The notes: generated by a model not told the origin, from the sequence alone. 64,000 bases of DNA from a virus (IMGVR_UViG_3300037193_003384:2145-66144); one strand, 5' to 3'; positions 1-64,000 are shown, counted from the stretch's first letter. Numbers and translations: made by a program.

Positions 1-349
1 CACCATCAGCGGCGGCAGCACTGCCTGCCTCGCCGATGATCCAGTTCGCAGCCGATGCGACCGCGGCTTTCCCGCCAGCGGCGCCGGTGATCTTCTGCCC
101 GATGGTGATCGGGCCCGAGGCTTCGCAGAGCGCCACGCCCTCGGTCTGCACGTCACCCGCGAAGCCGTCGAGGATGGCTGCCATGGTCACGCCATACGGC
201 AGCGTGCTGCCATCGACGGCGGGCGTGATGGAGTCCACCGCGGTGGTGGCCTTCTTGACGATGCGATATTTCGCGATCGTGCTGCCGGTTGCATTGAGCC
301 CCGGCTTGATCCCGCCCTGGTCTTTTACGAACGCTCGAGGTTGAGGCAT
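1..349 (-). CDS. capsid decoration/cement protein (DUF2190-like), 3' end runs off window
   Basis: Not in the ORF track. Read manually from ATG at 349: MPQPRAFVKDQGGIKPGLNATGSTIAKYRIVKK...GDVQTEGVALCEASGPITIGQKITGAAGGKA. GGGGGA RBS, directly after the protease gene. Confidence 0.7.
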   Translation of the reverse strand, partial: MPQPRAFVKDQGGIKPGLNATGSTIAKYRIVKKATTAVDSITPAVDGSTLPYGVTMAAILDGFAGDVQTEGVALCEASGPITIGQKITGAAGGKAAVASAANWIIGEAGSAAAADG

Positions 350-376
350 CTCGATTCCCCCTGTCTGGTGTTGCCG

Positions 377-1834
377 CTACTCGAGCTTCAGCTCGACGGT
401 GGGGCGCAGCTGGCTCGCCCGCTTGATCTGCGCCGCGTACGGCAGCGACGCGAAGGTCTTGTCGGTGGCCCGCAGGTGCTGCACGAAGCGCAGCGTCGGG
501 TTGGGCCCCGGCACGTTCGTGAGATCGACCACGGGCTTATCGCCGTCGCTGCGCGGTTCGATGACGAGCGGCGCGCCGCCCTTCGGCGGCTCGAGCTGCT
601 GGCCACCAGGGCCCGCCACGAACGACTGCGTGAGATGCACCTTGTCCGGGTCCACGCCGTATTTCGACAGGAACGCCTTCCGTCCCTTCGCCATCGCATC
701 GCGCTTCTCGCTGAGCGACATCACCTCGCCGGGCTTCTTCGAGGCCTTCACCTTCTGCACCTCGGTCTCGACGAGATGGCTGCGGTGCACGGCCAGCGCT
801 TCCTCTGCGCCGGTGCCGGTGAGTTTGCCAGCGCGCATCGCGGCGCCCACGTCGGCCTTGCTCACGGCAGCGTCCGCGGTGGCTTCCTGCGCCATCAGCG
901 CGTCCAGCTCACTCAGCAGACCCGCCAGCTTCTCGCGCGCGTTGCGCAGCTCGGGGATCGCCTTCAGCGCGTCGTCCACCTGCGGGACGCCCAGCGCCTC
1001 GAGCAGGCTCTTGAGACTGCCGCCGCTCTTGACGGCTTCCTCGACTGCATCGCCTACCGCGGCATCGTCAGCGAGGGCTTGAATCTTGAGCGCCCGGCAG
1101 ATGCGCTCGCGTAGCTTAACGTCCATGTCGGCACCCGTGGATGTAGGTTCACGCTTATCGCCGGGCGCCTCCGACGGGTTGCCCGGTGAGGGTACCGCGC
1201 CCGGCGCGGGTTGGCTAGTCCGTCGGCTGGCAGCGATCGGTTCCAGGTCGAGCATGAAGGGATGGTTGGTGATCGCGATGCTGGTAAGCATCGGTCCGAT
1301 CTCCTCACCGGTGATCCAGTGTACGCCCGAGAGGGTGAAGGCGATGGACACCCAGCGCTGCGTGCGGGCTTTGATCTGCTTCCGCAGGTCATCCAGCAGC
1401 TCGGCGAACGCCCAGAGCGCGACCTTCCCGTCGGGCAGTTTGCGCAGCTCGAGCTCGAGCGCCCAGGCGCAGGCGGGCGCGCCGTCCTTCGGGATCGAGC
1501 CTTCCCAGGGCGGGCACTCCGAGGCGTGCTCGTAGTCGAACTGCAGCACCGGTGCGATGCCGCCGGTGTAGGTTTGCCCGGCGCCGAGCTGCAGGGCGCC
1601 GGCCTTGTACTGCGGGTGCGAGCGGAAATTCCGGACGAACGCCTCGAGCACGGCGGGCGTCATGTTGAACGCGCCCTGGTGGTGGCCGCGGTATTCGCCC
1701 TCGTTGCAGCAGTGGATCCACTTGTATTGAGGGACGTCGATCGCTGCCGTGTCGTTCGCGGGCGGCGCCTCGGCGTCCAGCAGGACGACGCCCGGCATGA
1801 AATGCGTTGCCCAGTTGCGCGCTGGTTCCCCCAT
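377..1834 (-). CDS. Mu-like prohead protease I / scaffold
   Basis: FDYEHAS, RWVSIAF and LTSIAITNHPF motifs typical of the Mu gp32 family. Helical scaffold-like C-half, position after gpF. Confidence 0.85.
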   Translation of the reverse strand: MGEPARNWATHFMPGVVLLDAEAPPANDTAAIDVPQYKWIHCCNEGEYRGHHQGAFNMTPAVLEAFVRNFRSHPQYKAGALQLGAGQTYTGGIAPVLQFDYEHASECPPWEGSIPKDGAPACAWALELELRKLPDGKVALWAFAELLDDLRKQIKARTQRWVSIAFTLSGVHWITGEEIGPMLTSIAITNHPFMLDLEPIAASRRTSQPAPGAVPSPGNPSEAPGDKREPTSTGADMDVKLRERICRALKIQALADDAAVGDAVEEAVKSGGSLKSLLEALGVPQVDDALKAIPELRNAREKLAGLLSELDALMAQEATADAAVSKADVGAAMRAGKLTGTGAEEALAVHRSHLVETEVQKVKASKKPGEVMSLSEKRDAMAKGRKAFLSKYGVDPDKVHLTQSFVAGPGGQQLEPPKGGAPLVIEPRSDGDKPVVDLTNVPGPNPTLRFVQHLRATDKTFASLPYAAQIKRASQLRPTVELKLE

Positions 1835-1898
1835 GCGCGGAAGTCTACGGGCCGGGATCCGCTGCGTGCAATGCGAGCGCGCACGCGCGCGGTCGATT

Positions 1899-1918
1899 AC
1901 CGATCCATATGGATCGGT
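1899..1918. promoter_or_regulatory. perfect 20-bp palindrome ACCGATCCATATGGATCGGT, candidate operator
   Basis: Exact inverted repeat in an intergenic gap. Related ATGGATC motifs at 5281, 27718 and 30681. Confidence 0.55.
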
Positions 1919-1922
1919 TTGC

Positions 1923-2453
1923 TCACGCCGCGACGCACGGCTTGGTGAGCTCCTCGATCTCGCGATCGAGCCAGCTGGCGAAGTTGCGCGGGCTGCGCCA
2001 CTCCTTGCGCGCTTCGATCAGCGTCTCCAGGCGGATCTCCGCGCGCCGGTCCCGCTGCCGTTGCAGGTTGAGCGCCACGCGCGCGCCCTCATCGCGCTCG
2101 GCCACGCCCTGCCCAGCGGTGCCGTTCTCGGCGCGCGCCTGCGCGTTCGGACGCCACCGCGTATTCATGCGCTCGCGGCAGGTGGCGCACATCATGTGGG
2201 GCTTGCCCTTGTGCCGGCCCCGTTCGACGATCGCGCCGTCGAGGTTGCGACCGCAGGCGCACCTGCCCTCGGCGTGCAGTGCAGCAACCCGCGCGCGCTT
2301 CTTCCGTGCGCAGTAGAGGCGCACGGCCTTGGTGCGTGCCTGCTCTTCGTCGGCGGCGCTGACCACGATCCACTCGTCGTGGCCCGGGCCCTCGATCTCG
2401 CGGACGGTGTAGAGCTTCCCGTCCTCGGTGAACGTGACACGCCAGTATCGCAT
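1923..2453 (-). CDS. hypothetical protein with Cys pairs (CACG, CATC)
   Basis: Fills the gap between gpF and protease, with TATAGT and a G-rich RBS upstream. Confidence 0.6.
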   Translation of the reverse strand: MRYWRVTFTEDGKLYTVREIEGPGHDEWIVVSAADEEQARTKAVRLYCARKKRARVAALHAEGRCACGRNLDGAIVERGRHKGKPHMMCATCRERMNTRWRPNAQARAENGTAGQGVAERDEGARVALNLQRQRDRRAEIRLETLIEARKEWRSPRNFASWLDREIEELTKPCVAA

Positions 2454-2477
2454 GGCCCCCCCGGCGGGGACTATACA

Positions 2478-3458
2478 TCACGCAGCCAGCAGCTGCTCGA
2501 TGCCGCTGGTGAAGCCCTCATCGGGCATGCGCGAGAAGATGCCGCCCGTGCCCTCCTGCACCATCGGCGCGCCCTGGGTGAGGGACAGCGAGCGCACGCG
2601 GCACCTGCAGTTGTACCCTGCGGGTGGGTAGCAGCGCTGCCAGAAGGGATCGTTCGCGCGCAGCACGATGCCGTGCATGGCCTGGTGCGTGGGGCGCTGC
2701 CGGGGCGGGCCGTCGCCCACGCCGAGCCACTGCCAGAAGGGCCGCAGCTCGAGCACCTCGGGCTGGGTCATCTGCCGCGCGCGCCCGCCGTTGTAGGCGC
2801 CCACCACGTTGGTGCGGAACACGGTCTCGACGTGGCTCGGGTTCGCGGGCGTCCACCCGGCGCTCTCGAAGCGGGCTGCCGCGTGTTTGCCGAACTCAGC
2901 CAGGTCCGCGCCCACCGCGATCTGCCGCAGCAGCTCACGCTTGACGGTGCGCACCATCTCCTCGCTGGCTGCGTTCGCTACCGTGAAGGCGCGCTTCTTC
3001 GCCGCCGCCTCCATCTGATCGAACACGTCGCGGGTGACGGTCTCGCGCTCGAGGAACCGCTTGATGGCTTCCGCCAGCGGGCGCGCGGCGAACTGGGTGT
3101 CGGTCTGAGCCAGCAGCCGCGGGTGCGCGTGCAGCGCGCCGAAGGCTTCGACCTTCACCTGCGCGTCGTTCTCGCCCTCGTACCAGCTGTCCAGGGCGCC
3201 CAGCATGGAGCCCTGCAGGAGCTCACGCCGGACGGGGGCCTCGATGCGGCGGGTGCCGAAGCGATCGGCAGCCCCGTCGATCGCGCTGCGGATCGTGGTG
3301 GCGCTGGTCTTGCCGCGCACGGCGCTCACGATGGCGTCGGCGAGCGCGCTGGTGGCCGCCAGCGTCTCGTCCACGCCGCGCTCCACCATCAGGTCCGGCG
3401 TGCCGAAGACCGACGCGGGCTGCGCCGCCAGGCAGATGTGGCGGGCGGCGGCGATCAC
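2478..3458 (-). CDS. phage Mu gpF-like minor head protein
   Basis: AFTVA, ETVFRTN, RPTHQAMHG and YPPAGYNCRCRV motifs. GTG start overlaps the portal stop (GTGA). Confidence 0.9.
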   Translation of the reverse strand: MIAAARHICLAAQPASVFGTPDLMVERGVDETLAATSALADAIVSAVRGKTSATTIRSAIDGAADRFGTRRIEAPVRRELLQGSMLGALDSWYEGENDAQVKVEAFGALHAHPRLLAQTDTQFAARPLAEAIKRFLERETVTRDVFDQMEAAAKKRAFTVANAASEEMVRTVKRELLRQIAVGADLAEFGKHAAARFESAGWTPANPSHVETVFRTNVVGAYNGGRARQMTQPEVLELRPFWQWLGVGDGPPRQRPTHQAMHGIVLRANDPFWQRCYPPAGYNCRCRVRSLSLTQGAPMVQEGTGGIFSRMPDEGFTSGIEQLLAA

Positions 3459-5218
3459 GGCGCTGCGGGGGGAGGCGCCAGGCGGATCGGGCGCCATTCG
3501 ATCTTCCACACGGTCTCGCCGTTCACCACCTCGAAGTCCCGCACGCGTTCGATGCCGCAGAGCAGGCAGCGGTTGAGGCGCCCGTGTTCGCACCGCTCCA
3601 CCTGCGCCTCGGTCATCTTCTGCGCCAGCGACGCGATGGCGTCGGGCTCATCCTCATCGGGGCCCTGCGGCGCCGGCGGCACCTCACCCTCGGGTAAGGC
3701 ACCGGCAGGCGGTGTCGCACGAGGAGGCCCCTCATCACCGCCTGCCGGAACGTTGAACGCTGGCACGGGCACCTCGGCGAGCTCACCCGGCGTGGGCGCT
3801 TTGCCCGTCGGATAGACGATCTCGGGCGCGGGCGGCGGAGCGAGCTGCCCGAAGCCAGCCGGGCGCTGCACCTTCACGAGGTACGGCTGCCCGTCACGGA
3901 TCTCCTGCACGCCCAGCTTCTCCTGCGCCTCCTCCACGCTCACGCGCAGCCCCAGGTCCAGCGCCTTCTGCAGCCGGTTGCCCTCCTCCTCGCGGCTCAC
4001 GGGGGGCTCGGTGCGGAAGAGGAAGCGCGGCGCGTGGTCGACTTCCTGCGGCCCGAAGTTCACGGCGATGATCGCATCGGTCACCGCGTCCTCGATCGCC
4101 TCCGCCAGGCGCAGCGCGTCGGTGGCGATGATCAGATCCTCCTCGCTGAGATGCGCATCGCCAATGCTCGAGCCGAGGCCCGTGCTCACCGCGTCCGTGG
4201 TGCCGGTGCTGCCGAGCACCAGCTTGCTCTGCACCTTCTCGGAGTGGCTGATGATGTCGCCGCTCACCTGCCCCGCGCCGCTGAATGGCTGGATGACGTC
4301 CAGGTCCCAGCCCTGCGGCAGCTTCGCGGTGTTGTGGTGGCCGAGCCGCTGGACCGCTTCATAGGCGGCCTTGCCCGTGTCGTCGTTGAAGGAGACCGCG
4401 CTCTCAGGGATGGGCTTCACCACGCGCCACGGGCGCCCGAAGACCTCCTGCAGCAGGTTGCGTTCACGCACGCCGCAGCGCCCGAAATACGACCAGTAGA
4501 GCGTGCGCGTCGCGAGCCCCTCGCGCTCGGGGTAGTCGCAGAAAAGCTGCGGCGTGTAGATGACGAACTTGTAAGGCACCTCCCCGATCGGGAAGCCCAC
4601 GTCGCGGAACTCACCCACGTCCTGCCGGGTGTCGATGACGCGCAGATCGCGGTGCCGCCCGAAGCTGAGCCGGCGCGGGTGGATCCAGTTCAGGCCGATG
4701 ACGTTCCAGCAGCCGCGGTAGTATTGCCAGTCGAGCTCACTCGCGGCGCGCCCATCGAAGACCGCCCACGCCAGCTTGGTGAGCGCATCGCGGAAGTGTG
4801 GGATGGCCTCGAGCTGCGCGCGCACGAAGGAGGCGTACAGCTCTGCCGTGTCCTGGTTGATGGCCTCACCCGTCGCGGGCACGACGTCCCAGCCCAGCGC
4901 CGCCACGCGGTTGATCCGCTTCTGCAGCACCGCCGAGAGGTGCCCGTCATAGGTGAGCTGTTCCCTGGCGATGTCCGTGAGCAGCATCATCCGCCCGCGC
5001 TCAGCGCTGCGCAGGGCGAAGTCGATGCGCTGCAGGTCGAGTAGCTTCCCGTGGTGCGGGCGCTCGTTTTCCGCCTGCGGGATCAGATCGGCGAAGAGGT
5101 GCTTCCCCAGGACACCTGCCTTCACGGGCGCCAGCGGTGCCGTGGTGGTCGCCTGAATCGCTGCCCCTGCCGCAGCGTGCGCCGCGCGCCGGGGCCCCGC
5201 CCGCCCTCGCTTTTTCAC
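3455..5218 (-). CDS. portal protein (DUF935 / Mu gp29-like)
   Basis: DGHLSAVLQKR, AVFDGRAASELDW and SKLVLGSTGTT...GDAH motifs. Start placed at GTG 5218. Confidence 0.85.
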   Translation of the reverse strand: MKKRGRAGPRRAAHAAAGAAIQATTTAPLAPVKAGVLGKHLFADLIPQAENERPHHGKLLDLQRIDFALRSAERGRMMLLTDIAREQLTYDGHLSAVLQKRINRVAALGWDVVPATGEAINQDTAELYASFVRAQLEAIPHFRDALTKLAWAVFDGRAASELDWQYYRGCWNVIGLNWIHPRRLSFGRHRDLRVIDTRQDVGEFRDVGFPIGEVPYKFVIYTPQLFCDYPEREGLATRTLYWSYFGRCGVRERNLLQEVFGRPWRVVKPIPESAVSFNDDTGKAAYEAVQRLGHHNTAKLPQGWDLDVIQPFSGAGQVSGDIISHSEKVQSKLVLGSTGTTDAVSTGLGSSIGDAHLSEEDLIIATDALRLAEAIEDAVTDAIIAVNFGPQEVDHAPRFLFRTEPPVSREEEGNRLQKALDLGLRVSVEEAQEKLGVQEIRDGQPYLVKVQRPAGFGQLAPPPAPEIVYPTGKAPTPGELAEVPVPAFNVPAGGDEGPPRATPPAGALPEGEVPPAPQGPDEDEPDAIASLAQKMTEAQVERCEHGRLNRCLLCGIERVRDFEVVNGETVWKIEWRPIRLAPPPAAP

Positions 5219-5280
5219 GACCAGAGAGTACCTGGCCGGGCACGCTAGCGCACCACTGTCCGCTGGTGGTGTCAACGGGA

Positions 5281-5299
5281 AACCTGTATATGGATCACC
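5281..5299 (+). promoter_or_regulatory. 19-bp motif AACCTGTATATGGATCACC ahead of the rightward small-gene cluster
   Basis: 18/19 identical to the minus-strand copy at 27718-27736, both upstream of gene clusters. Confidence 0.55.
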
Positions 5300-5319
5300 T
5301 TTGACGGGGACGACGACGA

Positions 5320-8300
5320 ATGACCACACCAGGGGTACCAGGCCACGGCCTGGCTGATGGCGACGGGATCGCTGCGGAGGAGCTGCGCACGGCGCGGTTC
5401 ATCCTGGTGGCGATGCGCGGGCAGATCTTCCGCCAGCACATCGACGCCCACCACGCGCCGCACCGAGCCAGATGCGAAGAGCTCAGCCTCAAAGCGCTGC
5501 CGCCCGAGTGGCGCGAAGCCTGGCAGTGGGGCTTCAGGTGGGGATGATGGAGGACATCGAGCGGCTCTGCGCAGCCGGCGGCTGGATCGTCGATCCCGCG
5601 CAAGAGATCGAGACGCTGGCGCTGCCCGGGCCCGAGACGGAGTGCTCGAAGCAGTGGCCAGACGGGCTCCTCATCAAAGGCAAATGGGGCGACGGCCCGT
5701 GGATCCTAGAGCCCGACTTCGTGGTGTTCCGGGCGAAGGCCGAGCCGCACTATCGCTGCTGCGTGTGGCGGCAGAACATGCACGGCCAGCTCAACGGCTA
5801 TGTGCTGGTACCGAGCGGGCACCCCGCGCACGGCGCCGGCTACGATGCCGTCCAAGGGCTCGGAGTGAGAGGGCACCGCGGGCTCACGTTCGGTGGCCCC
5901 GCGCCTGGCGGTGGCTGGCTGGTGGGCTTCCACACCGGGCATGCCTTCGATTTCCAGCCGGCGCTCGAAGCGCGCTCGCCGAGGCACCTGCGCATCGGGC
6001 TCAACAATGCCTTCGCAATCATAGATTGTGGCTACCGCGATCTCGCGTACGTGCGCGGTGAGCTCGAGCAGGCGGCAGCGGACCTAGCTGCCATGGAGTC
6101 ACGATGAGCCAGAGCCGTAAGTTCCGCAGGCAGTACCGCGCCGCCGCGCGCAAGGATCCGATGCCGCCCGGGTGGGACAAGGTCGAGTCCCGTGAGCGCG
6201 AGCGCGTGAATGAAGCGATGAAGGCTGTGCAGAAGATGCTACCCGACCGCGGGCTCGTCCTGCTGGCAGCCCCGCAGGGCACCAGCACGCAGGACGTGGA
6301 CGCCATCGCATGCGTGCACAACCTCACGGATCGCGCCCAGGTCGCGAGCCTGTTCGAGGCCATGCTGGAGTGGTGGAGCGGATCGGTGATCACGGCGCAG
6401 CCCGACCGTGCGTGCGTGGCCGCGCTGCGTGAGGGCGTGGGCGCGGTGAGCGACATCCCGCGGCCAGAGGTGGCGCGCCAGCTCGGGGCCGCCACGATGC
6501 GCGTGCTCGAGGCGATGGCCCAACGGCGAGCGCCCGATAGCCAGGACTGCCTGATGCTGGCGACGATCGCGCTCACGCTTTTCGGTGACCAACACGAGCC
6601 CGAGCAGCACCAGGCACCGGGCGGCAGCGCTGACGGGAGCGGCGCGCCGCCGCCTGCGCCGTTGCCGCCGCCGCGGCAGTGGCCGAAGGGCAACACGAAG
6701 GAGACGCTATACGCTGACCTGCTCGAGCGGCCGCAGTCTGAGCACCGCGATCAGCTGATCGAGATGGCGAGGGCGGGCAAATTCCACGACTACGAGAGCG
6801 AGGTGTCCAACCCGAAGGCGCTGCTCATCGACATCCTGGCGCGCTTCGGCTTCCCCGATCTGGCGGGCAAGGCACGCGACGGCGGTTACAACGATGAGCA
6901 CGCGACGCTCGAGCAAACAGAGGAGCTGCGCGCGGAGGTGGGCGCTGAGCGATACGACGACATGATGGGAGGCAAGCCCCGCGGCACGGCATGACAACAA
7001 CGGATCCCAAGACCAAGGCAGCCACCGTCGAGATGCTGCGCACGAGGAGCGTGACCGCGGTCTCTGATGACACTGGCTTTTCGACGGCGACGCTGTGGAA
7101 TTGGGCGAAGGCCGCAGGCATCAAGCCGCCCGACGGGCGGGCGAACTGGCGGGCGAACAGGGTCGAAAAACCACGAGCAACGGCAGCACCACCACAGGAC
7201 GAACCAATGGCGAAGAAGAAGGCGAAGAAGAAGCGCCGGCGCAAGGCCGCGCCCACTGCGAAGGCAGCAGCGGCCCCGTTGCTGGATGCAGCGCTGGCCG
7301 ATATCGAGCGCGCCGGCAAAAGCATCCGCGCCCTCCAAGAGGCTTACCGCAAGGTGTTTGGCGGATGACCCCCGAGCTGGTGCTGAGCTTCGAGCCACCG
7401 CTCGGGATGGTGCCGCAGGTCACGCGGGTGACGAACGCGTCGCGGCAGCTGCGCACCACCGTGTGCGACGCGGATGGCCGCGAGCACACGCTCGGGCCCG
7501 GCGAGACCGTCGAGGGCCGCTTCGTCATCGGTGCCGTAGCCATGGGGCTGCGGCGATGAGCCGTTACATGCCGGAGATCGTGGAGCTCGGGATGCGGACC
7601 GAAGCGAAGGCGGTCTATGCGTTCGTGCTCGACGGCAACAAGGGGACCGGCGGCTGCCCGCTGGTGATGGGCATGGAGGCGCTGGATCGGCGCACGTATA
7701 ACGAACGCTGCCGTGAGCTGATCGCCATGATGCGCCGGAGCGCTGACCTGCTGGCGGCGGATCTGCTGCGGCAGGGATTCGGAGGTGAGGGGTGAGCCAT
7801 CAGTTCAAGCCGTGGGAGAAGCCCACGCGCGCGAAGCCCACGGCGGACAGCTTCACCGCGCCGCTCGAATCGGGGGAACTGCTGGCGGCCAAGCTGCTGG
7901 GCATCGCCGCCTATCAGTCGCCGTTCGAACGCGACCGGAAGGACCCGGACGGCATCTGGTACCTGCACCGGCGTGAGCTCGACGACGGCCGCGTGCTGTA
8001 CCTCGAGCCCATGCTCGGCGGCACGGTGAGCCTCTGCATCGCGACGGACCAATGGAACATCTCGGACCGCTACTGCTACCACGATCACGATGCGGGCTGG
8101 CGTGCGGTGCTGGGCTGGAATGGCAAAGGGGATCCGGAGGGCTGGTATCGGCACTCGCCCAGCATGCGGCGCCGGCCCGACTTCACGATCGAGAGTGAGT
8201 ACATCAACGCGAGTGAGGGCGGATGAAGCTGGCACCACTGCTCGAGCAGGCGGTCGCTGCTGGGCTGATGAAGCCGAGGCCGCCGATCGGTGGGCGGAGG

Positions 8301-10056
8301 ACCTGGCGAAGGCAAAGACGGCTGGGCGCATCACCGAGACCGAAGCACACCAGCAGATCATGGAGCGCGCCCTGCGCGACGCACGGGCGGCCCGGAAACG
8401 CAGGGCGAACTGATGAACCGACACGAACGGAGGAAGCAGCGCGCGCAGGAACGGAAGGCGCGCCGCCACGGGGACACGATGGGCGCGGGCTACACGGTGA
8501 CGAATGAGCCGCCGCGGTGGATGCAAGAGCACCCAGCCTTCATCGAGGGGCAGAGGGCAGCGAAGAGTGGTGAGCTGCCGCCGCGCTACTACGAGGACAT
8601 CCAGCAGGCGGCGCGGCTGATCTACGAGTGGTATCAGGCGCAGCCCGAGCCGCCGGAGCTGCGCTGGGTCGAGGAGCGCGACGACGGCACGTTCATGATC
8701 GCGGCGCTGGATGCGCCCCACCTGCTGGCGGACAGCCCGGATGCGTTCCGCCTGCTGGCGTGGCTCGATGAGCAGACGGGTCGGAAGCTCACCATCTATC
8801 AGGCGCGCTGGGCGCTGCGGCTCTGCCGCGCGCTGCCGATGCAGGACGGCAGCTACTACGGCGTGGAGACGAAGTTCGAGAGCAAAGCGCTGCAGGCGCT
8901 GCGGGCCTTCGCCAATGACGTGAAAAACGAGGGCACCACCGCGCTGGCGATCGCCTCGCCCTGCGGGCACTGCGGCAAGGAGCTCGATGCCGCGTCGGCC
9001 GCGCCCGGGGAACGCCCGGAGCCGGGCTGCTACAGCATCTGCACCGCGTGCGGCGGGCTCAGCCGGTTCGATGACGAGATGCGCCTGGTGCGCGTGAGCG
9101 ACGAGGAGCTGGCTGAGATGCCGGAGTACTTCCAAGCCCAGGCGCAGGAGATGAAGGCGTTGATACTGCAGGGCAAGGCCCGCCATCAGATGGAAGGGCT
9201 GCCCGGAAAGAAGACGGTGATCGAGGCATGACGGACGACGACGGCCGCGAGATGAAGCTGGTGGATGCGCCGCCCGATCTGCCCTCGGGGCTGCTGCTGA
9301 AGGCCTGCCAGGAGCTGCACCAGGGCCACTCGCCGTTCACGATGGTGATGGCGATCGGCTGCTATAAGCTCGTGGATCCACGGACCGGCACGCAGTACCC
9401 GCAGATCGCGGTGGCCTCTCACCTGCGCAAGGATATGCCTGAGGAGCTGGCGCGGCTGGCAGACAAGCTGCGGCAGGTCGTGGCGGACCTGGACGCCATC
9501 CTGGCCACGCAGGGACAGCCGGCATCGTGATCACCGTGCCCTGGCTGCCCTGGCTGGCGCCGCACGAGGAGGTGCCCGGCGAGGTGATCCTGGTGCTGTA
9601 CCTGATCCTCGCGATCTCCTGCACGAGGGGGATCATCACGGGCACCGCCATGCTGCAGGAGCTCAGCGCGCGCACGGAGATGGCGGAGGACGACCTGGTG
9701 TTTTACCTGCACATGGCGATGGAGCTGGGCATGCTGGGCGGCATCGACATCGCCACGGGCGGGGAAGTGACCGTCGAGCACGTCACCGCCGCCGAGCTGG
9801 CCGCGCTGGATCTGAGCGTGAACTGATGAGCCCCGAGCGCGAGCGCCTGCTGGACCTGCTGGTGGTGAGGACCTTTCTTCTCGCTGCCGACGAACGGCTG
9901 GCGGTGGCGGTGATGATCGCTGAGATCGAATCAGACGGGCGAAGCGCCGTCTTCGAGCGCCACCTGGACTATGCCGCGCACCTGGAGAACTTCGCGATGA
10001 TGGTGCATCGCAACGTGATCCAGTTCCCTAAGACACGCGGGCACCTGTTCGACTAG
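5320..10056 (+). other. cluster of about 12 overlapping small hypothetical genes (5320-5547, 5544-6107, 6104-6994, 6991-7368, 7365-7559, 7556-7795, 7792-8226, 8413-9231, 9228-9530, 9527-9826, 9826-10056)
   Basis: ATGA/GTGA start-stop overlaps chain the ORFs. No recognisable families except a possible HTH in 6991-7368. Confidence 0.65.
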
Positions 10057-12507
10057 CGCGCGCCGCGCCAGCCCGCCCGAGCCGCTCGATACGTCGCCAC
10101 CAGCCGCCGCGCCAGCACCGCGCCCGGGTGCTCGATCTCGGTCATCAGCTCCTCGGCGCGCTGCTTCGCGCTCACCGCCAGGCGCTCGTACACGGGGATC
10201 GCCTCGAGCTGGCTCTTCGCGTGGGCATCCATCAGCTCGGCCAGCTTCGTCTCGCCGGCTTCGCGGGCCGCGCTCGCGGTGCGCGTGCACTGGGCTGCCA
10301 GCAGCCGGGCCTCATCCAGCGCGCCCAGCGCGCGGCCTTGCTCGATGAGCAGCCCCGCCGCGTCACGGACCTTGCTGCGCATGCGCGGGCTCCCGGCGCC
10401 AGGATGGCGGGTTGGTCCCGCAGCCGTTGCAGACACGCTCCTGCCCGGTGCTGGTGGTGAGGTCTGCCGGCTGGAACCACTGCCCGCAGCCGTCGCACCG
10501 CTCGCGCTCGTCGTCATCGTCCATCGTCACCACCCCGGGCTGCACCCGCCCAACCGTATCATGATCGCGGTGAGGGCTGCGACCATGAACCACCAGGTTG
10601 CCCAGCGCTGCCAGCTCATTGGGACTGCAGCGCCTCCACGATCGCCTTCAGGCACGCCGGGCATGGCAGCAGGCGGCCGCCCTGCAGACGGTGCGCCGCG
10701 ACGTGATCGATGCTTCTGAAATCCCATCGCAGGAGATCGCGCTGCGCGCCGCACCAGACGTCGGTGATCCCGTGCTGCGGCTTCCGCACGTGCGCCTCCC
10801 ACTCCTCGAGCGCGCGGTTCACTCCGCACCCTTCGCTTTCTCAATTTGGATGCGCCTCTGGCGACGCTGCCAGCGTTCGAGATCCCGCGCCGCCAGGCGC
10901 AGAGCCTGCGCGTAACCCTGCGCCTCACCAAGCGCGCGGTCGCTGTAGAGCCTGGGATTATTGCGCGCCCGCCGCTCAGCCTCGTCCGCCAACATTCGCC
11001 ACTGCCGCACGAGCGCACCGCTCACGACGGCCCCTCGATGCTGGCGATGGCGTGGCTCTGCAGATCGGGAAGCCAGCCGCGCGCCAGCGCGTAGCCCAGC
11101 GACGGCAGGCCGAGGAAGCGCGCCGCGCGGGTGAGCTCGACCAATGCCTCCATGCTGGGCAGCACGCCGCTGGGTCTCATCAGGGTGCCGTGCCGCAGCC
11201 GCAGGTACCGCAGCTCGATCGACACCTCGGTGGAGCGATCGCAGATCGAGCCGTAGTACTCCGTCACCGGTAGGCTCCGACGAACTCAGCCACGATGGGC
11301 GCCAGCGCCCAGAGCACGAAGGCCACGCCCACCAGCACCAGCAGCGCACGCAGCGCGGGGTGCAGCGGCTTCTCTTCGTCCGAGCTCATCGCGCCCTCCA
11401 TGGCAGCAGCAGGCAGCGCGAGCACCGGCAGTCGCCCGGGTGCGGCCACTCACGGCGCAGGGCCACGCGGTAGCGCTCGCTGGCGAAGAAGGCGAGCCAG
11501 GCGAACGCCGCGCCCGCGTAGGCCAGCGGCCGAGCCGATTGCCACACCGTCCTAGAGGCGCCCCAGATCATCGCGACGAACGCCAGCATCGTGGCGATGT
11601 GGATGATGGACACCACCACCGTGATGCGCTTCCAACACTGCGCGGTCATTGGACCTCACCGCGGCTGCGTGCCGTGCCCGCCTCGATCTCGGCAGTCTCA
11701 CGCCGGATGCGCCGCGTCTCGTGCTCGATGTCCTGCGCCTCACGATGCACGCGCTGCGTGTACTCTGCAATCTCTGCCGTGGCCAGGCGGATGCGCGCCG
11801 TCTGGTATTTCGCAGCCTGCACCCACAGGATGAACAGCGCGATCCCGGAGCCCAGCGTGCGCGCGATCCACTCCGAGGGCACGTGCACGATGTAGCCGGC
11901 GAGGCACGCGCCCAGCGCCACGATCACGCAGGTCTGGCTGGCGTAGTAGCCCACGCGGATCGCGCGGTCGTAGCGCGCCACCCACTCATCGCTGACCTGG
12001 TGGCGGAGCTCGGTCATAGCAGTCCGAAGCTGAGCAGGGTCTTCCACTGCGCGGTGGTGACCATGCGGGTTTTGCCCGGGCTATCGCACGCGATCTCGCC
12101 GTGTGCGCAGCTCGAGGAGAAGCACGCGGTGCAGATCTTCACCAGCAGCTCCTTGCCCGACCGCGCGTGAGGCGGGCAGAAGCGATCGGGGCCCGCGCAC
12201 GTCCTGCACATGCGGCGGTTGCACATGCATTGCCGCCCGCTGCGCGTCACCGGGTATCGGCAGAAATGGACCGCGTCACCGCGGCAGCCCGTGGTCTCGC
12301 ACCGCACGCGGGTGTAGCAGACCGACATCAGCGCTCCACCACCTTCAGCGCGTACTCCTCGAGCAGCCGGATAAGCGGCTGCGGCAGCGGTTCGTGCTCG
12401 CGCGAACGGGACAGACGGCGGCCGATCCAGACGACGGGCGCGCCGGTCTCGTAGACCTCCACCGTGATGGTGATCGCGCCCAGCCGCTTGCCGCCTTCCC
12501 CTGCCAT
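10053..12507 (-). other. cluster of small hypothetical genes, several Cys-rich or hydrophobic
   Basis: Chained overlapping ORFs, e.g. 10053-10382, 10616-10822, 11022-11267, 11386-11649 (hydrophobic), 11646-12017, 12014-12328 (Cys-rich). Confidence 0.55.
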
Positions 12508-12851
12508 CAGTCCCGCTCCCGTTCGAAGTCGATCACGGTGACGATGCGATCAGGCTGGCACTTGTTGGCCTTGCAAAACAGCTCGATGAACGCGCGTGGC
12601 GTCATGCCCGCGAAGCCCTCCGCACGCACGTCCTCGGGCGTGATGGCATCGAGCCGTTCGCGCCGCACGCGCCGCACGCGGATGAGACCGAGCGACTGCT
12701 GGTGCTCACCGCGGCGCAGCCCCATCGCCTTCCGGACGGCGTTGAGAACCTCACCCTTCTGCAGGTCAGTCCAGCCCAGCCGGCGCGTCTGGGTCTTCGT
12801 GCCGTCCAGCACCTGCTGCTGGGTGAGCATGAAGGACATCGCGCGGGGCAT
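12507..12851 (-). CDS. ASCH domain protein
   Basis: MSF...VLDGTKTQTRR and ERLDAITPEDVRAEGF signatures. Confidence 0.85.
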   Translation of the reverse strand: MPRAMSFMLTQQQVLDGTKTQTRRLGWTDLQKGEVLNAVRKAMGLRRGEHQQSLGLIRVRRVRRERLDAITPEDVRAEGFAGMTPRAFIELFCKANKCQPDRIVTVIDFERERD

Positions 12852-13790
12852 CAGCCGAACGCCTCCACCGGCTTCACGGGGAAGCCCCGCAGCACGAGCG
12901 CCGTGAGCAGGTCGCGTTTGCGCTGCCAGACGACGCTGCCGTACAGCATGCAATCGAGCTCAGCCAGCGTGGCTGCGCGCTTGCCCGTGGTGGCGAAGGC
13001 CCGCCACGCATCCAGGAACTCGTCGCGGATTGGATCGGGCCCGGGCGCGATGGGGATCACGAACCGCTTACCCGCCCGGTGCAGCTGCACGGTGATGCAC
13101 GGGTCGATGGCCACGCCGCGCACGATCGTGGGCTGGATGACCACGTCGATCTCCTCGGCGTCATAGCCCAGGGTCATCAGGATCTGATGGGCGGCATACG
13201 TCTCCCGCACCAGCTCCTCCACCTCGGTGCTCACAGCTCACCCGCCGCGCGCAGCTGGTGAGCTGCATCCTGCAGGTCCTCCAGCGAGCCGTCGCCAGCG
13301 GACCAACCCACGGCAGCCACCACCAGGTTCCGGATGAGCACGTCGCAGACCCGCTCGTATTCGGAAGGCACCGCGTGCAGCAGCCAATGGTCGATGCGGT
13401 GGCTGAGCTCCACGGGCACCGCGTGCCCGCGCAGGCGGGTGAAGATCTGGCGCGCGCTGTCCAGCTTGATGCGCGCATCGTTGAGCTCCTTCGTGAGCTG
13501 GACGCCCAGCTCGGTCTGCGTGGCGATGAGCCCGCGCACGTCCGGCTGGTGCTCATTCACGATGGCCTCCGGTCTTCAATCGTGGTCTGGTCAGTGACCA
13601 ACCCGCGGCTGCGGAGCTCGGCTTCGATGGCGCCCTCGGTCTCCCCGCCCATGATCACGATGGTGACGCCAGGCAGCCCGATTGCTGGATCGTCGCCAGA
13701 GATGCGCATCGGCTGGCCCTGCAACAGCCGCTCGCAGTTGGCGCGGCTGAGCCCAAGGAGCACGAAGCTGCCAGCGCGCGCTCGGATCAT
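12851..13790 (-). other. three hypothetical genes (12851-13234, 13231-13560, 13557-13790)
   Basis: Chained overlaps and protein-like composition. Confidence 0.55.
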
Positions 13791-14614
13791 CCGATGGTCT
13801 CCTCGTCGCGCCAGGCATCGTCATCGGTAGTGGGTGGGGCGCCGGCTGCGGATGGCACGCCGAGCGGTCGCGACTCCACCTCGGCTTTACTGGCGTCTTC
13901 GTGTGGTGGCGCCGGCGCCCCTGGCCCGGCTTCTGCTGTTGGGTAACCATGCTGAGCCAGCAGCGAGTCGATGACTTCGCGCGGCCCCTCGAATAGCGCC
14001 CAGTTCCCAGGCGGCGGGTCGTGCCCGCTGAGCTCCACGGGGCCCACCGTGGCGAGGGCGATGGGCGCGTTCCAGTTGCCTGCCCGCTCCACCATGCGCT
14101 GCTCGACCTCGCGTGCCTCGGCGGCCAGCGCGCCGCTGATTCGGCGCTGCACGCGCACGCGCGGGTCGTTCGGCGAGATGGGCTTGACGCCCGTCAGCGG
14201 GCGTCGCTGGGCACTGCGCCGCAGCCACCCGCGCAGCAGCGCCTGCCAGTCCAGCCGCGGCTCGGGGCGGACGTCGGTGTAGAAGCCGACGAACTTCCGC
14301 ACCTCCTGCTGCGTGCGCTGCTCATCGAAGCCCAGCGCCTGCGCTACCTCGAGCGTGTGCTCGGTGGGCTGCAGGTCTTGCGGGCATGGCGTGAGCTCCC
14401 CTGCCCGATTGAGCTCGGCCACATGGGCTCGCTGCTGCGGGTCCAGGGTGCACGCCTCACCGCCCAGCAGCAGGGCCCGCAGCTCCTCGCCATCCCCTTT
14501 GCCCACGCAGAGCGTGCCCACGCTCTGGTGCCGGATCCAGATGGTGACGTAGTCGTGGGCGGGTCCCTGCCGCACCTCTACGCTGCTAATGAATGGTTCT
14601 GATCTCGTCGTCAT
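13787..14614 (-). CDS. hypothetical protein with DnaT-like DNA-binding domain
   Basis: CPQDLQP...ALGF...EVRKFVGFY...DWQALLRGWLRR resembles the C-terminal domain of the initiator at 29174-30157. Confidence 0.55.
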   Translation of the reverse strand: MTTRSEPFISSVEVRQGPAHDYVTIWIRHQSVGTLCVGKGDGEELRALLLGGEACTLDPQQRAHVAELNRAGELTPCPQDLQPTEHTLEVAQALGFDEQRTQQEVRKFVGFYTDVRPEPRLDWQALLRGWLRRSAQRRPLTGVKPISPNDPRVRVQRRISGALAAEAREVEQRMVERAGNWNAPIALATVGPVELSGHDPPPGNWALFEGPREVIDSLLAQHGYPTAEAGPGAPAPPHEDASKAEVESRPLGVPSAAGAPPTTDDDAWRDEETIG

Positions 14615-14663
14615 ACCGGCGCCTCGGTGTAACGGACGGCCCCGCCGTCAGAAATGGTTGCTC

Positions 14664-16184
14664 TCAGAATGGAGAGCTAGCCCACTCGGACTCACCCCCC
14701 GTTTCCGCCCCGGCGATGGACGCCAGCGCAGCCCCGGCATAATCATAGAGCTGGGTGAGCGCGTCAACCCGGTTGTCTTTGCCACCCGGTTTGCCCGTGA
14801 ACCGCTGCACCTCACGGTGGAAGTCGGGGACCCAGGGCCCGTCGTACATGCCCCCGAAGGGCGTCCGGATGAAGCCGTCATTCCAGGCCTGCCCGGTCGG
14901 GTGGCTGCGGATCAGCTTGCTGCCGCGCGGCGTGACGCGCACCAGGCGCAGCTTGGGGTTGAGCCGCCGGGCGACTTGGGATAGCGCTTTGAACGCGCTC
15001 ACCTCCTCGAGCAGCACCGGCGCGCCGCGGAAGCGCTCGCGCTGTAGGAGCTCGAGGTAGTCCAGCAGGTCGGGGATATCGCGCCACTGATCCTCCGCGT
15101 GCAACACGTCGATGCGCAGGTCCAGCTGCGGCTTATCGCGCGTGTGGTGCGGGCCCGGGCGGCGGTAGCAGGCGCCCACCACGATGCCCGATGAGTCTTT
15201 CATCTTGTCGTCTTCGATGCCGGGATCGCAGCTGATGACCACCACGGCCCCGTTGATCTCGGGCACCTGGTAGCGCGCGGGCTCACCGAAGACGCGGTCC
15301 CCGCGGGGCCGCCGATCGTTGGTGTACTGCGAGAACCAGTTGTAATCCTTGACGTCGTATTTCTTCCGGGCCAGCGCTTCGAGGCTCCACCGCGCAGGCC
15401 ATAGCGGCGTGCCGCCGATCAGCTCACCCGTGTCCTCGTCATACTCGGCGTCGAGCACCGCGGGCAGCGAGATGAGCTCCCACCCCTGCCCGTGCGGCGC
15501 CGTGCCCACGTCGGCCTTCAGCTGCGCGACGATGTCGATGTCGTTCCACGCCTGGTGCGTGATGAACATGGAGCCGCCGGGCTCGATGCGATTGCCGAGC
15601 GTGCCGCGCCACGTCTCCATCACCGCCTCCTGAATCACCGGTGATTCGGCCTCGGCGCGGTTCTTATAGGGGTCGTCATAGACCCCCATGTTGTAGCCCT
15701 CACCCGTGAACGAGCCGCCGCGCCCGCCGGCGGTGAAGCTGCCGCCCTCGACCGTCTGCCAGTAGCTCACGGCGCTGGCGGGATCCTGGCGGCCCTTGCT
15801 GATGATCTTCTCGTCGCCAGCCCAGACGCCCGCGCGCGCTGCCATCGTGCGCGCCCTGCGGCTCTTGCGCAGCGCGAGGCTGGCGGCATACGAGCAATAG
15901 AAGATGTGGTCCTCGGGGCGGTAGCGCAGCCGCCGCGCGCAGCCCGCCAGGATCGTCTCGGTCTTGCCGTGCCGCGGGGCCACCTCCACCAGCGCGTACA
16001 CGGGCTCGGTCATCGACCGATCGAGCGCATCCAGCAGCGGCGCCAGGTGATCGGGCCGCTGATACTGCGGCGAATGCATCTCGATGAACAGCCCGAGGTC
16101 CCGCTCCGCCAGCTCCACGTGCGCCGACCAGCGCGCCATCGCGCGGGCGTGAGCCTCCTCGGGATCAACGCGGGGTGCCGCCAT
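14664..16184 (-). CDS. terL: terminase large subunit
   Basis: Walker A VAPRHGKT, GGSFTGEG...YDDPYKN, nuclease SCDPG and DNRVDALTQ. Confidence 0.9.
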   Translation of the reverse strand: MAAPRVDPEEAHARAMARWSAHVELAERDLGLFIEMHSPQYQRPDHLAPLLDALDRSMTEPVYALVEVAPRHGKTETILAGCARRLRYRPEDHIFYCSYAASLALRKSRRARTMAARAGVWAGDEKIISKGRQDPASAVSYWQTVEGGSFTAGGRGGSFTGEGYNMGVYDDPYKNRAEAESPVIQEAVMETWRGTLGNRIEPGGSMFITHQAWNDIDIVAQLKADVGTAPHGQGWELISLPAVLDAEYDEDTGELIGGTPLWPARWSLEALARKKYDVKDYNWFSQYTNDRRPRGDRVFGEPARYQVPEINGAVVVISCDPGIEDDKMKDSSGIVVGACYRRPGPHHTRDKPQLDLRIDVLHAEDQWRDIPDLLDYLELLQRERFRGAPVLLEEVSAFKALSQVARRLNPKLRLVRVTPRGSKLIRSHPTGQAWNDGFIRTPFGGMYDGPWVPDFHREVQRFTGKPGGKDNRVDALTQLYDYAGAALASIAGAETGGESEWASSPF

Positions 16185-16362
16185 CGGGCTCCGGTTCGTC
16201 ACCGCCATCGTCGGCGGCAGCCACCTCGGCGCGCAGCACCAGCACATGTTGCGGTGCTCTGATCGCCAGCTTCACCGAGCTGCGATGGGTCGCGGTGACC
16301 ATGATCTCGATGCTGTCCCCGATCAGGATGCGCTGGCCCTTGCGGCGGGTGATGATCAGCAT
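16165..16362 (-). CDS. csrA: carbon storage regulator CsrA/RsmA family RNA-binding protein
   Basis: MLIITRRKGQRILIGDSIEIMV...VKLAIRAP..VLVLRAEV follows the CsrA consensus. Confidence 0.9.
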   Translation of the reverse strand: MLIITRRKGQRILIGDSIEIMVTATHRSSVKLAIRAPQHVLVLRAEVAAADDGGDEPEPDGGTPR

Positions 16363-17346
16363 CGCGGCGCATGCTCACACATCCGGTGGTGCTCACCCGG
16401 CTCGGGGTGGTCGGTCCAATACTGGCAGCCGCAGCACTCGGGATCGGGATGCAGCGCCAGCGCGTGGAAGCCGCTCTCCTTCGGCGGCTCGCTGGGCACG
16501 GCGCCCACGGCGTGGAGCTCAGCTTCGAGGTCCATCACGCGCTGCCGCCACGCCAGCAGCTGGTACCGCGATGAGGCGGGGAACGGTGGGTCGATGGGCT
16601 GCCGCGCGATCACCTCGATCTGCTCCACCTCGAGCTGGATCCGGATGGAGATGTCCTCGTCGGTGACGCCCTGCTCTTTCCATTCGTGGATCAGGCGCCG
16701 GCGCGCATCGATGTAGTCGGGCCACGCGGTCATGATAGGCTCGCTGCGCCCGGGGCGGGCTGCCCGTCGTCAGTGTCCAGCCTGCCGCCTGCCCCGGGCA
16801 TCTGTTGCGCGCGCAGGCGGTGTTCCCAGCGGCTCACGCAGGGGTCGCACCCCTGCCCGTCGCCGCTCAGAATCTCCATGTCCTCCAGGTCAAAGTAACG
16901 CTGGCAGAAGTCGCACCGCCACCAGGTGAGCTCACCGTCGTGATAGGTGTCCCCGTAGGCTTCCGAGCTCACCGCGCTGAGCCTGCCGCGGCAGTTGAAG
17001 CAGTTGCACGGGTACTCATTGAGGTGATCGATGCAGCCGCCGCAGCCCACCGCCGCGCACTCGGGATCGACCGTCGGTGCCCACTCACCCGCGGGGACCT
17101 CCGGACCCAGGTCCACGGTTACCCTCCCCCGAGCCGGCGCGCGGGTGGCGTGATGTCGCGCCGGTTGGTCATCAGCGCGGGTGGCGTGCCGCGCGGATAG
17201 AAGAGCCCCTGGTGCTCGATCCAGTTGCGGTGCCGCGTCGTGCGCTCCCACTCGCGCGTAAACGCCGTCTCGGTGAACTGCCCACGCCCATAGGGATTGA
17301 GCTCGATCACCCGCGCAGGCTGCTGCTGCGGATTCGCCTTCATCAT
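16356..17346 (-). other. three small hypothetical genes, two Cys-rich
   Basis: ORFs 16356-16733, 16730-17117 and 17119-17346 chained between sigma factor and csrA. Confidence 0.5.
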
Positions 17347-17945
17347 GCCGGCCCTCCTCGTCGTGACAGAGCATGCCGCGTCTCGCCCGGAACCACCAGG
17401 GGCGGCGCCTGCCCGGTGAGGTGGCTTCGCATGCCGATGAGTGAGCGCGACACTCGCTGGCTGATCCGCGCTTCGCTCACGCCCTCGTCCACACCGATGT
17501 CGCGCCACTTGCGCCCGCGCTGGTAGGCGGCCTCCATGATGCGCGCATCGCGCGGGCTGAGCGGCGCGCCCCACGCCTTCGCCGCATCGATCTGGCGGAT
17601 GGCCACGTCCTCCGGTGACTCGTCATCCGTGGCGAATTGGGCGGGGCTGCCGCCGTCGCTCACGTCCTCCATGTGCACCACGGTGGCGCGCGCCTGCCCG
17701 CCCCGGCGCCGGCTCGACCAGTCCTGCCGCCGGAGCTCATCGAGCACGGAGCCGCGCACGCGCGCCGCCAGGTACCATTCGAAGCCCGGGCCCTGCCCGC
17801 CCTCCGGGTGCCGCGTCAACGCGTCCACCAGCCCGAGCAGCGCCGCCTGCTCGAGGTCCTCCCGCAGCACGTTGCACGGCATCCGGCGCATAATCGCGCG
17901 GGCGATCTTCAGCGCCATGCCGTACTGCGCCTTCGTGATCTTCAC
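17343..17945 (-). CDS. RNA polymerase sigma factor, FliA/WhiG-like
   Basis: Region 2 EDLEQAALLGLVDA...FEWY...RVRGSVLDELRRQDW and region 4 DIGVDEGVSEARISQ. Confidence 0.85.
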   Translation of the reverse strand: MKITKAQYGMALKIARAIMRRMPCNVLREDLEQAALLGLVDALTRHPEGGQGPGFEWYLAARVRGSVLDELRRQDWSSRRRGGQARATVVHMEDVSDGGSPAQFATDDESPEDVAIRQIDAAKAWGAPLSPRDARIMEAAYQRGRKWRDIGVDEGVSEARISQRVSRSLIGMRSHLTGQAPPLVVPGETRHALSRRGGPA

Positions 17946-18890
17946 CGCTGCGCCTTCCCCTCGAGCCCGGTGCAGTGCGGGCAGTGCTCGGTCGCGTGCA
18001 CCCGGAAGCAGTTCGTGCAGACGACCGTGCGCGTTGCATCGTACAACGCCCGGGCCAGCGCGGCGATGAGAAGCTCAGCGCGGTCTAACCGCTCACGGAG
18101 GACGGCCTCCCGGAGCTCAACCGAACCGGACACCGTCGGTGCGCCGCGCGCGCAGCTGGGCTGCCTGCTCGAGCAGGCGCCGGGCGCGTTTGCGATAGCC
18201 CTCGGCGAGTTTGGGTTTGCCTTCGCTGGCGCAGCGATCGGCATCGGCCTGGCACTGGCGCGCCGTGGCTTCGAGCGATTCGACGGTGGCGGGTGGCGCG
18301 ACGATCAGCATCAGCTGGCCCTCGCACGCCGCAGCTCGGCAGCGCGATCACGCAGGCGCCCGGCGGCTTCCATCTTCAGATGCGCGTCGAGCTCTGCCTT
18401 CGTGCCGGGGATGGGCTTGCTGCGGATGAGCATGCGCGCTTCTTCCTCGAGCACGTTCGCGCGCGCTTCGAGCTGCACCGGATCATCCGCAGCGATCATA
18501 GGTTGAAGCCCACCCCGCCCGTCTTACTGCAGTCGATGGTGCCGCCTGCCCCGGTGTAAGTCACGCTGGATTCGCCCACGTGCACGCTGCCGCCAGCCTC
18601 CTGCAGCACGCGCTCGAACTCACGCGCCGCATCCTGAAGGCCCGCGCGCGCGCAGACATCACGCGCCTGCCGAACCTGCGCCGGCGTGAAGACGTAGACG
18701 TGCGGTTGCATCGCTGGCCTCGCGAGCGCTGCGCGCAGGTCATCGAGCGGGTCGCTGGTGTTCGTCCAGGTGAGCTGAGAAATGCGCAGGTGCAGCAGCC
18801 TGATCAGCTGCACGCGCGCCGCGCAGGTCTGCACGTGCAGCTGCAGCCGTTGACGCGCCCAGCGAATCCGTGCCCGCGACGTTGCGCCCA

Positions 18891-19070
18891 TCAGCTCACC
18901 CGAATGGTCGGGCCCCAGCCGCCCAGCGCAGCCAGCACCCAGAGCAGGAAGACCACGGCCACCACGATCTGCAGGATGGTGCGGATGCGCGGCTCCATGG
19001 GGATCATCCCCAGCACCCAGCAGATGACCGCCACCAGCAGCACCGCGACCAGCAACCCCACCAGCGACAT
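18891..19070 (-). CDS. small two-helix membrane protein
   Basis: MSLVGLLVAVLLVAVICWVLGMIPMEPRIRTILQIVVAVVFLLWVL, with TACCGT 6 nt before the ATG. Confidence 0.7.
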   Translation of the reverse strand: MSLVGLLVAVLLVAVICWVLGMIPMEPRIRTILQIVVAVVFLLWVLAALGGWGPTIRVS

Positions 19071-19124
19071 ACCGCTACGGTAGCATGGGGCTGGGCGCAA
19101 CGCGCGCGGCGCTATGCCCCTGGA

Positions 19125-19712
19125 TCAGTGCATCGATTCGGCATCGGGATCGGCGCCGTTGGTTTCGCCAGCCGCGAACTCACCCGCCAGCCGTCGCATC
19201 GCGCGCTTCGGCTTCGTGCCGTCATTCGCGAACGCCAGCTTCTCCTCCACCGACCAGCCCTCGAACGGATCGGTGTTCTCCTTGATCGCCAGCTTCTGAG
19301 CGGGCTCGACGCCCATGTAAAAGCCGAACGCGCGGGTGGCGTCCAGCGCGACGCGCAAACCCTGCTCGCTGTTCTTGGCCATGGCCTTCGCCCGGATGAC
19401 TTCGAACGTCTGCAGGATCTGCGCGAGCGCTTCCTTCTGCGCCTCCGGGTCCATGCGCAGCTGGCGGCGCAGCAGGCGCGATGCCTCCGCCGCAAATTTC
19501 CGGACGGTGTTCGGCGCGCAGTCCCACTGCTCAGCCAGCGCCCGATCGCTCACGCCGCTGAGCCACGCGCCACTCTGCATCTTCGCGGCGATCTCCTCGA
19601 TGCGCCGCTCCTTCTCGCTGAGCTCCGCCCAGTAGTGCGCGTTCGATCCCGGGCGCGGGCCGCGCTGCTTTGGCTTCTTCGGCTTCGGCAGGCGCTTCCG
19701 CGGTGAGCTCAC
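19125..19712 (-). CDS. putative terminase small subunit (HTH)
   Basis: HTH-like DRALAEQWDCAPNTVRK, helical core and acidic tail. Upstream of terL in the same operon. Confidence 0.5.
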   Translation of the reverse strand: MSSPRKRLPKPKKPKQRGPRPGSNAHYWAELSEKERRIEEIAAKMQSGAWLSGVSDRALAEQWDCAPNTVRKFAAEASRLLRRQLRMDPEAQKEALAQILQTFEVIRAKAMAKNSEQGLRVALDATRAFGFYMGVEPAQKLAIKENTDPFEGWSVEEKLAFANDGTKPKRAMRRLAGEFAAGETNGADPDAESMH

Positions 19713-19875
19713 GCAGCCACCTCGTCATCCTCGTCGCTGTTGTCAGCGCAGCCGAGCGCGCAGATATGCGCAGCCTCGTTCCCCTGCCCGTCGAATAGCG
19801 GTCGCAGCAGTGCGACCCGGCTGCACCAGAAGTTGTCGCATAGCCCGATCACGAGCGCGTGTTCACGGCTTGGCA

Positions 19876-21222
19876 TCACGCAGCCACCGCCATCGGGATG
19901 CGCTGCGGCTCCTCACCGGTGAGTTTGCGCCAGCGCTCCACGGTCACGTCGCAATAGGCGGGCTCCACATCGATGGCGAAGCAGCGGCGCCCCAGCTTCT
20001 GCGCGGCGATCAGCGTGGTGCCCGAGCCCACGAACGGATCGTACACGTCACCCTTGTGATTGCGGATCGGGCGGGCCATGCACTCGAGCGGCTTTTGCGA
20101 GCCGTGCGTGGTGTCCATGTCCTCGGTGCCCTTCTGGGTGAAGCCCACCTTCGACTGGATCGTCCAGAGCGTCGTCTGTTTGCGCCCGCCGATCCAGCCC
20201 GCGGTCTCCCCCTTGCGCACCACGTACCAGCAGGGCTCGTGCTGCCAATGGTAGTTGCCCCGGCTCATCACCAGCGCGGCCTTGCCCCAGATGATCTGCT
20301 GCCGCACGAGCAGCTTGGTGCGCGCCAGGTGCGCGGCCACCTCGGCGCCGTAGACGCCCGCGTGCCAGACGTATCCCACGGGCCCGTTGAACAGCGCGTA
20401 GGCTTCGGTCCAGTCGCGGCGGTTATCGTTGCGGATCGTGCCCGTGTGCTTCTGCTTCACGGGTGAGAACTCGTCGCGCCAGGTGCTGTCCAGGCTCACG
20501 CCGTAGGGCGGGTCCGTCACCATCAGCCGGGGCTTCGCGCCGTCCAGCACCAGCTGCACGACGTCAGCGCGCGTGCAGTCCCCGCACACCAGCCGGTGCT
20601 GCCCCAGGATCCAGAGATCGCCGGGCTGCGTGACGGGCACCGCCGGCGGCTCCGGCACATCGTCATCGTCCATCTGCTGGTTGCCGCTCAGCGCCTGCAG
20701 CTCGGCCGCGCTGAAGCCGGCGATGTCCAGGTCGTTGGCGGTGAGCTCACCCGCGCCGATGATGCGCCCGAGCTCATCCGGGTCCCAGTCGCTGATCTCA
20801 CCCAGCTTGTTGTCGGCGAGCGCCAGTGCGTGCGCGGCCGCGGGCTCCATCCGCCGCACGCGCACGGGCACCTGCGTGAGCCGCAGCTGCTGCGCCGCCT
20901 GCCAGGCGGTGTGCCCGATGATCAGCTCGCCCTCGCACCGGGGCCAGACGTTGACCACCAGCGGGCGGCCCCACCCCCATTTGCGAATCGAACGCGCCAC
21001 GGGCGCCACGGCCTTGGCGTTCTTACGCGGGTTCTGCACCCACGGCTTCACGCGTTCGATCGGCCACCAGGCGAAGTCGGGCAGCGTAGGATCGAGGCTG
21101 GGCTCGAGCCCATCCACCGTGCCCAGCACCACCGATTCAGGCTCGGACGGCGGTGAGCTCGAGCGCGCAGTGCGCCGCGAACGCGATCCCCCATCTGCCG
21201 CTCCCACCTTGCGCGCAGCCAT
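19876..21222 (-). CDS. ParB-like N-terminal domain fused to N6/N4 DNA methyltransferase
   Basis: NPRKN...SIRKWGW...IIGH...LADNK, then HRLVCGD, TDPPY, HGSQKP and YDPFVGSGTT. Confidence 0.92.
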   Translation of the reverse strand: MAARKVGAADGGSRSRRTARSSSPPSEPESVVLGTVDGLEPSLDPTLPDFAWWPIERVKPWVQNPRKNAKAVAPVARSIRKWGWGRPLVVNVWPRCEGELIIGHTAWQAAQQLRLTQVPVRVRRMEPAAAHALALADNKLGEISDWDPDELGRIIGAGELTANDLDIAGFSAAELQALSGNQQMDDDDVPEPPAVPVTQPGDLWILGQHRLVCGDCTRADVVQLVLDGAKPRLMVTDPPYGVSLDSTWRDEFSPVKQKHTGTIRNDNRRDWTEAYALFNGPVGYVWHAGVYGAEVAAHLARTKLLVRQQIIWGKAALVMSRGNYHWQHEPCWYVVRKGETAGWIGGRKQTTLWTIQSKVGFTQKGTEDMDTTHGSQKPLECMARPIRNHKGDVYDPFVGSGTTLIAAQKLGRRCFAIDVEPAYCDVTVERWRKLTGEEPQRIPMAVAA

Positions 21223-21374
21223 GTACCTGCCGTTATGGCATGATCAATTGCGCCTGGACAGCCGCGCGTGCGCGCGTGAGGGCCGCAGCAGGTGAGCGCC
21301 CGCTACCCCTCACCCCCCGAAACCGATCCAGGTCCGCCTGCACGCAGGTCCCCCCGTCCCCCCCCGGACGTGGA

Positions 21375-21671
21375 TCACGCTGCGCTGGACAGCATCTGCC
21401 GGATGATGTGTGGGTGCTTCGCCGCGATCCGCAGCAGGGCCAGGCCGGGGCCTTCGGGCATGCGCCGGTCCTGTTCCCAGTTCCGCAGCGTGTGCACGCT
21501 GATGCCCAGCGCCTCGGCGAACTGCGCCTGGGTGAGGTCCACGAAGCGCCGCAGGGCGGCCACGTCGCCCGGCTCGAGCTTGCCGGCGATGATGCGTTTG
21601 CGCTGGCTCATCCGCAGCGCCCGGGCGAAGTCGGCTGCGGTCCATTCGGGGGGATCATGGGGGTCGTTCAT
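21375..21671 (-). CDS. antitoxin, XRE-type helix-turn-helix
   Basis: LTQAQFAEALGISVHTLRNWEQDRRMP, with a BrnA-like N-terminus PEWTAADFARA. Overlaps the toxin stop. Confidence 0.8.
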   Translation of the reverse strand: MNDPHDPPEWTAADFARALRMSQRKRIIAGKLEPGDVAALRRFVDLTQAQFAEALGISVHTLRNWEQDRRMPEGPGLALLRIAAKHPHIIRQMLSSAA

Positions 21672-21958
21672 GGGGGGGTTCCTTTCAGGTGAGCGCGGTA
21701 GGCGCGCCGTTGTGCGGGGCTGGCGGGCCACGCGCTGATGATGTGCACCACGTCCTCAGCCGGCTCGGTCCACACCACCAGCAGCACGCGGCGGCTGCTG
21801 GCGCCGATCGCGTGGAAGCGGTATTCGCCTTCACTGTGCGCGTGGTCGGGCAGGATGAGCGGGTCGCCAGCGAAAACCTCGCTGGCTTCTTCGAACGTGA
21901 CGCCCTGGTGCCGTGCCGGGTTGGCGGCTGCTTTTGGCGGGTCCCAGGTGATGCGCAC
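21668..21958 (-). CDS. brnT: BrnT family toxin
   Basis: WDPPKAAAN..HQGVTFEEASEVF...HSEGEYRF.AIG...VLLVVWT...IISA. Confidence 0.85.
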   Translation of the reverse strand: MRITWDPPKAAANPARHQGVTFEEASEVFAGDPLILPDHAHSEGEYRFHAIGASSRRVLLVVWTEPAEDVVHIISAWPASPAQRRAYRAHLKGTPP

Positions 21959-22165
21959 AATAGACTGTGCGCCGTGGGCTTAGTAGAGTCAAGCCGCGTG
22001 CCGGCGTGGTGAGGCGCCCATTTCGGCAGGGAAATCGACCACGGGAGCACCGGCATGGTACGCAATTCTGCAGCGTGGCGGGTGCGTCCACGGCGGACCC
22101 GAGCCAGTCTTATAGGGTGGTCACGCCGCAGCCAAACCTGGCGGGCCACGGAAAGAGAACGCCCC

Positions 22166-22546
22166 ATGTCAAAGCCCCTCACGATCCACGCTGACGTCAC
22201 CACGCACCACGGCCCGCTGGGCTGGGTGGCGGTCGCTAAGCTCACCACCCCGGCGGGCAGCACCCGCACCACGCAGCGCCAGCTGAGCGCCGCTATGTAC
22301 CGCGTGGCGGCCGAGCTGGAGACCGCCCTGGCTGACGGCGCCGCGCCCGATGGCGACTGCCTGGGCTACACGGTGGACGTGCGCGGCCCGCAGCTGGAGA
22401 TGGGGCTCAGCGCTACCGTGCGCCTGGTGCTGACCGATGGCGACATGCCGGTGGACGTGGCGTACGCCGAGGAGATGGTGATCGATGCCTGCGTGGCCTG
22501 CGGGCTCGAGCCCGAGCACGCGGGCAGCGGCCCGCTGGATCGCTGA
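22166..22546 (+). CDS. hypothetical protein (paralog of 24479-24817)
   Basis: Follows a variant of the shared leader. Has AAMYRVAAEL, GDCLGYTVDV and LEMG. Confidence 0.7.
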   Translation: MSKPLTIHADVTTHHGPLGWVAVAKLTTPAGSTRTTQRQLSAAMYRVAAELETALADGAAPDGDCLGYTVDVRGPQLEMGLSATVRLVLTDGDMPVDVAYAEEMVIDACVACGLEPEHAGSGPLDR

Positions 22547-22627
22547 CCCGCCCATACGGCGCAGCGCCTGGCAACGGGCGCCGCGCCGCAGGGTGCGCCA
22601 GCCAAACCAGCACCGAGGAGAAAGCCA

Positions 22628-23308
22628 GTGACGAAATCAGAAGCCGCCAGCCTGCAGATCGGTGACATCGTGATCGTGATCCGCAGCGGCAAAATCTACC
22701 GCGTGGATCACCCCGCCTACAGCGACGGCAGCATCCAATCCACGCAGCTGCGGGACGGCAAACCCTACGGCCCGATCCGCTACCTCAAGCCCGCCGCCGT
22801 GCAGCGGCTCAGCACCGCCGATGACCGGCACCCGGCGAGCCGCGCGCTCACCGCCGCCCTTCAGCCGCCAGCGCAGGATGCGTGGAAGGCGATCCCCGCG
22901 CCGCAGCCCGCGCGCCGTGAGCGCACGCCGCGCAACGACGGCGATGAGGGGGACCGCCTGGCGCGCAAAGTCGTGCGCTACGCTGAGCGCTGGCAGCGCA
23001 AATTCCCCTGCCCCGAAGCCGCCAGCGATCCCGAGCTGGCCGCCATTTGGCGGGCGGTGGAGCAGCTGCTGGCGCACGATAGCGGCCGCACCCCGGAGCC
23101 GCGTGCGGTGACCCTGCAGCGGGTGCAGTCCGCCATCCCGCTGCCGCCGATGGCCCTCACCGATCACGGGGACCGGATCACCACCACCGCCGATGCGCTC
23201 ACGGATCGGCAGGCGGACGACGCCACGGCGGCGCTGCAGCGGCGCGGCTTCCACGTGGAGCGCCTGCGGGATCCGGATGGGCGCTGGGGTCTCACCGTCT
23301 GGATCTGA
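22628..23308 (+). CDS. hypothetical protein
   Basis: GTG after the GCCAAACC...GAGGAGAAAGCC leader. Confidence 0.7.
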   Translation: MTKSEAASLQIGDIVIVIRSGKIYRVDHPAYSDGSIQSTQLRDGKPYGPIRYLKPAAVQRLSTADDRHPASRALTAALQPPAQDAWKAIPAPQPARRERTPRNDGDEGDRLARKVVRYAERWQRKFPCPEAASDPELAAIWRAVEQLLAHDSGRTPEPRAVTLQRVQSAIPLPPMALTDHGDRITTTADALTDRQADDATAALQRRGFHVERLRDPDGRWGLTVWI

Positions 23309-23314
23309 GCCGCC

Positions 23315-23429
23315 CCGGTTCGATGGAGCAAAATGCGCGGCGTGTACCAGCTTCACGCCGCGCGCCGAGGCAGTCTGAAGGGACGGGCGCTGCACGCCAA
23401 ACCGCGGCGCCCGAGGAGAAAGCCCCCCA
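23315..23429 (+). repeat. repeated upstream/leader module, long copy
   Basis: Shares CCGGTTCGATGGAGC, a 25-bp exact CCGCGCGCCGAGGCAGTCTGAAGGG, CGCCAAACC and AGGAGAAAGCCCC with 24365-24478. Confidence 0.9.
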
Positions 23430-24308
23430 TTGATCCCCGCCGTCACCACCCCGCCCGTCCACCGCTTCGAAGCCGCCGGCCTCGGCAAGGCCCCGTTCGA
23501 AGTCGAGTCATTCCAGATCTGCAAATACCAGGCGTGCCAGGGCGCGCCGATCCAGCCCGGCGCCAGCTGCGACTTCTGCGGCACCGGGATCATGCTGGTG
23601 TATGTGATCCGCAGCGCTGACAACCGGCGCTTCAAGGTGGGTTGCGACTGCGTGGAGAAGACCGGCGATGCCGGGCTCATCAACGCGGTCCGGCGCCAGC
23701 GCGCGGCACACACCAAGGAGCTCACGGTGGCCCGCCGGGAGCGCGCGCGCGCAGCGAAGCGCCGCACCCGTGAGCAGGCAGCCCGCGCGCGGCGCGCACG
23801 CACCCGCCGCGATGCCTGCACGTTCGCACGCGAGCACGGCCTGATCGATGCCTTCCGCGTGGCCGTGCGCGGCTCGAAGCGCGCGCTGGCGCGTGACCTG
23901 CTGCAGCGCCTGCTGGCGATGGGCACGCTGAGCCCGGCGCAGGTGCGGCTGGTGCAGACGCTGGGCATGCGCCTGCGGCCTGCGCCCGCTGGACGCGTGA
24001 CCTTCGCCGCCGTGATCGATTCGGTGAGCGCCCGCGATAGCGTGCACGGCACGCAGTACAAGATGACCGTCACCGCCGATGACGGCTTCCGCGCGTGGAT
24101 GACGGCCCCCCGGACGCTCTGGCTCGAGCTGCTACGGAACACCACCAGCCTGGCCGACTTCCGCGGGCTGCGGGTGCAGGTCACCGCCACGCTGACACCC
24201 AGCGCTGACGACCCGGGTTTCGCCTTCGGCAAGCGCCCCACCGTGCGGGCGCTCGAGGGCGCGCCCCAGCCCGCCGCTGGCAGCCTGCGCCCGCCGGCAG
24301 CGGGCTGA
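23430..24308 (+). CDS. hypothetical Zn-binding phage protein
   Basis: AGLGKAPF...CDFCGTGI...SADNRRFKVGCDCV, after the shared leader. Confidence 0.75.
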   Translation: MIPAVTTPPVHRFEAAGLGKAPFEVESFQICKYQACQGAPIQPGASCDFCGTGIMLVYVIRSADNRRFKVGCDCVEKTGDAGLINAVRRQRAAHTKELTVARRERARAAKRRTREQAARARRARTRRDACTFAREHGLIDAFRVAVRGSKRALARDLLQRLLAMGTLSPAQVRLVQTLGMRLRPAPAGRVTFAAVIDSVSARDSVHGTQYKMTVTADDGFRAWMTAPRTLWLELLRNTTSLADFRGLRVQVTATLTPSADDPGFAFGKRPTVRALEGAPQPAAGSLRPPAAG

Positions 24309-24364
24309 GCACCCCGCCGGCAGCCGGGCCCTGCAGCACCCCGCCAGGGCCCGGCGCAGGCGTG

Positions 24365-24478
24365 CCGGTTCGATGGAGCGAAATCGACCTGGTGTGCCGG
24401 CTTTGCTCCGCGCGCCGAGGCAGTCTGAAGGGTGGCCGGCGAACGCCAAACCCGGCGGCCACGAAGGAGAAAGCCCCA
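24365..24478 (+). repeat. repeated upstream/leader module, long copy
   Basis: See 23315-23429. Also shares GAAATCGACC and CAGTCT..AGGG with 22030-22165. Confidence 0.9.
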
Positions 24479-24817
24479 ATGCCCCGTACCCGTACCCCTG
24501 CCCCCCCCGCCACCCGCGCCGTGGTGTACACCCGCGCCGGCTACCACGTTCGCGCCTGCATCGTGATCGAGCGCATCGGCACCCGCGACCAGCAGCCCGC
24601 CGACAAGGCTCACCGAGCCGCGGCCGCCTACCGCCTCGCAGCCCAGATCGCGCTGATGAACGTGGACGTGGGCGCCTGCATCGCGATCGACGTGGATGCC
24701 CACGAGGGCCACCTCACACTGGAGATGGGTGAGCACACCGACACCTCGGTCGTGCAGTGCCTGATGGGTGACGCGCTGACCGCCCTGCGGCTGCCCTTCG
24801 AACACCGCGCCGGCTGA
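24479..24817 (+). CDS. hypothetical protein (paralog of 22166-22546)
   Basis: AAAYRLAAQI, GACIAIDVD and LEMG, after the shared leader. Confidence 0.7.
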   Translation: MPRTRTPAPPATRAVVYTRAGYHVRACIVIERIGTRDQQPADKAHRAAAAYRLAAQIALMNVDVGACIAIDVDAHEGHLTLEMGEHTDTSVVQCLMGDALTALRLPFEHRAG

Positions 24818-24932
24818 GCCGCGCTGCCCTGCCGCCGCGTACCTGGGTCCCTGGGTACGCAGCGCCGGGGTGCGCAGCACCAGCAACCCAAACCGCCCGC
24901 ACGCCAAACCGCGGGCACCAGGAGAAAGCCCC

Positions 24933-25499
24933 ATGATCCAGTCCACGATCCGCCCCACCCGCTCGTCCGGTTACCGCCCCTGCGCCTGCCGCGACTGCTT
25001 CGAGATCGCCATCGGTGAGCCCGGCGCCATGTGCCACGCCTGCGCCGATGCCGGCTGCACCGGCGATGGCGAGTGCCAGGCGCCCGGCGCCTACGGCGGC
25101 GATGAGGAGCCCGAGTCCCAGCCCGATCCCGAACCGAGCGAAGCGCTCACGGTGCCGCCCACGGTCACCACCGCCGAGCAGATCCGTGAGGCGTGCCTGC
25201 AGCAGGGCTTCTTCTTCGTGAGCACCGGCACCTATCAGCCGGGCATCGTGCTGCCGCGCCTGCTGGCAGCGCTCGAGGTGCTGGCCCCGCACGTGCACGC
25301 GCAATACGTCGGCCCCACCGGGATCATGGCGCGCGTGCCTGCCGAAGCGATGCAGGATCTCAATCACTACTATTGGGACGGCGCCGAGGGTGAGCGCCTG
25401 GTCGCTTACCTCATGATGGCCCTGGATGCGGCGGCACCGCCGGGGTGCATGTTCTCGGCCGAGGGCGCCTTCCACAACCTGGGCTTCTTCCGCAAGTGA
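24933..25499 (+). CDS. hypothetical protein, Cys-rich N-terminus
   Basis: CACRDC...CHACADAGC, after the shared leader. Confidence 0.7.
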   Translation: MIQSTIRPTRSSGYRPCACRDCFEIAIGEPGAMCHACADAGCTGDGECQAPGAYGGDEEPESQPDPEPSEALTVPPTVTTAEQIREACLQQGFFFVSTGTYQPGIVLPRLLAALEVLAPHVHAQYVGPTGIMARVPAEAMQDLNHYYWDGAEGERLVAYLMMALDAAAPPGCMFSAEGAFHNLGFFRK

Positions 25500-25711
25500 T
25501 CGCCACCCTGCCGCTGGGCACCGAGCTGGTGCTGACCTGCGCCGACTGCGGTGAGCCCTCCACCGCCAGCCTGCACGGCACCAACGGCTGGGTGCTGCGC
25601 CGCGTGCCCGGGCGCGGCCACCTGCAGGACGTCTGCCCCTGCTGCGCGCCACAGCGGCACGCGGTGCGGATGCCGAATACTGGTCCCCGCCAACCGGGAT
25701 CGCGTACATAG
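25496..25711 (+). CDS. small Zn-finger-like protein
   Basis: GTGA overlap with the previous gene. CADC...CPCC. Confidence 0.5.
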   Translation: MIATLPLGTELVLTCADCGEPSTASLHGTNGWVLRRVPGRGHLQDVCPCCAPQRHAVRMPNTGPRQPGSRT

Positions 25712-25716
25712 ATCAC

Positions 25717-25795
25717 GGGCGCCCAGCGTGGGGAGGCTTTCTCCGCTGGGCTGCCCCGATGGGCTGGGTCGGTTTGGCGATTGACCCAGCCCATC
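25717..25795 (+). ncRNA. candidate two-hairpin antisense RNA against the repeated leaders
   Basis: Stem 25721-28/25744-51 with GGCTTTCTCC in and beside its loop. Stem 25758-70/25783-95 with loop GGTTTGGCG. Both are reverse complements of the leader boxes, but the strand is not proven. Confidence 0.6.
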
Positions 25796-25801
25796 ACCTA
25801 A

Positions 25802-26230
25802 TCAGCGGCCGCTGAAGGCACCGCCGCGCGCGCGCTCGACGAGCGCATCGCGGACCTTGCCCGCGCCCTCGTCTTCGAACTGCAGCGCCTGCAGGTCAGC
25901 CGCGAGCTGCTCGGCGGGCACGGTGCGGTAGTAGCCTGCCTGCGCGTTCGCCTTCAGCGAATCGAGCTGGCTCACCTGCGGCAGCGCGCCGAGCTCAGCC
26001 AGCAGGTCCCCGCCGCCCCGGTTGCCTGCGGCAGCGCTGATGCGCGCCTGCGCCATCGGATCGGGTTTGCCCTCGTCAGCCTTCCGCTGCGCGTCGGCTT
26101 CGACCTGCGGCAGCGCGGCTGCAGGCGCCGGCACCTCATCGTCAGGCGCTGGCGTGGCGCGGGCCTCGGCCTGCGCATCGCGGGATGTGGTGGTGGTTTC
26201 GTGTTCGGACTGTGGGTGTTTGCGAGTCAT
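25802..26230 (-). CDS. hypothetical protein
   Basis: Last gene of the leftward replication operon. Confidence 0.6.
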   Translation of the reverse strand: MTRKHPQSEHETTTTSRDAQAEARATPAPDDEVPAPAAALPQVEADAQRKADEGKPDPMAQARISAAAGNRGGGDLLAELGALPQVSQLDSLKANAQAGYYRTVPAEQLAADLQALQFEDEGAGKVRDALVERARGGAFSGR

Positions 26231-26261
26231 GCGGTGATCGTCCACCGCGAACCGAAGCCCG

Positions 26262-26831
26262 TCAATGGATCAGCGAGACGTGCGCCTGCAGCGTGGCAAG
26301 CTGCCGCCGGTGCCGCACGCTGGTACCGAGCGCGATGGCCAGCGCATCCGCTGCGTGCTCACTCAAACGCTCCACCCCGAAGATGGCGCGCACGCGCGCC
26401 TTCACTGCGCCCTTCTTCGCGCGCCCGCCGCCCTTCCCCAGCACCGCCACCTTCACGCTGCTCGGCGCCAGGCAGTAGCAGGGCACGTCGAAGCAGCGCG
26501 CGGCGCAGCGGATGATGCCCGCCACCTCGTGCACGCGGCTGCTGGAGAAGTTGCTATCGGCATCGGCACCGCCCGCCTCCTGCAGCTGCCGGCGGATGCG
26601 GTGCTTGCCCGCCTCCACGATGGCCTGGTTCTCGTAGCCCAGGGCGTCGACCTCGTAGTGCTCGAGCAGGTCCAGCAGGTGCTCGGCGATCGCGTCCAGC
26701 CGCGTGGCATCTTCGTCCTTCGCCAGCGTGGCGAAGGTGGAGTGATGCAGCACGCGCGTGCTCGAGGGCTGCAGCTCGATCACGCCCACCCCCATGAACG
26801 CGTACCCGGGATCGACGCCGACGATGATCAT
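26262..26831 (-). CDS. ruvC: Holliday junction resolvase RuvC
   Basis: IVGVDPG, LGYE, APSSVKVAVLG.G.AKK and HAADALAIAL. Confidence 0.92.
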   Translation of the reverse strand: MIIVGVDPGYAFMGVGVIELQPSSTRVLHHSTFATLAKDEDATRLDAIAEHLLDLLEHYEVDALGYENQAIVEAGKHRIRRQLQEAGGADADSNFSSSRVHEVAGIIRCAARCFDVPCYCLAPSSVKVAVLGKGGGRAKKGAVKARVRAIFGVERLSEHAADALAIALGTSVRHRRQLATLQAHVSLIH

Positions 26832-27259
26832 GGCGGCAGCAGAGCCCGCACCTCGCCGGTGGTGTACACCTCCGCCAGGCGCGGGGCGAGCTCAGCGCCG
26901 ACGGTGGATCCGTTCGGCAGCACGACGTGCGCCAGGAACTCGGTCTCCGCGTTCGTCATGCCCGCGGCGATGTACTCGAGCTTTCCCTTCACCAGCAGCA
27001 GCAGCGCGCGCCACTGCTCGCGCTCCACCTGCTCGGCGTTGCGGTTGCGTCCATCCTGCCGCGATAGCAGCGGGATGCGAAACTGACGGCCGTCCATCGT
27101 GAAGCCCACGAAGCCCGAGCGCCGCTGATGATCGATGCCGGACAGGATCTGCCCGGCGCCATGCTTCGTCAGCAGCGCCTCGATCTCCCCGCGTGTCTTC
27201 GAGACGGGTACCTCGGTGCCCTCGGCGTAGCGACGCCGTGGCCTGCGGCTGATGCTCAC
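26828..27259 (-). CDS. hypothetical phage protein
   Basis: YAEGTEVPVSKTRGEIEALL...WRALLLLVKGKLE...EFLAHVVLPNG. Overlaps ruvC. Confidence 0.7.
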   Translation of the reverse strand: MSISRRPRRRYAEGTEVPVSKTRGEIEALLTKHGAGQILSGIDHQRRSGFVGFTMDGRQFRIPLLSRQDGRNRNAEQVEREQWRALLLLVKGKLEYIAAGMTNAETEFLAHVVLPNGSTVGAELAPRLAEVYTTGEVRALLPP

Positions 27260-27267
27260 CGCACCCG

Positions 27268-27633
27268 TTACGCGTCGGCGCCAGCAGCCTCGGCAGCAGC
27301 AGCACCGTTTGCACGGCGCCCGCGACGGCGGCGGCCACGCGGCGCTTCCTCTGCCGCCGGCTCATCCTCATCGTTCGCCGCGCCACCACCGGGCAGCAGC
27401 GACTGCTGCGCGGGCACCCACGCCATCCGCGTGTTCACCTCTTCGGTGAGCTGCCGGATACCGTCACGCAGCTGGATCAGCTCCTCGTTCCACTTGCGAT
27501 TGTGCGTGCGCTTCTTGTCGATCAGGTCGAACCGCGCCTGCTCATCTTCCGCCAGCTTCGCAGACCGCTGCTCCCACTCCTCTTGAGTGAGTTCGACCTG
27601 CACCATCCCCGTCCGATCCTGCTGCTCGCCCAT
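27268..27633 (-). CDS. hypothetical coiled-coil protein
   Basis: GGAGG RBS before the ATG. Confidence 0.65.
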   Translation of the reverse strand: MGEQQDRTGMVQVELTQEEWEQRSAKLAEDEQARFDLIDKKRTHNRKWNEELIQLRDGIRQLTEEVNTRMAWVPAQQSLLPGGGAANDEDEPAAEEAPRGRRRRGRRANGAAAAEAAGADA

Positions 27634-27717
27634 CGTGCGCCTCCGTTGGTGAAGCCCAGAGGGTACGGGATCGGAACGCACGGGCGCAACGCTCACGCGC
27701 GCCAGGCCTGCACGTTG

Positions 27718-27736
27718 GGTGATCCATATGCAGGTT
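27718..27736 (-). promoter_or_regulatory. second copy of the AACCTGYATATGGATCACC motif
   Basis: Intergenic, same orientation relative to downstream genes as the 5281 copy. Confidence 0.55.
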
Positions 27737-27780
27737 CCGATCGAGGATCATGGATCGCGTTTGCTGGCGCGTGGCGGGCG

Positions 27781-29184
27781 CTAGGACAGCTCGCGGCTCT
27801 CGGGGCCGTCGTAGTCGGTGGGGCCGTAGTCGAAGCCGCCCTGCGCGCCCTCGGTGAAGCGCACGCACCACGGCTCCCACGTCACGCGCACGCGCCCGGT
27901 CCCCGCGTTCCGTCCCTTCGCCAGGATCAGCGCCGCCTCCCCGCGCTCATCGCCCTCGGCCTCCTCGCGGTGCACGAACAGGACCTTGTCCGCATCCTGC
28001 TCGAGCGCGCCCGATCCCCGCAGGTCCATCAACGTGGGCTCACCCGATGCGCGATCGCTCGGGCGCTTCAGCTGCGATAGCGCCACCACCGTGATGCCCA
28101 GCTCGCCAGCGAGGATCTTCAGCGCTCGGCTGATCCGCTCGAGCTGATCGTTGCGGTTGCCTTCGGTGGAGTCGTCGGCCATCAACTGCACATAGTCCAC
28201 CACCAGCAGCCCGGGCCGCGCGTGCGGATGGCGCTGGCGCAGGGCCGCGAAGTGTTTGCGCGCGCGTGACCGCAGCCGCGCCGGCGTGAGCGTGCTCCCG
28301 TCGTCGAGATACATCGGGTAGCGCCCGATCTGCGCGGCCGTCGCGATGGCGCGCTCGTAGTGCTCCATCGAGAGCCGGCGCGTGAGCAGCGGCTTGTAAG
28401 GCACGCCGCTCGACCACGAGATGAGCCGCTCACCCAGCTCCTTCCGCTTCATCTCGAGCGAGAAGAAACACGCGCTCCGTGCGCCCGTGGCGGCCACCGC
28501 CGCGGCCATCCCCAGCGCCAGCGCCGTCTTGCCCTTGCCCGGGCGCGCCGCGATGTACCAGAGCTCCCCGGGGCAGAAGCCGAGGCTCAGCTCGTTGAGA
28601 TCCACGAAGCCCGTAGTGAGCCCGCGCGGCTCGCTCGGGCGGCTGGGATCCAGATCCACTGCGGCGCTGCTCATCACGTCGCAAAGCGGACTGCCCGTGT
28701 CGACGTCGGTCCTGCCGCTGGCGTTGATCGCGAACACCACCGATTCGCATCGCTCGATGAAGCCCTGCACGTTCGCGCGGGTCTCGACGAAGTTCGCCTG
28801 CGTGCTGAGCTCGGCGAGTGCTTTGCCCATGCGCCGCAGCCGCGCCAGGCGGTGCACGATCCGCGCGTGCTCGAGCACGTTCGCCACCGACGGCGTCGCG
28901 TCCACGATCTGCGAGATGTAGGGCGCGCCACCGATCTGCTGCAGCCGTGCCGTGTCCCGCAGGTGCGCCGCCAGCGTGACCGCATCGCACTCGCGTCCAG
29001 CGTCGGTGAGCTCGAGTATCCCCTCGTACATGGTGCGGTTCGCGCCGCTGTAGAAGTCGCTGGGCTCGAGCAGGTCGCGCACCTCATCGCGCGCCGTCAC
29101 GGACAGCATGATCGATGAGAGCACCGCTGCCTCGGCGTCGAGCTCAGCGTGCGGCTGCGGCTGCTGCCGTCGCTCAGTTGCCAA
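27781..29184 (-). CDS. dnaB: replicative DNA helicase DnaB
   Basis: AEAAVLSSI, AARPGKGKT, FFSLEM, VVDYVQLM, ALSQL and DLRGSGALEQDAD. Confidence 0.95.
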   Translation of the reverse strand: MATERRQQPQPHAELDAEAAVLSSIMLSVTARDEVRDLLEPSDFYSGANRTMYEGILELTDAGRECDAVTLAAHLRDTARLQQIGGAPYISQIVDATPSVANVLEHARIVHRLARLRRMGKALAELSTQANFVETRANVQGFIERCESVVFAINASGRTDVDTGSPLCDVMSSAAVDLDPSRPSEPRGLTTGFVDLNELSLGFCPGELWYIAARPGKGKTALALGMAAAVAATGARSACFFSLEMKRKELGERLISWSSGVPYKPLLTRRLSMEHYERAIATAAQIGRYPMYLDDGSTLTPARLRSRARKHFAALRQRHPHARPGLLVVDYVQLMADDSTEGNRNDQLERISRALKILAGELGITVVALSQLKRPSDRASGEPTLMDLRGSGALEQDADKVLFVHREEAEGDERGEAALILAKGRNAGTGRVRVTWEPWCVRFTEGAQGGFDYGPTDYDGPESRELS

Positions 29185-30157
29185 AGAGCCCCCCGATCGC
29201 TGCATCGAATCCCGCCGGCGGTGGCACCGCGTCGGGGATCGGTTCGTTCGCTTTGCGCAGCTGCTGCTGGTAGCGAGCCCAGCTCGCGTCGCGTGGCTTA
29301 CGCGGTTTGAGCGCGAGCCGCTCGGCTTCGCGCCGCAGTCGGTTGCGCAGCGTGGCTTGCCAGTCCGCGCCGAGATCCCCGCGGCCGCGCCAGTAGTCGA
29401 TGAACTCGGCGACGGTTCGATCGAGCAACGCCTGCGTGAATCCGAGCTCCCACGCCGTCGAAGCGCTGGTCGGGTCGGGTTTCAGGTCTGCGGGGCATTG
29501 GCTTCGAGCTCGAGGTTTCGAACGCTTACCGCGTCCCGCCGAGCCTGTCGAGGCGGTTTGCGCCGGCGGCTCGGAGGTGGGGGGTAAGGGGGGATCCTGA
29601 TCAGCTAAGCTAGGATCAGCTAGGCTAGGAGTGACAGCGCGTGATGCCGCGTGACCGCTCGTGAGCCCGCGTGTCGGTTGCGACACGGCGCGTGTCTCCG
29701 ATGCCACGGGCCGCGATGGTGGCGACACGCCGATCGGCTCGGGCGTGCTGAGCGTGACGGCGTCCTCCACTGGTCCCACCTCATCGTCCAGCGGCGTGTC
29801 TGAGTCACCCGAGCGGGCCAGATCGCGACGTCGCTTCCGTAACTCCGCCGACCGCAGCCGGTCACTTTTGATCGCCGTCTGCGCCTCCACGTAGCGGGGC
29901 CCGACCAGCCGCGAGCCGCGGTGCTCGACGACGCCGAGCTGCAGCATGCGCTCGATGCCCACGCGCACCACGTCCTCGGGCATGCGCGTGATCAGCGCCA
30001 CGTCGGCAACGGGATCGGTCACGTCGTCCAGCACGCCCGCGCGATCTAGCTTGCGCCAGAGCAGGCAGAACACCGACTGCCCTTCCCACCCCAGCCGCAG
30101 CCATGTCTTCGTGTCGCGGATGTAGATCCGCACGTAGGGCTCGTCTTCGAAGTTCAT
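29174..30157 (-). CDS. phage replication initiator (C-terminal DnaT-like domain)
   Basis: Directly upstream of dnaB. Low-complexity linker with internal repeats, and EFIDYWRG...DWQATLRN. Confidence 0.65.
   Translation of the reverse strand: MNFEDEPYVRIYIRDTKTWLRLGWEGQSVFCLLWRKLDRAGVLDDVTDPVADVALITRMPEDVVRVGIERMLQLGVVEHRGSRLVGPRYVEAQTAIKSDRLRSAELRKRRRDLARSGDSDTPLDDEVGPVEDAVTLSTPEPIGVSPPSRPVASETRAVSQPTRGLTSGHAASRAVTPSLADPSLADQDPPLPPTSEPPAQTASTGSAGRGKRSKPRARSQCPADLKPDPTSASTAWELGFTQALLDRTVAEFIDYWRGRGDLGADWQATLRNRLRREAERLALKPRKPRDASWARYQQQLRKANEPIPDAVPPPAGFDAAIGGLFGN
29599..29628. repeat. tandem 15-bp repeat GATCAGCTARGCTAG inside the initiator gene, possible lytic origin
   Basis: Two adjacent copies rich in CTAG, which is otherwise scarce in this sequence. 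Confidence 0.4.
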
Positions 30158-30173
30158 CGCGACGAGGCCCCGT

Positions 30174-30353
30174 TCAAAGAGCTGCAGCCTGCGCGGGTTC
30201 GCGCGCACTGGGCGGCGCGATGATGTCGATCTTGTACTCACGAATGATGCGCCGCGCGGCTTCCGCCATGCTCACGCCGTCGCGTGCGCTCAGCGCCTCG
30301 AGTATCTGGCGCTCACGCTTGTCGAGGTAGATGGGAAAAACTTTCTTCGCCAC
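30174..30353 (-). CDS. ribbon-helix-helix (CopG/Arc-like) regulator, 59 aa
   Basis: Below the ORF-track cutoff. MAKKVFPIYLDKRERQILEALSARDGVSMAEAARRIIREY, first gene of the replication operon. Confidence 0.7.
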   Translation of the reverse strand: MAKKVFPIYLDKRERQILEALSARDGVSMAEAARRIIREYKIDIIAPPSAREPAQAAAL

Positions 30354-30805
30354 TGGTGGAATCCCTTCCCTGGGGTTTCAGCGGTGCAACGCGCAGCACC
30401 AGCAGGAGCGGATGAGATAGGTGCTGCTGCGAACCCTCTCATCGCGCCGTGCCGGACGAGCACGAGACCGCACCCCAGCGGTGCAATGTACAGGCGCGAT
30501 CCATGACTTGGTACACATTTCGACGCCATCGATTTGCGTCGCCCGGAACAGCCTTTACGCTGCGGTTCGCCGCAGCAGCGGATGACGCACCAGCATCAAA
30601 ACGGCTTCGCTTCGCGTTGCCGTGGTGCGGGGCGACAGTGTGTGCACGCCACTCACGAGCCACACGAACAGTCCGACGGAACCGATCTATGGATCGGCAA
30701 ATCGACATCGCCACCCCATCGGGTGTCTTCCCATGCTGCGGCGCGATCACGTAAACCAGGCGGGTCATGAGTGGGGCTCGCCATCGCGATAGCGAGGCAA
30801 GAAGC

Positions 30806-31930
30806 ATGGCTGGACGAGGCGCCGTCTCAGCCTTCGGTGACCACTGCGTGTGGACCGGGGCGAGTGCGAACAATAGGCAAAAATGGCTGCGAACGCGACG
30901 CTCGGGCGTCGGCGGCAGTGATGCTGCAGCGATCATGGGCGTGAGCCCGTTCAAGAGCGAGCTGGCGCTCTATGTGGAAAAGATCCACGAGGGCGATCCC
31001 GATGAGGATTCCAGCGAGATCGCGGAGTGGGGCCGCGTGTTCGAGCCGATCATTCTGAAGGAATATTCGCGGCGCGCGGCGCGGCGCGTGGTGAAGGGCG
31101 GGCAGCTGCTGCGCTCGAAGCATGCGCCTCACCACCTGGTGACGCTGGACGGCGTGCAGCTCACGCGGCCGCCCGAGTGGGCGCGCGGCGCGGGCGTGGC
31201 CGAGGTGAAGACCACCGGCTACGGCGCGCGCTACGACGAGGACCTGCCGGTGGAGGTGCAGGTGCAGATCCAATGGGAGCTGTTCGTGTCGCGTGCGGCG
31301 TGGGCGACTTGCATCTGGTTGCCCTTCCCCGAGCGGCGCCTGCGCTGGATCGACGTGGCGCCCCACCCGGCATTTCAGGCGGTGCTCGCTGAGCGCGTGG
31401 ACCGCTTCTGGGACCGGGTGCAGAAGCGCTTACCGCCCGATCCCGATGGCAGCGAGTCCAGTGAGATGGCGCTGCGGCACCTGTACCCCGAGGACAACGA
31501 TGAGGTGATCCGCATCCTCGACGCCACGCGCATCGCCGATGAGTACGAACGCAACAAGGCCGCGATCGCGCTGCTCACCACCCGCAACCAGCTGATCAAG
31601 AACACGCTGGCGGCCACCATCCGGAGCGCCAAATACGCGCTGCTGGACGACGGCCGCTACTGGGGAACGGCGTACTATCAGCCGCGGGAAAACCGCTGCC
31701 GGCACTGCAACGAGGTCCTGTCGCGCACGGACTCCTACCGCACGTATACGCTGCGGGCGCCGCGCAAGAAGCCCTTCCACGTCATCGGCGAATCGCGCCG
31801 GCTGGTGGTGGAGCTCGAGCACGGCCACGAGCACGAGCTGGGCGCGTGCGGCGATCTCACGCAGCAGCTCACCGAGTCCATCGTGGGCGCGGGGCAGCCC
31901 GCGAACGATGACCGGGGGGCCGCGGAATGA
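30806..31930 (+). CDS. YqaJ-like viral recombinase/exonuclease
   Basis: WLRTRRSGVGGSDAAAIMGVSPF, WGRVFEP, TLDG, EVKT and QIQW. Confidence 0.9.
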   Translation: MAGRGAVSAFGDHCVWTGASANNRQKWLRTRRSGVGGSDAAAIMGVSPFKSELALYVEKIHEGDPDEDSSEIAEWGRVFEPIILKEYSRRAARRVVKGGQLLRSKHAPHHLVTLDGVQLTRPPEWARGAGVAEVKTTGYGARYDEDLPVEVQVQIQWELFVSRAAWATCIWLPFPERRLRWIDVAPHPAFQAVLAERVDRFWDRVQKRLPPDPDGSESSEMALRHLYPEDNDEVIRILDATRIADEYERNKAAIALLTTRNQLIKNTLAATIRSAKYALLDDGRYWGTAYYQPRENRCRHCNEVLSRTDSYRTYTLRAPRKKPFHVIGESRRLVVELEHGHEHELGACGDLTQQLTESIVGAGQPANDDRGAAE

Positions 31931-32633
31931 GCGCGCCGATCACCGGCTACGCGAAGGCCACCGAGCTGCTGTACCGCTGGCTGCGCCATGACGCGGGCCA
32001 TCACGACGACCCCACGCTGGACGATGAGACGAACGACTACCTGCAGGCGTACGCGCTGCCGCGCGTGGAGCGCGACCAGGCGGTGCTGCAGGCGTGCGCT
32101 CGGCTGGCCATCATCGAGCACCCAACCGGCAGCATCACGCTGATGGCTGGCGCGGTGAACGTGACCAAGGCCGAGTGGGAGCGGCGGCGGTTCCAGCAGG
32201 CGGTGGCCGAGATGAAGCAGACGCTGGGCGGGGCCAACCCCGAAGCGCAGCGCCTGATACTCGAGGGGTGGCGTCGACTGGAGAGCCTCCGGTGATGCCT
32301 GCGGGGGGGGTGCTGGCGGTGGCCGGCAGCGTGGGGATGGACACGCTGCCGGCGCAGTACCGCGAGCCCATGCGGCTGTACCTGGCGGAGGGCGTGCTGC
32401 CCGAGTGCGAGCTGCGTGAGCTGCTCGAGGGCGCGCTCGCGTGCGCCATCCACCGCAACGACGCCCGCCCTGGGCAGCGCCCGGTGAGCGACGTGCTGCT
32501 GGCTGCGCGCTGGATCGAGCAGCAGCTGCCCGCGTGCGCGCACGGCAACCGCGACCAGGTGGGGCTCTGGACGGTCTACGTTCGGCGGGCGCGCGGGCGC
32601 GCGCTGCTGGCTGCCCTCGGCGAGGTGGCGTGA
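31927..32633 (+). other. two hypothetical genes (31927-32295, 32295-32633)
   Basis: Chained overlaps. Confidence 0.55.
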
Positions 32634-33226
32634 GCTTCGCCGGCTTCCGCTGCATCAGCGCCGACCCGCCGTGGCCGTTCAAAGACGCGCTGCCCGGCGG
32701 TGGCCGCGGCGCGGCGAAGCACTATGCGACGATGACCGTCGGGGCGATCTGCGCGTACCGGCTGCCGCCGCTGCATCCGGATTGCTGGCTCTTCCTTTGG
32801 CGCCCAGCCACGCACCAGCAGGCGGCGATCGACGTGGCGGGCGCGTGGGGATTCGATCGCCCACCCGCCGAGCTCATCTGGCGCAAGACCACGAAGGACG
32901 GGCGCCCGTGCATGGGGATGGGCCGCAGCGTGCGCAACGCGCACGAGACCTGCCTGGTCTTCCGGCGCGGCAAACCCACGCGGCTGAGCGCCAGCATCCT
33001 GTCCGTCTTCGATGCGCCGCGCGCTGAGCACTCGCGCAAGCCCGACGCGTTCTACAGCCTGGTGGATGCGCTGGTGCCGGGCCCGCACGTGGAGCTGTTT
33101 GCCCGCCGGCAGTGGCCCGGCTGGACGTGCCTGGGCGCCGAGATGGGCGCAGCCCTGCTGCCCCCGAAGCCTGCCCGCGGTGCCGCAAAACGTCTGCCCG
33201 CAACGGCCGAGACTGCGCCGATCTAG
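32630..33226 (+). CDS. MT-A70 family adenine methyltransferase
   Basis: ADPPW, HYATM, LFLW, MGMG...RNAHE, HSRKPD and VELFARR. Confidence 0.9.
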   Translation: MSFAGFRCISADPPWPFKDALPGGGRGAAKHYATMTVGAICAYRLPPLHPDCWLFLWRPATHQQAAIDVAGAWGFDRPPAELIWRKTTKDGRPCMGMGRSVRNAHETCLVFRRGKPTRLSASILSVFDAPRAEHSRKPDAFYSLVDALVPGPHVELFARRQWPGWTCLGAEMGAALLPPKPARGAAKRLPATAETAPI

Positions 33227-33362
33227 CGCACGATTCGCCGCTGCCGCGGGTGCTCGGGCAGCGCGGATTTGGTAGTGTCCAGGTGCCAAGACCGACACCC
33301 CGATGGCCGCGATCCGCGCGGGCCATGCTGGGCGAGGTCCACCTCACCGAAAGGAAGCCCCC

Positions 33363-34580
33363 ATGGCTACACGCCGATCCCCGCAGCCACCTCAGCGCGC
33401 GCCCGCGCAGCGCCGCCAGCAGCCCGCGCAGCGGCCAGCACCTGCGCCCGCGCGGCAGTCGAACCTGGCGCGCCGCGAGCCCGATCCATTCGACGACGCT
33501 GAAGATGACGTCGTCTCGATCGTGAAGCCCGATAGCGCTGCGCTCGAGGCGCTGACGAAGAGCGAGGTGTCGATGCAGCTCGACGCCGCTCACCGCTGGC
33601 CACGCGACACGCGGGGCTTCGTGGAGGAGGCGGTCGCCCTCTCCTGCTACCAGCGCGAGACCGCTGAGTCCTGCACGTTCACCCTGTTCCGGAAGGAGAA
33701 GGATGAGAAGGGCGCCTGGGTTGATAAGCCCATCACGGGCCCCAGCGTGCGGCTGGCTGAGATCGTAGCGCCCACGTGGGGCAACCTGCACATCGCCTCA
33801 CGCATCATCGATGAGGGCCCGCGCACCGTCACCGCGCAGTCCATCGCCTGGGATCTGGAGAAGAACCTGCGCCTGGGCGTGGAGGTGCAGCGCGGCATCG
33901 TGACGAAGAAGGGGGACCGCTACGGCGACGACATGATCCGCGTGACCATGATGGCAGCGATGAGCATCGCGTTCCGCAACGCGGTGTTCCGCGTGATCCC
34001 GCGTGCGCTGGTGAACGCCATCTGGGAAGACACGAAGGCGTATGTTCGCGGTGACGGCAAGGATCTGCCCGAGCGCCGCGACCGCGCGCTGGCCTGGTTC
34101 GCAAAGCGCGGCCTGCCGATCGAACGCCTTCTGGTGCGCATGGGCGTGGGCTCGATCGAGGAGCTCACCGATGAGCATTGCGACATCCTCTCGGGGCTCT
34201 GCCAGTCGCTAAAGCAAAACATCGTGACGATGGACGAGGCCTTCCCCGTGGTGCAGGCAGTGCCGCCGGCGGGCGCGCAGCAGCAGCGCAGCAAGGGCGC
34301 CGCGCTCGATGCGCTGGCGAACGCGCATAAGAAGAGCGAACCGCCGCCCGCGAATTCAGACCTGCCGCTCACGCCCGAGGCAGTGCATCGCGCGCTCGCC
34401 GATGCCGATGAAGCGTGGGAGCCAGCGCATCTGATCGAGAAGGTGCGGGGCTGGACGCCCGAGGCGCAGCGCATCGCGTACGACTGGGCGATGGCGTTCA
34501 TCGACACGCCGCAGGATGAGCCGCCACCCGAGCAGCCCGAGTTCACCCTGCTGCCGCGTGAGATGGGCGAGGAAGGCTGA
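33363..34580 (+). CDS. hypothetical protein, possible single-strand annealing partner of YqaJ
   Basis: AHRWPRD, ITGPSVRLAE and AWDLEKN. Function inferred only from proximity to YqaJ. Confidence 0.5.
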   Translation: MATRRSPQPPQRAPAQRRQQPAQRPAPAPARQSNLARREPDPFDDAEDDVVSIVKPDSAALEALTKSEVSMQLDAAHRWPRDTRGFVEEAVALSCYQRETAESCTFTLFRKEKDEKGAWVDKPITGPSVRLAEIVAPTWGNLHIASRIIDEGPRTVTAQSIAWDLEKNLRLGVEVQRGIVTKKGDRYGDDMIRVTMMAAMSIAFRNAVFRVIPRALVNAIWEDTKAYVRGDGKDLPERRDRALAWFAKRGLPIERLLVRMGVGSIEELTDEHCDILSGLCQSLKQNIVTMDEAFPVVQAVPPAGAQQQRSKGAALDALANAHKKSEPPPANSDLPLTPEAVHRALADADEAWEPAHLIEKVRGWTPEAQRIAYDWAMAFIDTPQDEPPPEQPEFTLLPREMGEEG

Positions 34581-34583
34581 GCC

Positions 34584-36104
34584 ATGACGATCCCCCGGAA
34601 TCCCCCCCCCGAATACCTCGGCGATGGCGTGTATGCGTCGTTCGATGGCTATCACCTTTGGCTGACCACCGGCTCCCACGAGGAGCGCGACGCGTCGAAC
34701 CGCATCGCGCTCGAGCCCAGCGTCTACGCGGCCCTCGTGCGCTACCAGGCGCGCGCGGCTGCCGCCATGGCGGACCCGGGTCCCGAGGATCCAGGGCCGC
34801 AGGTCCCCGCGGACCCAGGGCCCGAGCCCAAGGAGCCGCGCGATGGCTGATGCGATCCAGCCCAACTGCTCGCGGGCGCCAAGCCTGTGCATCAACAACG
34901 GCGAAGGCCGCTGCATCTGGTGCGGGCAGGCCGTCGGCGAGCGCGCCAGGCTGCCCACGCCGGTGGAGAACCTGGTCCCGCTCGAGCTGCGGCGCGCGCT
35001 CAACGTGGATGCCACGGTGAACGCGATCGTGCGCAATGCCTGCTACAACAACCACACGCGGGAGCAGGCATTGATCGACATGGTGGTGGCGCTGGTGGAG
35101 GACAAGGAGCGCCTGCTGCGGGCGCTCAGCGACGCCGAGCTGCGGCGCCCCAACGTCATCCACCTCGATGGCGACGCCACGATGCTGGTGCAGAAGGAGC
35201 CCACCGATGGCTGACGTGGATCCCCCCAAACGCGATCCCGAGATCGAAGCGATCGGGATCTGCCTGCGCGTGCTGCTGCCGCTCGACATGGCGGCGCGCA
35301 GTCGCGTGCTGGAGTACCTCGACCAACGCCTGCAGCGCGATGGCGACGCCACCCAAGACGAGGAGCCCACCGATGGCTGATGAAACCACCGTGCACATCC
35401 TCTTCGCGGGCGGCGCGTTGTGCATGAAGCCCGGGGTGCCGGGCGACTGGGGTGACGACGACCGCTGGGTGGGCTACGGCGATCACGACTCGGCCACCTG
35501 CCGCGACTGCCTGATCGAAGCCCGCATCGCAGATGCCGTGAGCACCGGGCTCCGTGAGCACCAGGAGCACGCGCTGCTGCAGCTGCTGCGGCGGGCCGTG
35601 GCCTGGCGCACGCAGGGCCACATCAGCGCGTGGAAGACACCGCCCAGCCGCGCGCTGGCGCTCGAGGTGGACAAGCTGTTCGAGACCCTGCCGGCGCTGG
35701 TGGCGGCCGTGGCGCCCGAAGCCTGGGCGAAGCATCAGGCAGCGTTCGGTGGGGCAGCGAAGCCCCCTGCCCTCGCGTGCGGTCCCCTCACCATCGCTGA
35801 GCACGAGCCGCCCACGTTCACGCTCAGCCAATGGTCCCTGGCGGTGGGCTCGCGCTGGGGTCGGGTGCTGCATTTCGCCGACTGGCTGGCGCGCGCCGCA
35901 GGCGTGGAGCTCGAGCGCGCCGAGCTGACGGACGCGGCCGCTACGCTGCACCTGCGCCTGGGCACACGCGACGTGAGCCACACCGTCGCGTGGGCGGTGG
36001 TGGAGGCAGCCATCATCGACGATGACTGGCGGCGGGGCATCGCAACGGCGGTGCACGATCTGCAGCGCGCGGACCGGGCGCCGACGGCCGACCCCTACCG
36101 GTGA
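34584..36104 (+). other. four hypothetical genes (34584-34850, 34843-35214, 35207-35380, 35373-36104)
   Basis: Junctions share AGGAGCC...CGATGGCTGA. Confidence 0.6.
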
Positions 36105-36305
36105 ACAGCGAAGGTTGGACGACATGGCTGGCTGCACGGCGAAGGGCTGGAACGTACCCAGCCAGCCCGAGGAGCCCGGCGACTGATACGCCGAGCGGCG
36201 CCTGCCGCCCTCGAGCGCTGGCCCGCAGTGAGGTTGATTGATCGGGGATCCGATCGGTCTTGGCCCCTCGCTACGGGCTGGCTTTCGGGGGCGGCGGGTG
36301 GCTGC

Positions 36306-36545
36306 TCACGCAGGGCGGCGGGTACGCGGGGACCTGGGTACGGCGGCGGACCCAGGCTTCAGGCCGTCCTTCGCCAGCAGATCGAGCAGGTATTCGCGGA
36401 TCTGGATCCCGCGCTCGAAGCAGCGGGCCTTCACCTTCTGATGCAGGTCCGCCGGGATGTCAGCGTGCAGTCGCTTCTCCCCTACCCCGAATCTGTCCGC
36501 GCCCCGAGCCGCCGTGCGGCTTGGCCTTTCTGCCGTGTATGCCAT
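36306..36545 (-). CDS. ParG-like ribbon-helix-helix partition adaptor
   Basis: Flexible N-terminus then [43 protein letters not shown], overlaps the parA 3' end. Confidence 0.75.
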
Positions 36546-37194
36546 GCGATCCTTTCTCCACTGCGCGCCAGATGCGCTTGATGTCCAGCCCTGCCGACTT
36601 GGCAGCGGCCACGGTGAGCACTGACTCGCCCACCTCCATTGAGGCCGGGAATGCAGCGCGCTGGCGCACGCACCCGGCATAGTGATCGGCCATCTGCAGC
36701 AGGCCGCTCTCGGCCTTGCCCGTCGCCAGCGCGCCGGTGATGGCGCGGTTCACCACGAACGTGCGGCGCACCGGGCGGCGCCCGAGCTGCTCGCGGATCT
36801 GGTCCGCCTGGTCCAGTGACTCGAGCGTCTCGGCCAGCGCCCAGAAGTCGGCGGGCCCCGGCGCCACGGGTAGCACCACCACGTCGGCCGCGACGGCTGC
36901 GCTGAGCGTGATATCGCCGCGGCGCGCCGGGCCGTCCAGCAGCACCACGTCGTAGCCCCGGGACATGTCCTGGATGCGGGGCAGGGGCAGGGGCTTGGGC
37001 GCCTGCACGACGGTGAGCCCGGCGAGCAGCGATGGCTCCCCACGCTTCGCGCTCCAATCGAGCGCGGTGCCCTGGGGATCCATGTCGATGATGAGCGTGC
37101 GGCGCCCGGCGAGGTGAGCAGCAGCGGCGAAGTTGACGGCCAGCGTCGTCTTCCCGCTGCCGCCCTTCTGTTGGAGGACGGCGACGGTGAGCAT
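36460..37194 (-). CDS. parA: ParA family partition ATPase (type Ib, ParF-like)
   Basis: [17 protein letters not shown] and YDVVLLDGP, no N-terminal HTH. AAGGAG RBS. Confidence 0.92.
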
Positions 37195-37236
37195 GGGGGG
37201 ATGCTCCTTTTGGGGGGTAGGGGGGGAGGGCCGCGC

Positions 37237-37268
37237 GGACCTGGGGTACGCGGGGACCTGGGGACCCC
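37237..37268. repeat. 8-bp-period repeat array upstream of parA, candidate centromere/operator
   Basis: GGACCTGG GGTACGCG GGGACCTG GGGACCCC. The 18-mer GGTACGCGGGGACCTGGG recurs at 36321. Confidence 0.55.
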
Positions 37269-37297
37269 TATAGCGCAGCACGAATCGTCGCGGTCAA

Positions 37298-37313
37298 GTT
37301 TTCACGTGAAACG
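37298..37313. promoter_or_regulatory. chromosomal parS-like palindrome GTTTTCACGTGAAACG
   Basis: 13/16 match to TGTTTCACGTGAAACA, intergenic about 100 bp upstream of parA. Confidence 0.45.
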
Positions 37314-37327
37314 GGTTACAATGCGCC

Positions 37328-37771
37328 ATGCCCCTACCACCCGCCGGCATCTCGCCAGCCTCCGATCCCGTCACCAGCACCATCGGCGCGCAGTCCCCAG
37401 CGCCCGCCATTCTCGCCGACCGGATCGACCCGCTCACGGGTGACTTCGAGTCGCTGTTCACCGGGCGCCCACTCGCCGACGCGTTCGTGCTCGAGGCGCT
37501 GACGGTGCAGCGCGGCACCGGCGCGGCGGTGCGTGACCTGGGCAACCGGTTCCGTGAGCTCACGCACGTGGAGCAGGGCACGGCCGAGCTCATCGAGAGC
37601 ATGGCGGCGGAGGCGTTCGCTGATGCTGAGCGGGCAGGGGTGGCGCAGCTCACGCGCGTGGTGGTGACCGAAGACCCGAGCGATGGTTCGCAGATCGAGA
37701 CCGTGCTCGAGTTCCGCGACCTGCTGGCGCCACCCGAGTCCGCGCAGCGCCGATTGGTCTTCCCGCGCTGA
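37328..37771 (+). CDS. baseplate wedge protein (Mu gp46 / gp25-like)
   Basis: Size, position before baseplate J, and ALTVQRG...DLGNRF. Confidence 0.6.
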   Translation: MPLPPAGISPASDPVTSTIGAQSPAPAILADRIDPLTGDFESLFTGRPLADAFVLEALTVQRGTGAAVRDLGNRFRELTHVEQGTAELIESMAAEAFADAERAGVAQLTRVVVTEDPSDGSQIETVLEFRDLLAPPESAQRRLVFPR

Positions 37772-37789
37772 GCCGTTACACTCGCACGG

Positions 37790-39373
37790 GTGACATACGC
37801 AACGGAGCGCGAGTGGGCGGTCTTCCGGCGGGGTGAGCAGCGGGAGGCGATGCTTCGCGACTACCGCGAAGGGCTGCGCCTGCAGGTCAACCCGGAGACG
37901 GGGACGTTCTTTACCGAGGACGAGATCCGCCGCGCCACCGCGAAGGGCGGGCGGTTCTGGAAAGACTTCGACGGCCTGGACCTGGTGCTGCTGGGCATCC
38001 AGAAGCGCGACGAGTTCCTCGCCAACCAGATCCGCGTCGATCGCGCGGGCTCGGCGTTCCTGCGGAACTATCACTTCCCGCTCTGGGGTGAGGAGTACCT
38101 GCCCGCGTTCGGCGGCTCGGGCACCGTGCTGGCCACGGGCAACCCAGGCGTTATCTGGCAGGGCTCCACCGAGGTGCCGGACCCGGGCGCCGTCTACGGC
38201 ACGGACCCGGCGGGGCTGCGCTACCAGGTGCTCGCGTCGGGGGAAGCCGATGGCGATGGTGAAGCGCAGCTGCTGCTCATCGGGATCGATGGGGGAGACG
38301 AAACCAACATCGAGGTGGGGACGGTCATCACCTGGGCGAACGCGCCCATCGGATCCATCGGCACCGCGACGGTGATCGGGGACAAGTTCACGGGCGGCTC
38401 AGACGCGGAGACCGATGCCGATGCTGCCCGGCGCCTGGCGGACCGCATCCGCCACAAGCCGGCCTCGGGGAACTGGGCACACATCCGGGCCTTCGCCAGG
38501 AAGGCCAGCGTTAGCGTCGAGGACGCGTTCGTCTACTGCTGCGCCTTCCACGCGGGCAGCGCCCTGGTGGCGGTGGTGCAGAAGCGCGGCACCATCGCGG
38601 GGCCGCTGGCGCGCATCCCTTCCATTGGCGTGCTCACGCGCGTGAGGGCTGCGCTCGTGCCGCCCGCCTCCACGAACATGCCCGGCGTGCAGCACCTGGT
38701 GGTCGTGCCGCCCGTGGCGGTGAGCTCGAACGCGACCGTGCTGCTGCTGCAGCCCGTCGATTCGGGCGTGGGCTGGCGCGACCTGCAGCCCTTCCCGCCC
38801 ATCAACGCGGGCTCGGCCGTGGCCGTCAGCACGGTGACCACCCAGCAGGACATCCGGATCACCGCGCAGACGGCGGGGCTGCTGCCCGATGGCGTGAGCT
38901 CCTCCGCCGAGGTGCACCTGATGGTTTGGGACGTGCCCACGAGCGCGTTCCTCTCGATCCCCGTGCAGACGGTCACGGACCTGGGCGCCGGCATCTACCG
39001 CGTGCAGCTCTCGGCGCCGCTCGCCGGCCACACCTTCGCGGTGGGCGACTGGGTGTCGCCCGATATGCTGCGCCGCGATACCCTGGCGGCAGCCGTGGTG
39101 CGCTACTACGACGGGCTCGGGCCCGGCGAGGTGATCGATCTCACCACCGACGATCGCGCTGGGCGCGCCTACCGCAACCCGGTGCCGAGCGAGCAGTCGC
39201 CATCGCGCGGCGGGCAGAGCATCGTGGGCGTGATCACCGAGGCGCTGGGCTCGAGCGTGACCGACGCGGCGATGGTGTCGCTGTCTCCATCGGTGCCGGC
39301 GGTGCCCGCGGATCCGATCACGGGGCCATCGCTGCTCGTGCCGGGTAAGTTCGCGGTGTATCCTCAGACCTGA
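37790..39373 (+). CDS. baseplate J / gp47-like protein
   Basis: TGGSDAETDA...RL..RIRHKPASGNWAHIRAFA...VEDAFVY. Confidence 0.85.
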   Translation: MTYATEREWAVFRRGEQREAMLRDYREGLRLQVNPETGTFFTEDEIRRATAKGGRFWKDFDGLDLVLLGIQKRDEFLANQIRVDRAGSAFLRNYHFPLWGEEYLPAFGGSGTVLATGNPGVIWQGSTEVPDPGAVYGTDPAGLRYQVLASGEADGDGEAQLLLIGIDGGDETNIEVGTVITWANAPIGSIGTATVIGDKFTGGSDAETDADAARRLADRIRHKPASGNWAHIRAFARKASVSVEDAFVYCCAFHAGSALVAVVQKRGTIAGPLARIPSIGVLTRVRAALVPPASTNMPGVQHLVVVPPVAVSSNATVLLLQPVDSGVGWRDLQPFPPINAGSAVAVSTVTTQQDIRITAQTAGLLPDGVSSSAEVHLMVWDVPTSAFLSIPVQTVTDLGAGIYRVQLSAPLAGHTFAVGDWVSPDMLRRDTLAAAVVRYYDGLGPGEVIDLTTDDRAGRAYRNPVPSEQSPSRGGQSIVGVITEALGSSVTDAAMVSLSPSVPAVPADPITGPSLLVPGKFAVYPQT

Positions 39374-40035
39374 TGGCTGAGCCCACGCGCGAAGACCTGA
39401 TCTATAACGCATGGCGATCAGCGGTCGGGAAGGGCGGAAGCGCCTCGAGCCCGAGCGCGATCGAGGCCCTGTTCCGCCGCGTGCGGGCGCGCGCCGTGGC
39501 GGCCGTGGCGGACATGGGGGAGCGCGCGGCGCTGCAGGCGTTCCCCAATCTGGCGACGGATCTGCTGCCCTATTACGAGCGCCTGCTCGGGCTCACCGAC
39601 GATCCGGACCTCACCGAAGATCAGCGCCGCGCCGTGGCCGCAGCGCAATACACGCTCGAGATCGCCAGCGATGTGCCGGGCATCCAGGACTCCCTGCAGC
39701 AGCTGGACGAGCGCTTCGCCGTCGTGATCCCCGATCCGAACCGCACGCTCACCACCATGATGGGCCGCGCCTTCGAGGACATGGCGGGCGCCGAGCCCTT
39801 CGGCGGCGGGCGGCTGAGCACGAGCCTGCCCAATTACAGCGGGCTGCTGGTGCTGCGCGTGGTGCTCGAGCTCGGCGACGGCGTGCAGCCGGATGCGGAC
39901 GAGCGCCGCGCGATGCGCCAAGCGCGGCAGCTGCTGCACGATGTGCTGCCCGCCGCGAATGACTTACAGATCGTCACGCACCGCGGCTTCAAGCTTGACG
40001 TGTCGAGACTCGACCTCACAAGCTTCGACACATAG
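39373..40035 (+). CDS. baseplate protein gp48/YmfQ-like
   Basis: FPNLATDLLPYYERLLGL...QRRA and VLPA, follows baseplate J. Confidence 0.75.
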   Translation: MAEPTREDLIYNAWRSAVGKGGSASSPSAIEALFRRVRARAVAAVADMGERAALQAFPNLATDLLPYYERLLGLTDDPDLTEDQRRAVAAAQYTLEIASDVPGIQDSLQQLDERFAVVIPDPNRTLTTMMGRAFEDMAGAEPFGGGRLSTSLPNYSGLLVLRVVLELGDGVQPDADERRAMRQARQLLHDVLPAANDLQIVTHRGFKLDVSRLDLTSFDT

Positions 40036-40048
40036 GGGAGGCTGAGCC

Positions 40049-40969
40049 ATGCCGCTACCGCCGATCAAACCCGGAGGCTGGGATCCGGAAGACATCTTCA
40101 CGTCGGACGAGGCGAACGCCTTCCAGGACGGGCTGCTCGGGATCTCCGCGGATCTGGAAACAGCCGAGGCCGCCATCGTTGCGGCGCAGGCAGATGCCGA
40201 CAACGCGCAGGCCGTCAATGCGCTGCAGGCATCGCAGCTGGGGCTGCACGAGGATTGGATCCTGCGGCCCGACGCATACATCGACTTCGTCGAAGACTGG
40301 TTCGGCGCCATCCACAACAGCGGCGGGTCGCGCATCGATGCGCAGCTGCCCTGGCGCTGCGGCGGCACCAGCGGATCGGTCGCGGTCAACGCGCGCGCGG
40401 GCAATTCACGGCACCCCGGGCTGCTCGAAGTCGCGCTGCCGGGCAACGGCGTGAGCGACCAGGATTTCCATTTCGAGCTCATCGGCGCGACCGCGGGCAT
40501 GTTCCTGTTCAGCCAGATCGAGCAGTTCATCTGCGCGGTGAAGATCGCCGATCACGCCTCCAACGTGACGAGCCGCATCCGCATCGGCTTCGCCCAGGAC
40601 AACTCCGTCTATGGCGGCGGCACCGACGCGCTGAGCCTGCACCATGTCAAAAACGCCGGCGCGTCGAAATGGTGGCTCTGGCGAAAGCGCGCGGGCGTCG
40701 AGCAGCAGTACGATCTGGGCAACCAAACCGTGGGTGAGTACGCGCAGGTCCGCTTTTTGAAACCGCAGGGCACTAGCAACCTGGAGGTCTATTTCGGTTC
40801 CCCCGGGACGACACCGATCGTCACGCTCACCAGCGGTCAGCTCCCCACGGGGCTCTGCACCTTCGGCGCTTACATCGGGACCGGCTCATCCGACGCCAAC
40901 GTCTTCACGCCATCCATCGATCTGATGGCTGTACGCTTCGGCTTCGGTGGCAACCGCGTCGGTGTCTGA
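40049..40969 (+). CDS. putative tail fibre / receptor-binding protein
   Basis: Short coiled coil then a beta-rich domain similar to the C-terminus of 47611-51258. Confidence 0.55.
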   Translation: MPLPPIKPGGWDPEDIFTSDEANAFQDGLLGISADLETAEAAIVAAQADADNAQAVNALQASQLGLHEDWILRPDAYIDFVEDWFGAIHNSGGSRIDAQLPWRCGGTSGSVAVNARAGNSRHPGLLEVALPGNGVSDQDFHFELIGATAGMFLFSQIEQFICAVKIADHASNVTSRIRIGFAQDNSVYGGGTDALSLHHVKNAGASKWWLWRKRAGVEQQYDLGNQTVGEYAQVRFLKPQGTSNLEVYFGSPGTTPIVTLTSGQLPTGLCTFGAYIGTGSSDANVFTPSIDLMAVRFGFGGNRVGV

Positions 40970-41708
40970 TGGCTGACTTCGGCGCACGCTTTACCGCCGG
41001 CGCCACGCTGGAGAACTGGGCGGACCCAGCGCTCGGCGAGCGCCCGAGCCGCATCCATGCGCTGCCCGAGCTGCCGCTGAAACGACGGCTGGCGCTCACC
41101 GACGATCCCGTGGAGATCAGCGCGGTGGTGGCGGGCGTGGAGGGCCCGCTCGATGCCGCGCTCAGCGGGCGCACCTTCTTCGGTTGGTTCACCGAGTACC
41201 CAGGGACCTCTGCACCCGCGGTCTCGAGTCCGCCGGGGCAGTCGAGCGTGCGCAGCTTCACGCCCACGGAGCCCGGGCATTACACCTATGTCCTGCGGCG
41301 CAAGGGCGGCGGAGGCATCGTCCTACACGTGGACGCAATCGACTTCGTGGGGGGCTGATGGCTGAGTTCATCGACGAGATCTCACCGCGCTACTACGGCG
41401 AGGACCGCCTGCGGCTCACGCTGAGCGAGCCCAACCAGCTGCTGCGTGCATTCGAGCCCGTGCTCATCAGCATCGACTATTCCGCGGCTCTGCCGGAGGG
41501 AATCGTGCTGCCGCTGGAGATGGCCGTCACCGCGCCGAGCGACGTCAATTCGACGCGCACCGTGTACCGGCGCTTCGTGCCGCAGCAGGTGGCGTTCACG
41601 CCGCGCGAAGGCGGCAGCCACCTCGTGCGCATCGGGGAGCTCTGGCATGACGGCTACTGGGGTCGGCTCGTTCTCCAAATCGACGGCGATCGTCTGAGCG
41701 CCGCGTGA
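40969..41708 (+). other. two small beta-rich virion-region genes (40969-41358, 41358-41708)
   Basis: Both end in FTP..(P/G)G.(Y/H) Ig-like patterns and are chained by overlaps. Confidence 0.55.
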
Positions 41709-41751
41709 TACGCTCGCCGGCAGGGCGCGGCCGCTTTCGAAGGAAAGCCGG

Positions 41752-44370
41752 ATGGCAATCCCTGCCCTTTTCGATATCAACCTCGACGGCGAAGACCGCG
41801 GGTACGAGGCGGCGAACAGTGAGGTGCTCAGCCTCAAGCTGCGGGATCCTAGCGTGGCCAGCACGGTGCTGTTCCAGGTGTACGATCCGAACGGGCCCAA
41901 CCCGGACCTGGGGATCGCCGCCAACCCGCCGCGCGCCAGCGGCGGCGCGCCCACGCTCACGCTCGTAGGCGCCACCAGCGGGCAGGCGGTGATGCCCACG
42001 GCGCCTAACCAGGCCGTCACCGTGACGATGCCGGGCTCGGGCAGCCACTCGTGGATCGTCCGCTGCGTGGTGAATGGCGGCCAGCGCCAGCTGCCCAGCG
42101 GGCGCGTGGTGGTGGACCCGTCGCTCGTCTACGAGCGCGGCGTGTGGATCCCGACGGGCTTCGACACCCGCAAGATCGTGGCCACCGAGAGCCAGCAGTT
42201 CAGCACGGAGGGCTGGGCTGATGCGATCAACGCGATGATCGAGGTGGGCGTCTCCCCAGGCATCTACACGCCGGCAGGCACCGGCGCCGTGGTGCGGGCC
42301 ATCGTCGACTGGCTCGCAGACGACGTGAAGGTCACCGACTTCATGACGTCCGCGGAGAAGGCCGCCGCCTACAACTTCACGTGGGACACCGACCACCAGC
42401 CGGCGGTGCAGAAGGCGGTCAACCACGCGCTGTATAAGAACGCCTTCGGCATCTCGAGCGGTCGCAAGGTGATCGTGCCGGGCGGCGGCTTGCGATTCAA
42501 CACCACGCTGCACCTCGGCTATGGCACCGACTTCCGCAGCATCATCTTCGAGGGGCAGGGCAAGCGCGAGGGCGGCACGTACGAGGCCGGCGGCTGCGGC
42601 ACGGTCATCCGGCAGTTCTTTAACGAGGGCCCGCTCATCGCGATCCAGGGCGCGCGCTCGACCGTGGTGCGCGGGATGACGCTGTTCGGCAACAACTTCG
42701 ACCACGTCGTGGCGCTCATCCAGGGCAGCGCGTCCATGAACGACCTCAACGCCTCGGCGTGGGTGGACCCGGCGCTGCCCGCTGCAGCGAGCTCCCGCTA
42801 CTCGGTGAGCGCTGCCATCGCGATCGATCCGTACACGGGCCCCGCGCCGACGCCGAGCTACCCGGCAGTTCCCTATCCCGCCTTTCTGGGCGTCACGCCG
42901 CAGTACAACAAGGGCCAGAGCCGCGACGTCTTGATCGAGGACGTGCTCATCAAAGGCTTCGTCTGCGGCATCGTGCAGCACCCTGGCGATGCCGATGGCA
43001 ACGGGGATTTCACGAAGCTGTCGCGGGTGGCGATGTGGTTCTGCGCCTTCGGGTTTTCATGGGGAAACTCTCAGGCCCGGGTCAACCGGATGGACCATTG
43101 CATGTTCGCCTATTGCCACACGTGCATCGCGAGCAGCGTGCACGGGCTGCAGGCGGGCAACCCAATGATCACGGTGATCTCGACTGCATTCGAGACATCG
43201 ATCCAGCTGTTCGAGACGATGAACCTCGGCTACGGCGTGGGGCCAACGTTCATCGGCTGCTTTGCAGAGGCCATCTACCGCCTCGGCAAATGCAACGGCG
43301 TGAGCCAAAACGCCGGCGCGCTGAGCTTCAAGAACTGTGAGTTCGGCTTCTCCTGGTGGGCGCGCTACGGCGTGCCGACGTGGGTGCTCGAGATGGAGGG
43401 CTCCATGGAGGTGAGCTTCGAGCAGGTCTTCTTTTACATGTCGGGCGCTGGCCGCGGCCTGCTGAACTTCCGCTGCGCCGGCAGCGCCATCGACGCGCAG
43501 CCCGCGCTGCAGTTGGCGTTCCAAGGCTGCCAGACCCAGGGCGATGCCTGGACGGCGGGCGCGCTGTACGAGAAGGCCGCCTACAACGCGACGCTGGGCA
43601 TCACCATCAGCCAGGGATCAACGGGGCTCGCGCGCTTCGGCATGCGGTCGGGCTACCTGCACAACCTCAACACCGGAGCGCTGCTGGGCACCGGAGCGCT
43701 CTACACGGAGAAGGCGATCGCGCCGCGGCATCTCTGCGGGCCGATCTACGCGAAGCGGTGGAAGTCGCTCGTCGGTGCAAACGATCCAGGGGTGGACGTG
43801 AGCTGGCAGACGTTCGGCTTCTCCATCACCAGCGTGACGTCCACCGTGGGCCGCCTCGTGACCATTGTCCTCGACTACGTCACCACGGCGAGCCTGATGC
43901 ATTTCGGTGGCGACGTCGGCGACTGCATGGTCTCTGCGGCAACGGGCGCCGTGTTCATGGTCAAGTCGCGCACGGGCACCAGCATCGTGCTCGAGGCGAT
44001 GAGCGGCTACGACAAGGACGGCAACATTCTGAGCGGCATCGTCGCGGCCGGCGTGATGCACCCGATCAACTGCCGGCGCTACTGCATCCCCGCAGTGCTC
44101 TATGGTGACACCACCGCGGGCAATCCGACGGTAACGAACCTAACGCTGGGCAACGGGGGCACGCCGACGCTGGCGGACATCCTCACCGCGGACGACTACC
44201 TCTACGTCGATCAGGAGGTGGACCAGTTGCTCAACCCGTTCGATGGCGGCGCGCGGCTCGTGTCTTTCAACCAGGGTGCGCGCACGATGACCTTCGCCGG
44301 CAACTGCAATTACACGCAGGCGCGCCGCCGATTTGCGATCTTCGTCCGCCCCGCGTTCCCCAACGCATGA
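41752..44370 (+). CDS. tailspike / depolymerase with beta-helix (pectate lyase-like) region
   Basis: VKVTDF...TDHQPAVQKAVN...KVIVPGG...IIFEGQG...TVI is a typical beta-helix entry. Confidence 0.7.
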   Translation: MAIPALFDINLDGEDRGYEAANSEVLSLKLRDPSVASTVLFQVYDPNGPNPDLGIAANPPRASGGAPTLTLVGATSGQAVMPTAPNQAVTVTMPGSGSHSWIVRCVVNGGQRQLPSGRVVVDPSLVYERGVWIPTGFDTRKIVATESQQFSTEGWADAINAMIEVGVSPGIYTPAGTGAVVRAIVDWLADDVKVTDFMTSAEKAAAYNFTWDTDHQPAVQKAVNHALYKNAFGISSGRKVIVPGGGLRFNTTLHLGYGTDFRSIIFEGQGKREGGTYEAGGCGTVIRQFFNEGPLIAIQGARSTVVRGMTLFGNNFDHVVALIQGSASMNDLNASAWVDPALPAAASSRYSVSAAIAIDPYTGPAPTPSYPAVPYPAFLGVTPQYNKGQSRDVLIEDVLIKGFVCGIVQHPGDADGNGDFTKLSRVAMWFCAFGFSWGNSQARVNRMDHCMFAYCHTCIASSVHGLQAGNPMITVISTAFETSIQLFETMNLGYGVGPTFIGCFAEAIYRLGKCNGVSQNAGALSFKNCEFGFSWWARYGVPTWVLEMEGSMEVSFEQVFFYMSGAGRGLLNFRCAGSAIDAQPALQLAFQGCQTQGDAWTAGALYEKAAYNATLGITISQGSTGLARFGMRSGYLHNLNTGALLGTGALYTEKAIAPRHLCGPIYAKRWKSLVGANDPGVDVSWQTFGFSITSVTSTVGRLVTIVLDYVTTASLMHFGGDVGDCMVSAATGAVFMVKSRTGTSIVLEAMSGYDKDGNILSGIVAAGVMHPINCRRYCIPAVLYGDTTAGNPTVTNLTLGNGGTPTLADILTADDYLYVDQEVDQLLNPFDGGARLVSFNQGARTMTFAGNCNYTQARRRFAIFVRPAFPNA

Positions 44371-44444
44371 TAACGTCTGCACTCGCCGGGTGCCTGTTTC
44401 ACCTTGGCCGCGCCTGGTTGAGGGAATAGGCGCCCGGCTCGTTT

Positions 44445-45251
44445 ATGCAGCTTCGAGCGGATGAGTGGCGGTCACCGATGCAGCTCGGTGACGTGGGCAG
44501 CGATGTGGAGCAGTGGCGCTCCGTGCTCAGCGACGATGGCTACGAGCTCAACGGTGAGCCCCGCACCTTCAACGCCAGCGTCCACAACGCCACGCTCGCA
44601 TGGCAGAAGGCGCACGGGCTGCGCGGCGATGGCGTGGTGGGCCCGAAGACGCGAGCCGCGCTGAACGCCCCTGTGGTGCCGCGGCCGCCGCCGCGCTTCG
44701 ATCCCGACGCCATCCCCTACGTGGAGGCGGTGCACTGGTCCCGCCATCTGCCGGCGGGGCCCAAGAGCGTGATCGTGCTGCATTGCATGGAGTGGCCCGA
44801 GACCGCGACCAGCGCCGAGTGGTGCGCCGGATTCTTCGCCGGCAAGCAGGGTGCGGCGCCTCGAGCGAGCGCGCACTACTGCGTGGACGACGAATCGGTC
44901 ATCTGCTCCGTGCCGCCGGACCGCATCGCCTGGCACGCGCCGGGCGCAAACACCAGCGGCATCGGCATCGAACACGCGGGCTATGCCAGGCAGAGCCGCG
45001 CGCAGTGGCTGGACGACTACTCGCTCCGGATGCTGCTGCTGTCTGCCGAGCTCACCGGCTGGCTCTGCAAACGGTTCGCCATCCCCGTGCAGTTCATCAT
45101 GGCGGACCACCTGAAGCGCGGCGCGCGCGGGATCACCACGCACGCCGAGGTGAGCCGCGCCTTCGGCAAGAGCACGCACTTCGATCCCGGGCCATTCTTC
45201 CCGATCACCGACTACATCCGCTTCATCGTCGAGGCGGGACAGCAGCGCTAG
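44445..45251 (+). CDS. endolysin: peptidoglycan-binding domain plus N-acetylmuramoyl-L-alanine amidase
   Basis: WQKAHGLRGDGVVGPKT, then IVLH, ASAHY, AWHAPGAN..GIGIE, TTH and HFDPG. Confidence 0.92.
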   Translation: MQLRADEWRSPMQLGDVGSDVEQWRSVLSDDGYELNGEPRTFNASVHNATLAWQKAHGLRGDGVVGPKTRAALNAPVVPRPPPRFDPDAIPYVEAVHWSRHLPAGPKSVIVLHCMEWPETATSAEWCAGFFAGKQGAAPRASAHYCVDDESVICSVPPDRIAWHAPGANTSGIGIEHAGYARQSRAQWLDDYSLRMLLLSAELTGWLCKRFAIPVQFIMADHLKRGARGITTHAEVSRAFGKSTHFDPGPFFPITDYIRFIVEAGQQR

Positions 45252-45271
45252 CGCGCGCTACACTCGCGAGC

Positions 45272-45757
45272 GTGGGCAAGGACGACCGCGAGAAGACTCC
45301 GCCGACGGGCACCGCCATCCCGCGGCCGCGGCTGAAGGCGGTGGAGGCTGAGCCGACGGTGCCGGTGGTAGACTTCGCCAGGCTGCCCAGCTCACCGCCG
45401 CCGCCGCCGTCACCGCTGCCGTCGCGCCCGGCAAACCCCACGCTCAAAGAGCTCTACGATCTGATCGACCAGCGCATCACGCCCCAGATCGTCGAGCGCA
45501 TCTCGAGCACACCGCCGGCAGCGCCGACAGTCGAGCCCGCGCCGCGCCCGAGCCTGCCCGTGCGCGTGGCGAAGGGCAGCCCCAAGTGGGTGGCATACCT
45601 GATCAGCGCGCTGATGATCGCCGGCCAGGCCATCGCGGCCGCGTCGCAGGAAGAGTATCGCGGCCCGATCGTGCAGGGCGTGAAGCTCATCGCGTGGGGC
45701 GTCGCTGAGTTCTTCTCCGAGGACCCGGCAGCGCCGCCCGAAACCACACCCGAGTGA
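45272..45757 (+). CDS. Pro-rich membrane protein, possible holin/lysis accessory
   Basis: After the endolysin, with hydrophobic WVAYLISALMIAG and TACACT 7 nt before the GTG. Confidence 0.45.
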   Translation: MGKDDREKTPPTGTAIPRPRLKAVEAEPTVPVVDFARLPSSPPPPPSPLPSRPANPTLKELYDLIDQRITPQIVERISSTPPAAPTVEPAPRPSLPVRVAKGSPKWVAYLISALMIAGQAIAAASQEEYRGPIVQGVKLIAWGVAEFFSEDPAAPPETTPE

Positions 45758-45898
45758 AGCGCGTTCGCATCAGCCTCAAAGGGCTGACCTGCGTGGACTG
45801 CCCGAGCTGCGGCGCGCCCTGCTGGCTGCACGCTGAGCTCGGCTGGGTGCACCGGCTGCCGCTCTGCCGGTGGTTCTCCTCACGCGAGCACCGGACTC

Positions 45899-45937
45899 CA
45901 AAAAGCAACGGGCCCGAGGGGGACGCCCCGGGCCCGT
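45899..45937 (-). terminator. intrinsic terminator of the leftward fibre operon
   Basis: ACGGGCCCG/CGGGCCCGT stem followed on the minus strand by TGCTTTTT. Confidence 0.65.
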
Positions 45938-45968
45938 CGAACCGACGATACCAATCAGCGGGGTGAGC

Positions 45969-46541
45969 TTAGCGCTCCCAGCCTTCCGGTTCAACGATCA
46001 ACACGCCGACGCCGCTGGCGCCCATCAGGATCTCGTTGCGCACGAGCAGCCCCTCGTTCGCTTCGAGGATGATGGGATGATCGTCACGCGGCTCGTAGAC
46101 TGCATCCATCACGGGCAGCGTCGCGTGCGACGATCCGCAGCGGAAGATGGGCGTCGCGACCAGCGTGTGCGTGCCGGCGGTCAGCGCACCCGTGTCGCCG
46201 ATGCGCGCCGTGGCCACCGTGGCCTTGCTCGAGCTCGTGAGGCGCTTCTGCGGCGTGACCGCGTTGCCGCCCGTGTGCGCCGCGCTGTAGCCGGTGAGCT
46301 TGAACAGGGCGAAGGACAGAGCCTGCGCCGCGCCGAACGCAGTCGTCGGAATGAACGCCAGACGCACGCGCGAGATGTAGAGCTTCTTCGCGCTGCTCGG
46401 GTTGCGCAGCGCATAGACGTGGCCGGCGCTGGCGGTGCCTGCGGCGACGCCCGTGAGCAATCCCGTGGGCGATCCGTAGTGGAAATGGGCGGCGCCGATG
46501 AGGCGCTTCTTGTCGATGAATGGACTGGGTGTAGCTGGCAT
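45969..46541 (-). CDS. hypothetical beta-rich virion protein
   Basis: G-rich RBS, in the fibre operon. Confidence 0.6.
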   Translation of the reverse strand: MPATPSPFIDKKRLIGAAHFHYGSPTGLLTGVAAGTASAGHVYALRNPSSAKKLYISRVRLAFIPTTAFGAAQALSFALFKLTGYSAAHTGGNAVTPQKRLTSSSKATVATARIGDTGALTAGTHTLVATPIFRCGSSHATLPVMDAVYEPRDDHPIILEANEGLLVRNEILMGASGVGVLIVEPEGWER

Positions 46542-46608
46542 GACCTCGACCCCCCTTGCTGGTGTTTAGAGGTACCGCTCATCTGAGCGGGCGCGCGGCT
46601 CTCGAGCT

Positions 46609-46932
46609 TTAGTCGAGCGGGCAGAACAGGTCCGGCAGCTCGGCGTCGAACGGGATCTCGGGCAGCGCCGGCAGCGGCAGCGCGAAGCCCGGCGCCGTCA
46701 GCGCCGGCAGCCCCGGCAGGTCGATCCCAATGTCTACGGTCGGCACCACCACGCTGAGCGGCAGCGCCGGCAGCGCCGGCAGCGGCAGGCCGAAGCCGGG
46801 CGCCGTCAGCGCCGGCAGCCCCGGCAGCGCGACGGCGTAGCTGGGCAGCACCACGCTGAGCGGCAGCGCCGGCACCGCGAGCCCGGGCAGCGTGAAGCCC
46901 AGCACGGGCGGCTCGGGCAGCGAGCAGCTCAT
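46609..46932 (-). CDS. Pro/Leu-rich repeat protein ending CPLD
   Basis: Internal duplication of LPGLPALTAPGF.LPLPALP, with one Cys at each end. Confidence 0.6.
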   Translation of the reverse strand: MSCSLPEPPVLGFTLPGLAVPALPLSVVLPSYAVALPGLPALTAPGFGLPLPALPALPLSVVVPTVDIGIDLPGLPALTAPGFALPLPALPEIPFDAELPDLFCPLD

Positions 46933-47585
46933 TGCCCCGGGCGCGCGATCTGGTCGATGGTGACGCGCGCCATCCCCATCGCCGCGGTGGCTGCCGCGAC
47001 GCCCAGCTTCAGCACCTGCAGCTGCACGCGGATGCGATCACCCGCGTTGCATTGGAAGGTGATCCCGCTGCCGAAGAGCTGGGGCTCCTGCTGGTTCCAG
47101 CCGTGCGACCACGTTCGCGCCACGCTCGAGGCGCCGCGGATGCGGGTCAGCGTGATGATGCCCTTCACGCCCGTGTTCGCCACCGTGGCCACCATGCCCA
47201 CGAGCGCATCCCACATCACCTGATAGGTGCCCGCGTCCAGCGGCTGCGTGGTGAAGTCGATCTTGTCGACGGGCGTCACCGTGTCCGTGGTGGTGGTGGT
47301 GCCCAGGCTCTCGAGCTCGATCGGCGCGCTGGTAGTGGTCACGCCAACGATCGTCGGGACCAATGCCGTGACGGCGGCCACGTCCGCTGAGCTCGGCAGG
47401 CCTGCCCAGTCCACGATCAACGCCGCGCCACCGAGCGCGAGCCGTGTCTCGTTCACTGGCAGGCTGAGCGGTGGAACTATCGCTGCCAGTGCGGCATCGA
47501 TGATGGGCTTGTTCTCCGCCAGGCTGCCGCCGCCGAGCGCCACGAACTCGTGCGCGTAGTAGGTCTTCGTGTGGTTCTCTGACAT
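46929..47585 (-). CDS. hypothetical virion protein with C1q/Ig-like beta C-terminus
   Basis: AGTYQV...FQCNAGDRIRVQ pattern. Confidence 0.55.
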   Translation of the reverse strand: MSENHTKTYYAHEFVALGGGSLAENKPIIDAALAAIVPPLSLPVNETRLALGGAALIVDWAGLPSSADVAAVTALVPTIVGVTTTSAPIELESLGTTTTTDTVTPVDKIDFTTQPLDAGTYQVMWDALVGMVATVANTGVKGIITLTRIRGASSVARTWSHGWNQQEPQLFGSGITFQCNAGDRIRVQLQVLKLGVAAATAAMGMARVTIDQIARPGQ

Positions 47586-47610
47586 TGCTTTTACCCTTCA
47601 GATTCCGGCG

Positions 47611-50600
47611 CTAAGCCGCAGCGCGGTTGAGTTCGAACGTGTCGAGGATGATCTCGTCGACCAGCAGGTTGCGTCCCGCCGCACCCGCACCGCGGATCAT
47701 GCCGATGGCGAGGTAGGCGATGCCGCTCGTGTTCGCCAGCGTCGCGGTCGTAAACAGAGTGCCGTTGATGTAGCAGCGCCAGCTGCCGCTGCCGGGCGTT
47801 GTCTGCTCAGCTCGAAAGGTCGCCCAGGTGCCCGCGACCACCGTAACGCCCGAGCTCACCGCCGCTCCGCTGCCGGCGTTCTCACGGCGCACGAGCCAGT
47901 TGCCCGCGCTCGCTCCACCCGAGCGATGAAGGAAGACCAGATTGTTGTCCGTCCACACCCCGCCGCTGGTGCTCACATCCATGTCGGTCGGGTCGGACAC
48001 GATCCCAAAGCCCATCGCGCAGTTCAGAAGCTCATTGCCGCCGTCGGCTGGGATCATGATCGTCGCCCCGAAGGTTGCGATGTTCGCGAAGTCGTACGGG
48101 CCTCGGTAGATGGCGCACTCGTCGGCGAGCGCTGCATCGTCCTGCATGTGCAAAATGCCGGGATGGTTGCTCGAGTGATACCCCGACGTCGCGGTGTCGG
48201 CTTGCGCGATGGTGGGCGAATCCCAAGCGATCCACGGCGAGCGCGCGAGCACGCCTGCAGCATCACACTGCCCGTCGAAGTCCTCGCGAACGACCGACGT
48301 GATCTGCGGGTCGGCTCGTTTGCTAACGCTGACGAATCGATGGCGGTTGAAGAAGTGGCAGGTGGTGACGCTCTCACCTGCGCGGATCGTGACCTGCCGC
48401 TGCGTGTGCGTGCGGAAGCGCTCCTGCGTGATGGTCGGCGCGCCATCGTTCATGAAGGTCACGACGACCGTCGCATTGACGTCGACCGTCCAGGTGATCT
48501 CTTTGCCGGCGATGATGGTGGCGCCCTCGAGCTGGATCGTCCCCGAGCCGGTGAAGATCACCTGCGTGAGGTCCTCCGTCAGCGTGTATGTGGCAACGAC
48601 TCCCGTCGTCAGCGCATCGGTGATGCTGGTTGCGCGGCGCAGGTTCTGGCCTTGCTGCAGCCCCGTCAGCGCACCGGGCACGCCAGTCCCCGTGAGCACG
48701 GCGCGGCCGACCGCCGTGCCTTGCGCCATCGTCGCCATGTCAGCGAGCGGCACCGGCGCGCGCACCAGCTTGTGATCGACGTTGGTGTCGTCGCGAAACA
48801 TGGGCGTGTTGGGCGTGTCATTGCGCGCGAAGAACTGCGCCTGCCCAGCCGCCAGAGTGTCGCCAGCCGCGCGCTCGACGAGCTTGAGATAGTCGAACTG
48901 ATCGCGTCCGATCGCCACGACATTCACGCGCGCTTCGGAATTGTAAAGGATCGCGCCTTCGCCTGCGCGGAGCGTGAGCGGCACGTTACCCGGCGTGTTG
49001 AACTGCTCACCTGCCGTCGCGAGCGCGTCTTCGTGATTGAAGGTGAAAGTGTTGGCAGCCGCTGCAGAGCGGCCAATGCGGAAGACCAGCATCGCGTTCG
49101 CTGGCAACGCCATGCCGCGCACGATGACGGGGCCCGCGGGCGTGCAACGGATGTAGTTGACGAGCCCGCTGACGTATCCCGTCGGCGCATAGCTCACGAT
49201 CGTCCCGGTGCTCGTCGTATCGAGCAGCAGATTCCATCGGAGATTCTGGACCTGCTGAAAGCCGCTCAGATCGGTGAGCGTGCCCGCGACGCCGTTGAGC
49301 GGGACGCCCTTTGTCGTGCCGAGCCCGCCGCCCGCGATGTCAGCATTCGGGGCGGGCGCGGTGAGGATCTTCCGATCGACGTTGGTGTCGTCGCGAAAGT
49401 AGGGGTTATTGGGAGCGTCGTTCTTCGCGAAGAACTTTGCCTGCCCAGGCGCCAGCGTCTGCGGTGTCGCCTCTTCGACCAGCACGGGGCCGCTCGCCGG
49501 CACACCGATGAAGCGATGGCGGTTGGCCCAATAAGTCGTCTGGCAGCAATCACCCGCTTTCAGGCGGTAGGGCACACCGCCCGGCGTGCGGAACCGTTCG
49601 CCGCTGGCTCCCGCGCTGCCGCTCTCGTTCACGAAGTCGACGATGACGGCGGCACCTGCATCGACGGCCCACTCGACTGTCTTGCCGAACGTGGCTGCCG
49701 TAGCTGTTGCACCGTGCAGCGTGAGCGATCCCGAGCCGCTAAAGAGCACCTGGCAGAGGTCTGCGGTGAGCGTGTATGTCGCGACGACGCCAGTCGATGC
49801 AGCATCAGTGGCGAACGTACCGCGCCGCAGGTTCTCACCCTGCTGCAGACCGCTGAGCGCGATGGGCACGCCCGTGCCGCCGAGCGCGGTCCGCCCGAGC
49901 GCGGTGCCTTGCGCCATCGTCGCCATGTCAGCGAGCGGCACCGGCGCGGTGACGATCTTCCGATCGACGTTGGTGTCGTCGCGAAAGTAGGGGTTGTTCG
50001 GCGTGTCGTTCTTCGCGAAGAAGACCGCCTGCCCAGCGGCAACCGTGAGGCCCGCGGCGCGTTCGGTTAGGACGGCATGCTCACGGGTGTCGAGGAACCA
50101 GCGCGTTCCGCTGTGTGTTATCAGGACGCTGTCGTTGTAGGCCGTCAGCGCGAAATCGACTGAGCCAGGCGTCCAGAGGCTGTTGGCGCTCGCATTGCCG
50201 TCACGGAGCAGTACGCGACCCGTTGTCTGCTGTTTGACGATGAGCACCCGCGCACCCGTGTTGCTCGATCCATGAACGATCTGGTCAATGATCACGTCGC
50301 CCGGTGCACTCGGCGAGATGAACGCGATGCACGTGCGGGCGTCGAGCGTGAGAGTCTGGACTCCTGGCGCGAGCGAGAAGTTCTGAAAGAAGTCGAAGCG
50401 TGCTAGCTGTCCAACCTGGCTGCCCGATCCTGCGCTGGGCACGCCGGCACCCGCGCCCAGCGCACGCAGGAGCACCGTGCCTTCTGCCTGCGTGGCGAAG
50501 TCGGTGAGCGCCGCTGGCGCCGTGAGCAGCTTCCGATCGACGTTGGTGTCGTCGCGAAAGTAGGGGTTGTTCGGCGCGTCGTTTTTGGCGAAGAACAGCG

Positions 50601-51258
50601 CCTGCCCAGCCGCGAGCGCCACGCCTGCAGCGCGCTCGATCAGGCGGATGAGACCGCTATCGATGCGCACGGGCTGGTTGGCGCCGGGGCTCAAGTCGAT
50701 GCCGGCAGAGGCCGCGATCTCGGCAGCGCCCGCGGTGGCCTCGAGATCGAGCGACGTGCCGTGCAGGGATCCCGGGCCCGCGACGGCGGTGATGGCAACG
50801 CCACCAGCGCCGAGCGACCCGAGCTCCACGGTACCGTTGCCGACGATCGCGAAGGGGCCGTCGCCGCGGATGTCACCGACGGGCACGCCTGCAGGGTTGG
50901 AACCGAAGCCGAGGTACTGCGTGAGGTGCAGCGCGATCGAGCCCACGATGGCGTTGAGCTCCGCCGGCGTGAGCGGGTGCGCTACGTTCGGAGTGCCCGC
51001 GTCGAGCTCATTGCCGAGCACCTGCCCGGGGTTGGCGGTCACCTCGACCCCTTCGTTCACCGCGATGGCGATGGGGGCGGCGATGGCGCGCGCCAGCTTC
51101 GCCAGGCTCTCCTGCGCGCCCGGCGTGTTCGGAGCCGGCAGCTGGTTGGGGAACGCGTCATGCTCATCGGCGAGCGCATCGTAGAGCAGCTTCGCCAGGC
51201 CAGTGCCTGTCGCCACACCATCGAGCCCGATGGTGACGTCCCCTGTATCCAATGGCAT
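47611..51258 (-). CDS. long modular tail fibre (1215 aa)
   Basis: Four repeats of GQAxFFAKNDxPNNPYFRDDTNVDRK. Ala/Gly/Thr rich, follows the spike gene. Confidence 0.7.
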   Translation of the reverse strand: MPLDTGDVTIGLDGVATGTGLAKLLYDALADEHDAFPNQLPAPNTPGAQESLAKLARAIAAPIAIAVNEGVEVTANPGQVLGNELDAGTPNVAHPLTPAELNAIVGSIALHLTQYLGFGSNPAGVPVGDIRGDGPFAIVGNGTVELGSLGAGGVAITAVAGPGSLHGTSLDLEATAGAAEIAASAGIDLSPGANQPVRIDSGLIRLIERAAGVALAAGQALFFAKNDAPNNPYFRDDTNVDRKLLTAPAALTDFATQAEGTVLLRALGAGAGVPSAGSGSQVGQLARFDFFQNFSLAPGVQTLTLDARTCIAFISPSAPGDVIIDQIVHGSSNTGARVLIVKQQTTGRVLLRDGNASANSLWTPGSVDFALTAYNDSVLITHSGTRWFLDTREHAVLTERAAGLTVAAGQAVFFAKNDTPNNPYFRDDTNVDRKIVTAPVPLADMATMAQGTALGRTALGGTGVPIALSGLQQGENLRRGTFATDAASTGVVATYTLTADLCQVLFSGSGSLTLHGATATAATFGKTVEWAVDAGAAVIVDFVNESGSAGASGERFRTPGGVPYRLKAGDCCQTTYWANRHRFIGVPASGPVLVEEATPQTLAPGQAKFFAKNDAPNNPYFRDDTNVDRKILTAPAPNADIAGGGLGTTKGVPLNGVAGTLTDLSGFQQVQNLRWNLLLDTTSTGTIVSYAPTGYVSGLVNYIRCTPAGPVIVRGMALPANAMLVFRIGRSAAAANTFTFNHEDALATAGEQFNTPGNVPLTLRAGEGAILYNSEARVNVVAIGRDQFDYLKLVERAAGDTLAAGQAQFFARNDTPNTPMFRDDTNVDHKLVRAPVPLADMATMAQGTAVGRAVLTGTGVPGALTGLQQGQNLRRATSITDALTTGVVATYTLTEDLTQVIFTGSGTIQLEGATIIAGKEITWTVDVNATVVVTFMNDGAPTITQERFRTHTQRQVTIRAGESVTTCHFFNRHRFVSVSKRADPQITSVVREDFDGQCDAAGVLARSPWIAWDSPTIAQADTATSGYHSSNHPGILHMQDDAALADECAIYRGPYDFANIATFGATIMIPADGGNELLNCAMGFGIVSDPTDMDVSTSGGVWTDNNLVFLHRSGGASAGNWLVRRENAGSGAAVSSGVTVVAGTWATFRAEQTTPGSGSWRCYINGTLFTTATLANTSGIAYLAIGMIRGAGAAGRNLLVDEIILDTFELNRAAA

Positions 51259-51308
51259 GCGATCCCGCCCTCACTCGAGTGCGGCCGCGCCTGGTGCGGG
51301 TCAGCGTA

Positions 51309-52055
51309 TCACACGGGGGAGACGAAGACGCTGGCGCTGGGCGGCGACAACGGGCCACCCAGCAGCTGCACGCCGGCCTCTGCAGCGCGCCCGAGGAACA
51401 CGTTGCCCTTCAGCAACACGCGCTCCGCCTGCAGCGTGAGCTCGCCCTCCGTCATCCGCAGGAACGTGGAGCTGCCGACGGAGGCCACGAGCCCGGGCCC
51501 GGTGCCGGTCTCCTCGCTCAGCGTGAGAAAGACGCCATCGGCGTGCACCAGGGTGATCGAGCTGTTGCCGTCGCTCGGATCGATGATGATCGCGTGCGCC
51601 TTCTGCGGCACGCCGGCGCCATCGAAGGAGTGCGGCACATAGAGCGTGGTCACGTTCGCGCGCTTCGAGCCCGAGGGATCGGCCGTCATCGAGTGCCCGA
51701 CGAACGCCCCGCCGTAGCCGGCGAAGACGAACTGGCCCTCGCGCGGCGTGGTGCCGTTGCCGCTGGGGTTGAGCGCTCGGTGCAGCCGCAGGTCGCGGAA
51801 GGCGAAAGGCACCAGCCCGTCCTCGGTGCGCACCGTCAGCGCCTCGGCAAACAGATCGCCCTCCGGAGGCAGCGGGCGCCCGATGATCCCCAGCGATTGG
51901 AAGACCTCCTGCTCGTGCGCCTGCTCGCCCTCGTCCTCATCGGCGCCGTCGAAGCCGCTGATGCCCGCCACGTTGAACAACGTCGCGCCACTGCGCCCGG
52001 CCACGCTCGAGGCGATGACCTTACAGAACTCGACGACGTGGTTCGCGAAGCTCAC
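51309..52055 (-). CDS. baseplate spike (Mu gp45/gpV-like)
   Basis: QEVFQSLGIIGRP...AFRDLR...PREGQFVF. Confidence 0.7.
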   Translation of the reverse strand: MSFANHVVEFCKVIASSVAGRSGATLFNVAGISGFDGADEDEGEQAHEQEVFQSLGIIGRPLPPEGDLFAEALTVRTEDGLVPFAFRDLRLHRALNPSGNGTTPREGQFVFAGYGGAFVGHSMTADPSGSKRANVTTLYVPHSFDGAGVPQKAHAIIIDPSDGNSSITLVHADGVFLTLSEETGTGPGLVASVGSSTFLRMTEGELTLQAERVLLKGNVFLGRAAEAGVQLLGGPLSPPSASVFVSPV

Positions 52056-52849
52056 GCGCCGGGGAGTGTATCACTGCCGCGGGCTTCGATCCGGACGACA
52101 TCGTTCTCCAGCTGCCATCCGCTGAGCACGCGGGTGCGAGTGAGCTCGAGTAGGGCTCCTTTCACCGCCTGGCGGAAGCGCCGCAAGCTGCGCGTTTGCG
52201 TATCCGACAGGCGGCGGATCTCAGCGAGAGAGACTGGCGCGGTCGTGGCGCAGAAATAGTGCTGCAGCCAGCGCGCCAGGTTGCCGCGGATCTTCGCGCG
52301 CTGGTCCCAATCGAACGTGACATGGCGCTCGTGGAATAGGTGGACGATGTCCTCGGGCACGGTCACCTCGTAGGTTTCGTCCGCCCTCCACCGCAGCGTC
52401 ATCAGCCCGCCGATGAACAGCTCGCCCGTCCCCATGTGCTGCACGGTGACGTGCGCCTTCGCCAGGTCCTCGAGCAGATGGAAGAGCTGATCGTACTGCG
52501 CGCCGCCGATCGACTTTCGAGCGCCGCCCGCCAGCTCGATCAGCATGGAGCGCGCGCGGAAGCTCACGCGGTTGGTCTCAGCGATGCGGCAGCGATACAT
52601 CAGCCGCTCCCACACGTCCGCGTGCTCCTGCGTGAGCAGGCGCCCCTCGTATTCGATGACCACCCCCTTCACGCTGGCGATGATCTGCCGCCGCACGTCG
52701 GGCGCGTCACGGCCGTGGCGCGCCGTGAACAGGGCGGACATGACGAAGTCGGTCGGTATCGCGTGCTTGAGCTCGGGCCAGAGCGGCAGCTGCGGCGGGC
52801 GCTGAGCGCGCTTCGCCTCGATGGCGAGCTGATTGATTGTTTTTGCCAT
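52052..52849 (-). CDS. trfA: TrfA-family plasmid replication initiator
   Basis: QLPLWPE..AIPTDFVMSALF, IEYEGRLLTQEHADVW, DWDQRAKI..NLARWL and RRFRQAVKGAL. QLPLW resembles a clamp-binding motif. Confidence 0.8.
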   Translation of the reverse strand: MAKTINQLAIEAKRAQRPPQLPLWPELKHAIPTDFVMSALFTARHGRDAPDVRRQIIASVKGVVIEYEGRLLTQEHADVWERLMYRCRIAETNRVSFRARSMLIELAGGARKSIGGAQYDQLFHLLEDLAKAHVTVQHMGTGELFIGGLMTLRWRADETYEVTVPEDIVHLFHERHVTFDWDQRAKIRGNLARWLQHYFCATTAPVSLAEIRRLSDTQTRSLRRFRQAVKGALLELTRTRVLSGWQLENDVVRIEARGSDTLPGA

Positions 52850-52873
52850 TTGGCACCGGGGGGGCACCGCCGA

Positions 52874-52990
52874 CGATACGGCATTGCTGGTACGTTTGGA
52901 GGGCCCGATGCGGCAGGGCTGGTACGCTTCGGGGGGTCGATGCGGCAGGGCTGGTACGCTTGGAGGGCCCGATGCGGCAGGGCTGGTACG
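52874..52990. repeat. iteron-like array: 4 x 21 bp CGATGCGGCAGGGCTGGTACG, 32-bp period
   Basis: Copies start at 52874 (3 mismatches), 52906, 52938 and 52970, immediately upstream of the trfA-like gene. Confidence 0.85.
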
Positions 52991-53183
52991 GCCCGCGAAC
53001 CATGTTGCGTGCGGCCGGCGATCCGATCTAGAGCCTGCCGCGCGGCAGGCGCGCGCGCGATCGATCTTTAGCACCAGCGCCTTCTGAGGTAGCGGCGAGC
53101 CGCTGCGGCTCCGCTAAAGATGAAAACCAAAGGCGTGGCGGCGAACTGCTTGGATCCCGCGCGCGATCCCCCCTGGCAACAGC

Positions 53184-53399
53184 ATGCAAACGAACGGCCC
53201 CGGCAAATACGATCGCGAATGCACCGAGCTGCGTGAGCGCCTGAAGGCGCGCGGCGTGGTGCTCATCGTGGATGGCGGCGAGAAGGGTGACGGCTTCGAG
53301 TGCCAGCTGGACGCGCACGCGCTGGTGGCGTTCCCCTCGGTGCTGCGGGACATGGCCGACCAGATCGAGGCGCAATTGCTCGCCAACCCGCCAGCCTAG
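53184..53399 (+). CDS. hypothetical protein (similar to 7556-7795)
   Basis: GPGKYD.EC.EL...ARGVVLIV.GG.KG.GF...LRDMADQIE. Confidence 0.65.
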   Translation: MQTNGPGKYDRECTELRERLKARGVVLIVDGGEKGDGFECQLDAHALVAFPSVLRDMADQIEAQLLANPPA

Positions 53400-53430
53400 C
53401 GCTGCGCCCGGCCGTGATTACACTTCGGCA

Positions 53431-53622
53431 ATGCAGCGGTACCGGTACCGCCCGTGCTGCGGCAGCTGCCGCGGGGAACGGCTCACGGAGGTGGATGACA
53501 CCCGCCCGGCGGGGGAGCACCTGCTGCGGTGCCTGGACTGCGGCGCGCGCTGGGATGGCGCCGAGCTCAGCCCCGCCGAGGCCGCGCAGCGCCCCACGCC
53601 CGTGCCGGCGGTAGCGCCGTGA
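53431..53622 (+). CDS. small Zn-ribbon protein
   Basis: CGSC...CLDC, with TACACT 6 nt before the ATG. Confidence 0.5.
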   Translation: MQRYRYRPCCGSCRGERLTEVDDTRPAGEHLLRCLDCGARWDGAELSPAEAAQRPTPVPAVAP

Positions 53623-54025
53623 GGTTCCCCTCCACGACCTGCCTCGTCTGCGGCCGTGCCCGGATCGCCGGCAGCGGGGTGTGCCCGGGCTGCGGACGGC
53701 CCCGCCCAGCTCGAGCCAGGCTGCGCGCGCCGGCTCGCGCCGCTACCCTGGGGCCATGCCGGCGCCCGGCGCGTCTACGAGGCGATTAGGCGGGCTGGCG
53801 GCGATGTCGCTTTTCCCGCCCCGGCGTGAGGGATTTTCCCGCTGGCGCTACATAGGAGCGGGTACCCTGGCCCGCGGCAGTCTCTGGGGGCCGTCCCGGA
53901 ATATAACCCCGCCCGGGGCGGCCACCGCTCTCCCCCCCGGCCTGCGCCGCCGTCAGCGATGACCGCGAGGCGCCTTTGCTGGTGTCTGTGCAGCAGCGCG
54001 CCGCTCCGACGCCTCGGGTCATCTG

Positions 54026-54099
54026 TTGCGCGGGCTGGATTTGAACCAGCGACCTCCGGGTTATGAGCCCGATGGGGTACCGTGCTCCCCTACCGCGCA
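54026..54099 (-). tRNA. tRNA-Met(CAT), initiator-type
   Basis: Cloverleaf TGCGCGG/CCGCGCA, D stem GGGG/CCCC, anticodon arm TCGGG-CTCATAA-CCCGG with three G-C pairs, T arm GCTGG-TTCAAAT-CCAGC. CCA not encoded. Confidence 0.92.
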
Positions 54100-54106
54100 G
54101 TTGGTT

Positions 54107-54215
54107 GGCACGCCGACGGTGGACGGTGAGGCTGCTGGCGCGTGGGGAATACCGCTTCTCCCCGTGCAACCCAGCCCCAGCCTTAGCGGAGACCTTGGTC
54201 CGCCGCCGACGCGCC
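54107..54215 (-). ncRNA. candidate structured RNA (long interrupted hairpin) upstream of the tRNA
   Basis: 18-position closing stem with 3 G-U pairs and 1 mismatch on the minus strand. Inner helices AGGCT/AGCCT, GCTGG/CCAGC and GGGGA/TCCCC. Confidence 0.5.
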
Positions 54216-54223
54216 GCGATCAG

Positions 54224-55372
54224 TCATAGCACCCAGACGCCCTGCTTCACCATCGTGATCCGCGAGACGTCACCCTCCCCTGCGCTGCGGCTGAGCTCGG
54301 CTTCTTCAAGGTAGTAGTTGCCCAGCGCGCCGCCCAGGTGCGTGGCGACCACATCGAACACCGTATCGGGTGACCACGGAAACAGGTGGCTGCCCTCGGT
54401 GTAGCTGAGCCCGTCCACGGTGACCGTCAGTCGATCGAGACCGCGGTTGCGCGTGGCCAGCTCACGGCGGGCCCGGGCCTCGGCGAGCGAGCGCGACTTC
54501 ATCGCCTCGTCGTTGATGATCACCTGCCGGCTGAAGCCGCGATCGATCAGGTCCTGGTTGAGCTGCTCACCGAACAGCCGCGTCTTCGAGGTGTCCTTGC
54601 CCGAGCTCACCCCGAAGACGCCCAGCCGCGTGGGCGCCTGGCTGACGTCGTTGGTGCGTTCGATGCTGAGCACGTTGTTCATCTGCCCCGAGGGATGGCG
54701 GTAGCAGCAGAGCATGCCCATCGCCTCCTGCTGGTCGTCGGGCGCGCCCACCACGATGCGCCCGTCGGGCCCATCCCAATGCAGCATGCCGTGCCGGCGC
54801 AGGTGCCGATCGACGGCGCTGAAGATGGACTCGGGTGGGTTGACCTTCGCCTGCTCCTCCTTCAGCGGCTCGAGCGGGCGCGCCGGTGTGGCGCCCTTCG
54901 AGGGCTTGCCCGTCATCAGGTCACGCGAGACGTCGACTTGGAAATCGAAGTCACCTTCGTCCAGCCCGATCCCCGCGTAGCACGCGAGCACGAAGTCTTT
55001 GATGCTGGCGTTTTTGAGCTGCACCTTCTGCGGCGCGCTGGAGATGACCGCGTCGCTCATCTTCGTGCGCACCACGAACGACTGCACCGTGCCCTGCTCA
55101 GCGTCGCACGGCGAGCTCAGCGCCTCCACGCGTCCGAGCATGCGCGCCCGGTCATTCACCACCACGCAAAACACGGCGCCCAGCCCGCAGAGGGTTTGGA
55201 TGCGCTGCCAGCCGGTCTCATCGCCCAGCTCGAACGCGGCCTCCGCCGGGGCCACGATGCTGTTCGTGACGCGGAAGCTGGTCCAGTCTTGGAAGTTGAA
55301 GTCGAAGAGCGTCGTGTTCTGCGTCGTGCCGACGGCATTGATCCGCACCACGTCCAGCGGTGAGCGGCTCAT
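54224..55372 (-). CDS. baseplate hub / tail protein (Mu gp44-like)
   Basis: WTSFRVTNSI...AAFEL, KVNPPESIF...WDGPDGRIVVG and WSPDT. Confidence 0.8.
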   Translation of the reverse strand: MSRSPLDVVRINAVGTTQNTTLFDFNFQDWTSFRVTNSIVAPAEAAFELGDETGWQRIQTLCGLGAVFCVVVNDRARMLGRVEALSSPCDAEQGTVQSFVVRTKMSDAVISSAPQKVQLKNASIKDFVLACYAGIGLDEGDFDFQVDVSRDLMTGKPSKGATPARPLEPLKEEQAKVNPPESIFSAVDRHLRRHGMLHWDGPDGRIVVGAPDDQQEAMGMLCCYRHPSGQMNNVLSIERTNDVSQAPTRLGVFGVSSGKDTSKTRLFGEQLNQDLIDRGFSRQVIINDEAMKSRSLAEARARRELATRNRGLDRLTVTVDGLSYTEGSHLFPWSPDTVFDVVATHLGGALGNYYLEEAELSRSAGEGDVSRITMVKQGVWVL

Positions 55373-56322
55373 TGCGGCGCGCTCTCGAAGATCAGGATCA
55401 CCTGCCCGCGGGTGAGGTAAAACGGGTCCGCGATGCGGGCGCTGTTCAGATCCATCAGCTCATCGACGGGCTGCCCCACGCGCGCGGCCACCTCGTAGAG
55501 GCTGGTAACCTCCACGTCGATGACGAAGCTCTTCGGGCGCGGCCGCGCGCTGGTGCGCTCGTTCTCCGCCAGCGACTCGCGGTCGAGCAGGATGCGCAGC
55601 TGCCGCTGAGTCTCGCTGCCCTTCGGCTCGGAGAAGAGCCCGCCCGTGTCGTTCGCCGCGGTGGTGGCCGCGTCCACCATCCGCTGGATCGCGCGCCGGT
55701 GAGCTTTGATCACCGAGCCCAGGTCACTCACGGCGCGGCCCGGCGCCAGCAGCAGGCCTTCAACCTGGGATGCGAACTCGGTGAGCGAGATCAGCTCGGG
55801 CGTGTGTAGGCCCTGCCGCTGCGCGGTGAACTCGGTCTGCTCAGCCAGCTTCACCAGCGTGGCCACCACGCTCGGCGGATTGAGCGCAGCGCGCTCGAGC
55901 GACTCCTCGTTGTCTTCGATCCACGTGCACACCAGCGTGGCGGTGTCGCGCTCGGCGGAGGTCTCCCTGCGCTCGTAGGCATCGGGCCGCGCCCGCACCT
56001 TGCCCGTGGTGGGCAGCACCAGGGTGCCGGTCTCGGGCACCTTGAAGCTGCGCAGCAGCTGGCGCAGGCGCTGCGGGTAGAGCGGCACGCCATCGACGAC
56101 GCCCTCGGTCAAGCTGTTGTTGAACAGCAGCGTGACGTTCCACGTGCGCTCCTTCTCGCCGGTGGACTCGAGCTTCGCGCCCGGGCGGTGCGGGCGGCGG
56201 TGCGGCACGATGCGCTGCCCGCCGGACTCCGTGATGTCCACCACGGCGAACTCGATCACGTCGCCGCCAGGCACCTGCCAGCTGCCGATCGGGTATTGCT
56301 CGAAGACGGGTCTCATCGTCAT
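55369..56322 (-). CDS. DNA circularisation protein (Mu gpN-like) with LysM-like C-terminus
   Basis: ESGGQRIVPHRRP...ESTG, GTLVLPTTG, and SLYEVAAR...LMDLN..IADPF. Confidence 0.8.
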   Translation of the reverse strand: MTMRPVFEQYPIGSWQVPGGDVIEFAVVDITESGGQRIVPHRRPHRPGAKLESTGEKERTWNVTLLFNNSLTEGVVDGVPLYPQRLRQLLRSFKVPETGTLVLPTTGKVRARPDAYERRETSAERDTATLVCTWIEDNEESLERAALNPPSVVATLVKLAEQTEFTAQRQGLHTPELISLTEFASQVEGLLLAPGRAVSDLGSVIKAHRRAIQRMVDAATTAANDTGGLFSEPKGSETQRQLRILLDRESLAENERTSARPRPKSFVIDVEVTSLYEVAARVGQPVDELMDLNSARIADPFYLTRGQVILIFESAPQ

Positions 56323-58523
56323 ACGCCACCACCTGGACCCAGCTTGCCGGGCACCATCGGGCCCGGGCGCGGCGTGAACGGGGAGCCGCCGCGGACAGTC
56401 ATCTCCCCGATGTTGATGATGCGCACGTCTTGCACGCGGCTGCTGAGCGCTGCTGCCGTGGCCTGCCCAATCGCGCGCGCATCCTCCTTCGCGCGGCCGA
56501 CGATGTTTTGCTCTTCGAGGCGCACGACGTGGCCGCCGCTCGAGGGAGCGGGCTGCGGCTTCTTGAGATCCTCCTGCAGTTTGAGGATCGTCTGCGTGGC
56601 ATCCCAGATCGCATCGTTGCCCTGCTTCCGGGTATCGACGCCCGTCACGCCGCGCGCGAACCAGTCCATCGCACCGCCGCCGATGTCGGCCTTGGCTGCC
56701 GCATCGCGGGCCTTGCGCAGGCGGTCCAGCATGGCCTGCTTCTGCTGGCGGCTGCCGCCTCCCGCGGCCGCCGCGTTCGCGTTCTGCAGCTCCCCCATGA
56801 CGTCGCCCTCGTTGCCGTAGGAGCGATTGATCCCGATGGCGCCGACGGTCCCCGCGACGATGGCGGCCTGCACCCACGGGTTGCGGATCGCTTTCGCGGC
56901 CGAGCCGACCACGCCGTTGCCCATGAAGCCGGCGCCGAGCTTACCCTTGATCCCAGCCTTCCCGATCTCGTGCGGCAGCAGGTCATCGGTGGCGCCCAGC
57001 ATCTCGCCGGTGATGCCACCGTCCATGCCGAACTGGTGGTGACGCTGGATGCCGCCGGCAGCGTCCGCCATCGCGCCCACTACACCGCCAGCTGCAGCGC
57101 CGCCCGCTTTCCTGCCGAGCATCTTCTGGATGACCGCGCCACCGCCCGCGCCGAGCCCGCCGCCGATCACCTCACCGAGCACGTTGCCCGCCAGATCCAT
57201 CAGGCCGCCGCCTGCAGCCTTCGCTCCGAGCGCGCCCGCGCCCGCCAGGTACGGGTGCTCGGCGGCGAACGAAATGAACGACGCGATGTGCTCAGCCAGC
57301 TTGGGCAGGTGCTTCGCCAGATCGTTGATTGCCGAGATGATCGCCGGTTGCGACATGGCGGTCGCCAGCGTGTTGAGAGCCGCCGTGAGCTGCGCCTCGG
57401 GCGTCTGCCGCTCGGCATCCGCCTGGCGCTGCATCTGCGCGCCGCTCATCGAGGCACGCCCCATCGCCGCGATCCCCTGGTCGAACGTCAGCAGTGCGCG
57501 ATCGATCGCAGCCTTGCCTTTGAGGCCGCTCTTCTGCGCCTCCGCCAGCGCACGTTGGAAGGGCTCGACGAAGAGGATCTTCATCGTCTCCTTCTCTTCG
57601 CCCTCGTGCATCCCGCCGAGCAGCGCATCGACGCCCTTGCTGCCGGCACCGAAGATGCGGCGCACGCGCGCGATCGCGTCCTTCTCGTTGATCAGCTTCT
57701 TGGGATCGATGCCGATCTTTTCTGCCAGCTTCTTGAGCTCACCCTTTTCGCCGAGCCCACGCAGCACCGCCTTCAAACCCGCGACCTGCTTCGGCAGCGA
57801 CTTCAGCCGGTCATCGGTGGCCACCAGCGCGCCCAGCATGAAGTCGAGGCCGCGTTTGCCGTCGAGCCCCGCCGCCAGCATCTCGGCGCCGGCGCCACTC
57901 ATCACGTCGGCGAACTCACTGAACTTCGGACCGCCCTGCTTCGCGGCCCCGAACACCTGCGCCAGCGAGTCCAGCATGCCGCTCGCGCTCACGCCGAACT
58001 TCGTGTGCAGCTGATCGGCGGCCGTCGCGATGGTGCCGAGATCCTCTCCCGTCGCCAGGGCCACGGTGCCCACGCTGGTGAGCACGCCCTTGGCAAAGTC
58101 GACGTCACCCGTCGCATCCGCCAGGTCGCGGAACGTCTTCGCCATGTCGGCGTTCTTCTGGCTCGCGGCTGCAGCCGAGCGCTCCACCACGCGCTGCACG
58201 TCAGCCGCCCGCAGCATCTGGCCGCTCGCATCCTTCACACCGAAGGCGATCTGCCGATAGGTGCGCTGCAGCACCACGGCCTCCTTCAGCGAGGTGGCCA
58301 CGGTGAACGCGCCGCCGAGCGATAGCAGGTGACGGGAGACCGTGCGTGCCACGCTGCCGATCGCCTCGACCTTCCCCTTCACCTTGTCGGCGCTGGCGCC
58401 GAAGGCATCCATGCTGCGTTTGCCCCGCAGCGCCGTCGACTGCACGCTATCGCCAGCCTGCTTCATGGAGGTGACGAACTGAGCGTTGCTCAGCGTGAGG
58501 CGAACGGCAGCTTCGCGGGCCAT
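56319..58523 (-). CDS. tail tape measure protein
   Basis: Ala/Gly-rich helical protein located after the chaperone and before gpN. Confidence 0.85.
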   Translation of the reverse strand: MAREAAVRLTLSNAQFVTSMKQAGDSVQSTALRGKRSMDAFGASADKVKGKVEAIGSVARTVSRHLLSLGGAFTVATSLKEAVVLQRTYRQIAFGVKDASGQMLRAADVQRVVERSAAAASQKNADMAKTFRDLADATGDVDFAKGVLTSVGTVALATGEDLGTIATAADQLHTKFGVSASGMLDSLAQVFGAAKQGGPKFSEFADVMSGAGAEMLAAGLDGKRGLDFMLGALVATDDRLKSLPKQVAGLKAVLRGLGEKGELKKLAEKIGIDPKKLINEKDAIARVRRIFGAGSKGVDALLGGMHEGEEKETMKILFVEPFQRALAEAQKSGLKGKAAIDRALLTFDQGIAAMGRASMSGAQMQRQADAERQTPEAQLTAALNTLATAMSQPAIISAINDLAKHLPKLAEHIASFISFAAEHPYLAGAGALGAKAAGGGLMDLAGNVLGEVIGGGLGAGGGAVIQKMLGRKAGGAAAGGVVGAMADAAGGIQRHHQFGMDGGITGEMLGATDDLLPHEIGKAGIKGKLGAGFMGNGVVGSAAKAIRNPWVQAAIVAGTVGAIGINRSYGNEGDVMGELQNANAAAAGGGSRQQKQAMLDRLRKARDAAAKADIGGGAMDWFARGVTGVDTRKQGNDAIWDATQTILKLQEDLKKPQPAPSSGGHVVRLEEQNIVGRAKEDARAIGQATAAALSSRVQDVRIINIGEMTVRGGSPFTPRPGPMVPGKLGPGGGV

Positions 58524-58539
58524 GGTCTACGCTACGGCT

Positions 58540-59184
58540 TCACGCCGAGGATGGCTGCGAGCTGGGCTGGGGTGAGGAGGCCTGTCGCGATGTCGCGGGC
58601 GGCGGCAGCCACGAGGGCCGGTTCGGAGAGAGCAGTGCCTGGGACGCCATAGCAACAATGCAGGTGTGCTGCGCGTACCCAGGCATAGCGACTAAAGGGG
58701 TTATGGTTTTCTCCTTCGCGATGCGTGCGATGGCCTGCCAGAGCTGATCGTCGGTGAGCTCACCGAAGCGCGGATCCAGCATCTCGACCCATGCGTTATA
58801 GACGCCCCACACCTCGGCCAGCGATTGGGCATCGTACAGCGTCACCAGCTCCACCACGCTCGGGACGTGCTGATCGAACGTCTTCGGCTCGCGGATCGCG
58901 TAGGCAAGGAGCGAGTAGTTCTCGATCTCGCTGACGTAGTCGGCGTCGCGGTCCAGGTCGAGGCCGAGCTGCGACGCGTACTGCCGCGCCGCCTGCCGGC
59001 ATTTGAAGCGGTGATCGTTGGTGACGTTCCGCAGCATCACGGCGCGGTCGCTCGAGCTGCCGTCGACCGCGCGCCGGCGGATCTTCGCCGGCATGTGCAG
59101 CACGCCCGCGTGCTCCTGGATGCCGAGGCCGTCCCAGTTCTCGAGCGTGAACGCGACGGCCCTCTGGACCGGATCATCTGCCAT
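58540..59184 (-). CDS. tail assembly chaperone (with -1 frameshift extension to 58532)
   Basis: Between tube and tape measure genes. In-phase slippery heptamer C CCT TTA at 58699-58693. Confidence 0.75.
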   Translation of the reverse strand: MADDPVQRAVAFTLENWDGLGIQEHAGVLHMPAKIRRRAVDGSSSDRAVMLRNVTNDHRFKCRQAARQYASQLGLDLDRDADYVSEIENYSLLAYAIREPKTFDQHVPSVVELVTLYDAQSLAEVWGVYNAWVEMLDPRFGELTDDQLWQAIARIAKEKTITPLVAMPGYAQHTCIVAMASQALLSPNRPSWLPPPATSRQASSPQPSSQPSSA

Positions 59185-59244
59185 CAGTGCGCCTCCTGGT
59201 GAGCGCAGGGCGCTGGCCACGCCCCGCGTCTGGCGCTCAGCCTA

Positions 59245-59631
59245 TCAGGTTTCCGGCTTCTCCATGTGGCCGATGAACGTGCAGCTCGTCTTGGTGGCGT
59301 CGTCGAGGGGCCCGTCCAGATCGCACTGCGTGAACGCGCCATTGAGAGTGAGCGTCGTGCGCCCGCCCGGCACCTTGGCGCGCAGCTGGCGGATGTTGCC
59401 TTCGATGACGTCGCGCCAGTAGTTCCGCTCGGGCCCCGTCTCCGGGATGATGGAGTCGAACGTGACCGTGGACTCCTGGTTGCCCGGGATGATGCCCGCG
59501 CCTTTCACGCGGAGCGTATGCGCCTGCTTCGATCCGTTGCCGAGGGTGACCGTGAAGTTGGTCACCAGCAGCAGGTCGCCGTTGCCCATCGCGAGATAGG
59601 CCTGCGGGAATTTCAGTTGCTCGCCAGCCAT
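59245..59631 (-). CDS. tail tube protein
   Basis: 128-aa beta-rich protein directly after the sheath. Confidence 0.75.
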   Translation of the reverse strand: MAGEQLKFPQAYLAMGNGDLLLVTNFTVTLGNGSKQAHTLRVKGAGIIPGNQESTVTFDSIIPETGPERNYWRDVIEGNIRQLRAKVPGGRTTLTLNGAFTQCDLDGPLDDATKTSCTFIGHMEKPET

Positions 59632-59642
59632 GCTTCAACCCC

Positions 59643-61151
59643 TCACGCGGCCTTGGACGCGTACATGCCGAACTTCGCCAGCGGCTTGATGATCTTCGTC
59701 GGCACGAAGATGTTGACCTGGCTCTCGTCGAGCTCATCGATCGTCACCTGCAGCTCCCCAGCCTGCACCGACTGATCCAGCGCGGGCCCCTGCACCACGC
59801 CCGCGCGCACCTGCCCGCGCAGGCGGCTCACGATGAAGGCCTCGACGTCGCGCCGCTCCACCACGCCCTCCGGCAGCGGATCGCCACCCGCAGGCAGGTC
59901 TGGCGAGATGCTGCTGTTCTTGAACTCCTGGGGTACCGCCGTACGTAGGTCCCCAAACACGGAGTACATCGCGTCGGTGTCGCTCAGATGATAAGCGCGG
60001 TAGTCGGGCGCGCCGCCGCTGGTGGAGTGCGTGGTGATGGGCGCCACCAGGTAAGGCACGCCCGTGAGGGAATCGATGTCGAGCGGCGTGACGCCGTTGC
60101 TGAGCAGGTCCTCGATCTCGGTGGCGCTCAGCTTGTTGGTGACCACGTCGCGGGGCCCGTAGAGCTCGTGCGTGTTGCCGATGCGGTTGTAGTTGGCGCG
60201 CACCGAAGCCCAGCGCAGCGCGTCCCCAGCCTCGGCTGCTGCCAGCTCGCACGGCAGGTCATCCCAGCTTCGCCCGAGGACGTATTGCATCGCCTCGTTG
60301 TTGCGATCGATGGCGCCCGCCTTCGCGTTGCTGGTGGTGCCGGTGACGCCCACCACGCCGACCTGCAGCAGCGCGGCAGAGCCCGTCTCGAACGTGTTGA
60401 TGTGGTTCGCGAGCCGCTCGGCGTTGCTGCTCGAGCTCGTGTCCGCGGCATCGGCGTTCGAGATGCAGGGGATGATCCGCCGGTATTCGCGCGTCGAGAC
60501 CGTGGTCAGCGCGGTCGCGAAGGTGGGCTCCGTGGTGCCGCCCGTGCAGTTCGCCGGGTTGACCGTGACGGCGATCCCGCCGCCGCCCTCGATGATGCCC
60601 GCCCAGAGCCGGACGTCGTTTCCCCAGGGCCCCGCCACCTTTGCGGTGAACAGGATGGAGCCGCCCGTCGCGTCGCTCGCGGTGACGAACAGATCGGCCG
60701 CCTGCTGGTTGATGGTGGCCACGGCGCGCGTGACGAACGTCGTCGCGGCCTCGCCATTGAGCCAGGCCACGTCGATCTGCCGCCCATGGATGCGGAAGCG
60801 GATCGTGCTGTTCTCGGTGGCGGGCCCGGTGAAGGTCTGCGTGCCCGTGGCTGCAGCGCCAGCGCTGGCCGTGGGCGCGATCACGTCCAGGCTGCCGAGC
60901 GGGTAGCGCTGGAAGAAGCGCTTGGACGCCAGGTGCCCAGGCGTGCCTGCACCGAGCGCCGTGGCGACGTCATCGGGGCCATAGCACTGGCGCACCTCCG
61001 TGTTCGCGGTGATGTTTCCAGCGCTCGACTTCGGCGCCATGATCAGCGCCCGCAGTGCAGCGAGCCCTGGATTCTGGGCGGGCCCGAGCAGGTTGATCGT
61101 GAGATAGAACCCGGGTGTCTTGACGTTACTCGCGACCGCCTTCGCCGGCAT
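59643..61151 (-). CDS. contractile tail sheath protein (Mu gpL-like)
   Basis: NVKTPGFY, TAKVAGPWGN, IEDLLSNGVTPL and PITT. Confidence 0.9.
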   Translation of the reverse strand: MPAKAVASNVKTPGFYLTINLLGPAQNPGLAALRALIMAPKSSAGNITANTEVRQCYGPDDVATALGAGTPGHLASKRFFQRYPLGSLDVIAPTASAGAAATGTQTFTGPATENSTIRFRIHGRQIDVAWLNGEAATTFVTRAVATINQQAADLFVTASDATGGSILFTAKVAGPWGNDVRLWAGIIEGGGGIAVTVNPANCTGGTTEPTFATALTTVSTREYRRIIPCISNADAADTSSSSNAERLANHINTFETGSAALLQVGVVGVTGTTSNAKAGAIDRNNEAMQYVLGRSWDDLPCELAAAEAGDALRWASVRANYNRIGNTHELYGPRDVVTNKLSATEIEDLLSNGVTPLDIDSLTGVPYLVAPITTHSTSGGAPDYRAYHLSDTDAMYSVFGDLRTAVPQEFKNSSISPDLPAGGDPLPEGVVERRDVEAFIVSRLRGQVRAGVVQGPALDQSVQAGELQVTIDELDESQVNIFVPTKIIKPLAKFGMYASKAA

Positions 61152-61488
61152 GGTGCTGCTCCTTCGCTGGCTGATCGGGCATGCCCGCTCTCAGCTTCTC
61201 GCGAGGTGCGCCTACCTCCCGAAGTTGATCTTGCTGCCTCGACCACTCGTCGGCGGTGTGCTCGACGAGCTCACCGTCCGCGATGAGCCGCCCATATTCA
61301 CGGGCGTGCCGGTGGGCTTCATCATGAGGGATCGCTACGATCGCCTTCGTGTTGTAGCGAATCTTCCGCGGCTGCTCGGGATCCCGCTCAGCGCCGATCA
61401 GCACCTTGGTGCCGAAGCGCATCACGGGCTTGCCCTCGACCGAGCTCACGAACAGACCGAACGCGGAAGCCCCCCCGGACTCACTCAT
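61126..61488 (-). CDS. small protein upstream of the sheath
   Basis: EYGRLIADGELV resembles Mu gp38-like small proteins. Position supports this. Confidence 0.55.
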   Translation of the reverse strand: MSESGGASAFGLFVSSVEGKPVMRFGTKVLIGAERDPEQPRKIRYNTKAIVAIPHDEAHRHAREYGRLIADGELVEHTADEWSRQQDQLREVGAPREKLRAGMPDQPAKEQHHAGEGGRE

Positions 61489-61498
61489 GCCGTGAAGG

Positions 61499-62449
61499 CT
61501 ACGGCATCGGGTCGGTGACGTCCACCACCTCGAGATCCTGGATCGGTTCCGGATCCTCGCGCCCGGGCAGCGTCCCCTCGTAGTGCGTGCGCAGCCACGG
61601 CGCGAAGGTGCGCCCGGAGATCGTGGCCTCGAGCGTTTGGTTTACCCGCAGCTGGACGCCGTAGATGTAGTGATTGGCGCGGCGCCCGAGCCGCGCGCGC
61701 TCGGTGATTTCCACGCCGCTGCCCACCGTCGACAGCTGCTCGCCGTCGTCATTCTGGTGGCGATCGGTGAGCAGCCGCGTGATGGCCTGCACGATGAGGT
61801 GCCCGTCCTGGCGCCTGCGCGTATCGCCGGTGAGGCGACTCACAACCACATAGAGGACGAAATGCTCCCGCCAGAAGCGCGCCGCCCGCGTCGCCCGGTT
61901 GCTGCCCTGCCGCATGCCGCCGAGCGCGCCCTCCGCCGGCTCGCTGCGGGACCAGATGAGCATGACGCCCCGGTCCCCCACGCGCGCGGCGAACAGATCG
62001 TCGCTCGGGTTGGCCAGGTCCAGGTCCTCGTAAAAGCCCGCTGATCGGATGAGCGCGCCCGCGTCGCTGGCGTCCGTCATGTCGGCGTCCAGAGTCGCCG
62101 TCGGGTGGATGCCGTCCACGGGCGGGTCGAAGCGCAGCACGGTGCCAGCCGGCAGGTTGTGGCGTGCGCCGCCGATGTTGCTGGTGATGGGCACGCCGGG
62201 CTCGGTGGCGCCATCGCGTACCGAGGGGATGACCCAGTCCTCGGTCGTCTTGTAGAGCAGGTCGGTGCGCTCGTTGCCGCCGACCACCGGCACCAGATAC
62301 GTGTTGCGCGGCAGCGCGATGGGATCGGGGTTGTCGGGAGCCGTGACGGTCATCGCGCCGGTGCCGCGCACGCCCGTGGCCGGCGCGATGGTGGCGAACA
62401 GAGCGCGCCCCAGCCGCTCGATCGTGTTGAGGACGATGGGCTCAGCCAT
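61499..62449 (-). CDS. putative tail completion/terminator protein
   Basis: Position between gpG and sheath, with an inserted baseplate-J-like beta segment. Confidence 0.5.
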   Translation of the reverse strand: MAEPIVLNTIERLGRALFATIAPATGVRGTGAMTVTAPDNPDPIALPRNTYLVPVVGGNERTDLLYKTTEDWVIPSVRDGATEPGVPITSNIGGARHNLPAGTVLRFDPPVDGIHPTATLDADMTDASDAGALIRSAGFYEDLDLANPSDDLFAARVGDRGVMLIWSRSEPAEGALGGMRQGSNRATRAARFWREHFVLYVVVSRLTGDTRRRQDGHLIVQAITRLLTDRHQNDDGEQLSTVGSGVEITERARLGRRANHYIYGVQLRVNQTLEATISGRTFAPWLRTHYEGTLPGREDPEPIQDLEVVDVTDPMP

Positions 62450-62587
62450 GGGAAGGATCCTTGCGGGTGGCAGAAGAAAGCTTCTCCCCCACCTGCCTGA
62501 AGTTCGCGAGGAAGACGGCCGCCGCGTAGCGCGCGCGCTCGAGGCGTCGCTTCCTTCGATGCCGGATTTTGGCCGTGTTCCCCATGC

Positions 62588-63259
62588 TCACTCCGCCGCG
62601 ATCTGGATCGGCCTGCCCAGGTGCACGTCGATCATCTGGATGATATCCCGCTCGAAGGCATCCGTGTCGATGTCGAAGAAGTCACGCAGCGGGATCTTCC
62701 GGCGCGGCGCGTGGCTCACATGATATTTCGCATAGCGCACGTTGGTGTAGACCTCCACGACGTCGTCGGAGGTGTACGGCGTGAGGCTGCCGATCAGCAC
62801 GCCCGTGTCCTGCAGCAGCTTCGGGTTGCCCTGCCAGCGCCGGTTGCTCTTGGCCAGCTTCTTCCGCTTCGTGGTGCGCTTCGGGCGCTCGAGGCTGCCG
62901 CCATAGCGGCGCGTCACCGAGCCGTGGGCGTAGCCGAACGCGGACCGCAGCTTCCGTTCGCGCCGCGCGTTTTCCTTCGCCTTCGCCGCCTTCACCTCAC
63001 GGTTGCGGATCTGCCGCGGCGTGAGCTGCTTCACCTTCTTCGGGCGCGCGGGCGCCGGCGTGCCGGGCTTCGGCAGCCCCTTGCGCTGCCAGGCGAAGGG
63101 CGGCCATTTGCCATGCCCCTCGGTCTCGAACTCCTCGAGCACGAAGTGATGCAGCGACGCGCTGACGGCCGTCGCGATCTCGCTGAGCACGTTGTGCCCG
63201 CGCTTCTCCCACACCCGGCAGATGTGATCGAGCGCTTCGAACTTGAGCTCGACGCGCAC
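62588..63259 (-). CDS. virion morphogenesis protein (Mu gpG-like)
   Basis: FETEG..KWPP, LLQDTGVLIGSL, VYTNVRYAKYH and IPLRDF. Confidence 0.85.
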   Translation of the reverse strand: MRVELKFEALDHICRVWEKRGHNVLSEIATAVSASLHHFVLEEFETEGHGKWPPFAWQRKGLPKPGTPAPARPKKVKQLTPRQIRNREVKAAKAKENARRERKLRSAFGYAHGSVTRRYGGSLERPKRTTKRKKLAKSNRRWQGNPKLLQDTGVLIGSLTPYTSDDVVEVYTNVRYAKYHVSHAPRRKIPLRDFFDIDTDAFERDIIQMIDVHLGRPIQIAAE

Positions 63260-63265
63260 GGCACC

Positions 63266-63559
63266 TCACGCGGCGCGGTCGTTGCGCATCCGGTCGAGGG
63301 TGCCGTCCTGCAGCTGCCAGACCGCGGTGCGCTGGCCCGCGGAGAAGCCAGAGCGCAGCGCATCGATGCCGTCGTACAGCGCGCTCTGAGCCCTGTAGTA
63401 GGGCAGCAGCACCGGCGCGATGGCAAAGCGCGCGCGGGTTTTCCAGTAGCCCACGTCGTAGCCCAGGCGCTCGAGCGTCCCTGCCTCCGGGATCGGTGGG
63501 TACCCGTGCAGCCCGCGCACGCCATCGGGTTGCGGTTGCGGCTTCGGTGTGGATGCCAT
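63266..63559 (-). CDS. hypothetical protein
   Basis: Chained between gp36-like and gpG-like genes. Confidence 0.55.
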   Translation of the reverse strand: MASTPKPQPQPDGVRGLHGYPPIPEAGTLERLGYDVGYWKTRARFAIAPVLLPYYRAQSALYDGIDALRSGFSAGQRTAVWQLQDGTLDRMRNDRAA

Positions 63560-64000
63560 CAGAAACTCCCCCTTCCCCGGTCCCCCGGGATGCGTGGATC
63601 GGGCGCGAACTCAAAGACGTGGTCGCCCACCTCACCGCCCATGGACAGGTGCGCGCCGGCCTCGGCTTCCTTCACCGATCGGATTTCGCCACGCGCCAGG
63701 CGCCCGAGCTCAGCGCGGCCGTTCACACCGAACGCGTCGAACGGGCCGCGCCCGCTCTCATCCAGCCACTCGGGCTTCCGCTCACCCGCCAGCTGCGCCA
63801 CGATGCCGCTCCACGCGCGCACGACCTGGCGATCGAGCGCGATGTGCTCGAGCCCTTCGACGGACCAGCCCTTCCTGATCAGGATGCCGGTGACGATGTC
63901 GTCGGCGTCCGCCATGATCGTCTCCAGCGTGGCCAGGTCAGCGTCCTCCACCAGGCCGTCGCCGTCGTCATCGAACAGCTCCACCAGGCGCGATGCGGTG
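63559..64000 (-). CDS. head-tail adaptor (Mu gp36 / DUF1320-like), 5' end outside window
   Basis: LVELFDDDGDG...ADADDIV...L.RLARGEI. The frame is open to the window edge. Confidence 0.7.
   Translation of the reverse strand, partial: TASRLVELFDDDGDGLVEDADLATLETIMADADDIVTGILIRKGWSVEGLEHIALDRQVVRAWSGIVAQLAGERKPEWLDESGRGPFDAFGVNGRAELGRLARGEIRSVKEAEAGAHLSMGGEVGDHVFEFAPDPRIPGDRGRGSF

Follow-up and report, generated by a model that had tools for sequence, protein, structure and literature searches.

Gene cluster and leaders

The window, the 64,000-nucleotide stretch of DNA analysed here from a 66,144-bp phage genome, carries a cluster of six genes (22166-25711), called by GC3 frame analysis plus alignments:

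22166-22546, + strand, gpA
22628-23308, + strand, gpB
23430-24308, + strand, gpC, with a phrog_4265 domain
24479-24817, + strand, gpD
24933-25499, + strand, gpE, with an N-terminal Cys-rich domain
25496-25711, + strand, gpF, with a CxxC...CxxC motif

The first five genes each have a leader with two short boxes, box 1 (GCCAAACC) and box 2 (GGAGAAAGCC); gpF, the sixth, has no leader and is coupled to gpE through a GTGA overlap. The leader features are as follows:

23307-23383, + strand, promoter-like upstream module, repeated at 24367-24431 and more loosely at 22020-22116
22117-22165, + strand, gpA leader; hairpin 22117-22149, loop CAGCCAAACC, box 1 at 22131-22138
22150-22165, + strand, variant box 2 of gpA, GGAAAGAGAACGCCCC; ATG at 22166
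22592-22627, + strand, gpB leader; hairpin GGUGC/GCACC at 22592-22614, loop GCCAGCCAAACCA
22617-22626, + strand, box 2 of gpB, GGAGAAAGCC; GTG at 22628
23384-23429, + strand, gpC leader; 10-bp hairpin 23384-23413 with one U·G pair, loop ACGCCAAACC
23415-23424, + strand, box 2 of gpC, followed by CCCC; TTG at 23430
24432-24478, + strand, gpD leader; hairpin 24432-24462, loop GAACGCCAAACCCG
24466-24475, + strand, box 2 of gpD; ATG at 24479
24895-24932, + strand, gpE leader; 6-bp hairpin 24895-24916, loop ACGCCAAACC
24921-24930, + strand, box 2 of gpE; ATG at 24933

The upstream module (GTGTRCC.GCTT...16 nt...TCTGAAG) stops just short of the leader hairpin and probably acts as a promoter, although a consensus sigma-70 scan found no match at these modules. 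Some box-bearing leaders have no promoter-like module at all; where a unit has its own, the box 1 hairpin is apparently at its extreme 5′ end. Adjoining the cluster, divergently on the minus strand, is an XRE-type HTH gene (21375-21731; HTH_31 E = 1.5e-07), so the view in an earlier note on this DNA that the genome has no visible CI repressor needs qualifying. The phage also encodes a sigma factor and CsrA (63.7 bits).

Every box position given in the earlier note checks out against the sequence. Box 1 occurs on the + strand at 22131, 22601, 23396, 24445 and 24903 (its C-prefixed form starts at 23395, 24444 and 24902, as that note had it) and once on the − strand, at 25771-25778. These leader copies and the inverted copy are all six of the copies in the window, where 1.54 are expected and 0 of 100 shuffles reached six. 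Box 2, which contains GGAG and sits 1-6 nt ahead of the start codons, occurs on the + strand at 22617, 23415, 24466 and 24921 and on the − strand at 25735-25744; all five exact copies therefore lie in the leaders or the inverted element (0.05 expected per window; 0 of 100 shuffles reached five). A search for both motifs in the 2,144 genome bases beyond the window found neither, and across the genome the boxes are thus confined to the five leaders plus one reverse-complement copy of each. The two reverse-complement copies are 27 nt apart, each in a hairpin loop, with a start-to-start spacing of 34 nt as against 16-21 nt in the leaders.

All five leaders of the window present box 1 in a hairpin loop. 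Across eight genomes, 21 of the 23 leaders close box 1 with a stem of at least 5 bp (the two exceptions are L079 leaders 4088 and 5709), and the mean stem is 7.57 bp, compared with 2.93 bp when the flanks are shuffled; in 300 such shuffles, a mean of 4.6 and a maximum of 9 of the 23 leaders reached 5 bp. Stem sequences vary from one leader to another while the box stays in the loop, which is the geometry of a kissing loop.

A two-hairpin element at the 3′ end of the cluster

Directly after the gpF stop codon lie two hairpins, whose stems, loops and coordinates agree with their earlier description:

25716-25757, + strand, hairpin 1; outer pairs GGGC/GCCC, stem 25721-28/25744-51
25735-25744, + strand, complement of box 2 in the hairpin 1 loop, GGCTTTCTCC; GGGG directly before it
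25758-25800, + strand, hairpin 2; perfect 13-bp stem 25758-70/25783-95, 12-nt loop GGTTTGGCGATT
25771-25779, + strand, complement of box 1 in the hairpin 2 loop
25795-25800, + strand, conserved tail CACCTA, the end of the hairpin 2 part

As that note had proposed, two segments of this 3′ element of roughly 85 nt are complementary to the leaders, in an order compatible with antiparallel pairing. A 90-nt stretch here has a folding energy of −62.1 kcal/mol (z = −7.62), which none of 200 shuffles matched. The C-run that follows box 2 extends the complementarity, being able to pair with the GGGG of loop 1, and the loop 1 duplex covers the Shine-Dalgarno sequence and reaches the start codon. Duplex energies alone are unspecific in this 69% G+C genome: the best duplex with loop 1, on the gpC leader, is −28.5 kcal/mol and the degenerate box 2 of gpA pairs weakly at −15.1 kcal/mol, with unrelated sequence windows at −25.2 kcal/mol for loop 1 and −18.4 kcal/mol for loop 2. 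In terms of accessibility, opening a box 1 loop takes 0-2.1 kcal/mol, the complement of box 2 is partly sequestered within hairpin 1 (9.0 kcal/mol to open), and G·U pairs shut much of loop 2 in the + strand minimum-energy fold. Net of such costs, the kiss yields −7.9 to −9.9 kcal/mol and box 2 adds −3.9 to −5.4 kcal/mol. The pattern of a CsrA-type leader or decoy, several GGA in hairpin loops, was not found: the leader loops are without GGA, and GGA in loop 1 of the element is peculiar to the window, being absent in L016, L036 and L075.

Conservation and covariation in related phages

The element lies directly 3′ of the gpF homologue in all eight relatives that have the region on a contig, with gpE and gpF homologues just 35-55% identical. 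A model of hairpin 2 (R1) finds exactly one copy per genome (E <= 2.5e-10) and also picks up the leader hairpins, as weak reverse-strand matches. The hairpin 2 stems differ in sequence among relatives, with 96.6% of cells paired (34-48% in slid controls); both sides changed in 7 of 13 pairs, and none of 500 shuffles reached the observed covariation. The loop GGTTTGGCGATT is identical in five of eight elements, on differing stems.

Box 2 ends differently from genome to genome (…AAAGCC, …AGCTC, …AGCCTC, …AAACCCC and …AGCAC), and the hairpin 1 loop follows each time:

Window, box 2 GGAGAAAGCC, hairpin 1 loop GGCTTTCTCC
L036, box 2 GGAGAAGCTC, hairpin 1 loop GAGCTTCTCC
L075 and L078, box 2 GGAGAAGCCTC, hairpin 1 loop GAGGCTTCTCC
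L077, box 2 GGAGAAAACCCC, hairpin 1 loop GGGGTTTTCTCC
L079, box 2 GGAGAAGCA(C), hairpin 1 loop GTGCTTCTCC
L036 and L079, box 1 ACCGCCAA, hairpin 2 loops TTGGCGGT and CTTGGCGG
L016, box 1 TCGCCAAA, hairpin 2 loop TTTGGCGA

When each loop 1 was matched to its own and to every other genome's box 2, the longest complement was that of the own genome in every row but the window's, whose loop 1 matches the L016 leaders slightly better (box 2 is common to both); L016 itself retains 7-8 complementary bases in loop 1. Among the six independent genomes that carry both leaders and element, 2 of 720 permutations reach the diagonal sum. For box 1 and loop 2 the corresponding figure is 58 of 720, a weak test because box 1 hardly varies across relatives. 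The earlier note had looked to relatives for covariation of loops with leader boxes; it is present, most clearly between box 2 and loop 1, and the hairpin 2 stem co-varies as well. The co-varying bases of box 2 are exactly those beside GGAG.

These comparisons bear on whether the hairpins might simply be a bidirectional terminator between convergent genes, with coincidental loop matches. The position of the element in the window and its strong, G+C-rich stems would fit, yet a 9-mer and a 10-mer found otherwise in leaders alone both sit in its loops (the 10-mer against the expected 0.05 per window), across relatives the stems drift but the loops stay conserved and track the boxes, and the position is not convergent in most relatives. 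An intrinsic terminator scan of 21300-26400 gave no site at 25716-25800, with no U-rich run after hairpin 2, where the tail reads CACCUAAUCAG (CACCUAUUU in some relatives). We therefore regard a mere terminator as scarcely credible; in addition to pairing, hairpin 2 may serve as a weak terminator in a high-G+C host.

Strand of the element

In seven of eight elements the + strand gives the better fold, the eighth being a tie, and the eight elements hold 33 G·U pairs on the + strand compared with 10 on the − strand. A strand-symmetric count of internal G·T versus A·C gives 4:0 for hairpin 2 stems and 4:1 for leader stems. A further + strand gene follows the element in L016, L036, L075, L077 and L079, which places the element inside a + operon rather than at a convergent junction. 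Judged by the G·U pairs and this operon context, the sense (+) strand is the structured RNA.

The earlier note had also raised the option that the functional transcript comes from the minus strand and serves as a protein decoy. The element would then be a sixth copy of the leader motif (box 1 in a loop, then box 2) and would compete with the leaders for whatever protein or RNA recognises them. In the window and L078 the element does lie between convergent genes, so that minus-strand readthrough is conceivable, and the 12-nt loop stays fully open on that strand. Set against these points are the poorer − strand folds and the G·U pairs, the + operon around the element in five of eight relatives, and the lack of a start codon at leader-like spacing after the minus-strand box 2. 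Moreover, the inverted copy keeps the complementary core only, not the full leader loop (L036 ...GCCAAGA and L016 ...GCCAAAGG, where leaders have GCCAAACC). We set the decoy aside on the G·U pairs and operon context, as very unlikely.

A second possibility dispenses with RNA pairing: the boxes could be double-stranded DNA sites for a phage regulator, such as the XRE-type protein or the phage sigma factor. Because orientation is irrelevant on DNA, the 3′ copy would be one more inverted site, and it would change along with the leader sites because all follow one protein; within-genome covariation thus fits recognition of RNA or, through a co-evolving protein, of DNA alike. The two boxes are inverted together, which is what a complete bipartite DNA site would show, and both candidate regulators are encoded by the phage, the HTH gene adjoining the cluster. 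However, the box spacing is variable (16-21 versus 34 nt), box 2 with its GGAG is fixed 1-6 nt before start codons, and the boxes also occur on leaders without a promoter-like module. Box 1 lies in hairpin loops (21 of 23 leaders) whose surroundings show co-varying stems and G·U pairs on one strand only, and these argue for selection on RNA. DNA sites are, on balance, a decidedly unlikely explanation.

A candidate pairing mechanism

Resting on the complementarity, structure, conservation, covariation and strand described above, the reading that we consider probable is a two-point pairing between the leaders and the 3′ tail of the cluster transcript, which would block ribosome binding. The last 85 nt of the + transcript (25716-25800) would fold into two hairpins and bind the 5′ leaders of the cluster they belong to. 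The hairpin 2 loop (GGUUUGGCG) would first kiss the leader hairpin loop (CGCCAAACC); the hairpin 1 loop (GGGG-A-GGCUUUCUCC) would then pair with GGAGAAAGCC(CCCC), that is, the Shine-Dalgarno sequence and the bases up to the start codon. Ribosome binding would thereby be blocked on the four genes from gpB to gpE and, to a lesser degree, on gpA, with gpF shut off via translational coupling. Since loops and tags change together in relatives, translation of the entire cluster is probably under the control of a single RNA. The RNA presumably accumulates, working either in cis as a 3′ UTR or in trans as a small RNA released by processing, and the effect of pairing is likely to be repression with a role in the life cycle. 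As the RNA would be the tail of its target operon, the circuit would be one of negative feedback, or shut-off, of the early cluster; and as the box sequence differs among related phages, it would be private to each phage, comparable to c4-type heteroimmunity. If this reading is true, the L080 lineage, with box 2 GGAGACCCCAC, is expected to carry GTGGGGTCTCC.

Pairing might also be real and its effect something other than repression: it could circularise or shield the mRNAs (for example, against 5′-end-dependent RNases) or create a processing site that separates units, adjusting stability or stoichiometry. This reading draws on the identical structural and covariation evidence; of the two contacts, the kiss at box 1 is by itself energetically better and easier to reach, and it lies away from the ribosome site, and the box 1 hairpins are apparently at the very 5′ end of units with their own promoter-like module. 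Against it, the stretch covered by loop 1 includes the Shine-Dalgarno sequence and extends to the start codon, the co-varying bases are exactly those beside GGAG, and pairing at this place should keep the 30S subunit away, as described for icaR (PMC3868564) and OxyS–fhlA (PMC2946933). We consider an effect on stability unlikely, and repression by blocked ribosome binding the better account.

Comparison with known systems

Several described systems share parts of this layout. In the icaR mRNA of Staphylococcus aureus, a 3′ UTR motif is described as base-pairing with the mRNA's own Shine-Dalgarno region, hindering the initiation complex and yielding an RNase III substrate (PMC3868564). The gpE-gpF unit similarly has boxes in its leader (24895-24932) and their complements, including an anti-Shine-Dalgarno motif, at its 3′ end (25716-25800), in one predicted unit, and leader and element probably share one transcript. 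The icaR case involves one bacterial gene and one contact, whereas here there are two contacts, covariation across phages, and several sister leaders that would be reachable only in trans or on a polycistronic RNA. OxyS–fhlA of Escherichia coli is likewise presented, in the part of the source that covers it, as a two-hairpin RNA with two short loop-loop contacts that jointly give a stable complex, one of them sequestering the ribosome binding site (PMC2946933, citing Argaman & Altuvia 2000). OxyS, however, is a stress RNA of the host and is transcribed from a promoter of its own; the second of its sites falls within coding sequence, and its targets are unrelated genes rather than a set of tagged leaders. 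The P4 CI RNA, according to the sections bearing on it, is processed from its operon's own transcript and pairs with two short complements, so that genes stay off, a likeness to the RNA proposed here; it acts through premature transcription termination rather than a ribosome-site block, its targets flank the RNA, and no multi-gene leader tag is described there (PMC4825925).

In the published passages on the SAS of cluster K mycobacteriophages, a subset of non-structural genes shares one extended ribosome-site motif, identical from gene to gene and placed 3-9 nt ahead of the start, often with an inverted repeat and a promoter preceding it. K1 mycobacteriophages have an equivalent layout to ours for this motif: a ribosome-site tag on a subset of genes, an inverted repeat ahead of it and one copy in the opposite orientation, which in Anaya (K1) lies in a 10-nt hairpin loop on the strand of the surrounding genes. 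Motif and phage group are unrelated to the present phage (box 2, GGAGAAAGCC, has the GGAG core alone in common with the 13-bp SAS motif, GGGATAGGAGCCC). In Amgine the hairpin loop has drifted while SAS is kept, so the link between SAS and hairpin is not general within cluster K. Those passages leave the function of SAS unexplained and propose no antisense RNA.

In P1 and P7 the c4 antisense RNA precedes its target within one operon, immI, and is released from the transcript by RNase P processing. A cmscan of window positions 19000-29000 against all 4,227 Rfam 15 families (E <= 10) returned nothing at 25716-25800, nor did the elements of L075, L077, L078 and L081 match at E <= 1; membership of the c4 family (RF01695), with which the earlier note had drawn a comparison, is thus rejected for want of a covariance-model match. 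The likeness is one of design. As the relevant part of a recent source has it, c4 is a structured phage RNA with loop complements to leader boxes, one of them around the ribosome binding site; its pairing blocks early or anti-repressor functions, and loop and box sequences differ among related phages, giving private specificity (heteroimmunity) (PMC12197685, citing Citron & Schuster 1990). Here, too, two loops are complementary to two leader boxes, one at the ribosome binding site. Unlike c4, with one target, the present element has five (three to five in relatives), it lies downstream of all of them at the 3′ end, and in one of the two contacts the mRNA, too, presents a hairpin loop, making this a kissing contact. 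Like P1, the present genome carries a plasmid-type ParA gene.

Gene cluster, leader boxes and 3′ element

The source record is a complete virus genome with direct terminal repeats, 64,000 of whose 66,144 bases make up the window (G+C of approximately 69%), which encodes a Mu-type portal, DnaB, RuvC, a YqaJ-type recombinase, ParA and a sigma factor. Within it, six genes with high-GC3 reading frames (gpA to gpF) form a plus-strand island with minus-strand genes on either side:

16216-16362, minus strand: CsrA homologue (63.7 bits, cut-off 27)
17343-18074, minus strand: sigma-70-family protein with regions 2 and 4
21375-21731, minus strand: XRE-type helix-turn-helix (HTH) gene of the left flank, which also holds a ParB-methylase gene
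22166-25711, plus strand: gpA to gpF
25716-25800, plus strand: two-hairpin element
25802-26245, minus strand: gene for a 147-aa protein in the right flank, followed by RuvC

None of the six gpA to gpF proteins has a known function. gpC carries a phrog_4265 domain; at its N terminus gpE has a Cys-rich domain found widely among phages; and gpF, a small protein with CxxC...CxxC, is encoded by a gene coupled to that of gpE through a GTGA overlap. The gpE N-terminal motif SGYxxCACRDCFEIAIG...CHxC (24966-25080) recurs in numerous phage contigs that are otherwise unrelated, and in one contig each from Streptomyces and Myxococcales. No connection of the CsrA homologue or the sigma-70-family protein with the leader boxes was found.

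The leaders of gpA to gpE carry two short tags, box 1 and box 2, the latter covering the Shine-Dalgarno region. Box 1 (GCCAAACC) occurs six times in the window, in the five leaders (plus strand) and at 25771 (minus strand), where 1.54 copies are expected and six were reached in none of 100 shuffles; box 2 (GGAGAAAGCC) occurs five times, in four leaders and at 25735 (minus strand), against an expectation of 0.05, with five copies likewise reached in 0/100 shuffles. Neither sequence is present in the rest of the genome outside the window. These counts and this exclusivity bear out the earlier note's report of both boxes and their minus-strand copies, as does the folding of the two hairpins that it placed after the gpF stop codon (−62.1 kcal/mol over 90 nt, z = −7.62).

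Conservation in related phages

Related phages were recovered by a leader-pattern scan of IMG/VR (L016), through gpE in IMG/VR (L036, also present as L051) and by a metagenome scan (L075, L077, L078, L079, L080 and L081; the L080 contig stops before the element and the L081 contig is without leaders). Their gpE and gpF proteins are 35-55% identical to those of the window, so intergenic sequence without constraint should be scrambled; the two-hairpin element lay directly 3′ of the gpF stop codon in 8/8 genomes with that region on the contig. A covariance model of hairpin 2 (R1) retrieved exactly these eight elements (E <= 2.5e-10) from 634,495 bases and also scored the leader hairpins weakly on the opposite strand, a direct demonstration that the loops mirror each other.

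Wider searches delimited this group. The region 21900-26300 had no blastn match in 50,697 phage records. The leader-pattern scan gave 35 stretches, approximately the chance expectation by a rough estimate, with L016 as the relative and with no leader-like context in another match read in sequence (L021). Two further pattern scans for the element returned 7 and 8 stretches, none of which has the hairpin or lies in related sequence (the minimum gap of the second pattern was too large to recover L036). Homologues of gpE numbered 46 at E <= 1e-10, roughly 34 of which span the full length, and a GTDB genome scan yielded only two distant relatives, by the N-terminal domain. Only the Cys-rich gpE N-terminal domain was common to L037-L050 and most of L082-L128; no such leader was seen upstream of it in L037-L050, and R1 detected no hairpin-2-like element in 72 of these distant loci. 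Three stranded RNA runs picked by matching species label gave 0 reads on 21900-25900, and a wastewater run labelled RNA, probably DNA, gave four short contigs of a relative, none over the element. In one wastewater contig 23007 was joined to 24324, with 144 other letters replacing 1,316 bases, indicating that the gpC cassette is replaced in that relative; this fits a cassette-like make-up of the cluster, the gene content of which also varies among L016, L036, L075 and L079.

Structure and loop/box covariation

In the aligned elements, 96.6% of cells in the 13-bp stem of hairpin 2 were paired, seven of the 13 pairs had changed on both sides, and the covariation score was reached by none of 500 shuffles; sliding the partner by 1-3 columns as a control lowered pairing to 34-48%. 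Hairpin 1 stems vary by lineage and are always paired (CCCAGCG, CUCGCG, GGGCGC, UCCGCG, CAUCCG and GCCGCCG). This comparative evidence points firmly to an element structure that is under selection. A conserved small open reading frame over the hairpins was rejected (the window, L016 and L036 frames yield unrelated peptides), as was a minus-strand gene from 25709, the GC3 signal being carried by the plus-strand frames.

Box 2 keeps GGAGA while its later bases vary between genomes, remaining near-uniform inside each genome (gpA of the window has a variant), and the hairpin 1 loop bears a complement matching the box 2 of its own genome.

Box 2 and hairpin 1 loop in the window and related phages
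Window: box 2 GGAGAAAGCC; loop GGCTTTCTCC
L016: box 2 GGAGAAAGCC; loop GGCTTTCC, only 7-8 nt complementary
L036: box 2 GGAGAAGCTC; loop GAGCTTCTCC
L075 and L078: box 2 GGAGAAGCCTC; loop GAGGCTTCTCC
L077: box 2 GGAGAAAACCCC; loop GGGGTTTTCTCC
L079: box 2 GGAGAAGCA(C); loop GTGCTTCTCC
L080: box 2 GGAGACCCCAC; element beyond the contig end

If this matching holds, the hairpin 1 loop of the L080 lineage should read GTGGGGTCTCC. In a matrix of the longest exact complement between seven elements and eight leader sets, each element scored highest on its own genome, except that the window loop scored slightly higher on the leaders of L016, which has box 2 in common with it. Covariation of loops and leader boxes in related phages, proposed earlier as a check, was thus found: the diagonal sum for box 2 was reached by 2/720 permutations (six genomes, L078 being dropped as a near-duplicate of L075). 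The corresponding test for box 1 (58/720) was weak because box 1 varies little; where it does vary, box 1 is ACCGCCAA in L036 and L079, whose loops contain TTGGCGG, and TCGCCAAA in L016, whose loop is TTTGGCGA. Such natural covariation is evidence of the kind that compensatory mutations would yield. A plain terminator whose loops match the boxes by chance is excluded by the box copy counts together with this covariation. A DNA site recognized in both orientations as a duplex would also co-vary, but would leave unexplained the hairpins with G·U pairs on one strand, the variable spacing and the constant position at the ribosome site. Site-specific inversion (a shufflon) was also considered and rejected, complementarity being confined to the loops and no recombinase being seen among the scanned flanking genes.

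Some conserved parts of the element go beyond leader pairing. The hairpin 2 loop is GGTTTGGCGATT in five of the eight elements and is followed directly by a single-stranded tail, CACCTA (CACCUA; window 25795-25800), in 7/8, with CACTTA (CACUUA) in L016; both this tail and the AUU of the loop are more conserved than box 1 pairing accounts for. Leader pairing likewise does not account for the conservation of an A-rich stretch just ahead of hairpin 1 (UAUGAAAGCAA in 4/8). The tail and the A-rich stretch may mark RNA ends or a protein site.

Strand of the structured RNA

The plus strand folds better than the minus strand in seven of the eight elements (by 3.6-17.7 kcal/mol; L016 is a tie), and G·U pairs in the elements number 33 on the plus and 10 on the minus strand. 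Since some of these close the loops, a second count, symmetrical for the strands, was limited to stem interiors; internal G·T versus A·C was 4:0 in hairpin 2 (seven distinct sequences) and 4:1 in the leaders. A convergent gene lies directly 3′ of the element only in the window and L078, and another plus-strand gene follows it in L016, L036, L075, L077 and L079, four of these five genes having a common ribosome-site region, GGACCGAGACCAA(C)ATG. Folding, G·U counts and the plus-strand operon context together argue that the structured RNA is the sense transcript, displaying the anti-boxes, and remove the alternative of a minus-strand RNA acting as a protein decoy, which the earlier note had kept in view.

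Proposed mechanism

Every leader of the window has a stem closing around box 1, with a sequence that varies from leader to leader. Across eight genomes, stems of 5 bp or longer surround box 1 in 21 of the 23 leaders (mean 7.57 bp; both exceptions belong to L079), compared with a mean of 2.93 bp with shuffled flanks, where on average 4.6 and at most nine leaders reach 5 bp (300 shuffles). The placing of box 1 in a hairpin loop is a feature beyond the earlier note's observation. The leader loops are without GGA, so the phage CsrA is not linked to the motif and a CsrA decoy was rejected.

Because cofolding cannot represent kissing loops, pairing was evaluated as duplex plus opening energies. Opening costs 0-2.1 kcal/mol for the box 1 leader loop, which is almost free, and 4.4 kcal/mol for loop 2 of the element, giving a net energy of −7.9 to −9.9 kcal/mol for the kiss. 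Hairpin 1 partly masks anti-box 2 (opening cost 9.0 kcal/mol; net −3.9 to −5.4), whose contact improves when the loop GGGG pairs with the C-run that follows box 2 (for gpC, this gives a raw duplex of −28.5 kcal/mol). These model energies suggest two-step pairing: the leader loop with box 1 would first kiss loop 2, after which anti-box 2 would pair with box 2, helped by GGGG and the C-run. As the duplex would span the Shine-Dalgarno sequence to the start codon, exclusion of the ribosome is the expected outcome, and passages of earlier papers present such exclusion as established for icaR (PMC3868564) and OxyS-fhlA (PMC2946933). The element would act either within the gpE-gpF mRNA, as its 3′ UTR, or after processing into a small RNA, the effect of pairing would be repression, and the circuit may serve feedback, a timer or immunity; the same pairing may instead have a stabilising or processing role. 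In two-point complementarity, conserved hairpins and loop/box covariation, that is, at the levels of sequence, structure and evolution, the antisense reading of the earlier note is strongly supported.

Relation to known systems

A few antisense RNAs that control phage early genes are known, each with a single target (c4, sar and P4 CI). Of these, c4 is closest in function to the element, which had been suggested for comparison with C4-type families and is no member of them, an Rfam search giving no relevant family match; unlike c4, the element has several targets, is encoded 3′ of them and makes one contact loop to loop. One RNA would address every transcription unit of the cluster through a common two-part tag. 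An open-access keyword search of the literature, which does not prove absence, found no description of a phage RNA mirroring a tag common to several gene leaders. We consider this proposed control a novel variation on an already known kind. The lineage-specific box 2/anti-box 2 pairs have the look to be expected of private, heteroimmune specificity, by analogy with c4 of P1 and P7 as described in part of PMC12197685.

The layout of the element resembles that of the start-associated sequences (SAS/ESAS) of cluster K mycobacteriophages, whose role is given as unknown in passages of papers from 2011, 2024 and 2025 (PMC3203893, PMC11373665 and PMC12699233). Anaya (JF704106) has 16 SAS copies (<=2 mismatches) on the plus strand and one on the minus strand, the latter in a 385-nt non-coding gap between gp96 and gp97 within a rightward operon (L144 34800-34960; about 59,800-59,960 of the JF704106 record). 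There, within a longer helix (z = −3.99), the plus-strand RNA would form a stem of 6 bp whose 10-nt loop, CCUCCUAUCC, mirrors the SAS core. Conservation of the gap region extends over 138 records. All 4 sampled Anayavirus genomes keep the loop; its sequence has drifted in Ekdilam, Amgine and Keshu, with 13 exact SAS copies kept in Amgine despite the drifted loop. The Anaya hairpin is a possible anti-SAS RNA, and the parallel, limited to K1 and without covariation, is suggestive.

A tentative generalization, which we hold to be somewhat doubtful, is that unrelated phage groups run private translational address systems, in which a subset of genes bears an extended tag at the ribosome site, one hairpin RNA carries the mirror image of the tag in its loop, the whole subset is switched together, and joint drift gives each lineage its own code (RNA-based heteroimmunity). 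If so, the two-contact element would be a well-resolved example, and the SAS motif of cluster K1 with its opposite-orientation loop copy another. Should the proposed control of the cluster by one RNA hold, it would supply a concrete, testable explanation for start-associated sequence motifs, the function of which has been open since 2011, provide a simple, portable rule for finding co-regulated phage gene sets plus their controlling RNA, show how cross-talk between the circuits of related phages is avoided, and make tag/anti-tag pairs ready-made orthogonal translational switches.

Upstream and inter-gene modules

Ahead of some leaders stands a repeated module that looks like a promoter and ends just before the hairpin, with the layout GGCGATCAAAATC...GTGTGCCGGCTT...A/T-rich hexamer, then the leader hairpin; ahead of others stands a second conserved module between genes, which has no promoter-like part, runs in the order stop codon, CCCGCCC, hairpin, AGGGTGCGCCAGC and adjoins the box 1 hairpin on its upstream side.

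Conserved modules ahead of the leaders
Promoter-like module, window: 22020-22116, 23307-23383, 24367-24431
Promoter-like module, relatives: L016 10830-10880, 12620-12680; L051 3660-3730, 5290-5350
Second inter-gene module: window 22547-22600; L051 ~5890-5960; L075 ~2860-2930; L077 ~420-490; L080 ~1620-1690

Judged from their conservation, the upstream modules look like promoters with an operator, for which the divergent XRE gene is a candidate regulator; a consensus scan found no sigma-70 consensus promoter in those of the window. For the second module, a role between units as processing site or terminator is possible. At 24836-24861, in the gap ahead of the gpE leader, there is an imperfect palindrome, GTACCTGGGTCCCTGGGTAC.
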